A model generated the notes under the pieces. That model did no database searches, had not been told where the DNA came from, and saw only the letters and a list, made by a program, of their open reading frames with translations. A program made the translations under genes and the position numbers. 64,000 bases of DNA from the NCBI GenBank assembly GCA_965644495.1, contig CBFFSA010000044.1, positions 5,983-69,982 of the forward strand, in the 5' to 3' direction. This document shows, piece after piece, positions 1 to 64,000 of the stretch. How positions within the stretch are numbered: position 1 is the first letter of the stretch; each line of letters opens with the position of its first letter. The DNA comes from Perkinsela sp. CCAP 1560/9 (Eukaryota > Protista > Euglenozoa: Kinetoplastea).

Positions 1-11
1 TCAAATCCGCA

Positions 12-3000
12 GTGAAGGATGCTCTTTCCCACCAAGGTCGAAACACTTCCCCATCGAAAGGAGTTACCAAAGCGGACTCGCGCTCGTCAAGGCGAACACC
101 GGAGCCCCGGACATATTTCTCTTCACCGCGACACGCCGCAAACCAAAATAACTTCGCTGAAAAGACACAAACAAGAGAAGAGACTCGGGAATGTCCGGCC
201 ATGGGATGCACTTGGAGAAGTCTGCCGCACGGAGGGTCTTGGCAAGCGTTTTATAACCACGTCGCGTGTCGCCACGGAAACGGAGTTCCCGCTACCTGGT
301 GGGATGCAGAAGGCCGATTTCTTTGCAACTTATGCGGGCGCCATTATGACATCAACAAAAGGGAAGCTCATCCACAAGCCTGCAAAGGGAACGTTGCGAA
401 CCCCCAAATCCCATCGCGCGCAGCACACTCGAGCGACCCAAGCCACCTTCCGGGGACTCAAACTCATCACTCTGAACTTCCCTCGCTATCCTCTATCTGC
501 ACGCTGCGCCTGAACACTTGCAAGGACGTGCCTCCACGTTGCCGTCAACTGTGGGGAGAAATTATCACCAAAGCAGCCCAAAACGCAGTCACCGAAAACT
601 CTACAGCCGCGTGGACCCTATTCGCCATGCTCCCCAAGTGCTTACTACCCGCCCCACACCGAGGAGGACGTAAGAACCACACAACTTACGCATCATACGT
701 CCAGAAGTGCATGAACCGATGGCTCGCGCAAGATTATGTCTCCCTATGGAATGAAGCAGTAGACAACGCACTCAAGAAACAATCTGTAGCCCCTACAACC
801 GTTCACGACGAAGAGGAAAAGGCAGCTATCCGAGCAGAGCTTCTAGCTCGACAAGGCGAGTACTCTAGGGGTATGGCTGCACTCACGGCGGATGCTATGG
901 CGCCTGACGACGAAGACACACTCCTCAAACTTCAGAGCAAGCACCCGCCCCGACATCCAGACAGTGACATCATCGACTATACGCCTCCGCCCACAGCGCC
1001 CCTAATAATGGATGAACCCGTGGTAGCGAAAACTATCAAGAGCTTTCACCGGGGTTCCTCGTCCGGAACCATGGGTTTACGACCCGAGCACTTGCAAGCT
1101 GTACTCCTGGCGCACGTAGATAACACCGTGAAACCCCTTACTGCCCTTAAAAACCTCGTGAATCATCTACTAGCCGGGAAAGAACCCCTAGAGGTACAAC
1201 CATATTTTGCGGGAGCCAGACTTTGCGCGCTTGAAAAGGGCGAAAATGACGTCCGCCCCATAGCAGCGGGAGAAACGATACGTCGATTGGTAAGCAAAGC
1301 GGCTTGCAATGCAGTGAGGAGCAAAGCCAGGGAATTTTTTAAGGGACTACAGTTCGGCGTCGCGACACCGGCCGGTTCGGAACGAATAATTCACACTTGC
1401 CGGCACGCAATGACAATTCATACGGACAACCCCGACATGGTATTATGTAAAGTCGACCTAAGCAACGCATTCAACAACGTTAGCAGAGCAACTTTCTTGA
1501 AACTTGTAGGCGAACATTTTCCGGAATTGTTCCCCTGGGCTAGCTGGTGCTATACGACAACTAGTGCTTTGACCTATCGTGACCACACACTCCTTTCGGA
1601 TGAAGGCGTCCAACAGGGCGATCCCCTGGGACCACTTTTCTTTTCACTGGTCTCCTTGGAACTTGCAAAAGAAATCTATCACCAGGCCGACCTGGACTTG
1701 CAGCTATGGTACCTAGACGACGGGATTCTCATTGGCAGGGCAGAAGACGTCAGGAATTCGTTGGATACAATCGCCAGAGTAGGTCCGCGATGGGGCCTAT
1801 ATCTGAACATGTCCAAGTGCGAAATAATCACCCCCCCTGCCTCGGCTAACGTTGTAACCATATTTCCGGACATACCCGACGCCAAAATAAACGTGTGCGG
1901 TAACTTTAGTGTCCTAGGAAGCCCAATTGGGTCCCCTGAGTACTGTACTGAATATCTGCTGACACACGCGGTTGAGCCCGCTGAAATGGCCCTTGATGCC
2001 ATAACCAGAATCCGGGACCCCCAGGTAGCCATGGCGCTAATTCGACAATGTGCTGGATTCTGCAAATTGGTACATGCTCTACGAACGACGCCCCCGCAAT
2101 CAGTTATGAACCTCTGCAAGCGGCTCGACGACTTCCTAATGCACGCGGTCGAATCCACTCTATGTCCTTTGCCTCCCTCCGCACGCGCCCAAATTCAGCG
2201 CTTGAAAAGACACGGAGGTTTCGGTTTAAAATCGGCGACCGTGCACGCATCCTCCGCTTACGCCTCCTCTGTAGTTTTCGCGGCGGCCACGGACTCATGG
2301 GATGCTTCAGAAGTGGAGGGCTTTCTACAATCGATTGAAGACGTGAATTCGAAAGTTGGTATCAGTCTACTCGACTCAAACGGACTCGTGCGTTCCATCC
2401 CGCGCCATAAATGTGAAGAACTCTCCCCCAAAGCTCGCTTCACCAAGAGATCTCGCGAGGGAGAAACCAGACATCCCTTTGAACCCGCAAATCCGCCTTC
2501 CCTTCCTCGTGACCGCGCATTGCCTCATTCCGAAGACTTTCCACACGATACAAACCCCCTTTACGCATCCGAAGATTGCGTTGACGCGCAGCCACCCGAC
2601 TGGGCAAGTAATAGCGTCCCCCGCCAAAAAGACATAAGTTACGCGATCTCTGCCACAGAGTTCTCGCACGCATATGAAAACGCCGACGCCCGGACTCGCG
2701 CACGCTGGGCTTCTCAGTGTGGTAAAGGAGCAAGCAGTTGGGCGTTCGTAACTCCTTCCAGAGACACGGGCCACGCCTTTAACCCCACAGAATTCCGCAT
2801 CCTATCCCGCTGGTGGTTAGGTGTGCCCGTGTACGGGGAAGAAGGTACATGTCCCAAGGGGAACTGCACACCCCCATTGGACATACACGGCGATCACGCT
2901 CTCACATGCAAGCACGGGGACGGTATCATCGGCCGTCACAACGCCTTGGCCGATCACTTTGCCGATACTTGCAGTAACGCACGCCTAGCTCCCCAACGGG

Positions 3001-3473
3001 AAAAAAGCCTCGGGAACCGGGGCCCCGGAGGCGCTCTGACTAGGCCCGGGGACGTCTTCCTTCCGAGTCTCTTCCTCGGGAAACCTATCGTGCTTGACTT
3101 CGCGGTCACTCACGCCCAGCAATCTAAATACACGGACACAGTCCGAAATGCTAGCTGGGTGGCCGCGGGGTCCTTCGCAGAGCATTATGCCTCAGAGCAG
3201 AAAGTCCGACAACGCCGTGAATCTGAAGATGCCGGAAGCGATTTCACAGCTATGGTGGTCGAGAGCTATGGCTCTTGGAGTGCCAGTGCTTTAGCCGTTC
3301 TCCGGAAGGTTGGAGAACGAAGGGCAAAAGCGTCCAACGGTATCTTGACAGACGAGGCCTCTACGCTCCGTCTCGTGACCGACATGAACGTAACATTGAT
3401 GCGTTGCCAGGCACGCATGATGATTACGCGCCTGCCGGCTGTGGACCCCTTGCCCCCTTTAATCGAGCAATAG
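12..3473 (+). CDS. Family A polyprotein (partial): C2H2/CCHC zinc fingers, reverse transcriptase, CCHC + PD-(D/E)xK restriction-like endonuclease
   Basis: Motifs CPAMGC..HVACRH, VRPIAAGE, VDLSNAFN, GVQQGDPLGP, WYLDD, CPKGNC..HALTC, RHNAL, RPGD..LDFAVTH. Confidence 0.93.
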   Translation: MKDALSHQGRNTSPSKGVTKADSRSSRRTPEPRTYFSSPRHAANQNNFAEKTQTREETRECPAMGCTWRSLPHGGSWQAFYNHVACRHGNGVPATWWDAEGRFLCNLCGRHYDINKREAHPQACKGNVANPQIPSRAAHSSDPSHLPGTQTHHSELPSLSSICTLRLNTCKDVPPRCRQLWGEIITKAAQNAVTENSTAAWTLFAMLPKCLLPAPHRGGRKNHTTYASYVQKCMNRWLAQDYVSLWNEAVDNALKKQSVAPTTVHDEEEKAAIRAELLARQGEYSRGMAALTADAMAPDDEDTLLKLQSKHPPRHPDSDIIDYTPPPTAPLIMDEPVVAKTIKSFHRGSSSGTMGLRPEHLQAVLLAHVDNTVKPLTALKNLVNHLLAGKEPLEVQPYFAGARLCALEKGENDVRPIAAGETIRRLVSKAACNAVRSKAREFFKGLQFGVATPAGSERIIHTCRHAMTIHTDNPDMVLCKVDLSNAFNNVSRATFLKLVGEHFPELFPWASWCYTTTSALTYRDHTLLSDEGVQQGDPLGPLFFSLVSLELAKEIYHQADLDLQLWYLDDGILIGRAEDVRNSLDTIARVGPRWGLYLNMSKCEIITPPASANVVTIFPDIPDAKINVCGNFSVLGSPIGSPEYCTEYLLTHAVEPAEMALDAITRIRDPQVAMALIRQCAGFCKLVHALRTTPPQSVMNLCKRLDDFLMHAVESTLCPLPPSARAQIQRLKRHGGFGLKSATVHASSAYASSVVFAAATDSWDASEVEGFLQSIEDVNSKVGISLLDSNGLVRSIPRHKCEELSPKARFTKRSREGETRHPFEPANPPSLPRDRALPHSEDFPHDTNPLYASEDCVDAQPPDWASNSVPRQKDISYAISATEFSHAYENADARTRARWASQCGKGASSWAFVTPSRDTGHAFNPTEFRILSRWWLGVPVYGEEGTCPKGNCTPPLDIHGDHALTCKHGDGIIGRHNALADHFADTCSNARLAPQREKSLGNRGPGGALTRPGDVFLPSLFLGKPIVLDFAVTHAQQSKYTDTVRNASWVAAGSFAEHYASEQKVRQRRESEDAGSDFTAMVVESYGSWSASALAVLRKVGERRAKASNGILTDEASTLRLVTDMNVTLMRCQARMMITRLPAVDPLPPLIEQ

Positions 3474-3529
3474 CACGATGACGGATGTGCAAGATGGGCC
3501 GCTCAGCCGGAACTCGAACAGCTGGTCCG

Positions 3530-3766
3530 GATGCTGGTCGATGCCGGCAGGGTCTATGCTCACGCCTAGTCCGCCAGGGCTAGGTACTCCAAGTGAGGTA
3601 GGACATGGGTAGGGAACTTTGTTCCTCCCCGTCGGCCAGCATCATGCTCCGCGACCGTGCCGCTGTCGGCACAGGCCCATTGCTTGCGCCCTCTCGTACA
3701 ACAAGAGAAGGGTTACCAAGGCAAGCTGGGAGAGGTCGAAAGACCCGGTCCGGAACGCGCGAATGG
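3530..3766 (+). other. Conserved structured RNA element in family A 3'UTR
   Basis: Helices GATGCTGGTCGA/TCGGCCAGCATC, CCTAGTCC-GCCA-GGGCTAGG, GTGCCG-CTGT-CGGCAC, GGTC-GAAA-GACC; compensatory changes relative to families C and D. Confidence 0.7.
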
Positions 3767-4008
3767 TTCGGGGAAAGTCTGCCCCTCCTAGCCGAGGGAG
3801 ACCTTACCCTCCCTGGAAAGCTGGTAAGATTGGTAAGGGGAAGTGGGTAAGATGGGAAATCATGTATTTGCTAGTTATATATTTTGCTCGTTTTTAAAAT
3901 GGGGGGAAGTGAGGGAAAGAAGTTGAGCAAGTAGGAAAGTAAGTGAGAAAGTCATACCGTACATACATATATAAAGTTAGAACTCGTACTCTTCCCCCCC
4001 TATTATCT

Positions 4009-4039
<31 letters not shown>

Positions 4040-4043
<4 letters not shown>

Positions 4044-4897
4044 TAGAAGATCTTTAACGATAAAGATACAGTTTCTGTACCTTGTTGAATTATTTTCTTT
4101 TCTTTATCTCACTCTTACGCGCCATGGTTGTTTTAACTCGATCTAAGGCGAAGCAGGTCTCGAACTTCGAGCGCGAGGTGAAAGCACACACACTCGGCTG
4201 CTGGGACCAATTCGACGCAAACAAGGACCTTGTTAAAGGCAAGAGTACGTACCATGTAGACTTATACACTACACCCCTCCCACCTAATCCTTCAGCTGAA
4301 TCTTTACGGCGAGCGGACGAGATTGCACTCAGCATTACGAACTCTGTGGAAGGTGAGACCCCAGATACAGGGCAACAGCAGACAAGTACGGAAGAGGAAC
4401 TTTTCTCCAGTGTCCGTCCAACTGAGGACTTCGAATTCCAGTTTGCGGGAGCAGAATCTTCTTCACTCAGCCTATCAAAAACCACAAATAAGGCTGTGAA
4501 GGAGAGGTGCGAACGACATATCCGGAGGTCATACGACAACGAATATAATTACGAAAAAGATAAATTGCTCTTCCCCGATCTCACTCCTGAAGACCTTACT
4601 GTGTCTGTGAATGGATGCGGAAAAGGACGGAAAAAGAAGAAGCGACCCAAGAGCATCTCCCTTTCCCAATTGTGTGCTGAGTCCGGGGCCGACAGCGACG
4701 ACCGTGACACCGCACAATCAAGTTCCAACTCCCCTAGGCCATACACTCCTGAGGCTGAAAGTGACAGCAATCTGTCTGCGGCATCATCTCCGAAAAAACC
4801 GGACACAAAGCCCCATGCGGACACTTCAGTAAGTCTCAAGCGACACCGTACATACATATATAAAGTTAGAACTCGTACTCTTCCCCCCCTATTATCT

Positions 4898-4935
<38 letters not shown>
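4040..4935 (+). mobile_element. Chimeric short element: family D 5' part (ATG 4124, to 4848) joined to family A 3' terminus and poly(A)
   Basis: Matches 58217-59025, then switches at ACCG microhomology to the family A terminal ~55 nt; poly(A) 4900-4935. Confidence 0.85.
4052..4087 (+). other. Spliced-leader-like exon at element 5' end
   Basis: Contains CAGTTTCTGTAC and ends in TTG, like kinetoplastid/diplonemid SL exons; not followed by a GT donor. Confidence 0.85.
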
Positions 4936-4936
<1 letters not shown>

Positions 4937-5209
4937 GCTTGCCACTGATTGCCTTGTGACCCTGTTTCCCATGGGCAAGATTCCACAGGACATTTCCTGG
5001 TGCCATATTGGGCTTTAGTCGGCGTGCTTGCAAATGACTCGTCTTTTCCTGAGGCTGGGGGAACTCGATGGCGTTTGAGGTTTACCTCACTGGAATCGCA
5101 GCTCTCTTGGGTTGATGTATGGTCTGTGGTCGTTTCATCGCTACTCTCGGAGCCCAAGTCCTTCCCTGGGGGGCTGGAGGTGACGTTCCGCTTGGGTCGT
5201 TTCTTTTTC
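4932..5209 (-). pseudogene. Fragment of a CRE-family N-terminal region (D-related)
   Basis: Minus strand encodes KKRPK..NLKRHR..RKCPVESCPWETGSQGNQWQAF, homologous to family D RKCPLDSCTWETGPHGDQWQAF. Confidence 0.75.
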
Positions 5210-6666
5210 TGTACCTTGTTGTGTTTTTATTTTTATTTTTACTCGTATGAACACGCAAAACGCCGAACAAATTATGAAGAGGGGATCAACGCTCAAGCCG
5301 ACAGCACACGAACGAATTCACAAGCTGCACGCACCCAGCTAAGAAAGAGCATGAAGAATGAACACGAGAAGACAGCAGCAGAATTGAATGCAATACCGAG
5401 ATTCCAAAATATCATAAAGCGAACGAAGGAGGCGAACAATCACTTAGATTCAACGTGCAACTACGTAAATCCATATCTTTTTCGTTACACTCTAATGATG
5501 CGCCTAGGAATTGCTCTAAGTAATGTGTCAGGCGAGATTACATGCCCTGGATGTGGAACAATCGAAACATCAAGCAAAATCATTCCTCACGTAGCGGGAT
5601 GTTCACGATGTGCTGGCATGAATTGCACGAGAAAACATTCTCATTTGGTACGCTATATTGCCGAAATGTGTTCCAAAGCTGGTCTTCCATGTGCGATCGA
5701 ACCTCGTATTCATGCGTCCTTTTTTTGCACCAAATGCAAGTGCTCAATTTCCCCAGAAGCGGCGGAATACCATCCTTGCCGAGCGCGTCGAATTAGATCT
5801 GGCCCAGACCTAGCGATTATGTGGCCAGATGTTGGAGAAATTTTATACGACGTTACCGTGGTACATACGTGCTGCAGCAGCTATGCAAAGCAGAGCAGCA
5901 ATGCCCTGCTGCAGAGTGCGGAAGAGCGGAAGATAGCAAAATATGTCAAAGAAAAAGGTCTTGATCCAGAATGCTTTCGCTGCATAGCTGTGACAGATTG
6001 TGGAGTACTACATGAAGAGACAAAGGTTTTGCTGAAAACATTGGCGAAAAGAAATGATGTTGATTACAAGATTGTACGAGAAGCTTTTCAACTTGAACTG
6101 GAAAAATATTCAGCCTATGCAGTCGTCTCTCAATTGCGCCAATATATAGAAACCGAGAAATGGGTAGGAGGACTCCGTCTTTAAACACTCCTCTGAATAT
6201 TACATTTTCGCTGCTTTTAACATTTCGTTAATAATGTTTCGTTGCTTTCAGCCTTTGGTGATTAATAATGTTTCGTTGCTTTCAGCCTTTGGTGATTACT
6301 GTTTCGCTGCTTGGTTAGGTTTCAGCCTTTGGTTATTTTTGTTTTGCTGCTTGGTGATTATTGTTCCGCAGCTTTCAGCTCTTGGTTGTTACTGTTTCGC
6401 TGCTTTGGGTTATCACCGTTTCGCTGCTTTGAGTCGTCACTTTTTCGCTGCTTTCAGCATTCGGCTATTACTGTTTTGCTTTTTTGAGTAACATGTGAAT
6501 AAATAAAGGAACGGAAAACACGTGAAACTATTATTTTGAGTATACAGCAACATTGTATACTGCCATTGTATACTACAACAAGACGTTAAAGTCGTAAAAA
6601 AAAAGGGATGCTTGTCGGGCGTGGTACTGTCGTCTGGCGGCTCTACATTTTCGGGAGACTTCTTTC
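5206..6666 (+). mobile_element. Internally deleted lineage F element: SL remnant, short 5' part, RLE region, 3'UTR
   Basis: TTTCTGTACCTTGTTG at 5206-5221, ATG 5247; 5294-6666 nearly identical to 9650-11022; the join is out of frame. Confidence 0.8.
6205..6485 (+). repeat. Degenerate tandem repeats (TTTCGCTGCTTT / CAGCCTTTGGTGATTA) in lineage F 3'UTR
   Basis: Repeated motifs seen directly; duplicated at 10561-10840. Confidence 0.7.
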
Positions 6667-6774
6667 GTACAAAATTGCAAGTCAGTAAAAATAAAAACAA
6701 AAATTTCACTTCAAACTCGGAAACAATACAAAAGCAAGTCAAAGACGAACACCATAGCGAAAAATGCCGGAAAC

Positions 6775-7295
6775 TTACAGTTTACATACGCTTACTATAT
6801 CTGATTGACTATATGTTTTTCTTCCGGAAGTGCAATTCTAAAAGTTTACGAAAAGAACTGTACAATGGAAATTTTGATTTCTGAGAATTATATTTACGTT
6901 AGTTGGCCGACGGGCATTGTACGTTTGTTATTCATAAGCTAGTATAGTGACACAAAGCATTATACAGTGAACTGGTAATAGAGCGCGTTTTTATCCTTTG
7001 AAACTTTTTGCCCCACCCACCAACCCCCAAACCACTCCCCGCGTGGACACCCGTTCGAGAAAGGGAGGGAAGGGAGTTCTCTCCAGGAAAAAGTTCATGA
7101 GGTATATAAAATAGATTTGATACTTACTTCGCGAAGTTGATATTACAGTACTGGTGAAGATAATGTCTTTTACTCTGTTGTCCATGATGGATGTTATATT
7201 TCGGTAGCTCTGTAGTTCTACAGATTAAACATTACAGTTTACATACGCTTACTATATCTGATTGACTATATGTTTTTCTTCCGGAAGTGCAATTC
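6775..7295. repeat. Exact 64-bp direct repeat (6775-6838 and 7232-7295) flanking unique DNA
   Basis: TTACAGTTTACATACG...GTGCAATTC occurs twice, period 457 bp. Confidence 0.9.
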
Positions 7296-7408
7296 GTGTT
7301 TAATACAGTTGAAGTCATGTTGCGCGGTGAATTCCTAGATCTTTTGACTGTATTTTGATCACTAGTTTCCTGATTATCGTTTTTGTACCTGTTAAAAAAA
7401 AAAAAAAA

Positions 7409-10400
7409 CATCCTGAAGATTGCGAAGGCGCCTCCGATGATACCACAGGCGAAGAATCTGATGTGATGTCGGTGGATGAGGAAGTGACGTCGATGGATGG
7501 GGAAGTGGGGCAACGCAAAAACGAAGAATTTCCGAAGGCTCCAGATCACATCAACACCATTATCCATGAATGGGGCAAAGGAACGACGTGCGAACTGAGA
7601 TGGGGATTCAAAAAAGAGCAGAAATATGCCTCAAAAGGAGTAGTGGTGAAGAGGACTGTCCGAAAAGGTATTGTAAAGCTGAAGGTGGAATACAAGCCAA
7701 GCGACGGAGACAATGGACCCTCTGGTTTTATCTACCTTCCTCCATCTGCAAAAGTGAAAATTTGGTCCATTAAGGCACTGTGTCTAAATAAAGTAAAAAG
7801 CGTCGATGTGTCAATGGAAAACACTGGAAATTCAGAGAACAAGGAGGAGCGAGGCATTGAGGGAACATCTGATTTGGAACCGCTGCCAAAGATGGCACAA
7901 ATTGATCCAACGTTTGCCGTCCATGTAATCGCGATTTTTCGTTCCATTATTAAAGCGTACCCGAAGGCTCAGACAGAAGCAGAAAGAACTGTTATCTGGC
8001 ACAAACTCCTCGATACACCACGGGACTCTTTGGCCACAATCCGTCTAAACTACCTACGGCGCCAGAGCTCCGTACAGCGTCGAGGGAGACGTGAGTGGGA
8101 AACTATCGATACGAACATTACCGAGGAAGAACGACTTGTACAAGAAGTAGACAAACGATCAATTCGAAATGCATTGCAAGCAGCAAAGGCAGGAAATCTT
8201 GGAAAAGCTACCCGCATACTCGACAATGTTTACAAGGACTCTGCTCTTCCACTCTGGGAAAAGGTTGACAAACTTCGAGATCTACACCCCAAAGGCCCTA
8301 CACCTCAAACTTCTGATCGAGACTTCCCGCGAATTGCGATATTGGAACCTTCTGAACTTCGTCTAGCGACTGAAAAATTGTCAAAAGGTGCAGCTCCTGG
8401 CCCGACAGGTCTGAGTGAAAGCATGATGCGAATTTTAGTGGAGGACGAAGAATCCTGCCTTTCACTCTGCCACATGCTGAGAGACGTCATAAATGGGGAA
8501 GTTGCGAAAAGTGTCCGAGTAAGATTAACACGATGCAGAATGATAGCCCTTGCAAAACCGAACAATGGAATACGACCGGTTGCAATGGGGGAAACGCTGC
8601 TAAAAATTTGCGGTTGTATCCTCCTTGAGCGCCATGCGAACTCCTTGTCAGACATATTCCAACCGATCCAAAGAGGCATATTACAAAAGAATGCATGTGA
8701 GTCCATTGTACATGAACTTTTGGAAGAGCATGAAGCTGGAGCCACAATTTTGACGATTGACTTCAAGAATGCATACAATACGCCACAACGTACGGCAATA
8801 GAAGAAGCGCTCCTTCAATACCCGGTATTCAAACACTTTATGCGAATGTTCTATTTTGAATATGGTCAACCATCGGAACTTTTATTTTTCGCCAACGACT
8901 CATTACATTCCGTGATCGAAAGCTCGTCTGGGGTCCGTCAAGGATCAGCACTCTCTTCGGTTTATTTTTGCGCACTGCTACAAGGTCCTTTGAAAGAAAT
9001 TGCGAAGCTCTATCCAGAGGTTACTATCAGAGCCTACCAGGACGATGTGACGATGAGCTCCAAAAATGAGTCGTCTTTGGAAGTTGCGTTCCTTCACCTC
9101 AAAGAACTAGCAAGTGGTCTGAATCTTGAAATTAATTCCCGTAAATGCGAAGTATTCCAAGGCAACAGTTCAACGAATAATCGAGGGATGGATCTCAAGG
9201 AACTTGGGGTGGAAGACTGTGTGGATTCCATCAAGGTCCTAGGAGCATACATCGGGCATAATAAAGCCGTTGAACGAAAGCTCTTGGAGAAGTTAGGGAA
9301 ACATAAATGTTTATTTCGAAGACTTCGCGCTATGGGTCCCAGCAACTTGTCACTAGCGATTCTCAAGCGATGTACCATACCCCGTCATGATTACCACCTT
9401 CGAGTCCACAAACCTGGAGCTTCGTTTCTTCTTGCCCAGGTGTTCGACGAGGAAATCCATGAGATCTTAAAGAAATGGTGTGGTGCAGATAGTGAAGCAC
9501 TTAAACTCTCTGCCCTCCCATGTAAAATGGGAGGTCTAGGAATCACCTCAACCGTTCTAAAGCAACGCTACTTTTTCGAAGCGTCCCTAAAATCTATTGA
9601 TGAGCGATCGAAACCCATTAATGCTCCGGTAGATAAGGGAGGCAAGAAACAAGCCGACAGCACACGAACGAATTCACAAGCTGCACGCACCCAGCTAAGA
9701 AAGAGCATGAAGAATGAACACGAGAAGACAGCAGCAGAATTGAATGCAATACCGAGATTCCAAAATATCATAAAGCGAACGAAGGAGGCGAACAATCACT
9801 TAGATTCAACGTGCAACTACGTAAATCCATATCTTTTTCGTTACACTCTAATGATGCGCCTAGGAATTGCTCTAAGTAATGTGTCAGGCGAGATTACATG
9901 CCCTGGATGTGGAACAATCGAAACATCAAGCAAAATCATTCCTCACGTAGCGGGATGTTCACGATGTGCTGGCATGAATTGCACGAGAAAACATTCTCAT
10001 TTGGTACGCTATATTGCCGAAATGTGTTCCAAAGCTGGTCTTCCATGTGCGATCGAACCTCGTATTCATGCGTCCTTTTTTTGCACCAAATGCAAGTGCT
10101 CAATTTCCCCAGAAGCGGCGGAATACCATCCTTGCCGAGCGCGTCGAATTAGATCTGGCCCAGACCTAGCGATTATGTGGCCAGATGTTGGAGAAATTTT
10201 ATACGACGTTACCGTGGTACATACGTGCTGCAGCAGCTATGCAAAGCAGAGCAGCAATGCCCTGCTGCAGAGTGCGGAAGAGCGGAAGATAGCAAAATAT
10301 GTCAAAGAAAAAGGTCTTGGTCCAGAATGCTTTCGCTGCATAGCTGTGACAGATTGTGGAGTACTACATGAAGAGACAAAGGTTTTGCTGAAAACATTGG

Positions 10401-10540
10401 CGAAAAGAAATGATGTTGATTACAAGATTGTACGAGAAGCTTTTCAACTTGAACTGGAAAAATATTCAGCCTATGCAGTCGTCTCTCAATTGCGCCAATA
10501 TATAGAAACCGAGAAATGGGTAGGAGGACTCCGTCTTTAA
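7409..10540 (+). CDS. Lineage F RT + restriction-like endonuclease (5'-truncated; first in-frame ATG 7466)
   Basis: IRPVAMGE, IDFKNAYN, GVRQGSALS, AYQDD, GGLG, CPGC..HVAGC, GPDL..YDVTV. Confidence 0.88.
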   Translation, partial: HPEDCEGASDDTTGEESDVMSVDEEVTSMDGEVGQRKNEEFPKAPDHINTIIHEWGKGTTCELRWGFKKEQKYASKGVVVKRTVRKGIVKLKVEYKPSDGDNGPSGFIYLPPSAKVKIWSIKALCLNKVKSVDVSMENTGNSENKEERGIEGTSDLEPLPKMAQIDPTFAVHVIAIFRSIIKAYPKAQTEAERTVIWHKLLDTPRDSLATIRLNYLRRQSSVQRRGRREWETIDTNITEEERLVQEVDKRSIRNALQAAKAGNLGKATRILDNVYKDSALPLWEKVDKLRDLHPKGPTPQTSDRDFPRIAILEPSELRLATEKLSKGAAPGPTGLSESMMRILVEDEESCLSLCHMLRDVINGEVAKSVRVRLTRCRMIALAKPNNGIRPVAMGETLLKICGCILLERHANSLSDIFQPIQRGILQKNACESIVHELLEEHEAGATILTIDFKNAYNTPQRTAIEEALLQYPVFKHFMRMFYFEYGQPSELLFFANDSLHSVIESSSGVRQGSALSSVYFCALLQGPLKEIAKLYPEVTIRAYQDDVTMSSKNESSLEVAFLHLKELASGLNLEINSRKCEVFQGNSSTNNRGMDLKELGVEDCVDSIKVLGAYIGHNKAVERKLLEKLGKHKCLFRRLRAMGPSNLSLAILKRCTIPRHDYHLRVHKPGASFLLAQVFDEEIHEILKKWCGADSEALKLSALPCKMGGLGITSTVLKQRYFFEASLKSIDERSKPINAPVDKGGKKQADSTRTNSQAARTQLRKSMKNEHEKTAAELNAIPRFQNIIKRTKEANNHLDSTCNYVNPYLFRYTLMMRLGIALSNVSGEITCPGCGTIETSSKIIPHVAGCSRCAGMNCTRKHSHLVRYIAEMCSKAGLPCAIEPRIHASFFCTKCKCSISPEAAEYHPCRARRIRSGPDLAIMWPDVGEILYDVTVVHTCCSSYAKQSSNALLQSAEERKIAKYVKEKGLGPECFRCIAVTDCGVLHEETKVLLKTLAKRNDVDYKIVREAFQLELEKYSAYAVVSQLRQYIETEKWVGGLRL

Positions 10541-11022
10541 ACACTCCTCTGAATATTACATTTTCGCTGCTTTTAACATTTCGTTAATAATGTTTCGTTG
10601 CTTTCAGCCTTTGGTGATTAATAATGTTTCGTTGCTTTCAGCCTTTGGTGATTACTGTTTCGCTGCTTGGTTAGGTTTCAGCCTTTGGTTATTTTTGTTT
10701 TGCTGCTTGGTGATTATTGTTCCGCAGCTTTCAGCTCTTGGTTGTTACTGTTTCGCTGCTTTGGGTTATCACCGTTTCGCTGCTTTGAGTCGTCACTTTT
10801 TCGCTGCTTTCAGCATTCGGCTATTACTGTTTTGCTTTTTTGAGTAACATGTGAATAAATAAAGGAACGGAAAACACGTGAAACTATTATTTTGAGTATA
10901 CAGCAACATTGTATACTGCCATTGTATACTACAACAAGACGTTAAAGTCGTAAAAAAAAAGGGATGCTTGTCGGGCGTGGTACTGTCGTCTGGCGGCTCT
11001 ACATTTTCGGGAGACTTCTTTC
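7409..11022 (+). mobile_element. Lineage F non-LTR retrotransposon (divergent CRE/SLACS-like), 5'-truncated
   Basis: Starts right after A15 (7394-7408); RT+RLE ORF; repeat-rich 3'UTR with A9. Confidence 0.85.
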
Positions 11023-11130
11023 TTTTGGCTCTCAGCCAGCATACTATTTATTCACCCTTTCTGTTCTTCCCCGACTTGGTCTCCCACACCCCGACGTTCA
11101 TTCATTAACAAAATCATTGTTCATTAACAT

Positions 11131-11605
11131 TCATTTTTTCTTGTGTTTCTGCGGATCGTTCGATACAGAAAAGTCCAGATTCGGAGGTGTGAGATCGGGA
11201 AACGCTAGGATACTGGAACCATATGTGTGGTGGTGACCTTCCGATTTCCGAAAATAACGCATGCGCTGCTCCTTCACAGCCTTGTTGGATGACTTTAACT
11301 GGCTGGGTGAAGGATCATCTGCTCCCACGAATCGAAAACCTGAGGGGCAAGAAGACGAAGTAGAAGAGTCCGCTTCTTCAGACTGGACGTCGGATTGCTC
11401 GGTCGGACGGACTCTGGAGAAAAGTTCCTCCTCCGAGTTCGGTTGCGCGTGTCCAGTATCAGGAGTTGCACCTTCCCTAGAGTTTGTAATGCTGATCGCA
11501 ATCTCGTCGGCGCGCTGCGTTGATTCGGGCGAAGGGTACGGTGGAAGAGGCGTCGTATACAGTTCTTCGGCGTACGTGCTCGCACCTTTTACGAGGTCTT
11601 TGTTT
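11131..11605 (-). pseudogene. Fragment of a CRE-family N-terminus with LsmAD-like region (D/E-related)
   Basis: Minus strand reads NKDLVKGASTYAEELYTTPLPP..RADEIAISITNS..TPDTG..FPDLTP. Confidence 0.75.
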
Positions 11606-12191
11606 CTGTACCTTGTTGATTCATTTTAATTTTCTATTTTTCTACGCTTATGACACGCCTTTCTCGTACGTCTTCTCGTTTAGATTCCGAAAACACGCGG
11701 AAAAAGGGCAGCAGAACAACAGTGAACAACGGGAAGTCTCACGGGAGAGTTGAAAAACAACGTACTCAACGAGATCAAAGCAAGACGAACGGAATAAAGG
11801 TAGCAGAAGAATCAGGATCGCACACGGAGACACCAGTGAAGGTGAAGAAGACTCCAAAGATCAAGATAATAGGTTCCAAAACACTAGCCCCGAATTGGGC
11901 GGACCATGAGCCTCCGTGTGAAATCACATCGCGGAATCTAATCAAAATCAAAGCCAAGAACTTCCGCATCGGATCTACGAGTCAATCACACGAGAACATA
12001 GCCCATGACGAAAACCATATCCAAGAGGACCCAGCCAAAGAAATGTCCGAAACAGAAAGCGAGACCAGTGATACAATGTGTCTGGACGACGATGGATCGA
12101 CGCAAGATCGAGTACAGGAGCTAATGACACAGGTCGGCAACAAATCGCCCGACCAAGTGTACAACATCGTTTCCAAGTGGGGCAAGGGTAC
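11602..12191 (+). mobile_element. 5' fragment of an F-related element (SL remnant 11602-11618, ATG 11650)
   Basis: Ends SPDQVYNIVSKWGKGT, similar to lineage F APDHINTIIHEWGKGT. Confidence 0.65.
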
Positions 12192-12237
12192 TTTTTTTTT
12201 TTGTCTTAACAAAAGAAGGGGTCTTAACAAAAGAAAG

Positions 12238-12371
12238 TTTTTTTTTTTTTTTTTTTTTTTTTTTGCAAATAATTGGGGGGAATAGTATTGGGTCTAACTT
12301 TTTATGTATGGAGTCCAACTTTTCCACAATTTCCACACTTACGGCCCTTCACTATGTTGGTACGACGGGCG

Positions 12372-12375
<4 letters not shown>
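12238..12375 (-). mobile_element. Short polyadenylated 3'-terminal fragment of an additional family
   Basis: Minus strand ends ..AAAGTTAGACCCAATACTATTCCCCCCAATTATTTGC-An, a variant of the A/B terminus. Confidence 0.7.
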
Positions 12376-12406
<31 letters not shown>

Positions 12407-12660
12407 ACTTTCCTACTTACTTTACTTCGCCCTTATCAACTTCGCCCGCTTCTCTCCCTTATCTCCACCCCTCAAAGAAACCATCCGCGACTTTCCGACT
12501 TCACCCGCTTCTTTCCCTCACTTCCCCCCCCCCGAGCATCCATCCGCGCCTTCCAAACTTTGCCCTCCTCTTTCCCTCACTTCCCCCCAGAAATCAATCC
12601 GCGCGTGCTCCACCCCTTCTTCCAGCAGTGCGCGCTTCGGACCGGGTCTCTCGACCTCTC
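12376..12660 (-). mobile_element. Polyadenylated 3'UTR fragment, A-related
   Basis: Starts GAGAGGTC-GAGA-GACCCGGTCC (variant of the shared structure), purine-rich, ends GTAGGAAAGTAAGT-An as in the family A UTR. Confidence 0.65.
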
Positions 12661-14762
12661 TTTTTTTTTTTTGCAGTTAATAAGGGGGGAGAAGTATGAA
12701 TCGCGGCATTGCCTCTATATTTTGACCCAGTATACGAACCAAGTACATAGTAGGTCCATTGGGGGGGTATACGAATTTAAAACAAGCAATCAAATTAGCA
12801 AATCTTTTTATTTCCACAGAAGTATATTTTCTTTTTCTTTTTTCTCAGCCCAAAACTAGCAATTCAATCTCCCCTAGGTATATACGACAAACAAGACACA
12901 GTAAAAATAAAAACAAGCAATGCAGGCCCAATCCATTCGCGCGTTCCGGACCGGGTCTTTCGACCACTCCACGGCCTGACTTGTGAACCCGTCCCTTGCT
13001 ATATGGGAGGGCGCAGGCGCGGGCCTGTGTCGACAGCGACACGGTCGCGAAACAGGATGCTGGCCGACGGGGAGGAGATTCACTGCCCGTGTACTACCTC
13101 ACTTGGGGTACCTAGCCCTCGCGGGCTAGGCGTGAGCATAGACTCTGTCGACCCGACCAGCACCCGTCCTGGATACCATGGCGTCTTCGTGCTGAAATAG
13201 GACTGTCAGTAGAGGCTTAAGCCTCTACCAAAGGATCCGCTGGGTCCTCTACGCGGATGCGCGAAACCATCATCCTGGCTTGAGAACGCATTAGCGTCAC
13301 GTTCAGATCTGTTAGGAGATCGTTTCGCGCTTGGTCTCGTGAAAGGAGCCCTTTGGATGCATTCGCCCGTTGGGTTCCGATGTCCCGGAGTAACGCTAGC
13401 GCACTCTCGCTCCAGGAACCAAAGGATTCCACCACCATCGCTGTGAAGAGGTGTCCTGCTTTTTCTGCTTCTTGTCGCTGTCGCGCCTTGGTCTCCGCGA
13501 AGTGCTCGGCAAAAGACCCCGGGGTCACCCAGCTAGCATTGTGGACTGAGTCCAAATACTTTGTTTGCTGTGCGTGAGTGACCGCAAAATCTAGGACCAT
13601 GCCTTGCGCTAAAGATCCTTTGGCGATGGAGGCAGTTGGCAGAAATACGTCTGCTGGTCTCGTGAGAGCCCCCCCAGGACCCCGATTTCCCAAACTCTTC
13701 TCTCTCTGTGGCGCCAGGAAGGCTCTGCTGCAGAACGATGTAAATTGTTGGGCCAGAGCGTTGTGCCGTGAGATGATACCATGGCCGTTCTTGCAGAGCA
13801 AAGCGTGCTCTCCATTCTTGAGCAAGGGAAGGGTGCACCCGTCAGCTGGGCAAGGCCGATCTTCGGGGAAGACGTCCATGCCTAGCCACCAGCGTGTTAG
13901 GGTACGAAACTCCGTGTGGGTGAAAGCGTAGCCTCTGGTCTTGGAGGGAGTTGCGAAAGCCCAGTTTCCGGCCCCTTTTCCGGACTGCGAGATCCATCGC
14001 GCCCGCGTTCTTGCGTCTGCCTTTGAATATGCCGTTTGAAATTCCCTATCCGAGATAGCTTGGCTGAGATGTTTTTGCCTCGGGATGATCTTTTCCTGAT
14101 CCGTCGAGACCGGGAGAAGGGCGTGATTGAGGGATTGTGCGAGTTTTCTTTTCGCTGGGCGGGAAAGGATGCTCCGATTTGCATGATATTCACCAGGCAC
14201 ACTAGGTTTGGTAATGCGTCCAGTGTATGGATCAACCAGATCAGTCCCAACTTTGTCATTTATGTCATGTGCTGAGCTGGAAAATCCCTCAGCTTCTGTG
14301 GGGTCCCAGTTGTCCAAGCTAGCGGCGTGCGCGACGGAAGAAACGTAGGCTGCTGACTGGTGGAGAATTGATGAGCGAAGTCCGAACCCGCCGTGGCGTT
14401 TTGGTCGTTGTATTTGGTCGCGAGCGGCGACGCCTAAGGGAGAAATTGCGTGCTCCACGGCCTGGACTAGATGAGAGTCAAGTTTTTGGCATAATTCTCC
14501 AAGGGCTTGGGGAGGAGTGGTACGCAGTGCGTACACCATCTGACAAAACCCCGAACATTGCCGTATTAGTGCGAGAGCTATTTGGGGATCTTCTAACACA
14601 GCAGTAGCTTCTAATGTTTCGCGGGCTGGTTCAATCGCGTGTGTCATGAGAAACTCCGCACAGTGTTCCGCAGAGCCTATTGGGCTTCCAAGAATGTCGA
14701 AGTTCCCGTCGTACCGTATTTTATCACTGGGGATGTCAGGAAAGAAAACGGAGGTATGAGCT

Positions 14763-14765
<3 letters not shown>
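12661..14765 (-). mobile_element. Family C1 element, 5'-truncated (CDS part 13217-14765)
   Basis: Encodes end of RT and RLE (RPAD..LDFAVTH); structured 3'UTR 12933-13165; poly(A) tail. Confidence 0.88.
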
Positions 14766-14793
<28 letters not shown>

Positions 14794-17700
14794 GCAATTA
14801 ATAGGGGGGAAGAGTATGAGTTCTAACTTTCTATGAATGTACGGTATCAGTTTTTTTTTTTTTTTTTTCAAATTTATCTCTATAAATCAATCTACAACAA
14901 ATCACTCTATTTGACGAAACCAAACTAAAGAAAAGAAAAAGAAAAGAAAAATGCATCACCCTCTAATTCAGGAGCAGAGGTGGATCCGGGTCATCTTCTG
15001 CCATCCGCGCCACCATCATACGAGCCTGAGCTCGCATTAAAGTGACATTCAAGTCACGGATGAGATTTGCCGTCGCCGTTCCCCTGTCCATCGTCCCTTG
15101 GGACGTAGCAGAGCGCCACGCTCCAACCTTCTTAAGCACAGCGAGGGCGCTGTCGGACCACGAGCCATAGGAGCCTACGACCATGGCCGCGAAGTCGTGC
15201 CCAGCAGTCTCGGCGTCCCGTCGCTGCACCTGCTTATGGCTTGTGGCATAGCTCTCGGCGAATGATCCCGCCGTCACCCCGTTAGCGTTACGGACGAGGT
15301 CCGCGTATTTGGGTTGCTGAACGTGGGTAACGGCGAAATCAAGCACCAGAGACTTGCCTAAGCCAATGCTGGGCAAAACGACATCACCAGGCCTCGTGGG
15401 CGCTCCAGCGGGACCGCGATTGCCAAGACTTACCTCCCGTTGGGGGGCGAGGTGCGCCTTACTGCAGAAATCGACAAATTGACACGCCAACGCGTTGTGG
15501 CGCGTCATGATGCCATGTCCACACTTACAGGACACGGCATGGTCGCCTTTTGGTCCCAACGGTTGCTGACACCTCCCCATAGGACAGGGCCGCGTTCCGG
15601 GGTAAATGTCTGCTCCCAACCACCAGCGGGACAAGGCGCGAAACTCAGTAGGAGTGTAAGAGTATCCTCTCTCCTTGGAGGGAATAACGAATGCCCAACT
15701 CGCGGCCCCTCTCCCAGTTTGCGAAATCAAACGTGCGCGTGTGTTGAAGTCTGCTGCCTCATATGCTGAAGAAAATTCCCGGTCGCCTATCTCGCGACAA
15801 AGGTGTTTCTGTCGCGGGATAATCAGCTTTTCATTCATCCCGGCATCTAGGCTGTGATCATGGTGTGCATTGAGAGGGTTGGTTGATGCGTTATAATCTT
15901 TGTGGATTAGTGCCTCCTGTATTTTGCCGGTTGTCGAATCCACCAAAGTCTTTCCCGCCTGGCGGTTAACACGCTCCACTGCCTCGGAAAACCATTTCGC
16001 CTCGGACGGTGCCCAGTCATCTTGAGAACCCGCAAAGGCTGCTGAAGAGACATAAGCTGCAGATGAATGTATAACGGAGGATCTTAGGCCAAAACCACCG
16101 TGTCTCTTGTCGCGTTGGATTTGTGCTCGTGCCGGGGCGTCTAGAGGACAGAGTATAAGCTCCGTAGCGCGGAGCACGGCGTTATCAAGCCTCTGACAGA
16201 GGTCTACCATGTATTTTGGTGGCGTTGTGCGGAGGGAGTAGACTAATTGGCAAAAGCCAGCGCAGTGGCGAATTAGCGTGAGGGCTACCTGTGGGTCTTC
16301 TAGTATGCCTATCGCCTTTAGAGTTGCTTCCGCAGGTTCGATCGCAAACTCACGTAGGTATTCAATACAGAACTCTTCTGACCCTACTGGGCTACCCAAA
16401 ATGCTAAAGTTTCCTTCGTGATTTTTCATTCTGGCTGGGATGGTAGTGAATGAGTCCGTGCAACGCGAGGATACCGGATGAGATATTATCTCGCATTTAC
16501 TCGCATTAAGATGGAGCCCCCACTGAGGTCCCGCACATGCTATAGCATCCAACGCCCTCCGTACGCTGTCGGATTTTCCGGCTAAAACACCGTCATCGAG
16601 ATACCAAAGGTGCAAGAGGAGTCCGCTGGGCACTTCATTCTCGATCAGTTCAGTAATCTCTCGCAGAACCATGGAGAAAAGGAGGGGCCCTAAAGGGTCC
16701 CCCTGTTGAACTCCTTCGGTGGAGGCAACTGTTTGAGAACCATATGTGAGTGCGCTATCGGTGGAGTAGCACCAATTTATCCAAGGAGTCAACTCGGGGA
16801 AGTGCTTTTCTGATAGAGATATGAACGCCGCCCTGGAAACCGTATTGAATGCGTTACGAAGGTCCACCTTGCATAAGACAAACTCTGGGTCATTCTTTGT
16901 GGACTCCACCACTTGGCGGCAGAGGTGGATAACCCTTTCGGAGCCAGATGCCGTTGCCACACCATATTGACGTCCTTGGAAAAGTGTGCTAGCTTTGGAC
17001 TTTACAACAGAGCAGGCAGCCTTGCTGACCATGCGGCGCAACGTTTCCCCTGCTGCGATAGGTCTTACATCATTTTGCCCTTTCTGCAATGCACACAATC
17101 GAGCCCCTGCGTAATATTGTTGTGCTTCAACTGGAGCCTTACCGGCGAGTAGGTGATTGGCAAGCTTTGTGAGACTCTCGAGGGGATGAACATCCGTGTC
17201 AGTTCCAGCGAATAATGCCGCTTGTATGTGTTCCGCTCGTAGCGCCATGGTTCCACCTGAGGAGCCCCTGTTAAAGCTTTGGATCGCCTTTCGTACATCA
17301 TCCTCATTGACAGTCAAGGAAATGATTTCGTTGGAGGACGGTGCGCTTTGGCGTAGTGGACCGAACAGCCGGCTCGGGTGCTTGGTGACTAGTTTGTTAT
17401 ATGTCTCCTCATTGTCGGGTGCCATTGGCGCCGAAGTGAGTGCAGCTATTCCTCGAGAAACTTCTCCTTGACGGACCAGTAGTTCGGAGCGAATCGCTTT
17501 CTTTTCCTCATCCAGTAGTGTACCTGCTCCGGATCCTTGCTTCCTCTTCTTCTGGTGTTCAAGTACAGCTTCTTTCCACAGGGCTGAATATTCGTGTGCT
17601 TCCCAGCGATCCAGACATTTCCGCACGTGGGAGGCGTACGAGCTATTTCCCTTTCGTCCTCTTCTATGCGGGGCTGGAAGGACACATTTCGGAAGCATCG

Positions 17701-19102
17701 CTAGTCGTGTCCATGCAGCGACGGTGTTCTCCCTCTCGGCTGTTGCGACGGTGGCTGTTAGGACCGTAGCCCACTGGCGTCGGCATCGGAAAGGAACGTC
17801 TTTGGACGTGGTCATAGGTGTTGTACAGACCGCTCTTAGGCTAGGGAAACATGGTGGGTCTATAGTGGGCGGTAAGCTAGATTCCTCTGGCGTCTCTGAA
17901 GGGTACGCGGGGTCAGGAAGATCTGTTGTTGGTGATGGCTGTGTGGGAGGTGGGTCCGCCCCGTAGCATTGAATTGAATGGGCTTCCTTCTTGGTCAACA
18001 CAAAATGTTTGTTGCACACCGTGCAAAGAAATCTGCCTTCACGTGCCCACCACTCTAGCGGTATGCCTTCGGCGTGTCGGGAGGCCACATGATTATAAAA
18101 AGCTTGCCATTTGCCGCCGTGGGATTGTGCGGACCACGCACATCCGTCTGCCGGACAGTACCGACGTTCCGGGAGGGGCGGGTCCCCCGCAGAATGAAGA
18201 GGTGGCACGACAGCTTCCGTTGCAGGACCAGCTAGAGTCACAGCGCGGTGAGGGTCGCATAGTACGGTCTCCTGAGTTGAGTCAGTCTCGTCGGTTGGGG
18301 ATACAGGAATCAATAACTCAAAGCTAGGAGGATTGCTCAAGGTAACAGAGAACGTGGTGGGGGGGGCAGGTTGCGGTGAGACACAATTTCGTTTACGTGT
18401 GCAGAGGTTTAGCGTCACAGGGGGGTCATGACCTGGTGCGGCAACGTCCTTGGAACGAAGTGAAAGCAGACCACGCGTTTTCAATATAATGCTCCCGACC
18501 AGGCATGCGACTGTCCAAGTCACCGTGCATCCTAGGGCGAGGACGTTCCCTACAATAACGCTAGTGTACTTAAGTATGAAGAAGACGATCGTCACCAGTA
18601 CGTATGCAAACTGTATGTATGTGATGGGAACTGTCAATAGGCGCCTCCACTGCGCCGTGCGGGCTGGGGCGTGTGCACGCTTACAGCACTGGTGTCTGCA
18701 CGTCGACTTTACCTTGCAGCTGTGGTGGCACGGTTTCGTGGACAGATTTTCCTGCGTCGCGTGTGGCCGCGTGAATTCCGTACCAGTGTTGAGATCGCGC
18801 TTGCAACAACTGTGTTTGCATGTCAGTTTGTTTTTACATATGTGTTTGCAAGGATTAGTGGAATCTTCGCGAGGGAGATCAGAAATTTTTACCGGTGAAT
18901 CCGTCGGAGAAGTTTTTGCGTCGTGGGGATTTGGAAGCAAGGAATCCTTCAGGGGGCGGTTCTTATGTCCGCGGCACAAAGGTAAGGGTGGTGTTTCAAT
19001 GTGTTGGCCCGAGCGTATGGCTACGGAGCGAGTCAACGCGACCATTTGGAGAGGATTAGTAAATAAATCAACAAGGTACAGAAACTGTATCTTTATCGTT
19101 AA

Positions 19103-19104
<2 letters not shown>
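14766..19104 (-). mobile_element. Family B copy 1, full length, SL at 19069-19104
   Basis: SL, 23-nt 5'UTR, 1360-aa ORF, 3'UTR with internal A-tract, terminal module, poly(A). Confidence 0.93.
14963..19045 (-). CDS. Family B polyprotein: 2x Cys/His knuckle, hydrophobic segment, zinc fingers, RT, RLE
   Basis: GVQQGDPLGP, WYLDD, CPMGRC..HAVSC, RPGD..LDFAVTH. Confidence 0.93.
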   Translation of the reverse strand: MVALTRSVAIRSGQHIETPPLPLCRGHKNRPLKDSLLPNPHDAKTSPTDSPVKISDLPREDSTNPCKHICKNKLTCKHSCCKRDLNTGTEFTRPHATQENLSTKPCHHSCKVKSTCRHQCCKRAHAPARTAQWRRLLTVPITYIQFAYVLVTIVFFILKYTSVIVGNVLALGCTVTWTVACLVGSIILKTRGLLSLRSKDVAAPGHDPPVTLNLCTRKRNCVSPQPAPPTTFSVTLSNPPSFELLIPVSPTDETDSTQETVLCDPHRAVTLAGPATEAVVPPLHSAGDPPLPERRYCPADGCAWSAQSHGGKWQAFYNHVASRHAEGIPLEWWAREGRFLCTVCNKHFVLTKKEAHSIQCYGADPPPTQPSPTTDLPDPAYPSETPEESSLPPTIDPPCFPSLRAVCTTPMTTSKDVPFRCRRQWATVLTATVATAERENTVAAWTRLAMLPKCVLPAPHRRGRKGNSSYASHVRKCLDRWEAHEYSALWKEAVLEHQKKRKQGSGAGTLLDEEKKAIRSELLVRQGEVSRGIAALTSAPMAPDNEETYNKLVTKHPSRLFGPLRQSAPSSNEIISLTVNEDDVRKAIQSFNRGSSGGTMALRAEHIQAALFAGTDTDVHPLESLTKLANHLLAGKAPVEAQQYYAGARLCALQKGQNDVRPIAAGETLRRMVSKAACSVVKSKASTLFQGRQYGVATASGSERVIHLCRQVVESTKNDPEFVLCKVDLRNAFNTVSRAAFISLSEKHFPELTPWINWCYSTDSALTYGSQTVASTEGVQQGDPLGPLLFSMVLREITELIENEVPSGLLLHLWYLDDGVLAGKSDSVRRALDAIACAGPQWGLHLNASKCEIISHPVSSRCTDSFTTIPARMKNHEGNFSILGSPVGSEEFCIEYLREFAIEPAEATLKAIGILEDPQVALTLIRHCAGFCQLVYSLRTTPPKYMVDLCQRLDNAVLRATELILCPLDAPARAQIQRDKRHGGFGLRSSVIHSSAAYVSSAAFAGSQDDWAPSEAKWFSEAVERVNRQAGKTLVDSTTGKIQEALIHKDYNASTNPLNAHHDHSLDAGMNEKLIIPRQKHLCREIGDREFSSAYEAADFNTRARLISQTGRGAASWAFVIPSKERGYSYTPTEFRALSRWWLGADIYPGTRPCPMGRCQQPLGPKGDHAVSCKCGHGIMTRHNALACQFVDFCSKAHLAPQREVSLGNRGPAGAPTRPGDVVLPSIGLGKSLVLDFAVTHVQQPKYADLVRNANGVTAGSFAESYATSHKQVQRRDAETAGHDFAAMVVGSYGSWSDSALAVLKKVGAWRSATSQGTMDRGTATANLIRDLNVTLMRAQARMMVARMAEDDPDPPLLLN

Positions 19105-19141
<37 letters not shown>

Positions 19142-22100
19142 AGTTCTAACTTTCTATGAATGTACGGTATCAGTTTTTTTTTTTTTTTTTTTCAAATTTA
19201 TCTCTATAAATCAATCTACAACAAATCACTCTATTTGACGAAACCAAACTAAAGAAAAGAAAAAGAAAAGAAAAATGCATCACCCTCTAATTCAGGAGCA
19301 GAGGTGGATCCGGGTCATCTTCTGCCATCCGCGCCACCATCATACGAGCCTGAGCTCGCATTAAAGTGACATTCAAGTCACGGATGAGATTTGCCGTCGC
19401 CGTTCCCCTGTCCATCGTCCCTTGGGACGTAGCAGAGCGCCACGCTCCAACCTTCTTAAGCACAGCGAGGGCGCTGTCGGACCACGAGCCATAGGAGCCT
19501 ACGACCATGGCCGCGAAGTCGTGCCCAGCAGTCTCGGCGTCCCGTCGCTGCACCTGCTTATGGCTTGTGGCATAGCTCTCGGCGAATGATCCCGCCGTCA
19601 CCCCGTTAGCGTTACGGACGAGGTCCGCGTATTTGGGTTGCTGAACGTGGGTAACGGCGAAATCAAGCACCAGAGACTTGCCTAAGCCAATGCTGGGCAA
19701 AACGACATCACCAGGCCTCGTGGGCGCTCCAGCGGGACCGCGATTGCCAAGACTTACCTCCCGTTGGGGGGCGAGGTGCGCCTTACTGCAGAAATCGACA
19801 AATTGACACGCCAGCGCGTTGTGGCGCGTCATGATGCCATGTCCACACTTACAGGACACGGCATGGTCGCCTTTTGGTCCCAACGGTTGCTGACACCTCC
19901 CCATAGGACAGGGCCGCGTTCCGGGGTAAATGTCTGCTCCCAACCACCAGCGGGACAAGGCGCGAAACTCAGTAGGAGTGTAAGAGTATCCTCTCTCCTT
20001 GGAGGGAATAACGAATGCCCAACTCGCGGCCCCTCTCCCAGTTTGCGAAATCAAACGTGCGCGTGTGTTGAAGTCTGCTGCCTCATATGCTGAAGAAAAT
20101 TCCCGGTCGCCTATCTCGCGACAAAGGTGTTTCTGTCGCGGGATAATCAGCTTTTCATTCATCCCGGCATCTAGGCTGTGATCATGGTGTGCATTGAGAG
20201 GGTTGGTTGATGCGTTATAATCTTTGTGGATTAGTGCCTCCTGTATTTTGCCGGTTGTCGAATCCACCAAAGTCTTTCCCGCCTGGCGGTTAACACGCTC
20301 CACTGCCTCGGAAAACCATTTCGCCTCGGACGGTGCCCAGTCATCTTGAGAACCCGCAAAGGCTGCTGAAGAGACATAAGCTGCAGATGAATGTATAACG
20401 GAGGATCTTAGGCCAAAACCACCGTGTCTCTTGTCGCGTTGGATTTGTGCTCGTGCCGGGGCGTCTAGAGGACAGAGTATAAGCTCCGTAGCGCGGAGCA
20501 CGGCGTTATCAAGCCTCTGACAGAGGTCTACCATGTATTTTGGTGGCGTTGTGCGGAGGGAGTAGACTAATTGGCAAAAGCCAGCGCAGTGGCGAATTAG
20601 CGTGAGGGCTACCTGTGGGTCTTCTAGTATGCCTATCGCCTTTAGAGTTGCTTCCGCAGGTTCGATCGCAAACTCACGTAGGTATTCAATACAGAACTCT
20701 TCTGACCCTACTGGGCTACCCAAAATGCTAAAGTTTCCTTCGTGATTTTTCATTCTGGCTGGGATGGTAGTGAATGAGTCCGTGCAACGCGAGGATACCG
20801 GATGAGATATTATCTCGCATTTACTCGCATTAAGATGGAGCCCCCACTGAGGTCCCGCACATGCTATAGCATCCAACGCCCTCCGTACGCTGTCGGATTT
20901 TCCGGCTAAAACACCGTCATCGAGATACCAAAGGTGCAAGAGGAGTCCGCTGGGCACTTCATTCTCGATCAGTTCAGTAATCTCTCGCAGAACCATGGAG
21001 AAAAGGAGGGGCCCTAAAGGGTCCCCCTGTTGAACTCCTTCGGTGGAGGCAACTGTTTGAGAACCATATGTGAGTGCGCTATCGGTGGAGTAGCACCAAT
21101 TTATCCAAGGAGTCAACTCGGGGAAGTGCTTTTCTGATAGAGATATGAACGCCGCCCTGGAAACCGTATTGAATGCGTTACGAAGGTCCACCTTGCATAA
21201 GACAAACTCTGGGTCATTCTTTGTGGACTCCACCACTTGGCGGCAGAGGTGGATAACCCTTTCGGAGCCAGATGCCGTTGCCACACCATATTGACGTCCT
21301 TGGAAAAGTGTGCTAGCTTTGGACTTTACAACAGAGCAGGCAGCCTTGCTGACCATGCGGCGCAACGTTTCCCCTGCTGCGATAGGTCTTACATCATTTT
21401 GCCCTTTCTGCAATGCACACAATCGAGCCCCTGCGTAATATTGTTGTGCTTCAACTGGAGCCTTACCGGCGAGTAGGTGATTGGCAAGCTTTGTGAGACT
21501 CTCGAGGGGATGAACATCCGTGTCAGTTCCAGCGAATAATGCCGCTTGTATGTGTTCCGCTCGTAGCGCCATGGTTCCACCTGAGGAGCCCCTGTTAAAG
21601 CTTTGGATCGCCTTTCGTACATCATCCTCATTGACAGTCAAGGAAATGATTTCGTTGGAGGACGGTGCGCTTTGGCGTAGTGGACCGAACAGCCGGCTCG
21701 GGTGCTTGGTGACTAGTTTGTTATATGTCTCCTCATTGTCGGGTGCCATTGGCGCCGAAGTGAGTGCAGCTATTCCTCGAGAAACTTCTCCTTGACGGAC
21801 CAGTAGTTCGGAGCGAATCGCTTTCTTTTCCTCATCCAGTAGTGTACCTGCTCCGGATCCTTGCTTCCTCTTCTTCTGGTGTTCAAGTACAGCTTCTTTC
21901 CACAGGGCTGAATATTCGTGTGCTTCCCAGCGATCCAGACATTTCCGCACGTGGGAGGCGTACGAGCTATTTCCCTTTCGTCCTCTTCTATGCGGGGCTG
22001 GAAGGACACATTTCGGAAGCATCGCTAGTCGTGTCCATGCAGCGACGGTGTTCTCCCTCTCGGCTGTTGCGACGGTGGCTGTTAGGACCGTAGCCCACTG

Positions 22101-23434
22101 GCGTCGGCATCGGAAAGGAACGTCTTTGGACGTGGTCATAGGTGTTGTACAGACCGCTCTTAGGCTAGGGAAACATGGTGGGTCTATAGTGGGCGGTAAG
22201 CTAGATTCCTCTGGCGTCTCTGAAGGGTAGGCGGGGTCAGGAAGATCTGTTGTTGGTGATGGCTGTGTGGGAGGTGGGTCCGCCCCGTAGCATTGAATTG
22301 AATGGGCTTCCTTCTTGGTCAACACAAAATGTTTGTTGCACACCGTGCAAAGAAATCTGCCTTCACGTGCCCACCACTCTAGCGGTATGCCTTCGGCGTG
22401 TCGGGAGGCCACATGATTATAAAAAGCTTGCCATTTGCCGCCGTGGGATTGTGCGGACCACGCACATCCGTCTGCCGGACAGTACCGACGTTCCGGGAGG
22501 GGCGGGTCCCCCGCAGAATGAAGAGGTGGCACGACAGCTTCCGTTGCAGGACCAGCTAGAGTCACAGCGCGGTGAGGGTCGCATAGTACGGTCTCCTGAG
22601 TTGAGTCAGTCTCGTCGGTTGGGGATACAGGAATCAATAACTCAAAGCTAGGAGGATTGCTCAAGGTAACAGAGAACGTGGTGGGGGGGGCAGGTTGCGG
22701 TGAGACACAATTTCGTTTACGTGTGCAGAGGTTTAGCGTCACAGGGGGGTCATGACCTGGTGCGGCAACGTCCTTGGAACGAAGTGAAAGCAGACCACGC
22801 GTTTTCAATATAATGCTCCCGACCAGGCATGCGACTGTCCAAGTCACCGTGCATCCTAGGGCGAGGACGTTCCCTACAATAACGCTAGTGTACTTAAGTA
22901 TGAAGAAGACGATCGTCACCAGTACGTATGCAAACTGTATGTATGTGATGGGAACTGTCAATAGGCGCCTCCACTGCGCCGTGCGGGCTGGGGCGTGTGC
23001 ACGCTTACAGCACTGGTGTCTGCACGTCGACTTTACCTTGCAGCTGTGGTGGCACGGTTTCGTGGACAGATTTTCCTGCGTCGCGTGTGGCCGCGTGAAT
23101 TCCGTACCAGTGTTGAGATCGCGCTTGCAACAACTGTGTTTGCATGTCAGTTTGTTTTTACATATGTGTTTGCAAGGATTAGTGGAATCTTCGCGAGGGA
23201 GATCAGAAATTTTTACCGGTGAATCCGTCGGAGAAGTTTTTGCGTCGTGGGGATTTGGAAGCAAGGAATCCTTCAGGGGGCGGTTCTTATGTCCGCGGCA
23301 CAAAGGTAAGGGTGGTGTTTCAATGTGTTGGCCCGAGCGTATGGCTACGGAGCGAGTCAACGCGACCATTTGGAGAGGATTAGTAAATAAATCAACAAGG
23401 CAACAAGGTACAGAAACTGTATCTTTATCGTTAA

Positions 23435-23436
<2 letters not shown>
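19105..23436 (-). mobile_element. Family B copy 2, full length, SL 23401-23436 plus extra CCTTGTTG
   Basis: Near-identical to copy 1; polyadenylated early after GAACTCAT. Confidence 0.93.
19287..23369 (-). CDS. Family B polyprotein (1360 aa)
   Basis: Same protein as 14963-19045. Confidence 0.93.
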   Translation of the reverse strand: MVALTRSVAIRSGQHIETPPLPLCRGHKNRPLKDSLLPNPHDAKTSPTDSPVKISDLPREDSTNPCKHICKNKLTCKHSCCKRDLNTGTEFTRPHATQENLSTKPCHHSCKVKSTCRHQCCKRAHAPARTAQWRRLLTVPITYIQFAYVLVTIVFFILKYTSVIVGNVLALGCTVTWTVACLVGSIILKTRGLLSLRSKDVAAPGHDPPVTLNLCTRKRNCVSPQPAPPTTFSVTLSNPPSFELLIPVSPTDETDSTQETVLCDPHRAVTLAGPATEAVVPPLHSAGDPPLPERRYCPADGCAWSAQSHGGKWQAFYNHVASRHAEGIPLEWWAREGRFLCTVCNKHFVLTKKEAHSIQCYGADPPPTQPSPTTDLPDPAYPSETPEESSLPPTIDPPCFPSLRAVCTTPMTTSKDVPFRCRRQWATVLTATVATAERENTVAAWTRLAMLPKCVLPAPHRRGRKGNSSYASHVRKCLDRWEAHEYSALWKEAVLEHQKKRKQGSGAGTLLDEEKKAIRSELLVRQGEVSRGIAALTSAPMAPDNEETYNKLVTKHPSRLFGPLRQSAPSSNEIISLTVNEDDVRKAIQSFNRGSSGGTMALRAEHIQAALFAGTDTDVHPLESLTKLANHLLAGKAPVEAQQYYAGARLCALQKGQNDVRPIAAGETLRRMVSKAACSVVKSKASTLFQGRQYGVATASGSERVIHLCRQVVESTKNDPEFVLCKVDLRNAFNTVSRAAFISLSEKHFPELTPWINWCYSTDSALTYGSQTVASTEGVQQGDPLGPLLFSMVLREITELIENEVPSGLLLHLWYLDDGVLAGKSDSVRRALDAIACAGPQWGLHLNASKCEIISHPVSSRCTDSFTTIPARMKNHEGNFSILGSPVGSEEFCIEYLREFAIEPAEATLKAIGILEDPQVALTLIRHCAGFCQLVYSLRTTPPKYMVDLCQRLDNAVLRATELILCPLDAPARAQIQRDKRHGGFGLRSSVIHSSAAYVSSAAFAGSQDDWAPSEAKWFSEAVERVNRQAGKTLVDSTTGKIQEALIHKDYNASTNPLNAHHDHSLDAGMNEKLIIPRQKHLCREIGDREFSSAYEAADFNTRARLISQTGRGAASWAFVIPSKERGYSYTPTEFRALSRWWLGADIYPGTRPCPMGRCQQPLGPKGDHAVSCKCGHGIMTRHNALACQFVDFCSKAHLAPQREVSLGNRGPAGAPTRPGDVVLPSIGLGKSLVLDFAVTHVQQPKYADLVRNANGVTAGSFAESYATSHKQVQRRDAETAGHDFAAMVVGSYGSWSDSALAVLKKVGAWRSATSQGTMDRGTATANLIRDLNVTLMRAQARMMVARMAEDDPDPPLLLN

Positions 23437-23474
<38 letters not shown>

Positions 23475-26400
23475 AATTAATAGGGGGGAAGAGTATGAGT
23501 TCTAACTTTCTATGAATGTACGGTATCAGTTTTTTTTTTTTTTTTTTCAAATTTATCTCTATAAATCAATCTACAACAAATCACTCTATTTGACGAAACC
23601 AAACTAAAGAAAAGAAAAAGAAAAGAAAAATGCATCACCCTCTAATTCAGGAGCAGAGGTGGATCCGGGTCATCTTCTGCCATCCGCGCCACCATCATAC
23701 GAGCCTGAGCTCGCATTAAAGTGACATTCAAGTCACGGATGAGATTTGCCGTCGCCGTTCCCCTGTCCATCGTCCCTTGGGACGTAGCAGAGCGCCACGC
23801 TCCAACCTTCTTAAGCACAGCGAGGGCGCTGTCGGACCACGAGCCATAGGAGCCTACGACCATGGCCGCGAAGTCGTGCCCAGCAGTCTCGGCGTCCCGT
23901 CGCTGCACCTGCTTATGGCTTGTGGCATAGCTCTCGGCGAATGATCCCGCCGTCACCCCGTTAGCGTTACGGACGAGGTCCGCGTATTTGGGTTGCTGAA
24001 CGTGGGTAACGGCGAAATCAAGCACCAGAGACTTGCCTAAGCCAATGCTGGGCAAAACGACATCACCAGGCCTCGTGGGCGCTCCAGCGGGACCGCGATT
24101 GCCAAGACTTACCTCCCGTTGGGGGGCGAGGTGCGCCTTACTGCAGAAATCGACAAATTGACACGCCAGCGCGTTGTGGCGCGTCATGATGCCATGTCCA
24201 CACTTACAGGACACGGCATGGTCGCCTTTTGGTCCCAACGGTTGCTGACACCTCCCCATAGGACAGGGCCGCGTTCCGGGGTAAATGTCTGCTCCCAACC
24301 ACCAGCGGGACAAGGCGCGAAACTCAGTAGGAGTGTAAGAGTATCCTCTCTCCTTGGAGGGAATAACGAATGCCCAACTCGCGGCCCCTCTCCCAGTTTG
24401 CGAAATCAAACGTGCGCGTGTGTTGAAGTCTGCTGCCTCATATGCTGAAGAAAATTCCCGGTCGCCTATCTCGCGACAAAGGTGTTTCTGTCGCGGGATA
24501 ATCAGCTTTTCATTCATCCCGGCATCTAGGCTGTGATCATGGTGTGCATTGAGAGGGTTGGTTGATGCGTTATAATCTTTGTGGATTAGTGCCTCCTGTA
24601 TTTTGCCGGTTGTCGAATCCACCAAAGTCTTTCCCGCCTGGCGGTTAACACGCTCCACTGCCTCGGAAAACCATTTCGCCTCGGACGGTGCCCAGTCATC
24701 TTGAGAACCCGCAAAGGCTGCTGAAGAGACATAAGCTGCAGATGAATGTATAACGGAGGATCTTAGGCCAAAACCACCGTGTCTCTTGTCGCGTTGGATT
24801 TGTGCTCGTGCCGGGGCGTCTAGAGGACAGAGTATAAGCTCCGTAGCGCGGAGCACGGCGTTATCAAGCCTCTGACAGAGGTCTACCATGTATTTTGGTG
24901 GCGTTGTGCGGAGGGAGTAGACTAATTGGCAAAAGCCAGCGCAGTGGCGAATTAGCGTGAGGGCTACCTGTGGGTCTTCTAGTATGCCTATCGCCTTTAG
25001 AGTTGCTTCCGCAGGTTCGATCGCAAACTCACGTAGGTATTCAATACAGAACTCTTCTGACCCTACTGGGCTACCCAAAATGCTAAAGTTTCCTTCGTGA
25101 TTTTTCATTCTGGCTGGGATGGTAGTGAATGAGTCCGTGCAACGCGAGGATACCGGATGAGATATTATCTCGCATTTACTCGCATTAAGATGGAGCCCCC
25201 ACTGAGGTCCCGCACATGCTATAGCATCCAACGCCCTCCGTACGCTGTCGGATTTTCCGGCTAAAACACCGTCATCGAGATACCAAAGGTGCAAGAGGAG
25301 TCCGCTGGGCACTTCATTCTCGATCAGTTCAGTAATCTCTCGCAGAACCATGGAGAAAAGGAGGGGCCCTAAAGGGTCCCCCTGTTGAACTCCTTCGGTG
25401 GAGGCAACTGTTTGAGAACCATATGTGAGTGCGCTATCGGTGGAGTAGCACCAATTTATCCAAGGAGTCAACTCGGGGAAGTGCTTTTCTGATAGAGATA
25501 TGAACGCCGCCCTGGAAACCGTATTGAATGCGTTACGAAGGTCCACCTTGCATAAGACAAACTCTGGGTCATTCTTTGTGGACTCCACCACTTGGCGGCA
25601 GAGGTGGATAACCCTTTCGGAGCCAGATGCCGTTGCCACACCATATTGACGTCCTTGGAAAAGTGTGCTAGCTTTGGACTTTACAACAGAGCAGGCAGCC
25701 TTGCTGACCATGCGGCGCAACGTTTCCCCTGCTGCGATAGGTCTTACATCATTTTGCCCTTTCTGCAATGCACACAATCGAGCCCCTGCGTAATATTGTT
25801 GTGCTTCAACTGGAGCCTTACCGGCGAGTAGGTGATTGGCAAGCTTTGTGAGACTCTCGAGGGGATGAACATCCGTGTCAGTTCCAGCGAATAATGCCGC
25901 TTGTATGTGTTCCGCTCGTAGCGCCATGGTTCCACCTGAGGAGCCCCTGTTAAAGCTTTGGATCGCCTTTCGTACATCATCCTCATTGACAGTCAAGGAA
26001 ATGATTTCGTTGGAGGACGGTGCGCTTTGGCGTAGTGGACCGAACAGCCGGCTCGGGTGCTTGGTGACTAGTTTGTTATATGTCTCCTCATTGTCGGGTG
26101 CCATTGGCGCCGAAGTGAGTGCAGCTATTCCTCGAGAAACTTCTCCTTGACGGACCAGTAGTTCGGAGCGAATCGCTTTCTTTTCCTCATCCAGTAGTGT
26201 ACCTGCTCCGGATCCTTGCTTCCTCTTCTTCTGGTGTTCAAGTACAGCTTCTTTCCACAGGGCTGAATATTCGTGTGCTTCCCAGCGATCCAGACATTTC
26301 CGCACGTGGGAGGCGTACGAGCTATTTCCCTTTCGTCCTCTTCTATGCGGGGCTGGAAGGACACATTTCGGAAGCATCGCTAGTCGTGTCCATGCAGCGA

Positions 26401-27373
26401 CGGTGTTCTCCCTCTCGGCTGTTGCGACGGTGGCTGTTAGGACCGTAGCCCACTGGCGTCGGCATCGGAAAGGAACGTCTTTGGACGTGGTCATAGGTGT
26501 TGTACAGACCGCTCTTAGGCTAGGGAAACATGGTGGGTCTATAGTGGGCGGTAAGCTAGATTCCTCTGGCGTCTCTGAAGGGTACGCGGGGTCAGGAAGA
26601 TCTGTTGTTGGTGATGGCTGTGTGGGAGGTGGGTCCGCCCCGTAGCATTGAATTGAATGGGCTTCCTTCTTGGTCAACACAAAATGTTTGTTGCACACCG
26701 TGCAAAGAAATCTGCCTTCACGTGCCCACCACTCTAGCGGTATGCCTTCGGCGTGTCGGGAGGCCACATGATTATAAAAAGCTTGCCATTTGCCGCCGTG
26801 GGATTGTGCGGACCACGCACATCCGTCTGCCGGACAGTACCGACGTTCCGGGAGGGGCGGGTCCCCCGCAGAATGAAGAGGTGGCACGACAGCTTCCGTT
26901 GCAGGACCAGCTAGAGTCACAGCGCGGTGAGGGTCGCATAGTACGGTCTCCTGAGTTGAGTCAGTCTCGTCGGTTGGGGATACAGGAATCAATAACTCAA
27001 AGCTAGGAGGATTGCTCAAGGTAACAGAGAACGTGGTGGGGGGGGCAGGTTGCGGTGAGACACAATTTCGTTTACGTGTGCAGAGGTTTAGCGTCACAGG
27101 GGGGTCATGACCTGGTGCGGCAACGTCCTTGGAACGAAGTGAAAGCAGACCACGCGTTTTCAATATAATGCTCCCGACCAGGCATGCGACTGTCCAAGTC
27201 ACCGTGCATCCTAGGGCGAGGACGTTCCCTACAATAACGCTAGTGTACTTAAGTATGAAGAAGACGATCGTCACCAGTACGTATGCAAACTGTATGTATG
27301 TGATGGGAACTGTCAATAGGCGCCTCCACTGCGCCGTGCGGGCTGGGGCGTGTGCACGCTTACAGCACTGGTG
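23437..27373 (-). mobile_element. Family B copy 3, 5'-truncated (CDS part 23642-27373)
   Basis: Begins at HQCCKR directly after the upstream poly(A). Confidence 0.9.
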
Positions 27374-30149
27374 TTTTTTTTTTTTTTTTTTTATGAAACG
27401 CGGCATTGCCTCTATATTACCCAATACATGAACCATGAAGGTCCATTGGGGGGGGTATATGATTTGTAAACAAGCAATCAAATTTGCAATTTCACATGTT
27501 GTAGCCCAAAACTAGTAATTCAACCTGCCTTAAGTTATTTATGATTCTGATAACAATAATAATAAAAAAGGAAGCAATCCACGCCCAATCCATCCGCGCG
27601 TTCTGGACCGGGTCTTTCGACCTCTCCACGGCCTGACTTGTGGACCCTTCCCTTGTTATACGGGAGGGCGCAGGCGCGGGCCTGTGTCGACAGCGACACG
27701 GTCGCGAAACAGGATGCTGGCCGACGGGGAGGAGATTCACTACCCGTGTACTACCTCACTTGGGGTACCTAGCCCTGACGGACTAGGCGTGAGCATAGAC
27801 TCTGTCGACTCGACCAGCATCCGGGCCAGAGGTATGTGGCCCTGCGCATGGCGTCTTCACCATGCCCCTAAGCGCCTTCAAGGGGGGCGTTAGGGTCACT
27901 GACAACTATCCTGGAGACCATCATCCGAGCCTGGGAACGCATCAACGTGACATTAAGCTCTTTCAAAAGGATGTTTCGTGCCTGAGTGTCTGTTAAAAGA
28001 CCGTTCGACGCGTTGGCACGTAACGCTCCCACCTTCCACAGGACCGTCAAGGCACTTCTGCTCCATGAGCCGAAGGACTCAACAATCATCGCTGTGAACA
28101 GTAACTGAGCTGCTTCCGCTTCTTGGCGCTGCTTCCCTTTCGTTTCAGAGAAGTGTTCAGCAAAAGACCCCGCAGCCACCCAGCTAGCATTACGGACTGA
28201 GTCCAAATACTTCAATTGCTGTGCGTGGGTGACTGCGAAGTCTAGAACCATGCCACCTCCCAGTTCATAGTTGGGAAGAAAAACATCGCCTGGTCTGGTG
28301 AGTCCTCCTCCAGGTCCCCGATTTCCGAGACTTTTTTCCCTTTGCGGAGCCATATTGGCCTTGCTGCAGAAGGAGGTGAACTGTTGGCAGACCGCATTGT
28401 GGCGGGTGATGAGGCCGTGCCCGTTCTTACACATCAGAGCGTGTTCCCCATTTTTTAGGAGTGGTAAGTCACATCCTTTTGCTGGACAAGGTCGATCCTC
28501 TGGATAGACATCCATGCCCAACCACCAGCGGGATAAGGTACGGAACTCTGTGGGAGTGAAAGCGTATCCCTTGGTCCGCGAAGGAGTCACGAAAGCCCAG
28601 CTCCCGGCACCTTTTCCGGACTCTGATATCCATCTTGCACGTGTGCGGGGGTCAGCCTTCTCGTATGCAGTGTTAAATTCTTGCTGGGAAATGACTTGGC
28701 TGAGCTGTTGCTGTCTAGGGATAATCATCTCCGGTTCGGCCGTCTTCTCTGATCCCTTTTTATTCTGCGTCCGCCGAGGGCGTTTTGTTTGCGAGGACAA
28801 GCTATGACGTAGATCAGAATCTGTGCGAGGATTGTTTTGTTTGGGAGTGCGTCCTGTGCATGGGTCCACAAGCGCTGCGCCTGCTTTATCGTTTACGTCT
28901 TGCACGGAGGTAGTAAATCCTTGAGCTTCCAAGGGGTCCCAGTCGTCCATGTCGGCGGCATGAGCGACAGATGAAACGTATGCCGCCGTTGCGTGCAGTG
29001 TCGACGATCTGAGACCGAAGCCTCCGTGGCGCTTCCTGCGTAGTATTTGATCACGTGCGGGGGGGTCCAGGGGAAAAAGTGCCCGCTCTACAGCCGTCAT
29101 GACAGAGTCGTCTAGTAAAAAGCAAAGATGGGTAAGGGCCTGTGGGGGTGTAGTTCGGAGGGCGTATACCATCTGACAGAACCCCGTGCATTGACGGATT
29201 AGAGCACTGGCCACTTGGGGGTCTCCTATTAAACCTATGGCGGCTAGGGTCTCACGTGCTGGGTCGATGGCGTGCTGCATCAGGAACTCCGCGCAGTGCT
29301 CGTCCGACCCGATCGGGCTCCCAAGGATATCGAAGTTCCCGTCGTGCCGGATTTTCGCCTTTGGGATCTCGGGAAAAAGCGTTGTGAGATGAGCCGAGGC
29401 AGGTGGCGTTATGATTTCACTTTTCGCAGGATTCAAGAAAAGTCCGCACCGGGGGCCAACTTCCGAAAAAACGTCCACCGCCTTTCTGACCTCCACAGCC
29501 TCTCCCATAAGAACCCCATCGTCGAGGTACCACAGTTGCGAGTCAAGGTTTGATCGGGATGCTATCTCTTCCGTCACCTCAGAAAGCACTAGAGAGAATA
29601 AAAGTGGGCCTAAAGGATCACCTTGTTGCACGCCTTCGGCTGAAGAGATGAAATTGTTTCCATACGTGAGGCAACTCGGACTTGAGTAGCACCATTCTAC
29701 CCAGGGCGAAAGTTCCGGAAAATGTAGGCGCGTGAGAAGAGCGAAGACGGGTCTGCTGACGTTGTTAAAAGCGTTTCGCAGATCAACCTTGCAGAAAACC
29801 AGCTTGTCGCTCCCCATGTTGTTGAGCATAGTTTTCCGACAGAGATGAATCACTCGTTCGGACCCCGCAGATGCGGCAACACCGTATTGGCGTCCACGGA
29901 ATAACGTTCCCGCCTTCTCCTTTACGGCGAGGCATGCTGCCTTGCTTACTAGGCGCCTTAGGGTTTCGCCCGCCGCAATGGGACGTACGTCGTCTTCGCC
30001 TTTCTCCAGAGCACAAAGTCTAGCTCCTGCATAGGACTGCTGAACTTCAGGCGGCGCCTTTCCCTCGAGTAAGTGGTTCACGAGGCGTTTGAGAGCTGAG
30101 AGAGGACTTACGTTTTTGTCCTCGTGTTCCAAAATAGCCGACTGGAGAC
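27374..30149 (-). mobile_element. Family C2 element, 5'-truncated (CDS part 27868-30149)
   Basis: RT (GVQQGDPLGP, WYLDD) + RLE; structured 3'UTR ~27589-27821; poly(A) after GCCGCGTTTCAT. Confidence 0.9.
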
Positions 30150-33100
30150 TTTTTTTTTTTTTTTTTTTTTTTTAGGGGGGAAGAGTATGAGTTCTAACTT
30201 TCTATGAATGTACGGTATCAGTTTTTTTTTTTTTTTTTTTCAAATTTATCTCTATAAATCAATCTACAACAAATCACTCTATTTGACGAAACCAAACTAA
30301 AGAAAAGAAAAAGAAAAGAAAAATGCATCACCCTCTAATTCAGGAGCAGAGGTGGATCCGGGTCATCTTCTGCCATCCGCGCCACCATCATACGAGCCTG
30401 AGCTCGCATTAAAGTGACATTCAAGTCACGGATGAGATTTGCCGTCGCCGTTCCCCTGTCCATCGTCCCTTGGGACGTAGCAGAGCGCCACGCTCCAACC
30501 TTCTTAAGCACAGCGAGGGCGCTGTCGGACCACGAGCCATAGGAGCCTACGACCATGGCCGCGAAGTCGTGCCCAGCAGTCTCGGCGTCCCGTCGCTGCA
30601 CCTGCTTATGGCTTGTGGCATAGCTCTCGGCGAATGATCCCGCCGTCACCCCGTTAGCGTTACGGACGAGGTCCGCGTATTTGGGTTGCTGAACGTGGGT
30701 AACGGCGAAATCAAGCACCAGAGACTTGCCTAAGCCAATGCTGGGCAAAACGACATCACCAGGCCTCGTGGGCGCTCCAGCGGGACCGCGATTGCCAAGA
30801 CTTACCTCCCGTTGGGGGGCGAGGTGCGCCTTACTGCAGAAATCGACAAATTGACACGCCAGCGCGTTGTGGCGCGTCATGATGCCATGTCCACACTTAC
30901 AGGACACGGCATGGTCGCCTTTTGGTCCCAACGGTTGCTGACACCTCCCCATAGGACAGGGCCGCGTTCCGGGGTAAATGTCTGCTCCCAACCACCAGCG
31001 GGACAAGGCGCGAAACTCAGTAGGAGTGTAAGAGTATCCTCTCTCCTTGGAGGGAATAACGAATGCCCAACTCGCGGCCCCTCTCCCAGTTTGCGAAATC
31101 AAACGTGCGCGTGTGTTGAAGTCTGCTGCCTCATATGCTGAAGAAAATTCCCGGTCGCCTATCTCGCGACAAAGGTGTTTCTGTCGCGGGATAATCAGCT
31201 TTTCATTCATCCCGGCATCTAGGCTGTGATCATGGTGTGCATTGAGAGGGTTGGTTGATGCGTTATAATCTTTGTGGATTAGTGCCTCCTGTATTTTGCC
31301 GGTTGTCGAATCCACCAAAGTCTTTCCCGCCTGGCGGTTAACACGCTCCACTGCCTCGGAAAACCATTTCGCCTCGGACGGTGCCCAGTCATCTTGAGAA
31401 CCCGCAAAGGCTGCTGAAGAGACATAAGCTGCAGATGAATGTATAACGGAGGATCTTAGGCCAAAACCACCGTGTCTCTTGTCGCGTTGGATTTGTGCTC
31501 GTGCCGGGGCGTCTAGAGGACAGAGTATAAGCTCCGTAGCGCGGAGCACGGCGTTATCAAGCCTCTGACAGAGGTCTACCATGTATTTTGGTGGCGTTGT
31601 GCGGAGGGAGTAGACTAATTGGCAAAAGCCAGCGCAGTGGCGAATTAGCGTGAGGGCTACCTGTGGGTCTTCTAGTATGCCTATCGCCTTTAGAGTTGCT
31701 TCCGCAGGTTCGATCGCAAACTCACGTAGGTATTCAATACAGAACTCTTCTGACCCTACTGGGCTACCCAAAATGCTAAAGTTTCCTTCGTGATTTTTCA
31801 TTCTGGCTGGGATGGTAGTGAATGAGTCCGTGCAACGCGAGGATACCGGATGAGATATTATCTCGCATTTACTCGCATTAAGATGGAGCCCCCACTGAGG
31901 TCCCGCACATGCTATAGCATCCAACGCCCTCCGTACGCTGTCGGATTTTCCGGCTAAAACACCGTCATCGAGATACCAAAGGTGCAAGAGGAGTCCGCTG
32001 GGCACTTCATTCTCGATCAGTTCAGTAATCTCTCGCAGAACCATGGAGAAAAGGAGGGGCCCTAAAGGGTCCCCCTGTTGAACTCCTTCGGTGGAGGCAA
32101 CTGTTTGAGAACCATATGTGAGTGCGCTATCGGTGGAGTAGCACCAATTTATCCAAGGAGTCAACTCGGGGAAGTGCTTTTCTGATAGAGATATGAACGC
32201 CGCCCTGGAAACCGTATTGAATGCGTTACGAAGGTCCACCTTGCATAAGACAAACTCTGGGTCATTCTTTGTGGACTCCACCACTTGGCGGCAGAGGTGG
32301 ATAACCCTTTCGGAGCCAGATGCCGTTGCCACACCATATTGACGTCCTTGGAAAAGTGTGCTAGCTTTGGACTTTACAACAGAGCAGGCAGCCTTGCTGA
32401 CCATGCGGCGCAACGTTTCCCCTGCTGCGATAGGTCTTACATCATTTTGCCCTTTCTGCAATGCACACAATCGAGCCCCTGCGTAATATTGTTGTGCTTC
32501 AACTGGAGCCTTACCGGCGAGTAGGTGATTGGCAAGCTTTGTGAGACTCTCGAGGGGATGAACATCCGTGTCAGTTCCAGCGAATAATGCCGCTTGTATG
32601 TGTTCCGCTCGTAGCGCCATGGTTCCACCTGAGGAGCCCCTGTTAAAGCTTTGGATCGCCTTTCGTACATCATCCTCATTGACAGTCAAGGAAATGATTT
32701 CGTTGGAGGACGGTGCGCTTTGGCGTAGTGGACCGAACAGCCGGCTCGGGTGCTTGGTGACTAGTTTGTTATATGTCTCCTCATTGTCGGGTGCCATTGG
32801 CGCCGAAGTGAGTGCAGCTATTCCTCGAGAAACTTCTCCTTGACGGACCAGTAGTTCGGAGCGAATCGCTTTCTTTTCCTCATCCAGTAGTGTACCTGCT
32901 CCGGATCCTTGCTTCCTCTTCTTCTGGTGTTCAAGTACAGCTTCTTTCCACAGGGCTGAATATTCGTGTGCTTCCCAGCGATCCAGACATTTCCGCACGT
33001 GGGAGGCGTACGAGCTATTTCCCTTTCGTCCTCTTCTATGCGGGGCTGGAAGGACACATTTCGGAAGCATCGCTAGTCGTGTCCATGCAGCGACGGTGTT

Positions 33101-34482
33101 CTCCCTCTCGGCTGTTGCGACGGTGGCTGTTAGGACCGTAGCCCACTGGCGTCGGCATCGGAAAGGAACGTCTTTGGACGTGGTCATAGGTGTTGTACAG
33201 ACCGCTCTTAGGCTAGGGAAACATGGTGGGTCTATAGTGGGCGGTAAGCTAGATTCCTCTGGCGTCTCTGAAGGGTACGCGGGGTCAGGAAGATCTGTTG
33301 TTGGTGATGGCTGTGTGGGAGGTGGGTCCGCCCCGTAGCATTGAATTGAATGGGCTTCCTTCTTGGTCAACACAAAATGTTTGTTGCACACCGTGCAAAG
33401 AAATCTGCCTTCACGTGCCCACCACTCTAGCGGTATGCCTTCGGCGTGTCGGGAGGCCACATGATTATAAAAAGCTTGCCATTTGCCGCCGTGGGATTGT
33501 GCGGACCACGCACATCCGTCTGCCGGACAGTACCGACGTTCCGGGAGGGGCGGGTCCCCCGCAGAATGAAGAGGTGGCACGACAGCTTCCGTTGCAGGAC
33601 CAGCTAGAGTCACAGCGCGGTGAGGGTCGCATAGTACGGTCTCCTGAGTTGAGTCAGTCTCGTCGGTTGGGGATACAGGAATCAATAACTCAAAGCTAGG
33701 AGGATTGCTCAAGGTAACAGAGAACGTGGTGGGGGGGGCAGGTTGCGGTGAGACACAATTTCGTTTACGTGTGCAGAGGTTTAGCGTCACAGGGGGGTCA
33801 TGACCTGGTGCGGCAACGTCCTTGGAACGAAGTGAAAGCAGACCACGCGTTTTCAATATAATGCTCCCGACCAGGCATGCGACTGTCCAAGTCACCGTGC
33901 ATCCTAGGGCGAGGACGTTCCCTACAATAACGCTAGTGTACTTAAGTATGAAGAAGACGATCGTCACCAGTACGTATGCAAACTGTATGTATGTGATGGG
34001 AACTGTCAATAGGCGCCTCCACTGCGCCGTGCGGGCTGGGGCGTGTGCACGCTTACAGCACTGGTGTCTGCACGTCGACTTTACCTTGCAGCTGTGGTGG
34101 CACGGTTTCGTGGACAGATTTTCCTGCGTCGCGTGTGGCCGCGTGAATTCCGTACCAGTGTTGAGATCGCGCTTGCAACAACTGTGTTTGCATGTCAGTT
34201 TGTTTTTACATATGTGTTTGCAAGGATTAGTGGAATCTTCGCGAGGGAGATCAGAAATTTTTACCGGTGAATCCGTCGGAGAAGTTTTTGCGTCGTGGGG
34301 ATTTGGAAGCAAGGAATCCTTCAGGGGGCGGTTCTTATGTCCGCGGCACAAAGGTAAGGGTGGTGTTTCAATGTGTTGGCCCGAGCGTATGGCTACGGAG
34401 CGAGTCAACGCGACCATTTGGAGAGGATTAGTAAATAAATCAACAAGGCAACAAGGTACAGAAACTGTATCTTTATCGTTAA

Positions 34483-34484
<2 letters not shown>
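30150..34484 (-). mobile_element. Family B copy 4, full length, SL 34449-34484 plus extra CCTTGTTG
   Basis: Near-identical to other B copies; tail after CCCCCCT. Confidence 0.93.
30335..34417 (-). CDS. Family B polyprotein (1360 aa)
   Basis: Same protein as 14963-19045. Confidence 0.93.
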   Translation of the reverse strand: MVALTRSVAIRSGQHIETPPLPLCRGHKNRPLKDSLLPNPHDAKTSPTDSPVKISDLPREDSTNPCKHICKNKLTCKHSCCKRDLNTGTEFTRPHATQENLSTKPCHHSCKVKSTCRHQCCKRAHAPARTAQWRRLLTVPITYIQFAYVLVTIVFFILKYTSVIVGNVLALGCTVTWTVACLVGSIILKTRGLLSLRSKDVAAPGHDPPVTLNLCTRKRNCVSPQPAPPTTFSVTLSNPPSFELLIPVSPTDETDSTQETVLCDPHRAVTLAGPATEAVVPPLHSAGDPPLPERRYCPADGCAWSAQSHGGKWQAFYNHVASRHAEGIPLEWWAREGRFLCTVCNKHFVLTKKEAHSIQCYGADPPPTQPSPTTDLPDPAYPSETPEESSLPPTIDPPCFPSLRAVCTTPMTTSKDVPFRCRRQWATVLTATVATAERENTVAAWTRLAMLPKCVLPAPHRRGRKGNSSYASHVRKCLDRWEAHEYSALWKEAVLEHQKKRKQGSGAGTLLDEEKKAIRSELLVRQGEVSRGIAALTSAPMAPDNEETYNKLVTKHPSRLFGPLRQSAPSSNEIISLTVNEDDVRKAIQSFNRGSSGGTMALRAEHIQAALFAGTDTDVHPLESLTKLANHLLAGKAPVEAQQYYAGARLCALQKGQNDVRPIAAGETLRRMVSKAACSVVKSKASTLFQGRQYGVATASGSERVIHLCRQVVESTKNDPEFVLCKVDLRNAFNTVSRAAFISLSEKHFPELTPWINWCYSTDSALTYGSQTVASTEGVQQGDPLGPLLFSMVLREITELIENEVPSGLLLHLWYLDDGVLAGKSDSVRRALDAIACAGPQWGLHLNASKCEIISHPVSSRCTDSFTTIPARMKNHEGNFSILGSPVGSEEFCIEYLREFAIEPAEATLKAIGILEDPQVALTLIRHCAGFCQLVYSLRTTPPKYMVDLCQRLDNAVLRATELILCPLDAPARAQIQRDKRHGGFGLRSSVIHSSAAYVSSAAFAGSQDDWAPSEAKWFSEAVERVNRQAGKTLVDSTTGKIQEALIHKDYNASTNPLNAHHDHSLDAGMNEKLIIPRQKHLCREIGDREFSSAYEAADFNTRARLISQTGRGAASWAFVIPSKERGYSYTPTEFRALSRWWLGADIYPGTRPCPMGRCQQPLGPKGDHAVSCKCGHGIMTRHNALACQFVDFCSKAHLAPQREVSLGNRGPAGAPTRPGDVVLPSIGLGKSLVLDFAVTHVQQPKYADLVRNANGVTAGSFAESYATSHKQVQRRDAETAGHDFAAMVVGSYGSWSDSALAVLKKVGAWRSATSQGTMDRGTATANLIRDLNVTLMRAQARMMVARMAEDDPDPPLLLN

Positions 34485-34522
<38 letters not shown>

Positions 34523-37500
34523 AATTAATAGGGGGGAAGAGTATGAGTTCTAACTTTCTATGAATGTACGGTATCAGTTTTTTTTTTTTTTTTTTCAAAT
34601 TTATCTCTATAAATCAATCTACAACAAATCACTCTATTTGACGAAACCAAACTAAAGAAAAGAAAAAGAAAAGAAAAATGCATCACCCTCTAATTCAGGA
34701 GCAGAGGTGGATCCGGGTCATCTTCTGCCATCCGCGCCACCATCATACGAGCCTGAGCTCGCATTAAAGTGACATTCAAGTCACGGATGAGATTTGCCGT
34801 CGCCGTTCCCCTGTCCATCGTCCCTTGGGACGTAGCAGAGCGCCACGCTCCAACCTTCTTAAGCACAGCGAGGGCGCTGTCGGACCACGAGCCATAGGAG
34901 CCTACGACCATGGCCGCGAAGTCGTGCCCAGCAGTCTCGGCGTCCCGTCGCTGCACCTGCTTATGGCTTGTGGCATAGCTCTCGGCGAATGATCCCGCCG
35001 TCACCCCGTTAGCGTTACGGACGAGGTCCGCGTATTTGGGTTGCTGAACGTGGGTAACGGCGAAATCAAGCACCAGAGACTTGCCTAAGCCAATGCTGGG
35101 CAAAACGACATCACCAGGCCTCGTGGGCGCTCCAGCGGGACCGCGATTGCCAAGACTTACCTCCCGTTGGGGGGCGAGGTGCGCCTTACTGCAGAAATCG
35201 ACAAATTGACACGCCAGCGCGTTGTGGCGCGTCATGATGCCATGTCCACACTTACAGGACACGGCATGGTCGCCTTTTGGTCCCAACGGTTGCTGACACC
35301 TCCCCATAGGACAGGGCCGCGTTCCGGGGTAAATGTCTGCTCCCAACCACCAGCGGGACAAGGCGCGAAACTCAGTAGGAGTGTAAGAGTATCCTCTCTC
35401 CTTGGAGGGAATAACGAATGCCCAACTCGCGGCCCCTCTCCCAGTTTGCGAAATCAAACGTGCGCGTGTGTTGAAGTCTGCTGCCTCATATGCTGAAGAA
35501 AATTCCCGGTCGCCTATCTCGCGACAAAGGTGTTTCTGTCGCGGGATAATCAGCTTTTCATTCATCCCGGCATCTAGGCTGTGATCATGGTGTGCATTGA
35601 GAGGGTTGGTTGATGCGTTATAATCTTTGTGGATTAGTGCCTCCTGTATTTTGCCGGTTGTCGAATCCACCAAAGTCTTTCCCGCCTGGCGGTTAACACG
35701 CTCCACTGCCTCGGAAAACCATTTCGCCTCGGACGGTGCCCAGTCATCTTGAGAACCCGCAAAGGCTGCTGAAGAGACATAAGCTGCAGATGAATGTATA
35801 ACGGAGGATCTTAGGCCAAAACCACCGTGTCTCTTGTCGCGTTGGATTTGTGCTCGTGCCGGGGCGTCTAGAGGACAGAGTATAAGCTCCGTAGCGCGGA
35901 GCACGGCGTTATCAAGCCTCTGACAGAGGTCTACCATGTATTTTGGTGGCGTTGTGCGGAGGGAGTAGACTAATTGGCAAAAGCCAGCGCAGTGGCGAAT
36001 TAGCGTGAGGGCTACCTGTGGGTCTTCTAGTATGCCTATCGCCTTTAGAGTTGCTTCCGCAGGTTCGATCGCAAACTCACGTAGGTATTCAATACAGAAC
36101 TCTTCTGACCCTACTGGGCTACCCAAAATGCTAAAGTTTCCTTCGTGATTTTTCATTCTGGCTGGGATGGTAGTGAATGAGTCCGTGCAACGCGAGGATA
36201 CCGGATGAGATATTATCTCGCATTTACTCGCATTAAGATGGAGCCCCCACTGAGGTCCCGCACATGCTATAGCATCCAACGCCCTCCGTACGCTGTCGGA
36301 TTTTCCGGCTAAAACACCGTCATCGAGATACCAAAGGTGCAAGAGGAGTCCGCTGGGCACTTCATTCTCGATCAGTTCAGTAATCTCTCGCAGAACCATG
36401 GAGAAAAGGAGGGGCCCTAAAGGGTCCCCCTGTTGAACTCCTTCGGTGGAGGCAACTGTTTGAGAACCATATGTGAGTGCGCTATCGGTGGAGTAGCACC
36501 AATTTATCCAAGGAGTCAACTCGGGGAAGTGCTTTTCTGATAGAGATATGAACGCCGCCCTGGAAACCGTATTGAATGCGTTACGAAGGTCCACCTTGCA
36601 TAAGACAAACTCTGGGTCATTCTTTGTGGACTCCACCACTTGGCGGCAGAGGTGGATAACCCTTTCGGAGCCAGATGCCGTTGCCACACCATATTGACGT
36701 CCTTGGAAAAGTGTGCTAGCTTTGGACTTTACAACAGAGCAGGCAGCCTTGCTGACCATGCGGCGCAACGTTTCCCCTGCTGCGATAGGTCTTACATCAT
36801 TTTGCCCTTTCTGCAATGCACACAATCGAGCCCCTGCGTAATATTGTTGTGCTTCAACTGGAGCCTTACCGGCGAGTAGGTGATTGGCAAGCTTTGTGAG
36901 ACTCTCGAGGGGATGAACATCCGTGTCAGTTCCAGCGAATAATGCCGCTTGTATGTGTTCCGCTCGTAGCGCCATGGTTCCACCTGAGGAGCCCCTGTTA
37001 AAGCTTTGGATCGCCTTTCGTACATCATCCTCATTGACAGTCAAGGAAATGATTTCGTTGGAGGACGGTGCGCTTTGGCGTAGTGGACCGAACAGCCGGC
37101 TCGGGTGCTTGGTGACTAGTTTGTTATATGTCTCCTCATTGTCGGGTGCCATTGGCGCCGAAGTGAGTGCAGCTATTCCTCGAGAAACTTCTCCTTGACG
37201 GACCAGTAGTTCGGAGCGAATCGCTTTCTTTTCCTCATCCAGTAGTGTACCTGCTCCGGATCCTTGCTTCCTCTTCTTCTGGTGTTCAAGTACAGCTTCT
37301 TTCCACAGGGCTGAATATTCGTGTGCTTCCCAGCGATCCAGACATTTCCGCACGTGGGAGGCGTACGAGCTATTTCCCTTTCGTCCTCTTCTATGCGGGG
37401 CTGGAAGGACACATTTCGGAAGCATCGCTAGTCGTGTCCATGCAGCGACGGTGTTCTCCCTCTCGGCTGTTGCGACGGTGGCTGTTAGGACCGTAGCCCA

Positions 37501-38420
37501 CTGGCGTCGGCATCGGAAAGGAACGTCTTTGGACGTGGTCATAGGTGTTGTACAGACCGCTCTTAGGCTAGGGAAACATGGTGGGTCTATAGTGGGCGGT
37601 AAGCTAGATTCCTCTGGCGTCTCTGAAGGGTACGCGGGGTCAGGAAGATCTGTTGTTGGTGATGGCTGTGTGGGAGGTGGGTCCGCCCCGTAGCATTGAA
37701 TTGAATGGGCTTCCTTCTTGGTCAACACAAAATGTTTGTTGCACACCGTGCAAAGAAATCTGCCTTCACGTGCCCACCACTCTAGCGGTATGCCTTCGGC
37801 GTGTCGGGAGGCCACATGATTATAAAAAGCTTGCCATTTGCCGCCGTGGGATTGTGCGGACCACGCACATCCGTCTGCCGGACAGTACCGACGTTCCGGG
37901 AGGGGCGGGTCCCCCGCAGAATGAAGAGGTGGCACGACAGCTTCCGTTGCAGGACCAGCTAGAGTCACAGCGCGGTGAGGGTCGCATAGTACGGTCTCCT
38001 GAGTTGAGTCAGTCTCGTCGGTTGGGGATACAGGAATCAATAACTCAAAGCTAGGAGGATTGCTCAAGGTAACAGAGAACGTGGTGGGGGGGGCAGGTTG
38101 CGGTGAGACACAATTTCGTTTACGTGTGCAGAGGTTTAGCGTCACAGGGGGGTCATGACCTGGTGCGGCAACGTCCTTGGAACGAAGTGAAAGCAGACCA
38201 CGCGTTTTCAATATAATGCTCCCGACCAGGCATGCGACTGTCCAAGTCACCGTGCATCCTAGGGCGAGGACGTTCCCTACAATAACGCTAGTGTACTTAA
38301 GTATGAAGAAGACGATCGTCACCAGTACGTATGCAAACTGTATGTATGTGATGGGAACTGTCAATAGGCGCCTCCACTGCGCCGTGCGGGCTGGGGCGTG
38401 TGCACGCTTACAGCACTGGT

Positions 38421-38421
<1 letters not shown>
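34485..38421 (-). mobile_element. Family B copy 5, 5'-truncated (CDS part 34690-38421)
   Basis: Same truncation point as copy 3. Confidence 0.9.
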
Positions 38422-38457
<36 letters not shown>

Positions 38458-41400
38458 GGGGGAAGAGTATGAGTTCTAACTTTCTATGAATGTACGGTAT
38501 CAGTTTTTTTTTTTTTTTTTCAAATTTATCTCTATAAATCAATCTACAACAAATCACTCTATTTGACGAAACCAAACTAAAGAAAAGAAAAAGAAAAGAA
38601 AAATGCATCACCCTCTAATTCAGGAGCAGAGGTGGATCCGGGTCATCTTCTGCCATCCGCGCCACCATCATACGAGCCTGAGCTCGCATTAAAGTGACAT
38701 TCAAGTCACGGATGAGATTTGCCGTCGCCGTTCCCCTGTCCATCGTCCCTTGGGACGTAGCAGAGCGCCACGCTCCAACCTTCTTAAGCACAGCGAGGGC
38801 GCTGTCGGACCACGAGCCATAGGAGCCTACGACCATGGCCGCGAAGTCGTGCCCAGCAGTCTCGGCGTCCCGTCGCTGCACCTGCTTATGGCTTGTGGCA
38901 TAGCTCTCGGCGAATGATCCCGCCGTCACCCCGTTAGCGTTACGGACGAGGTCCGCGTATTTGGGTTGCTGAACGTGGGTAACGGCGAAATCAAGCACCA
39001 GAGACTTGCCTAAGCCAATGCTGGGCAAAACGACATCACCAGGCCTCGTGGGCGCTCCAGCGGGACCGCGATTGCCAAGACTTACCTCCCGTTGGGGGGC
39101 GAGGTGCGCCTTACTGCAGAAATCGACAAATTGACACGCCAGCGCGTTGTGGCGCGTCATGATGCCATGTCCACACTTACAGGACACGGCATGGTCGCCT
39201 TTTGGTCCCAACGGTTGCTGACACCTCCCCATAGGACAGGGCCGCGTTCCGGGGTAAATGTCTGCTCCCAACCACCAGCGGGACAAGGCGCGAAACTCAG
39301 TAGGAGTGTAAGAGTATCCTCTCTCCTTGGAGGGAATAACGAATGCCCAACTCGCGGCCCCTCTCCCAGTTTGCGAAATCAAACGTGCGCGTGTGTTGAA
39401 GTCTGCTGCCTCATATGCTGAAGAAAATTCCCGGTCGCCTATCTCGCGACAAAGGTGTTTCTGTCGCGGGATAATCAGCTTTTCATTCATCCCGGCATCT
39501 AGGCTGTGATCATGGTGTGCATTGAGAGGGTTGGTTGATGCGTTATAATCTTTGTGGATTAGTGCCTCCTGTATTTTGCCGGTTGTCGAATCCACCAAAG
39601 TCTTTCCCGCCTGGCGGTTAACACGCTCCACTGCCTCGGAAAACCATTTCGCCTCGGACGGTGCCCAGTCATCTTGAGAACCCGCAAAGGCTGCTGAAGA
39701 GACATAAGCTGCAGATGAATGTATAACGGAGGATCTTAGGCCAAAACCACCGTGTCTCTTGTCGCGTTGGATTTGTGCTCGTGCCGGGGCGTCTAGAGGA
39801 CAGAGTATAAGCTCCGTAGCGCGGAGCACGGCGTTATCAAGCCTCTGACAGAGGTCTACCATGTATTTTGGTGGCGTTGTGCGGAGGGAGTAGACTAATT
39901 GGCAAAAGCCAGCGCAGTGGCGAATTAGCGTGAGGGCTACCTGTGGGTCTTCTAGTATGCCTATCGCCTTTAGAGTTGCTTCCGCAGGTTCGATCGCAAA
40001 CTCACGTAGGTATTCAATACAGAACTCTTCTGACCCTACTGGGCTACCCAAAATGCTAAAGTTTCCTTCGTGATTTTTCATTCTGGCTGGGATGGTAGTG
40101 AATGAGTCCGTGCAACGCGAGGATACCGGATGAGATATTATCTCGCATTTACTCGCATTAAGATGGAGCCCCCACTGAGGTCCCGCACATGCTATAGCAT
40201 CCAACGCCCTCCGTACGCTGTCGGATTTTCCGGCTAAAACACCGTCATCGAGATACCAAAGGTGCAAGAGGAGTCCGCTGGGCACTTCATTCTCGATCAG
40301 TTCAGTAATCTCTCGCAGAACCATGGAGAAAAGGAGGGGCCCTAAAGGGTCCCCCTGTTGAACTCCTTCGGTGGAGGCAACTGTTTGAGAACCATATGTG
40401 AGTGCGCTATCGGTGGAGTAGCACCAATTTATCCAAGGAGTCAACTCGGGGAAGTGCTTTTCTGATAGAGATATGAACGCCGCCCTGGAAACCGTATTGA
40501 ATGCGTTACGAAGGTCCACCTTGCATAAGACAAACTCTGGGTCATTCTTTGTGGACTCCACCACTTGGCGGCAGAGGTGGATAACCCTTTCGGAGCCAGA
40601 TGCCGTTGCCACACCATATTGACGTCCTTGGAAAAGTGTGCTAGCTTTGGACTTTACAACAGAGCAGGCAGCCTTGCTGACCATGCGGCGCAACGTTTCC
40701 CCTGCTGCGATAGGTCTTACATCATTTTGCCCTTTCTGCAATGCACACAATCGAGCCCCTGCGTAATATTGTTGTGCTTCAACTGGAGCCTTACCGGCGA
40801 GTAGGTGATTGGCAAGCTTTGTGAGACTCTCGAGGGGATGAACATCCGTGTCAGTTCCAGCGAATAATGCCGCTTGTATGTGTTCCGCTCGTAGCGCCAT
40901 GGTTCCACCTGAGGAGCCCCTGTTAAAGCTTTGGATCGCCTTTCGTACATCATCCTCATTGACAGTCAAGGAAATGATTTCGTTGGAGGACGGTGCGCTT
41001 TGGCGTAGTGGACCGAACAGCCGGCTCGGGTGCTTGGTGACTAGTTTGTTATATGTCTCCTCATTGTCGGGTGCCATTGGCGCCGAAGTGAGTGCAGCTA
41101 TTCCTCGAGAAACTTCTCCTTGACGGACCAGTAGTTCGGAGCGAATCGCTTTCTTTTCCTCATCCAGTAGTGTACCTGCTCCGGATCCTTGCTTCCTCTT
41201 CTTCTGGTGTTCAAGTACAGCTTCTTTCCACAGGGCTGAATATTCGTGTGCTTCCCAGCGATCCAGACATTTCCGCACGTGGGAGGCGTACGAGCTATTT
41301 CCCTTTCGTCCTCTTCTATGCGGGGCTGGAAGGACACATTTCGGAAGCATCGCTAGTCGTGTCCATGCAGCGACGGTGTTCTCCCTCTCGGCTGTTGCGA

Positions 41401-42309
41401 CGGTGGCTGTTAGGACCGTAGCCCACTGGCGTCGGCATCGGAAAGGAACGTCTTTGGACGTGGTCATAGGTGTTGTACAGACCGCTCTTAGGCTAGGGAA
41501 ACATGGTGGGTCTATAGTGGGCGGTAAGCTAGATTCCTCTGGCGTCTCTGAAGGGTACGCGGGGTCAGGAAGATCTGTTGTTGGTGATGGCTGTGTGGGA
41601 GGTGGGTCCGCCCCGTAGCATTGAATTGAATGGGCTTCCTTCTTGGTCAACACAAAATGTTTGTTGCACACCGTGCAAAGAAATCTGCCTTCACGTGCCC
41701 ACCACTCTAGCGGTATGCCTTCGGCGTGTCGGGAGGCCACATGATTATAAAAAGCTTGCCATTTGCCGCCGTGGGATTGTGCGGACCACGCACATCCGTC
41801 TGCCGGACAGTACCGACGTTCCGGGAGGGGCGGGTCCCCCGCAGAATGAAGAGGTGGCACGACAGCTTCCGTTGCAGGACCAGCTAGAGTCACAGCGCGG
41901 TGAGGGTCGCATAGTACGGTCTCCTGAGTTGAGTCAGTCTCGTCGGTTGGGGATACAGGAATCAATAACTCAAAGCTAGGAGGATTGCTCAAGGTAACAG
42001 AGAACGTGGTGGGGGGGGCAGGTTGCGGTGAGACACAATTTCGTTTACGTGTGCAGAGGTTTAGCGTCACAGGGGGGTCATGACCTGGTGCGGCAACGTC
42101 CTTGGAACGAAGTGAAAGCAGACCACGCGTTTTCAATATAATGCTCCCGGCCAGGCATGCGACTGTCCAAGTCACCGTGCATCCTAGGGCGAGGACGTTC
42201 CCTACAATAACGCTAGTGTACTTAAGTATGAAGAAGACGATCGTCACCAGTACGTATGCAAACTGTATGTATGTGATGGGAACTGTCAATAGGCGCCTCC
42301 ACTGCGCCG
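38422..42309 (-). mobile_element. Family B copy 6, 5'-truncated (CDS part 38615-42309)
   Basis: Begins at TAQWRR after poly(A); one V>A change. Confidence 0.9.
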
Positions 42310-42894
42310 TTTTTTTTTTTTTTTTTTTTTGCAATTAATAAGGGGGGAGAAGTATGAATCGCGGCATTGCCTCTATATTTTGACCCAGTAGACGAACCAA
42401 GTAGGTCCATTGGGGGGGGTATACGAGTTAAAAACAAGCAATCAAATTAGCAATTCTTTTTGTTTCCACAGATGTACCTTTTGTTTTTTCTCAGCCCAAA
42501 ACTAGCAATTTAATCTCCCCTAAGTATATACTACAAACAAGAAACAGTAAAAACTAAAACAAGCAATACAGACCCAATCCATTCGCGCGTTCCGGACCGG
42601 GTCTTTCGACCACTCCACGGCCTGACTTGTGAACCCTTCCCTTGCTATATGGGAGGGCGCAGGCGCGGGCCTGTGTCGACAGCGACACGGTCGCGAAACA
42701 GGATGCTGGCCGACGGGGAGGAGATTCACTACCCGTGTACTACCTCACTTGGGGTACCTAGCCCTCGCGGGCTAGGCGTGAGTATAGACTCTGTCGACCC
42801 GGCCAGCACCCGTCCTGGATATTATGGCGTCTTCGTGCTGAAACTGGACTGTCAGTAGAGGCTTAAGCCTCTACCAAAGGATCCGCTGGGTCCT
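42310..42894 (-). mobile_element. C1-type 3' fragment (last codons DPADPLVEA*, structured 3'UTR, tail)
   Basis: Highly similar to 12661-13248. Confidence 0.85.
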
Positions 42895-42967
42895 TTGACG
42901 CTAGGCGTGAGCATAGACTCTGTCGACCCGACCAGCACCCGTGGCCTTTTTTTTTTTTTGCAGCCCC

Positions 42968-45900
42968 TTTTTTTTTTTTTTTTTTTTTGCAGATAATAGG
43001 GGGGGAAGAGTACGAGTGCTAACTTTATATATGTATGTACGGTATGACTTTCTCACTTACTTTCCTACTTGCTCAACTTCTTTCCCTCACTTCCCCCCAT
43101 TTTAAAAACGAGCAAAATATATAACTAGCAAATATATGCTTTCCCATCTTACCCACTTCCCCTTACCAATCTTACCAGCTTTCCAGGGAGGGTAAGGTCT
43201 CCCTCGGCTAGGAGGGGCAGACTTTCCCCGAACCATTCGCGCGTTCCGGACCGGGTCTTTCGACCTCTCCCAGCTTGCCTTGGTAACCCTTCTCTTGTTG
43301 TACGAGAGGGCGCAAGCAATGGGCCTGTGCCGACAGCGGCACGGTCGCGGAGCATGATGCTGGCCGACGGGGAGGAACAAAGTTCCCTACCCATGTCCTA
43401 CCTCACTTGGAGTACCTAGCCCTGGCGGACTAGGCGTGAGCATAGACCCTGCCGGCATCGACCAGCATCCGGACCAGCTGTTCGAGTTCCGGCTGAGCGG
43501 CCCATCTTGCACATCCGTCATCGTGCTATTGCTCGATTAAAGGGGGCAAGGGGTCCACAGCCGGCAGGCGCGTAATCATCATGCGTGCCTGGCAACGCAT
43601 CAATGTTACGTTCATGTCGGTCACGAGACGGAGCGTAGAGGCCTCGTCTGTCAAGATACCGTTGGACGCTTTTGCCCTTCGTTCTCCAACCTTCCGGAGA
43701 ACGGCTAAAGCACTGGCACTCCAAGAGCCATAGCTCTCGACCACCATAGCTGTGAAATCGCTTCCGGCATCTTCAGATTCACGGCGTTGTCGGACTTTCT
43801 GCTCTGAGGCATAATGCTCTGCGAAGGACCCCGCGGCCACCCAGCTAGCATTTCGGACTGTGTCCGTGTATTTAGATTGCTGGGCGTGAGTGACCGCGAA
43901 GTCAAGCACGATAGGTTTCCCGAGGAAGAGACTCGGAAGGAAGACGTCCCCGGGCCTAGTCAGAGCGCCTCCGGGGCCCCGGTTCCCGAGGCTTTTTTCC
44001 CGTTGGGGAGCTAGGCGTGCGTTACTGCAAGTATCGGCAAAGTGATCGGCCAAGGCGTTGTGACGGCCGATGATACCGTCCCCGTGCTTGCATGTGAGAG
44101 CGTGATCGCCGTGTATGTCCAATGGGAGTGTGCAGTTCCCCTTGGGACATGTACCTTCTTCCCCGTACACGGGCACACCTAACCACCAGCGGGATAGGAT
44201 GCGGAATTCTGTGGGGTTAAAGGCGTGGCCCGTGTCTCTGGAAGGAGTTACGAACGCCAAACTGCTTGCTCCTTTACCACACTGAGAAGCCCAGCGTGCG
44301 CGAGTCCGGGCGTCGGCGTTTTCATATGCGTGCGAGAACTCTGTGGCAGAGATCGCGTAACTTATGTCTTTTTGGCGGGGGACGCTATTACTTGCCCAGT
44401 CGGGTGGCTGCGCGTCAACGCAATCTTCGGATGCGTAAAGGGGGTTTGTATCGTGTGGAAAGTCTTCGGAATGAGGCAATGCGCGGTCACGAGGAAGGGA
44501 AGGCGGATTTGCGGGTTCAAAGGGATGTCTGGTTTCTCCCTCGCGAGATCTCTTGGTGAAGCGAGCTTTGGGGGAGAGTTCTTCACATTTATGGCGCGGG
44601 ATGGAACGCACGAGTCCGTTTGAGTCGAGTAGACTGATACCAACTTTCGAATTCACGTCTTCAATCGATTGTAGAAAGCCCCCCACTTCTGAAGCATCCC
44701 ATGAGTCCGTGGCCGCCGCGAAAACTACAGAGGAGGCGTAAGCGGAGGATGCGTGCACGGTCGCCGATTTTAAACCGAAACCTCCGTGTCTTTTCAAGCG
44801 CTGAATTTGGGCGCGTGCGGAGGGAGGCAAAGGACATAGAGTGGATTCGACCGCGTGCATTAGGAAGTCGTCGAGCCGCTTGCAGAGGTTCATAACTGAT
44901 TGCGGGGGCGTCGTTCGTAGAGCATGTACCAATTTGCAGAATCCAGCACATTGTCGAATTAGCGCCATGGCTACCTGGGGGTCCCGGATTCTGGTTATGG
45001 CATCAAGGGCCATTTCAGCGGGCTCAACCGCGTGTGTCAGCAGATATTCAGTACAGTACTCAGGGGACCCAATTGGGCTTCCTAGGACACTAAAGTTACC
45101 GCACACGTTTATTTTGGCGTCGGGTATGTCCGGAAATATGGTTACAACGTTAGCCGAGGCAGGGGGGGTGATTATTTCGCACTTGGACATGTTCAGATAT
45201 AGGCCCCATCGCGGACCTACTCTGGCGATTGTATCCAACGAATTCCTGACGTCTTCTGCCCTGCCAATGAGAATCCCGTCGTCTAGGTACCATAGCTGCA
45301 AGTCCAGGTCGGCCTGGTGATAGATTTCTTTTGCAAGTTCCAAGGAGACCAGTGAAAAGAAAAGTGGTCCCAGGGGATCGCCCTGTTGGACGCCTTCATC
45401 CGAAAGGAGTGTGTGGTCACGATAGGTCAAAGCACTAGTTGTCGTATAGCACCAGCTAGCCCAGGGGAACAATTCCGGAAAATGTTCGCCTACAAGTTTC
45501 AAGAAAGTTGCTCTGCTAACGTTGTTGAATGCGTTGCTTAGGTCGACTTTACATAATACCATGTCGGGGTTGTCCGTATGAATTGTCATTGCGTGCCGGC
45601 AAGTGTGAATTATTCGTTCCGAACCGGCCGGTGTCGCGACGCCGAACTGTAGTCCCTTAAAAAATTCCCTGGCTTTGCTCCTCACTGCATTGCAAGCCGC
45701 TTTGCTTACCAATCGACGTATCGTTTCTCCCGCTGCTATGGGGCGGACGTCATTTTCGCCCTTTTCAAGCGCGCAAAGTCTTGCTCCCGCAAAATATGGT
45801 TGTACCTCTAGGGGTGCTTTCCCGGCTAGTAGATGATTCACGAGGTTTTTAAGGGCAGTAAGGGGTTTCACGGTGTTATCTACGTGCGCCAGGAGTACAG

Positions 45901-47496
45901 CTTGCAAGTGCTCGGGTCGTAAACCCATGGTTCCGGACGAGGAACCCCGGTGAAAGCTCTTGATAGTTTTCGCTACCACGGGTTCATCCATTATTAGGGG
46001 CGCTGTGGGCGGAGGCGATAGTCGATGATGTCACTGTCTGGATGTCGGGGCGGGTGCTTGCTCTGAAGTTTGAGGAGTGTGTCTTCGTCGTCAGGCGCCA
46101 TAGCATCCGCCGTGAGTGCAGCCATACCCCTAGAGTACTCGCCTTGTCGAGCTAGAAGCTCTGCTCGGATAGCTGCCTTTTCCTCTTCGTCGTGAACGGT
46201 TGTAGGGGCTACAGATTGTTTCTTGAGTGCGTTGTCTACTGCTTCATTCCATAGGGAGACATAATCTTGCGCGAGCCATCGGTTCATGCACTTCTGGACG
46301 TATGATGCGTAAGTTGTGTGGTTCTTACGTCCTCCTCGGTGTGGGGCGGGTAGTAAGCACTTGGGGAGCATGGCGAATAGGGTCCACGCGGCTGTAGAGT
46401 TTTCGGTGACTGCGTTTTGGGCTGCTTTGGTGATAATTTCTCCCCACAGTTGACGGCAACGTGGAGGCACGTCCTTGCAAGTGTTCAGGCGCAGCGTGCA
46501 GATAGAGGATAGCGAGGGAAGTTCAGAGTGATGAGTTTGAGTCCCCGGAAGGTGGCTTGGGTCGCTCGAGTGTGCTGCGCGCGATGGGATTTGGGGGTTC
46601 GCAACGTTCCCTTTGCAGGCTTGTGGATGAGCTTCCCTTTTGTTGATGTCATAATGGCGCCCGCATAAGTTGCAAAGAAATCGGCCTTCTGCATCCCACC
46701 AGGTAGCGGGAACTCCGTTTCCGTGGCGACACGCGACGTGGTTATAAAACGCTTGCCAAGACCCTCCGTGCGGCAGACTTCTCCAAGTGCATCCCATGGC
46801 CGGACATTCCCGAGTCTCTTCTCTTGTTTGTGTCTTTTCAGCGAAGTTATTTTGGTTTGCGGCGTGTCGCGGTGAAGAGAAATATGTCCGGGGCTCCGGT
46901 GTTCGCCTTGACGAGCGCGAGTCCGCTTTGGTCACTCCTTTCGATGGGGAAGTGTTTCGACCTTGGTGGGAAAGAGCATCCTTCACTGCGGATTTGAGCG
47001 TCCGAGCTTCATCGGGGATCTTTGATGTGGGTGTAGCCTCGTGAGTAATTTTCTGCCTTCTCACCCCACAGTGCTGCATCTCCTCGTCTTCGGCCTCTAC
47101 GTGGCCCGTGTCTGGGGTTTCCTTTTCCTGGGAGATGTGACGTGCGCGTTCCAACCATTCCTTAGGAATATTCGCCGGGATTGGTGTAGTGTAGAGTTGT
47201 TCGTCGTATGTGCTGACAGCGCGAATCAAATGCTTGTTTCCTTGGAATTGGTCCCAACTGCCGAGAGAGTGCGCACGTTCTTCGTCGGCGAGAGCGCCTA
47301 CGCTGAGAGCTCCTTCCTTTGCACTCATATGGAATGAGGGGTGGTCCTCGTTCGAGCGTGCGGGGCTCTGAGGAGTATTGGTTTGCGTCATAAAAGAGCT
47401 GGGCCCCGAGAGAATACTACGTAAAAAAAAATTCAACAAGGTACAGAAACTGTATCTTTATCGTTAAAGTTCTAAGTTATCGTTAAAGTTCTAAAG
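42968..47496 (-). mobile_element. Family A copy 2, full length, SL 47434-47469
   Basis: Reverse-complement match to 53705-58216. Confidence 0.92.
43526..47391 (-). pseudogene. Family A polyprotein with 1-bp deletion frameshift near 46017
   Basis: GACTATACGCC in intact copies vs GACTATCGCC here; ORF split into 45994-47391 and 43526-45991 (could be a sequencing error). Confidence 0.8.
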
Positions 47497-47545
47497 TTTT
47501 TTTTTTTTTTTTTTTTTTTTTGTTGCGAGTTTTTTTTTTTTTTTT

Positions 47546-48452
47546 CCTTGTTGCTTGTTGCTTGTTGTTTTTTTTTCCCTTACTCAGTTAACTTTTCAGA
47601 TGTCCTGGGGCAAAGGCCCCGACGGTGGTAAGGAGAAAGCGGCCGCGGACAGCAGCATTCGTACAATTCAAATCCTGCCTTGTGACTCTTCGCGATCTGA
47701 AGTGCAAGACTACCTCCATTTGCATTTAGCATTCATGAAAACAAAGTGTATGACCTCTTTTTCGCCTGACCTTGAGCCTGTAAAACCCTCTTCTGCTCGG
47801 TCCGGTCCTGAGGATTTCATTCGCCATATTTGCGCTACGCGAGTCAGTGTAAAAGGTCGAACGCTTTTATTTCGGATAGCGAGTTTTCGCTGGTATGATG
47901 CGACGCTGATTTTGGCAACGGAAATCAAGGTCGGTAGATCAGAAGATTGGTTCATTGAGCGCCGAAATCCCTTTTCTGCTCTGTTCCAATCTTCAAAACT
48001 GCTGTCCAAGATTTACGTGGAGCCGAGGAATCCGTCAGAAATCACTTTGAGCGCAACAAAATTATGGCCCATTGAGCATCTAAATCCCTTTTCTGCTCTG
48101 TGCCTTTTTTTCCAGCACTCGTACGATTTCGCATGGGTACGTACGATTTCGCATGGGACTACATTCCGGATGCGAATTGGGTAGGTGGTATGAAGCAGTA
48201 AAAGAACTCCAAAAATAAATTTCTCAATCATTCTTGGTATGATGTTGATGTTTCACGGGAGGCTGTTGCTGTTGAGCATCGCTATATCTTAGAAGTTTAT
48301 GCTGCTTACCCTAGAAAAATATGCTGGTCTATTCGAAACCTGAAAACATCAATGATTCATCTTACTTTGCTTACTTGTTTGCTCGTTTTTCCTAGAAGGA
48401 TTGTTATTCTAGGTTGAAAAGTGATATTCAAAATGTGCTATTCAATAAAACG

Positions 48453-48458
<6 letters not shown>
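47546..48458. other. Unique spacer between divergently oriented arrays
   Basis: Flanked by T-tracts on the left and A25 on the right; no RT homology seen. Confidence 0.6.
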
Positions 48459-48483
<25 letters not shown>

Positions 48484-48745
48484 GTATAACAAGGGAAAGG
48501 TCCACAAGTCAGGCCGTGGAGAGGTCGAAAGACCCGGTCCGGAACGCGCGAATGGTTGAGGAGCCGCCTGCAGGCCGGGTGAGGCGAAGCTGAGGGAGAC
48601 CTTACCCCCCCTGAAAAGTTGAAAAGTTGGGTAGGGGAAAGCAGGAAAGTAGGGAGAAAGGTGGGAAAAGTATGTCAAGAGGTGAGAAAGAGGAGAAAGA
48701 GAGAGAAAAATTTTCTTTATTTGCATAAAAACAAAAAAAAAAAAA
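48484..48745 (+). mobile_element. 5'-truncated 3'UTR fragment containing the second half of the shared RNA structure
   Basis: ..TCAGGCCGTGGAGAGGTCGAAAGACCCGGTCCGGAACGCGCGAATGG.., ends TTATTTGC plus A-rich tail. Confidence 0.75.
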
Positions 48746-48776
48746 GAGGAAAAATCTTTTAAATCTCTTAAAAAAT

Positions 48777-51700
48777 CTTTAACGATAAAGATACAGTTTC
48801 TGTACCTTGTTGAATTATTTTTCTTCATTTCAATTACTTTTCAGGCACGAGCCTCCCCCCCTATGCCCGACGCCGACAAAACGACGACCCATTCCACGAC
48901 ACACCCCGAAGCAAAGCGAGAATCAAACTTTGGTGACGAGGCCGCCTCACACGAATTGGGTTCTTGGGATCAATTTGAAGCGAACAAACACCTCACGATC
49001 GGGGAAAGCACATATGATGAGGCGCTGTATACTACTAAACTTCCTGACGATCTTCCGCCGGAATTGACACAGCGATCCGAAGAAATCGCTCGAAGTATCA
49101 TCAAATCGCGCGCAGGCCCTACACCAGATACGGGGAACGTTGAAGGAATGTCGGAAGCGGATGTTCACTCCAATGTTCGTCATGATGAGGAATTAAACTC
49201 TGTTCTCAAGTTCTCCGGACTAGGAACCTCTTCACCCAGCCAACTCACGATTTCAAATCAGGCTGTGAAAGGGAAATATCTCCGAAAAACTAATCAGAAT
49301 GGTTACAACTATGACGAGCAAAGAGTCATTTTCCCTGACCTCACGCCACAGGACCTGGATTTTACTGTCAGCAGAAGCCCTGGAGGCCGAAAAAAGAAAA
49401 AGCACCCCAAGAGCGACCGTCACTCCCGAGTAGACCTAGAGTCCGAAACCGACAGTGGAGATGGTGCAGTCCCAGAATGCCCTCCCAACGACAGCGCTTC
49501 TGAATCCCCAGATGGAAAACGCAAGCGTCGCGAGCTTACCACCGAAACGGCCAATGGCTTATCGACCGCAAATGTGACGACGGACACCCAACAGACCAAA
49601 GAGCGAAACTGTCCAGTGGAGACGTGTACATGGAAGACGGGGCCACACGGTGGCCAATGGCGAGCTTTTTATAACCATGTTGCCCACAAGCACTGGGAGG
49701 AAGTCTCAGACTCTTGGTGGACAGGGGAAGGGAGATTTCTGTGTGTAAAATGCTGCAGGCACTATGACTTAGGAAAGCAAGAATCCCATGAGAAACATTG
49801 CGAGTTTCAACTCTCACCCTCTCAACTCTCACGCTCTCGAGAACAGAAAGCACCCGTTGCCCCTACCAATTCTGCAACCACTACTCCCTCAGAGCGCGCC
49901 GCCCAAACCGAAGTCGCCACCTTACCTGCACAGACAGCCGCTGACCTAGAGGCCAAGAATGGAAAGATGAGTATCGACGAACCTCTGCCGCCCCTAGCCT
50001 CCATATGCTCCGCGCCTATCAACACCTGCAAGGATATTCCAAACAGTTGCCGACAAGCATGGGCCAAAATATTCTGCGAATATCTATCCTCAGCTGTCCG
50101 GGAAAACACGACTAAGGCTTGGACGCTCCTTGCAATGTTGCCAAAGTGTGTGTTGCCGGCCCCAAGGCGCGGAGGTCATAGGGCGAAAACTTCTTACGCT
50201 TCACACGTCCGGAAATGTCTAGCCAAATGGTCGTCAAAACAATATCTATCACTTTGGAACGAAACATGTAAGACTTTGAATCGTAAGAAACGTGCTGCGC
50301 AAGCAACAAGCCTAGAAGACGAGGGGAAGAAAGCGTGTCTTCGCGCGGAGCGACTGGCCCGCGACGGAGAACTTTCTCGCGCCATGACCGCACTGACTTC
50401 TTCGCCGCTAGCACCAGACGACGACAACACGTACGCCAAACTTCAGGCCAAACACCCCCCACGAATCTCCGCATCCACAACATCCCCCAGCTTAACTCCG
50501 GAAACAGAACCACTCAAAGTCACCGAGGAAGAAGTCGCAGCTGCGCTCTCAACCTTCCACAGAGGATCATCAGGTGGCGCACTTTGCCTCCGCCCAGAAC
50601 ACGTGCAAGCGGCAATGCAATATCACAATGACGGGCACACAAATCCACTGGGCAAGCTCACAAATTTCACCAACCATATGCTCGCTGGGAAGTTACCACT
50701 CGACGTTCAAGACCACTTTGCCGGAGGAAGGCTATGTGCTTTGGAAAAGGGAGAACACGACGTGCGCCCAATAGCCGCTGGAGAAACGCTCCGCCGTCTG
50801 GTGAGTAAAGTGGCCTGCCTATCAGTAAAAGCGCGAGCCCGCAAAATTTTCAAAGGCCACCAGTACGGGGTAGCCACGCCCGCCGGGGCCGAGCGAGTTA
50901 TACATCTGTGTCGCCAGGCCTTTGCTGCTCGCACGGAAGATGACGACTTTGTTCTCTGTAAAATCGACCTACGTAATGCCTTCAACCAAGTTTCAAGGGA
51001 CTGGTTCATAGCACTAACACGCGAGCATTTCCCCACGCTTACTCCTTACGTCGAATGGTGCTACACTTCGGAAAGTAAGCTTACCTTTGGAACACGCGTT
51101 ATTAAATCTCGTGAGGGTGTCCAGCAAGGGGACCCTTTGGGCCCTCTTCTTTTCTCGTTAGTCATGAGGGAAGTCGCCTCAGAAATTCACGCAGCAGCCC
51201 CCAAATTAGACCTAAACCTCTGGTACCTGGATGATGGAGTTTTGGCTGGCACTTCCTGTGATGTGCGACACGCGTTCGACGTTATCGAAATGAAGGGTCC
51301 ACAATGGGGCCTACACCTCAACGCTGCAAAATGTGAGATTATTACCCACCCAGCATCTTCTCATCGTTCTTCTGTTTTTCCCGATCTCCCTGGCCCTAAC
51401 AAAAACCTCGAAGGCAATTTTTACATTCTGGGAAGCCCCGTTGGATCGCCAGAGTTTTGTCGTGAATATCTCGTCAACAATGCAGTCGAAATGGCAGAAG
51501 ATTCTCTGGACGCTATAACGCACCTCGAAGACCCCCAGGTTGCCTTATCCCTCATTCGTCACTGCACTGGCTTCTGCCAGATGGTTTACTCCCTACGAAC
51601 AACCCCAACATCTGAACTTCGGGATCTCTGTCGGCGCTTGGACGACGCCGTGCAACGCGCGGTAGAGAATTTTTTCCGTCCTCTGACCCCCGAGGCCCGC

Positions 51701-53647
51701 CGTCAAACACAACGAAACAAGCGATTTGGCGGGTTAGGACTCCGTTCCGCGGAAGAGCACTCTACTTCAGCCTATATCGCCTCTGTCGCATTTGCATCGG
51801 AGCTAGATCGCTGGGACCCCACGGAGGCAGAAGGTTTCGAAGAAGCCGTAAGCGATGTCAATAAAAGGGTGGGGAAAGACATCGTAGACATTCAATCAGG
51901 GAGAATACCGAAAGGTTTCGCCTTGTCATCCACTCCGCCTTTCAGTAAACGTGGCATTACAGAATCCAGCACCGAATCAGTAATCCCTCGGCAACGAGAT
52001 CTAAGCGATGCAATCTCATCTCACGAGTTTCATCAAGCACTCTCCCTCGCTGACCCACGTACGAGGGCTCGATGGATTTCGGAAACGGGGCACGGAGCAG
52101 CAGAATGGGCTTTTGTATTGCCGTCGAAAAAGAACGGCCACGCTTATACCCCAACCGAGTTTCGGACTCTGGTACGTTGGTGGCTAGGGGAGCAAATATA
52201 TCCGGGTCCCCGATCTTGTCCCATGGAGAAGTGCACCCAACCGTTGGGTCCTGAGGGCGATCACGCATTGGCTTGCAAAAGTGGACATGGTATCACCTCG
52301 CGGCATAATGCCCTGGCCGCAGAATTTTCTTCTGAATGTTCTAAGGCTGGGTTCACTACCCAGAGGGAAATGAGCTTGGGAAACAAGGGGCCGGGGGGCG
52401 CCCTCACCAGGCCTGGTGATGTCTAATAGTTCACGTTTTGAAATTTAGCCGAGGGGCGGCTATATATTTGCCTGCTGTCCCTTCGGGGCACATAATTTTC
52501 TCAAATTATGATGTAGTATTCTCTAATTGCATGGAGGGGGGTGTTTACTCGTTTGTTATATTCTTGTTAGGTTGTTATTTTGTTACGTTTAAAGTTTTGT
52601 GCCCACCCACCGAGCCCCCAGCCATTTGGCCGAGGGTTCCGGTGGGGGGGAACCCCGTTAACAGAGTGACATTGATTGTGTTGTTTTATGCAGGCTTGTT
52701 TCTTTTCCATCTTTGTGCGTGTGAAATGAATGAATGATATGTTGTGTCATTTTGAATTACGATTGAGCTATTCATAGTTGTTCATTTATTCATATATGTT
52801 ATCAGTGTATATGTTTCCAGGGAGCCCCTCGGCGTGGATTTCTTCATCAAAAATTTCGGGCTTGGCGAGGGTCTTGTGCTTGACTTTGCCGTCACCCATG
52901 TACAGCAACAAAAATATACGGACTCAGTCCGTGACGCTAACGGGGTGACGGCCGGGTCATTTGCGGAGCGCTATGCTACCGAGAACAAGAGAAGACAACG
53001 GGAAGAGGCTAACACGGCTGGGTACAAGTTCGCGGCAATGGTAGTAGAGTCCTATGGCGCCTGGAGTCCCAGCGCCATGGCGGTTCTTAGGGAAATTTCA
53101 ACTAGAAAGATGGCGAACTCAGGGGATACCCTCCCTAAAAGCGATGCCTTGCATCACCTCCTTTCATCTCTCAACATTACCCTCATGAGGTCGCAAGCTC
53201 GCATGCTTGTATTACGATCCCCAGCGGCGGTCCCTGACACAGTGCTCTTAGGTTACGGAAAAGAGGAGTAGGAGCTCAGTAGGAAAGTGAAGGAGTCGGT
53301 GTCAAGGGAGGAGGCCTCGTTTCTATTTGCTGGTTTTCTCGGGTGGTTTCTTTTTGGGGCTTCGTTTCTTTTTGGGTATTCGTTTTTTGGGGAAGGTTTT
53401 TTTTGGGGGTGGGAACGGGTTCTTATTTGCTGTTTTTTGGGCCGTTTGCTCGGTTGAACATTCTTTTACTTTTCGTACAGTTGCTTGTTTCTATTCTGAG
53501 CCTAACTTTAAAAAAAAAAATGTGAAATTGCTAATTTGATTGCTTGTTTACAAATCATATACCCCCCCCAATGGACCTACTTGGTTCGTCTACTGAGTAA
53601 AAATATAGAGGCAATGCCGCGTTTTATACTTCTCCCCCCTATTTATT

Positions 53648-53681
<34 letters not shown>
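48777..53681 (+). mobile_element. Family E element, SL 48777-48812, interrupted by a ~419-bp insert
   Basis: SL, ORF, GT-rich 3'UTR, internal A11, C-type terminal module, poly(A). Confidence 0.9.
48863..53271 (+). pseudogene. Family E polyprotein (LsmAD-like, zinc fingers, RT, RLE) disrupted at 52424-52842
   Basis: ORF reads ..TRPGDV|insert|FIKNFGLGEGLVLDFAVTH..GYGKEE*. Confidence 0.88.
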
Positions 53682-53682
<1 letters not shown>

Positions 53683-56600
53683 GATAAAGATAAAAAGCTA
53701 AATACTTTAACGATAAAGATACAGTTTCTGTACCTTGTTGAAATTTTTTTTTACGTAGTATTCTCTCGGGGCCCAGCTCTTTTATGACGCAAACCAATAC
53801 TCCTCAGAGCCCCGCACGCTCGAACGAGGACCACCCCTCATTCCATATGAGTGCAAAGGAAGGAGCTCTCAGCGTAGGCGCTCTCGCCGACGAAGAACGT
53901 GCGCACTCTCTCGGCAGTTGGGACCAATTCCAAGGAAACAAGCATTTGATTCGCGCTGTCAGCACATACGACGAACAACTCTACACTACACCAATCCCGG
54001 CGAATATTCCTAAGGAATGGTTGGAACGCGCACGTCACATCTCCCAGGAAAAGGAAACCCCAGACACGGGCCACGTAGAGGCCGAAGACGAGGAGATGCA
54101 GCACTGTGGGGTGAGAAGGCAGAAAATTACTCACGAGGCTACACCCACATCAAAGATCCCCGATGAAGCTCGGACGCTCAAATCCGCAGTGAAGGATGCT
54201 CTTTCCCACCAAGGTCGAAACACTTCCCCATCGAAAGGAGTGACCAAAGCGGACTCGCGCTCGTCAAGGCGAACACCGGAGCCCCGGACATATTTCTCTT
54301 CACCGCGACACGCCGCAAACCAAAATAACTTCGCTGAAAAGACACAAACAAGAGAAGAGACTCGGGAATGTCCGGCCATGGGATGCACTTGGAGAAGTCT
54401 GCCGCACGGAGGGTCTTGGCAAGCGTTTTATAACCACGTCGCGTGTCGCCACGGAAACGGAGTTCCCGCTACCTGGTGGGATGCAGAAGGCCGATTTCTT
54501 TGCAACTTATGCGGGCGCCATTATGACATCAACAAAAGGGAAGCTCATCCACAAGCCTGCAAAGGGAACGTTGCGAACCCCCAAATCCCATCGCGCGCAG
54601 CACACTCGAGCGACCCAAGCCACCTTCCGGGGACTCAAACTCATCACTCTGAACTTCCCTCGCTATCCTCTATCTGCACGCTGCGCCTGAACACTTGCAA
54701 GGACGTGCCTCCACGTTGCCGTCAACTGTGGGGAGAAATTATCACCAAAGCAGCCCAAAACGCAGTCACCGAAAACTCTACAGCCGCGTGGACCCTATTC
54801 GCCATGCTCCCCAAGTGCTTACTACCCGCCCCACACCGAGGAGGACGTAAGAACCACACAACTTACGCATCATACGTCCAGAAGTGCATGAACCGATGGC
54901 TCGCGCAAGATTATGTCTCCCTATGGAATGAAGCAGTAGACAACGCACTCAAGAAACAATCTGTAGCCCCTACAACCGTTCACGACGAAGAGGAAAAGGC
55001 AGCTATCCGAGCAGAGCTTCTAGCTCGACAAGGCGAGTACTCTAGGGGTATGGCTGCACTCACGGCGGATGCTATGGCGCCTGACGACGAAGACACACTC
55101 CTCAAACTTCAGAGCAAGCACCCGCCCCGACATCCAGACAGTGACATCATCGACTATACGCCTCCGCCCACAGCGCCCCTAATAATGGATGAACCCGTGG
55201 TAGCGAAAACTATCAAGAGCTTTCACCGGGGTTCCTCGTCCGGAACCATGGGTTTACGACCCGAGCACTTGCAAGCTGTACTCCTGGCGCACGTAGATAA
55301 CACCGTGAAACCCCTTACTTCCCTTAAAAACCTCGTGAATCATCTACTAGCCGGGAAAGCACCCCTAGAGGTACAACCATATTTTGCGGGAGCCAGACTT
55401 TGCGCGCTTGAAAAGGGCGAAAATGACGTCCGCCCCATAGCAGCGGGAGAAACGATACGTCGATTGGTAAGCAAAGCGGCTTGCAATGCAGTGAGGAGCA
55501 AAGCCAGGGAATTTTTTAAGGGACTACAGTTCGGCGTCGCGACACCGGCCGGTTCGGAACGAATAATTCACACTTGCCGGCACGCAATGACAATTCATAC
55601 GGACAACCCCGACATGGTATTATGTAAAGTCGACCTAAGCAACGCATTCAACAACGTTAGCAGAGCAACTTTCTTGAAACTTGTAGGCGAACATTTTCCG
55701 GAATTGTTCCCCTGGGCTAGCTGGTGCTATACGACAACTAGTGCTTTGACCTATCGTGACCACACACTCCTTTCGGATGAAGGCGTCCAACAGGGCGATC
55801 CCCTGGGACCACTTTTCTTTTCACTGGTCTCCTTGGAACTTGCAAAAGAAATCTATCACCAGGCCGACCTGGACTTGCAGCTATGGTACCTAGACGACGG
55901 GATTCTCATTGGCAGGGCAGAAGACGTCAGGAATTCGTTGGATACAATCGCCAGAGTAGGTCCGCGATGGGGCCTATATCTGAACATGTCCAAGTGCGAA
56001 ATAATCACCCCCCCTGCCTCGGCTAACGTTGTAACCATATTTCCGGACATACCCGACGCCAAAATAAACGTGTGCGGTAACTTTAGTGTCCTAGGAAGCC
56101 CAATTGGGTCCCCTGAGTACTGTACTGAATATCTGCTGACACACGCGGTTGAGCCCGCTGAAATGGCCCTTGATGCCATAACCAGAATCCGGGACCCCCA
56201 GGTAGCCATGGCGCTAATTCGACAATGTGCTGGATTCTGCAAATTGGTACATGCTCTACGAACGACGCCCCCGCAATCAGTTATGAACCTCTGCAAGCGG
56301 CTCGACGACTTCCTAATGCACGCGGTCGAATCCACTCTATGTCCTTTGCCTCCCTCCGCACGCGCCCAAATTCAGCGCTTGAAAAGACACGGAGGTTTCG
56401 GTTTAAAATCGGCGACCGTGCACGCATCCTCCGCTTACGCCTCCTCTGTAGTTTTCGCGGCGGCCACGGACTCATGGGATGCTTCAGAAGTGGAGGGCTT
56501 TCTACAATCGATTGAAGACGTGAATTCGAAAGTTGGTATCAGTCTACTCGACTCAAACGGACTCGTGCGTTCCATCCCGCGCCATAAATGTGAAGAACTC

Positions 56601-58185
56601 TCCCCCAAAGCTCGCTTCACCAAGAGATCTCGCGAGGGAGAAACCAGACATCCCTTTGAACCCGCAAATCCGCCTTCCCTTCCTCGTGACCGCGCATTGC
56701 CTCATTCCGAAGACTTTCCACACGATACAAACCCCCTTTACGCATCCGAAGATTGCGTTGACGCGCAGCCACCCGACTGGGCAAGTAATAGCGTCCCCCG
56801 CCAAAAAGACATAAGTTACGCGATCTCTGCCACAGAGTTCTCGCACGCATATGAAAACGCCGACGCCCGGACTCGCGCACGCTGGGCTTCTCAGTGTGGT
56901 AAAGGAGCAAGCAGTTGGGCGTTCGTAACTCCTTCCAGAGACACGGGCCACGCCTTTAACCCCACAGAATTCCGCATCCTATCCCGCTGGTGGTTAGGTG
57001 TGCCCGTGTACGGGGAAGAAGGTACATGTCCCAAGGGGAACTGCACACTCCCATTGGACATACACGGCGATCACGCTCTCACATGCAAGCACGGGGACGG
57101 TATCATCGGCCGTCACAACGCCTTGGCCGATCACTTTGCCGATACTTGCAGTAACGCACGCCTAGCTCCCCAACGGGAAAAAAGCCTCGGGAACCGGGGC
57201 CCCGGAGGCGCTCTGACTAGGCCCGGGGACGTCTTCCTTCCGAGTCTCTTCCTCGGGAAACCTATCGTGCTTGACTTCGCGGTCACTCACGCCCAGCAAT
57301 CTAAATACACGGACACAGTCCGAAATGCTAGCTGGGTGGCCGCGGGGTCCTTCGCAGAGCATTATGCCTCAGAGCAGAAAGTCCGACAACGCCGTGAATC
57401 TGAAGATGCCGGAAGCGATTTCACAGCTATGGTGGTCGAGAGCTATGGCTCTTGGAGTGCCAGTGCTTTAGCCGTTCTCCGGAAGGTTGGAGAACGAAGG
57501 GCAAAAGCGTCCAACGGTATCTTGACAGACGAGGCCTCTACGCTCCGTCTCGTGACCGACATGAACGTAACATTGATGCGTTGCCAGGCACGCATGATGA
57601 TTACGCGCCTGCCGGCTGTGGACCCCTTGCCCCCTTTAATCGAGCAATAGCACGATGACGGATGTGCAAGATGGGCCGCTCAGCCGGAACTCGAACAGCT
57701 GGTCCGGATGCTGGTCGATGCCGGCAGGGTCTATGCTCACGCCTAGTCCGCCAGGGCTAGGTACTCCAAGTGAGGTAGGACATGGGTAGGGAACTTTGTT
57801 CCTCCCCGTCGGCCAGCATCATGCTCCGCGACCGTGCCGCTGTCGGCACAGGCCCATTGCTTGCGCCCTCTCGTACAACAAGAGAAGGGTTACCAAGGCA
57901 AGCTGGGAGAGGTCGAAAGACCCGGTCCGGAACGCGCGAATGGTTCGGGGAAAGTCTGCCCCTCCTAGCCGAGGGAGACCTTACCCTCCCTGGAAAGCTG
58001 GTAAGATTGGTAAGGGGAAGTGGGTAAGATGGGAAAGCATGTATTTGCTAGTTATATATTTTGCTCGTTTTTAAAATGGGGGGAAGTGAGGGAAAGAAGT
58101 TGAGCAAGTAGGAAAGTAAGTGAGAAAGTCATACCGTACATACATATATAAAGTTAGAACTCGTACTCTTCCCCCCCTATTATCT

Positions 58186-58216
<31 letters not shown>
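53682..58216 (+). mobile_element. Family A copy 3, full length, SL 53705-53740
   Basis: SL, intact 1288-aa ORF, structured 3'UTR 57707-57943, poly(A) 58188-58216. Confidence 0.94.
53784..57650 (+). CDS. Family A polyprotein: LsmAD-like, zinc fingers, RT, RLE
   Basis: WDQFQGNKHL..STYDEQLYTT; RT and RLE motifs as in copy 1. Confidence 0.94.
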   Translation: MTQTNTPQSPARSNEDHPSFHMSAKEGALSVGALADEERAHSLGSWDQFQGNKHLIRAVSTYDEQLYTTPIPANIPKEWLERARHISQEKETPDTGHVEAEDEEMQHCGVRRQKITHEATPTSKIPDEARTLKSAVKDALSHQGRNTSPSKGVTKADSRSSRRTPEPRTYFSSPRHAANQNNFAEKTQTREETRECPAMGCTWRSLPHGGSWQAFYNHVACRHGNGVPATWWDAEGRFLCNLCGRHYDINKREAHPQACKGNVANPQIPSRAAHSSDPSHLPGTQTHHSELPSLSSICTLRLNTCKDVPPRCRQLWGEIITKAAQNAVTENSTAAWTLFAMLPKCLLPAPHRGGRKNHTTYASYVQKCMNRWLAQDYVSLWNEAVDNALKKQSVAPTTVHDEEEKAAIRAELLARQGEYSRGMAALTADAMAPDDEDTLLKLQSKHPPRHPDSDIIDYTPPPTAPLIMDEPVVAKTIKSFHRGSSSGTMGLRPEHLQAVLLAHVDNTVKPLTSLKNLVNHLLAGKAPLEVQPYFAGARLCALEKGENDVRPIAAGETIRRLVSKAACNAVRSKAREFFKGLQFGVATPAGSERIIHTCRHAMTIHTDNPDMVLCKVDLSNAFNNVSRATFLKLVGEHFPELFPWASWCYTTTSALTYRDHTLLSDEGVQQGDPLGPLFFSLVSLELAKEIYHQADLDLQLWYLDDGILIGRAEDVRNSLDTIARVGPRWGLYLNMSKCEIITPPASANVVTIFPDIPDAKINVCGNFSVLGSPIGSPEYCTEYLLTHAVEPAEMALDAITRIRDPQVAMALIRQCAGFCKLVHALRTTPPQSVMNLCKRLDDFLMHAVESTLCPLPPSARAQIQRLKRHGGFGLKSATVHASSAYASSVVFAAATDSWDASEVEGFLQSIEDVNSKVGISLLDSNGLVRSIPRHKCEELSPKARFTKRSREGETRHPFEPANPPSLPRDRALPHSEDFPHDTNPLYASEDCVDAQPPDWASNSVPRQKDISYAISATEFSHAYENADARTRARWASQCGKGASSWAFVTPSRDTGHAFNPTEFRILSRWWLGVPVYGEEGTCPKGNCTLPLDIHGDHALTCKHGDGIIGRHNALADHFADTCSNARLAPQREKSLGNRGPGGALTRPGDVFLPSLFLGKPIVLDFAVTHAQQSKYTDTVRNASWVAAGSFAEHYASEQKVRQRRESEDAGSDFTAMVVESYGSWSASALAVLRKVGERRAKASNGILTDEASTLRLVTDMNVTLMRCQARMMITRLPAVDPLPPLIEQ

Positions 58217-58220
<4 letters not shown>

Positions 58221-61200
58221 TAGAAGATCTTTAACGATAAAGATACAGTTTCTGTACCTTGTTGAATTATTTTCTTTTCTTTATCTCACTCTTACGCGCC
58301 ATGGTTGTTTTAACTCGATCTAAGGCGAAGCAGGTCTCGAACTTCGAGCGCGAGGTGAAAGCACACACACTCGGCTGCTGGGACCAATTCGACGCAAACA
58401 AGGACCTTGTTAAAGGCAAGAGTACGTACCATGTAGACTTATACACTACACCCCTCCCACCTAATCCTTCAGCTGAATCTTTACGGCGAGCGGACGAGAT
58501 TGCACTCAGCATTACGAACTCTGTGGAAGGTGAGACCCCAGATACAGGGCAACAGCAGACAAGTACGGAAGAGGAACTTTTCTCCAGTGTCCGTCCAACT
58601 GAGGACTTCGAATTCCAGTTTGCGGGAGCAGAATCTTCTTCACTCAGCCTATCAAAAACCACAAATAAGGCTGTGAAGGAGAGGTGCGAACGACATATCC
58701 GGAGGTCATACGACAACGAATATAATTACGAAAAAGATAAATTGCTCTTCCCCGATCTCACTCCTGAAGACCTTACTGTGTCTGTGAATGGATGCGGAAA
58801 AGGACGGAAAAAGAAGAAGCGACCCAAGAGCATCTCCCTTTCCCAATTGTGTGCTGAGTCCGGGGCCGACAGCGACGACCGTGACACCGCACAATCAAGT
58901 TCCAACTCCCCTAGGCCATACACTCCTGAGGCTGAAAGTGACAGCAATCTGTCTGCGGCATCATCTCCGAAAAAACCGGACACAAAGCCCCATGCGGACA
59001 CTTCAGTAAGTCTCAAGCGACACCGACGCCCATTAACCTCCCGAAACGCCGAGTCATCTAAAAGCACGCCCGCCCCCATTATTAGCACACCAAGTCGGCC
59101 CAGGAAATGCCCCTTGGATTCATGTACCTGGGAAACAGGGCCGCACGGCGATCAATGGCAAGCCTTTTACAACCACGTGGCTAACAGACATGGGGAAGAA
59201 GTGGCGGAATCATGGTGGACAGAGGAGGGAAGATTCCTATGCCCTGGTTGCAAGAAGCACTACTCCATGCGCAAGCAAGCAACACACAAGATGCACTGCA
59301 GGTTTCGCACGCCGTCACCCAAACCTTCGCGTGGTTCCTCCGCTGGCTCCAAAGATTACCCCGTCCCGCCCCCAAATTCCGTTACTGAGCACCACCCTGA
59401 GCAGCAGCTTAGCGAGAACACTATGCAAGGCGCCCCAACAGTGGAAGATCTGCCGTCCCTATCATCAGTATGCGCCTTGTCCGTCAATACCTGCAAAAAT
59501 ATCCCAAACAGCTGTAAGCCTGAATGGGCGAAAACACTTACCGAATGCATGGCGGAGGCCGTACGTGACAACACCATCGAGGCTTGGACCCTGCTGGCTA
59601 TGTTACCTAAATGTGTAATTCCAGCACCACGACGCGGCGGGGACAAGGGTAAAGCCTCATACGCCTCCCACGTCCGCAAATGCCTTTCCAGATGGAAGAA
59701 CAAGGAATTTCTACCACTTTGGAACGAGGCGTTGTCAAGCCTGAAGCGTAAGCGGAAAAGTTCTCCACAGGCTCAGAGCATTGAAGAGGAGGATCAGAAA
59801 GCTGCGCTCCGAGCAGTACGCCTCGTGCGAGATGGTGAACTTTCCCGCGCAATGACTGCGTTGACATCCGAACCACTTGCCCCAAACGATGACACGACTT
59901 ATCAAAAGCTCCAGGCGAAACACCCGTCTCGACTTCTGGGTCCAAGTCCGATTACCACGCCTTCTTTGGATATTAAACCGATCACCGCAACCGAAGAGGA
60001 CATCATTACGGCGCTTTCCAGCTTTCACCGAGGTTCCTCAGGGGGAGCTCTCGGACTTCGGCCTGAGCACCTACAAGTAGCAGTGCAATTCCATCACGAC
60101 GCCAGGACAGATCCGCTCGGTACGCTCACGAAACTTATTAGTCATATGCTAGCGGGCAAAGTACCACTTGAAGTCCAACACTGTTTCGCCGGCGGACGCT
60201 TATGTGCTTTACACAAGGGTCAGGGTGATGTCCGCCCCATTGCCGCAGGGGAAACCTTCCGCCGACTAGCGAGCAAGATAGGATGTCTGTCTGCAAAGGC
60301 TAAATCCAGAACGCTCTTCAAAGATCAACAATATGGAGTGGCGACGCCCGCAGGAGCCGAACGTGTTATCCACATTTGCAGGCGCCTGGTTGCGCACCAC
60401 ATCAATAACGAGGATTTTGTGCTATGCAAGGTTGACCTTCGCAACGCTTTCAATCACATTTCAAGAAATAGCTTTATGGCCTTGACACGGCATCATTTCC
60501 CTGAGTTGAGCCCGTTCGTGGAATGGTGCTACAGTTCGGACAGTAACCTGACATTCGGCGCACGTGTAGTTCAATCCTCTGAAGGCGTACAACAAGGAGA
60601 CCCGCTCGGACCCCTTTTGTTCTCGCTCGTCATGAGAGAAATGGCCGCAGAAATTAAGGCCGGAGCTCCTGATCTTCATCTCAATCTCTGGTACCTTGAT
60701 GATGGCGTCCTTGCAGGCCAGGCTTCTGATGTACGTCACGCACTAGATATCATCGAAATTGGAGGGCCAAAGTGGGGTCTGAACCTCAATCCGTCCAAGT
60801 GCGAAATAATCACACACCCTTCCTCATCTCATCAAACTACCCACTTTCCTGACATTCCCGGGCTCAACATCAACATGGAAGGTAATCTGAGCATCTTGGG
60901 AAGCCCCATCGGATCTACGACGTACAGCCGTCAGTTCCTCCTCGACAGCGCGATTTCCCAGGCGGAGGAATCCCTTGAAGCGATCGAGAAACTGGAGGAC
61001 CCTCAGGTCGCTTTCTCTCTCATCCGACAGTGCACAGGGTTTTGCCAGATGGTTTACTCCCTTCGCACGACGCCGACGGACGAACTACTGGACTTATGTC
61101 GCAGACTCGACAACGCCGTTCAGCGTACGGTTGAAACGTTTTGTCGCCCACTGAGTGACATGGCTCGACGACAAGCACAAAGAAATAAACAGTTCGGCGG

Positions 61201-62737
61201 TCTCGGCCTTCGCTCAGCGGAAATGCATGCCACCTCAGCGTACGTAGCTTCAGTAGCTTTCGCTTCCGACAAGGATCGATGGGATGCAAATGAGACTGAG
61301 GGCTTTTCTTACGCCGTGGAGGACATTAACCGGCGTGTAGGGGGGTGTATGGTGGACAAATCTACCGGGAAAATCCACAAGGACTCCGTCATAAAGAGAT
61401 GCCCCTTCTCGCCCTCCCCCGATATTGACCTTTCTCAAGATTTGGCGATTCCTCGACAACGCGATCTCAGTCATGCGATTTCAGCGAGAGACTTTGAGGA
61501 AGATTACGCAAGAGCGGATCCCCGCACTCGGGCTAGGTGGCTCTCACAAACGGGCGACGGGGCATCCAACTGGGCCTTCACGGTTCCCTCGACTCTCTGC
61601 GGTCATGCCTACACCCCTACTGAATTTCGGACTCTGATTCGTTGGTGGCTCGGGGAGAGTATATACCCTCAAGGTCACAACTGCCCGATTCCGAATTGTC
61701 GCCTCCCACTCGGCCCTGGGGGGGACCATGCGCTAGCCTGCAAGTGCGGCCACGGAATCATTACAAGGCACAACGCCCTAGCGGAACAGTTCTCCGCTGA
61801 ATGCAGCAAGGCCGGGTTAAGCCCACAGAGAGAAGTCTCTCTGGGAAACAGGGGTCCGGGCGGCGCCCTCACGCGACCCGCAGATGTCTATGTCCGGAAC
61901 GGTGGTCTCGGTCAGGCCCTCGTCCTTGATTTCGCTGTCACACATGTTCAGCAACAAAAGTATACGGACCTGGTCCGTGATGCTAACATGGTGGCAGCCG
62001 GGTCATTCGCCGAGAGGTACGCCGTCGAACACAAGCGGAAGCAACGGGAGGAAGCTGAAGAAGCGAAGATCAAGTTCACAGCTATGGCTGTCGAAACATA
62101 CGGATGCTGGAGTCCGGCCGCTATGTCGGTCTTGCGGGAAGTCTCGAAAGGCCAAGCTGCGACCTCAGGTGGAACACTTTCGCAAGGGGGGGCGTTACAG
62201 CAAATACTAACAAGTCTGAACGTCACCCTCATGCGCTCCCAGGCGCGTATGCTCGTTCTTCGCCTCCCCTCGGCGAACACAGGCCCTGCACTTGTGGGGT
62301 ATGGCAAAGAAGAGTAAGGAAAACTTCTGGCCTGGATGTTGGTCGAGTCGACAGAGTCTATGCTCACGCCTAGCCCGCGAGGGCTAGGTACCCCAAGTGA
62401 GGTAGTACACGGGAAGTGAATCTCCTCCCCGTCGACCAGCATCCTGTTTCGCGACCGTGTCGCTGTCGACACAGGCCCGCGCCTGCGCCCTCCCATATAG
62501 CAAGGGACGGGTTCACAAGTCAGGCCGTGGAGAGGTCGAAAGACCCGGTCCGGAACGCGCGAATGGATTGGACGTGGATTGCTTGTTTTAGTTTTTACTG
62601 TTTCTTGTTTGTAGTATATACTTAGGGGAGATTAAATTGCTAGTTTTGGGCTGAGAAAAAACAAAAGGTACATCTGTGGAAACAAAAAGAATTGCTAATT
62701 TGATTGCTTGTTTTCAACTCGTATACCCCCCCAAAAA
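58217..62737 (+). mobile_element. Family D element, SL 58229-58264; 3' terminus shortened
   Basis: SL, intact ORF, C-type structured 3'UTR 62335-62566, ends at C7-A5. Confidence 0.9.
58301..62317 (+). CDS. Family D polyprotein: LsmAD-like, zinc fingers, RT, RLE
   Basis: First ATG after SL at 58301; WDQFDANKDL..STYHVDLYTT, GVQQGDPLGP, WYLDD, RPAD..LDFAVTH. Confidence 0.93.
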   Translation: MVVLTRSKAKQVSNFEREVKAHTLGCWDQFDANKDLVKGKSTYHVDLYTTPLPPNPSAESLRRADEIALSITNSVEGETPDTGQQQTSTEEELFSSVRPTEDFEFQFAGAESSSLSLSKTTNKAVKERCERHIRRSYDNEYNYEKDKLLFPDLTPEDLTVSVNGCGKGRKKKKRPKSISLSQLCAESGADSDDRDTAQSSSNSPRPYTPEAESDSNLSAASSPKKPDTKPHADTSVSLKRHRRPLTSRNAESSKSTPAPIISTPSRPRKCPLDSCTWETGPHGDQWQAFYNHVANRHGEEVAESWWTEEGRFLCPGCKKHYSMRKQATHKMHCRFRTPSPKPSRGSSAGSKDYPVPPPNSVTEHHPEQQLSENTMQGAPTVEDLPSLSSVCALSVNTCKNIPNSCKPEWAKTLTECMAEAVRDNTIEAWTLLAMLPKCVIPAPRRGGDKGKASYASHVRKCLSRWKNKEFLPLWNEALSSLKRKRKSSPQAQSIEEEDQKAALRAVRLVRDGELSRAMTALTSEPLAPNDDTTYQKLQAKHPSRLLGPSPITTPSLDIKPITATEEDIITALSSFHRGSSGGALGLRPEHLQVAVQFHHDARTDPLGTLTKLISHMLAGKVPLEVQHCFAGGRLCALHKGQGDVRPIAAGETFRRLASKIGCLSAKAKSRTLFKDQQYGVATPAGAERVIHICRRLVAHHINNEDFVLCKVDLRNAFNHISRNSFMALTRHHFPELSPFVEWCYSSDSNLTFGARVVQSSEGVQQGDPLGPLLFSLVMREMAAEIKAGAPDLHLNLWYLDDGVLAGQASDVRHALDIIEIGGPKWGLNLNPSKCEIITHPSSSHQTTHFPDIPGLNINMEGNLSILGSPIGSTTYSRQFLLDSAISQAEESLEAIEKLEDPQVAFSLIRQCTGFCQMVYSLRTTPTDELLDLCRRLDNAVQRTVETFCRPLSDMARRQAQRNKQFGGLGLRSAEMHATSAYVASVAFASDKDRWDANETEGFSYAVEDINRRVGGCMVDKSTGKIHKDSVIKRCPFSPSPDIDLSQDLAIPRQRDLSHAISARDFEEDYARADPRTRARWLSQTGDGASNWAFTVPSTLCGHAYTPTEFRTLIRWWLGESIYPQGHNCPIPNCRLPLGPGGDHALACKCGHGIITRHNALAEQFSAECSKAGLSPQREVSLGNRGPGGALTRPADVYVRNGGLGQALVLDFAVTHVQQQKYTDLVRDANMVAAGSFAERYAVEHKRKQREEAEEAKIKFTAMAVETYGCWSPAAMSVLREVSKGQAATSGGTLSQGGALQQILTSLNVTLMRSQARMLVLRLPSANTGPALVGYGKEE

Positions 62738-62858
62738 CTTATTTACTAGTTTTATAAAAATTTGCGAGAGAACAACCGATCTTTTTTTTTTTAAGACAAC
62801 GTTTTGTCATCAGGTAGATTTCTTCGTATTTCTTTTGTTAATGAATGTTAAAAAAACT

Positions 62859-62894
62859 CTTTAACGATAAAGATACAGTTTCTGTACCTTGTTG
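62859..62894 (+). other. Spliced-leader-like exon followed by a short C-rich segment
   Basis: Exact 36-nt match to the other SL copies. Confidence 0.85.
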
Positions 62895-63141
62895 AATTAT
62901 TTCCCCTTTTCTTCCATACACCATCTTCCAGACCATGGGAGGGCACCCCCCTCAAATACACTCCTTTTTGTCGGCATCCCCCTTCCCCGTCTCGTCCCAT
63001 CACCCCCCTGCGCCGCATCCCCCCACCTCACCCTCCCTCCGCAGTGCGCTTGCCCCCCTGTTGTGTTTCTCTCTCGCGTCCCCCACCCCCGTGTCAGCAG
63101 CCAAAAGTATACAATACTTGCTCACGGGGTGGGGTTTTTAT

Positions 63142-63177
63142 CTTTAACGATAAAGATACAGTTTCTGTACCTTGTTG
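63142..63177 (+). other. Spliced-leader-like exon
   Basis: Exact 36-nt match. Confidence 0.85.
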
Positions 63178-63210
63178 TCTCTTTTTCCTTTTCTTATTCT
63201 CTCACCCTTC

Positions 63211-64000
63211 ATGGGCATGTTCACCCGGAGCCGCGCGAAGGAGACGGGAGTAGCTCCCGTTGTCCAGCCGCTGCCGCCGACCCGCCGGAAGAAAAAATAC
63301 CCTTTAGGGCGGGCGCCATCGTCGGGCGCTTCTCCTCCACCGACGTCGCCTCCACCGCCGCCGCGCGAGCCGTCAATTCCTCTGCCGTCACCTCCTCCTA
63401 CTCCGCTGCGTGCGCCATCACCACCTCCAGCGCTGCCGCTCCCAATGTCGCCTCCTCCTCTGCCGCGCGCGCTGTCGTTCCCTACGACGCGATCGCCTTC
63501 CCCTCCTCCCGCCGCGCCACCTTCTACTCCCCCCTTAGCGCCGCCTTCTCCTCCCGCCGCGCCTTCTCCCCCTCCAGCCGCGCTGCCTTTGTCACAATCA
63601 CCGAGTCGCCATCCGCTTGCGACGCTTTCCACGGAAGAAAACTCGAAGTCCAAAGTGAGTTGTCGAAGTCCAAAGTTGCCACTGCCATTGCCAGTACCCA
63701 GAAAAATTAAAATCGTATCATCTACGCGCGAATTGATCAACTTCAGCCGAAATCGGGCCACACGAAATGCGACGACTGCGGACGACGTGGGATCGAGAAA
63801 GGACCGAGAGAGGGACGAGGAAGGAAAGATGTGCGGAACAAGGCCAGGAGCAACAACGCCAGGAAGTAACAAAAACTGCAACAATCGGACCCCAGACAGT
63901 CGAGCAGAAGATAACCGAGTAAGAGACATAGAAGGGGAGATCAATACTGCCCCACGAAAGCCAAAGTTTCTGAACCGTCCGAAGCGCAGACCGAAGCTCA
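63211..64000 (+). CDS. Pro-rich N-terminus of an SL-led ORF running off the window (probably another element)
   Basis: First ATG after SL; frame MGMFTRSRAKETG..PSPPP..PRKIKIVSS.. stays open to the window end; KIKI motif resembles PKIKIIGS of the 11650 ORF. Confidence 0.6.
   Translation, partial: MGMFTRSRAKETGVAPVVQPLPPTRRKKKYPLGRAPSSGASPPPTSPPPPPREPSIPLPSPPPTPLRAPSPPPALPLPMSPPPLPRALSFPTTRSPSPPPAAPPSTPPLAPPSPPAAPSPPPAALPLSQSPSRHPLATLSTEENSKSKVSCRSPKLPLPLPVPRKIKIVSSTRELINFSRNRATRNATTADDVGSRKDRERDEEGKMCGTRPGATTPGSNKNCNNRTPDSRAEDNRVRDIEGEINTAPRKPKFLNRPKRRPKL

Follow-up and report, generated by a model that had tools for sequence, protein, structure and literature searches.

The LsmAD domain is typical of the mRNA regulator ataxin-2/PBP1, where it is found next to an Lsm domain. 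A sequence-only reading of a 64,000-nucleotide stretch (hereafter the window) of the genome of the kinetoplastid Perkinsela sp. CCAP 1560/9 proposed an LsmAD-like block at the N-terminus of retrotransposon proteins, which led us to ask whether the block is a true LsmAD domain, whether it is maintained by selection, and what it might do for the element that carries it. Our analyses confirm the block and establish, with very high confidence, that it is a genuine LsmAD domain forming the first roughly 90 residues of the single open reading frame (ORF) of RLE-type non-LTR retrotransposons. Its function, in contrast, is inferred. We found no published report of this combination, and no other organism that carries it in the searches made.

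A conserved N-terminal block in several element families

Translation of positions 48965-49099 (plus strand) of the window gives exactly the 45 residues originally noted in element E, and a six-frame motif scan recovered the WDQF..N..L...STY...LYTT block at 48965 (element E), 53919 (element A), 58379 and 4202 (element D), and at 11551 on the minus strand in a 5'-truncated fragment. The scan also identified a copy not listed in the sequence-only reading, at 47185-47256 in a minus-strand copy of A. Profile envelopes place the domain at 48929-49192 (+) in E, 53883-54128 (+) in A, 58343-58606 (+) and 4166-4429 (+) in D, and 47047-47292 (-) in the minus-strand A copy, with a partial domain (profile positions 19-87) at 11395-11610 (-) in the truncated copy. 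The initial observation that the block is conserved while its flanks diverge also holds, as an N-terminal alignment of eight families yields a non-synonymous difference of 0.10-0.37 in the block and 0.19-0.64 in the linker that follows, with the value lower in the block in every pair.

The block is a true LsmAD domain

Scored in isolation, the blocks reach 25.4 (E), 26.0 (A) and 28.2 (D) bits against the Pfam LsmAD profile (PF06741), at or above the curated cut-off of 25 bits. Within whole ORFs the same domains fall below this cut-off, at 19.6-22.7 bits, while a six-frame search of the genome gives 24.5-27.4 bits for the copies in the window, up to 34.4 bits for other families, and 105 matches overall, many of them in intact ORFs. 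A profile built from nine blocks retrieved 1396 proteins, and all 70 of the non-element hits sampled carry Pfam LsmAD, 52 carry SM-ATX and 20 carry PAM2. One of the nine blocks proved to derive from a host gene, but the profile of the remaining eight element copies still scores all 70 ataxin-2-type proteins at E <= 4.5e-6 when scaled to 1.8 billion proteins (Z = 1.84e9). Profile-profile comparison with hhalign gives a probability of 99.85% and an E-value of 6.7e-31 over 84 of 88 columns. Pfam positions 4-71 of 72 are covered in D and E, whereas in A Pfam aligns positions 5-53 only, although the C-terminal acidic E-E..S.V motif aligns in the alignments A2 and A5. Chance similarity or convergence on a short motif is thereby refuted. 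An annotation or assembly artefact, a concern raised by published ataxin-2 chimeras suspected to be read-through products (PMC12898128), is likewise refuted, as the ORF is continuous and begins about 40-50 nt after a spliced leader in many near-identical and diverged copies on many contigs.

The element domains share with the LsmAD of ataxin-2, Pbp1, PBP1 and CID3-4 the roughly 70-90-residue module and the invariant W, Q, F, N and Y-T residues, the helix alanine and the acidic tail, and differ in an element-specific T-P-D-T-G motif carried in the middle of the domain by most families. Sequence searches of the PDB with the element profile and with a canonical LsmAD profile found no solved LsmAD, and no structure-based partner could therefore be read off. 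An AF2 model of the domain shows no compact fold (pTM 0.30), with one confident helix, which agrees with NMR and SAXS data on human LSmAD (PMC11898529). The elements are nevertheless not members of the ataxin-2/PBP1 family in the sense of complete architecture. No SM-ATX or LSM hit was detected in any of five element ORFs at E <= 1, LsmAD starts about 20-45 residues after the start codon, and no Pfam PAM2 hit is present, whereas host PBP1 has SM-ATX at residues 141-210, LsmAD at 287-351 and a canonical L-N-P-N-A-x-x-F-x-P motif. The long disordered tail of ataxin-2 is also absent. LsmAD without an Lsm domain is, however, also found in a host 360-aa protein, in diplonemid PDZ-2xLsmAD-RRM proteins and in a fungal 3xLsmAD-kinase, indicating that the module can be autonomous.

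Architecture and genomic setting of the elements

The ORF of element E (48863-52426, +; 1187 aa) encodes, in order, the LsmAD domain, a C2H2-like zinc-finger motif (49610-49693), a reverse transcriptase (RT) domain (50747-51346, residues 629-828; Pfam RVT_1, 68 bits, E 1.2e-18), a CCHC motif and RHNAL motif (52217-52315), and the start of the RLE nuclease. The frame is cut short at the RPGDV motif by a roughly 420-bp insertion (52427-52848) that interrupts the nuclease domain, such that the LDFAVT block is missing from the ORF, and resumes near 52849 to run to about 53272. Element A is intact (53784-57650, +; 1288 aa) and is 99.8-99.9% identical to two other A copies in the window, consistent with recent activity. 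One of these, on the minus strand (43526-47465), is 99.8% identical to A with a frameshift near codon 482. Element D is also intact (58301-62317, +; 1338 aa when taken from the ATG, an upstream TTG lying at 58259), while the 5' part of a second D copy (4056-4948, +) is identical to D for 793 nt and then interrupted. Across the element ORFs RVT_1 scores E 1e-15 to 1e-18, and the CCHC, RHNAL, RPGDV and LDFAVT blocks are invariant across four families, consistent with the single-ORF organization of the R2/NeSL/CRE group, with the nuclease recognized at motif level only.

An identical 32-nt spliced-leader (SL) sequence occurs in 10 exact copies in the window, including those at 48781-48812 (+) at the 5' end of E, 53709-53740 (+) at the 5' end of A, where it is preceded by a partial SL copy and a poly(A) tract (53650-53681), and 58233-58264 (+) at the 5' end of D, just after the poly(A) of A (58188-58216). 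The minus-strand A copy and the second D copy carry it at 47434-47465 and 4056-4087, respectively. For E, A and D, which were read directly, the complete SL lies directly after the poly(A) of another element, no split SL gene flanks the copy, and the positions of the remaining SL copies fit this pattern. The elements are copied from spliced-leader-capped, polyadenylated mRNAs, although there is no evidence that the element bodies are expressed, as no sequence containing the A element is on record as RNA and contigs of the one probable RNA run of the same species label share only the SL stretch and continue into unrelated sequences. This arrangement does not support the original assignment to CRE elements, since the copies are not inserted in SL RNA genes. 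CRE membership is not established; the best named relative is a Diplonema protein annotated as 'SLACS 132 kDa protein', with 28% identity over 92% of the RT-nuclease part. A search of the window with Rfam at gathering thresholds found nothing.

Selective maintenance and origin of the domain

Non-synonymous difference within the block is low (0.10-0.37) while synonymous sites are saturated (0.40-0.96), and where dN/dS can be computed it is 0.07-0.19, at or below the value for the linker in the same pair. In addition, at least 15 diverged lineages keep the domain, and the residues that are invariant in cellular LsmADs are also invariant in the elements. A passenger domain, picked up once by template switching or read-through and carried without function, is therefore disfavored and very unlikely. 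In its favor, N-terminal regions in this element group are modular, with relatives carrying ubiquitin, CCCH, Prim-Pol or Ulp1 domains, and a sister family in the window has replaced LsmAD with a Cys-rich motif yet is still present as intact 1360-aa ORFs, the C2H2-like finger being the first block that it shares with E. Modular gain of host domains at the end of the ORF is known for other non-LTR elements (Ulp1 protease in NeSL-like elements, ubiquitin, CCCH, RNase H), and what is added here is an mRNP-regulator module with no catalytic activity and no known nucleic-acid binding.

Capture from the host, as proposed in the sequence-only reading, is likely but unresolved. The LsmADs of the host itself are the nearest non-element relatives by score, and a quick tree placed all element LsmADs in one clade, joined it to host PBP1, and put the stand-alone 360-aa host protein inside the element clade. 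However, an AU test did not reject the grouping of host PBP1 with other kinetoplastid PBP1s (p-AU 0.555), and we therefore do not claim a dated capture from the PBP1 of this lineage. A word-based homologue search with the N-terminus of D returned one protein, whose contig proved 100% identical to this genome, and a search with the N-terminus of host PBP1 returned a single, element-type protein. The ENA proteins combining LsmAD with RT appear to come from that same assembly and are treated as the same organism rather than as independent support, while none of the RT relatives from other sources (JGI, Logan, EukProt, NCBI) carries LsmAD.

Predicted docking to DHH1 and alternative roles

LsmAD is one of two conserved modules of ataxin-2, a protein central to SCA2 and ALS research, yet no direct partner or activity has been assigned to it. 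It does not bind RNA on its own, LSM12 binds the LSm domain (PMC11166328), PABP maps to another part of the protein, and yeast Mkt1 binds Pbp1 residues 491-549, outside LsmAD (PMC12345631), such that the link to MKT1 suggested in the sequence-only reading is not supported by what is known. In the elements, evolution has cut the domain away from the rest of ataxin-2, placed it on an unrelated protein and kept it under purifying selection through a long radiation of families. Whatever it does, it can therefore do alone.

We predicted the complex between RecA2 of the host P-body helicase DHH1/DDX6 (residues 233-408 of L061:1375-2598:-) and residues 20-112 of E. The runs scored ipSAE 0.77, 0.77 and 0.78 against 0.00 for the best of three controls. 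The mark reached by the runs was also reached by 51 of 78 solved complexes and 2 of 108 mismatched pairs, and the runs agree in at least 45% of contacts. The lowest-error contacts are W35, Q37, F38 and N41, which are the invariant columns of the N-terminal half of the family, although the complex was folded without an alignment. On the DHH1 side the contacts include I259, N282, L286, L287 and K290, which with an offset of +24 correspond to Me31B V283, Q306, L310, L311 and K314, the published W-pocket residues (PMC6771390). These scores are, however, the model's own confidence, the partner's fold confidence is low (pLDDT 48-56), and because several complexes of DDX6 with short linear motifs have been solved the result may only reflect a motif likeness held in the model's memory.

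On this basis we tentatively suggest that LsmAD is a poorly folded binding module whose invariant G-x-W-D-Q-F-x-x-N-x-x-L stretch acts like the short linear motifs of EDC3 and LSM14 (FDF), PAT1 (DW), GIGYF (PEW plus split FDF) and 4E-T (CHD). An aromatic-acidic motif followed by a short helix is predicted to insert W and F into the groove between helices alpha10 and alpha11 of RecA2 and to contact the Leu-Leu-x-x-Lys residues of the W pocket. The W-D-Q-F-x-x-N pattern is nevertheless not a canonical FDF, and the Pfam FDF family does not match the block even at E <= 10. As the first part of the protein to leave the ribosome, the domain could load DHH1 onto the element's own mRNA in cis, or could equally occupy the groove used by decapping activators, and either way the template RNA would move from translation into a protected, stored RNP that the RT and nuclease then use. 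The original proposal that the domain recruits mRNA-stabilizing or granule machinery likewise remains an inference, to which the complex prediction lends computational support, and it fits a host that controls its genes almost entirely after transcription. DDX6 also pulls down ATXN2 and ATXN2L among its top 20 partners (PMC4501357). In contrast, a human fragment containing only LSmAD (residues 185-317) did not co-precipitate DDX6, whereas the LSm domain did, in an RNA-dependent way (PMC11254730), and this argues against LsmAD-DDX6 binding.

That negative result leaves it possible, if somewhat less likely, that the domain works through another partner in the ataxin-2/PBP1 network, such as polysomes or ribosomal proteins, the Lsm domain of host PBP1 or LSM12 bound in trans, or PABP-bound mRNPs, to raise the stability or translation of the element's own mRNA. 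The LSm/LSmAD region of fly Atx2 is reported to be sufficient for assembly with polyribosomes (PMC5485521), LSmAD helps the neighboring LSm domain fold and bind RNA (PMC11898529), and a related RT protein from a metagenome carries an MLLE/PABC domain, another module of the same poly(A) network. However, no direct LsmAD partner of this kind has been defined, and the Lsm domain of host PBP1 already has its own LsmAD in cis.

A less likely role is that of a decoy competing with host PBP1, or with the host 360-aa protein, for a shared ligand, thereby blunting a host pathway that would otherwise restrict or degrade the element's RNA. The absence of the Lsm domain, PAM2 and the disordered regions that give ataxin-2 its activity fits this reading, as does the host's retention of a second, stand-alone LsmAD protein, and DDX6 partners bind the groove in a mutually exclusive way (PMC6771390), so an extra ligand would displace decapping activators. 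A decoy acting in trans would, however, have to be abundant, while non-LTR proteins are usually scarce and act in cis, and there is no direct evidence for this role.

A broader and more speculative possibility, which we consider possible but less likely than not, is that LsmAD is in all eukaryotes an autonomous docking cassette for the W/FDF groove of DDX6/DHH1, belonging in one class with the EDC3, LSM14, PAT1, 4E-T and GIGYF motifs, and that the retrotransposons took exactly that cassette so that the nascent protein hands its own mRNA to DHH1. This would settle the conflicting reports on how ataxin-2 meets DDX6, and would be the first case of a non-LTR element encoding its own link to the P-body machinery.

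Retroelements that depend on the same host mRNP machinery provide a precedent, as Ty3 needs Dhh1 for its RNA levels and retrotransposition (PMC4589538), and yeast Pbp1 promotes Ty1 retrotransposition by protecting its mRNA from turnover (PMC6218562), an effect that helps rather than restricts the element and is thus at odds with a decoy. The dependence of Ty3 and Ty1 is on host proteins acting in trans, whereas here the element itself encodes a piece of that machinery.

Identification and extent of the LsmAD blocks

Translation of 48965-49099 on the plus strand returned exactly the peptide given in the sequence-only reading. To establish how widely the block occurs, we performed a six-frame scan for the two core motifs, which found them in seven places, all within long ORFs or ORF fragments. 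These comprise 48965 in family E (HMM envelope 48929-49192), 53919 in family A (53883-54128), 58379 and 4202 in family D (58343-58606 and 4166-4429, respectively), 11551 on the minus strand in a 5'-truncated fragment (11395-11610), and 47185-47256 on the minus strand in an A copy that the sequence-only reading did not list (47047-47292). A seventh A copy starts just upstream of the window and fills positions 1-4010.

The blocks are carried by RLE-type non-LTR retrotransposons

The three plus-strand ORFs that carry the block span 48863-52426 (E), 53784-57650 (A) and 58259/58301-62317 (D), while a fourth family of 1360-aa ORFs lies on the minus strand (14963-19045, 19287-23369 and 30335-34417). 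All four are collinear from a C2H2-like finger through a Pfam RVT_1 domain (E 1e-15 to 1e-18), a CCHC motif and a C-terminal restriction-like nuclease block, and are therefore RLE-type non-LTR retrotransposons. Intriguingly, the fourth family lacks LsmAD and has in its place two Cys-rich C-K-H-x-C-C-K-R-type motifs and a long hydrophobic segment, yet it starts with nearly the same first eight residues as family D, suggesting a domain swap at a fixed N-terminal position. While A and D have intact ORFs, E is defective, as a roughly 420-bp A+T-rich insertion at 52427-52848 splits its nuclease domain exactly between the RPGDV and LDFAVT blocks, with the reading frame resuming after it. The three A copies are 99.8-99.9% identical over 4.0-4.5 kb, which indicates recent activity.

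The best named relative of the RT-nuclease part is a Diplonema papillatum protein annotated as 'SLACS 132 kDa protein', at 28% identity. The sequence-only reading had assigned these elements to CRE; however, in the absence of an RT tree with reference CRE, SLACS and CZAR sequences this assignment is not established, and one defining habit of that clade, insertion into spliced-leader RNA genes, is not seen here. Each full-length copy instead begins with a complete 32-nt spliced leader, of which ten exact copies occur in the window (4056-4087, 48781-48812, 53709-53740, 58233-58264, 62863-62894 and 63146-63177 on the plus strand; 19069-19100, 23401-23432, 34449-34480 and 47434-47465 on the minus strand). 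For E, A and D, which were read directly, the leader is followed by about 40-50 nt and then the start codon, and sits directly behind the poly(A) tail of another element; a partial copy of the leader at 53682-53694 precedes the full one of A. Contigs of a probable RNA run with the same species label share only the 32-nt stretch and then continue into many different sequences, as is expected of a spliced leader. The copies therefore look like retro-copies of trans-spliced, polyadenylated mRNAs that insert next to each other rather than into SL RNA genes. Also notable is a 39-nt G+C-rich module in the 3' UTRs (3730-3768, 48519-48557, 57907-57945 and 62530-62568 on the plus strand; 12931-12969, 27588-27626, 42577-42615 and 43231-43269 on the minus strand), which is shared with 0-3 mismatches by otherwise diverged families where none would be expected by chance. 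This module has no match in Rfam and may be a common 3' recognition element for the RT.

The block is a genuine LsmAD domain

Scored inside the whole ORF, the Pfam LsmAD hits are sub-threshold (19.6-22.7 bits against a cut-off of 25), whereas isolated blocks of 82-88 residues reach the cut-off at 25.4 (E), 26.0 (A) and 28.2 (D) bits. A six-frame search of the whole 21-Mb genome with the same Pfam model gave 105 matches, the best of which (53.4 bits) is the host PBP1 gene, with most of the others lying in open frames of 1190-1480 residues. The reverse test is the stronger one. A profile of nine blocks searched against 1.84 billion representative proteins found 1396 proteins at E <= 0.001, and of the 70 non-element hits that we scanned, all 70 carry Pfam LsmAD, 52 carry the ataxin-2 SM domain and 20 carry PAM2. 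One of the nine blocks (L026) turned out to be a host gene, and with a profile rebuilt from the eight element blocks alone all 70 proteins still score E <= 4.5e-6 at library scale, with a median of 2.3e-8. Profile-profile comparison with 23 canonical LsmADs gave 99.85% probability and E 6.7e-31 over 84 of 88 columns, including the C-terminal acidic motif ending in S-x-V. Homology is not in doubt, and chance similarity is excluded.

In contrast to the host PBP1 (L031:2228-5113, minus strand), which has SM-ATX, LsmAD and a canonical PAM2, the element proteins have no SM-ATX Lsm domain and no PAM2. Only the LsmAD module is present in the elements, and these are thus not ataxin-2 paralogues. The open frame of host PBP1 also extends 140 codons upstream of the Lsm domain (L031:4694-5113, minus strand), through a P-P-W-T-P-P-L-D-P-P repeat and a Phe-rich stretch, although this is probably untranslated leader rather than protein.

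Selection, distribution and origin of the element LsmADs

At least 15 diverged lineages of the domain exist in this genome. Between eight families, the non-synonymous difference in the block is 0.10-0.37 while the synonymous difference is 0.40-0.96, which is mostly saturated. Where dN/dS can be computed it is 0.07-0.19, at or below the value for the linker behind the block in the same pair (0.13-0.60 overall) and similar to the finger-to-RT region. Strikingly, the columns invariant among elements (L-G-x-W-x-Q-F-x-x-N-x-x-L, S-T, L-Y-T-T) are the same ones that are invariant in cellular LsmADs. The selection data disfavor the possibility that the domain is merely a passenger.

In a quick maximum-likelihood tree of 170 LsmADs, all element domains form one well-supported clade, which joins the host's own PBP1 rather than the PBP1s of Neobodo or diplonemids. 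However, an AU test does not reject a tree in which host PBP1 groups with the other kinetoplastid PBP1s (p-AU 0.555). Scored per domain against the element-only profile, the highest-ranking non-element LsmADs are those of a 350-aa environmental protein (84 bits), host PBP1 (79 bits), a 91-aa protein of unidentified origin (P0033; 75 bits) and a host 360-aa protein with a C-terminal LsmAD (72 bits), while every other organism's LsmAD scores 65 bits or less. Capture from a gene of this lineage is therefore the most economical reading, although its donor and date are not resolved. The gene for the 360-aa protein (L034:4468-5547, minus strand), in which LsmAD (26.4 bits) is the only recognizable part, lies next to a NIF-phosphatase gene and not near any RT. 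In the quick tree it sits inside the element clade on a very long branch, and so could be the donor or a domesticated piece of an element; a 350-aa environmental protein (P0021) has the same layout.

The LsmAD plus RT proteins that we found in public collections are all labelled ENA, and the one contig examined (ERZ24900291) is 100% identical to this genome; we therefore treat them as the same organism. None of the RT relatives from other sources has the domain. Gains of accessory domains by non-LTR elements are well known, and relatives of the elements described here carry ubiquitin, CCCH, Prim-Pol and Ulp1 domains. Full-text literature searches for LsmAD with retrotransposons or reverse transcriptase, and for ataxin-2 with non-LTR elements, returned nothing relevant, and a 2026 survey of ataxin-2 'chimerisms' does not contain the words transposon or reverse transcriptase (PMC12898128). 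What differs from the earlier cases is the nature of the domain gained.

A predicted interaction with host DHH1

The literature leaves LsmAD without a defined partner. Alone it does not bind RNA and is poorly folded (PMC11898529), LSM12 and PABP bind the LSm domain and PAM2, respectively (PMC11166328), and yeast Mkt1 binds Pbp1 residues 491-549 (PMC12345631). For DDX6 the reports conflict, as binding was first mapped to LSm/LSmAD by two-hybrid, but a 2024 co-IP study found binding to LSm only, dependent on RNA (PMC11254730). Our AF2 model of the E N-terminus agrees with a non-globular module, with a pTM of 0.30 and one confident helix at residues 66-82. LsmAD also occurs without any Lsm domain in the host 360-aa protein, in PDZ-2xLsmAD-RRM proteins of the diplonemids Diplonema and Lacrimia (P0012, P0015, P0017 and P0030) and in a 3xLsmAD-kinase of the fungus Tephrocybe rancida (P0026), which argues that it acts on a partner in trans. 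The domain looks like a mobile module in its own right.

The invariant W-D-Q-F-x-x-N-x-x-L stretch appears to resemble the aromatic short linear motifs that dock on DDX6 RecA2, a likeness that provides a lead rather than a test. Complex prediction with the RecA2 lobe of host DHH1 gave ipSAE values of 0.77, 0.77 and 0.78, with the best of three controls at 0.00, a mark reached by 51 of 78 solved complexes and 2 of 108 mismatched pairs. The runs agree in at least 45% of contacts, and the partner's pLDDT is at least 48. Notably, the lowest-error contacts are W35, Q37, F38 and N41 of the element, the invariant residues, although the fold used no alignment. On DHH1 the contacts include I259, N282, L286, L287 and K290, which with an offset of +24 are Me31B V283, Q306, L310, L311 and K314, the published W-pocket residues, and host H260 likewise lines up with Me31B H284 of the FDF pocket (PMC6771390). 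However, a pass for a family with solved complexes may come from the memory of the prediction method, and it shows a likeness, not binding; the DHH1 mechanism therefore remains tentative. Its biological logic has three parts. The domain is the first part of the protein to emerge from the ribosome, so it can act in cis on the mRNA being translated; DDX6 partners compete for one groove; and retroelements are known to depend on this machinery, as Ty3 needs Dhh1 (PMC4589538) and Ty1 needs Pbp1 to protect its mRNA (PMC6218562).

A decoy role for the domain is possible but less likely, and the main alternative is another partner in the PBP1/poly(A) network. A hint at the same theme comes from a related RT protein encoded on a 5.7-kb JGI metagenome contig (P0206; 46% identity over 58% of the query), which has a C-terminal MLLE/PABC domain (46.8 bits) as well as a 2A-like D-V-E-x-N-P-G-P motif near its N-terminus. 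This protein may represent a second, independent link between this element group and the poly(A)/PBP1 network, or an insertion into a PABP gene.
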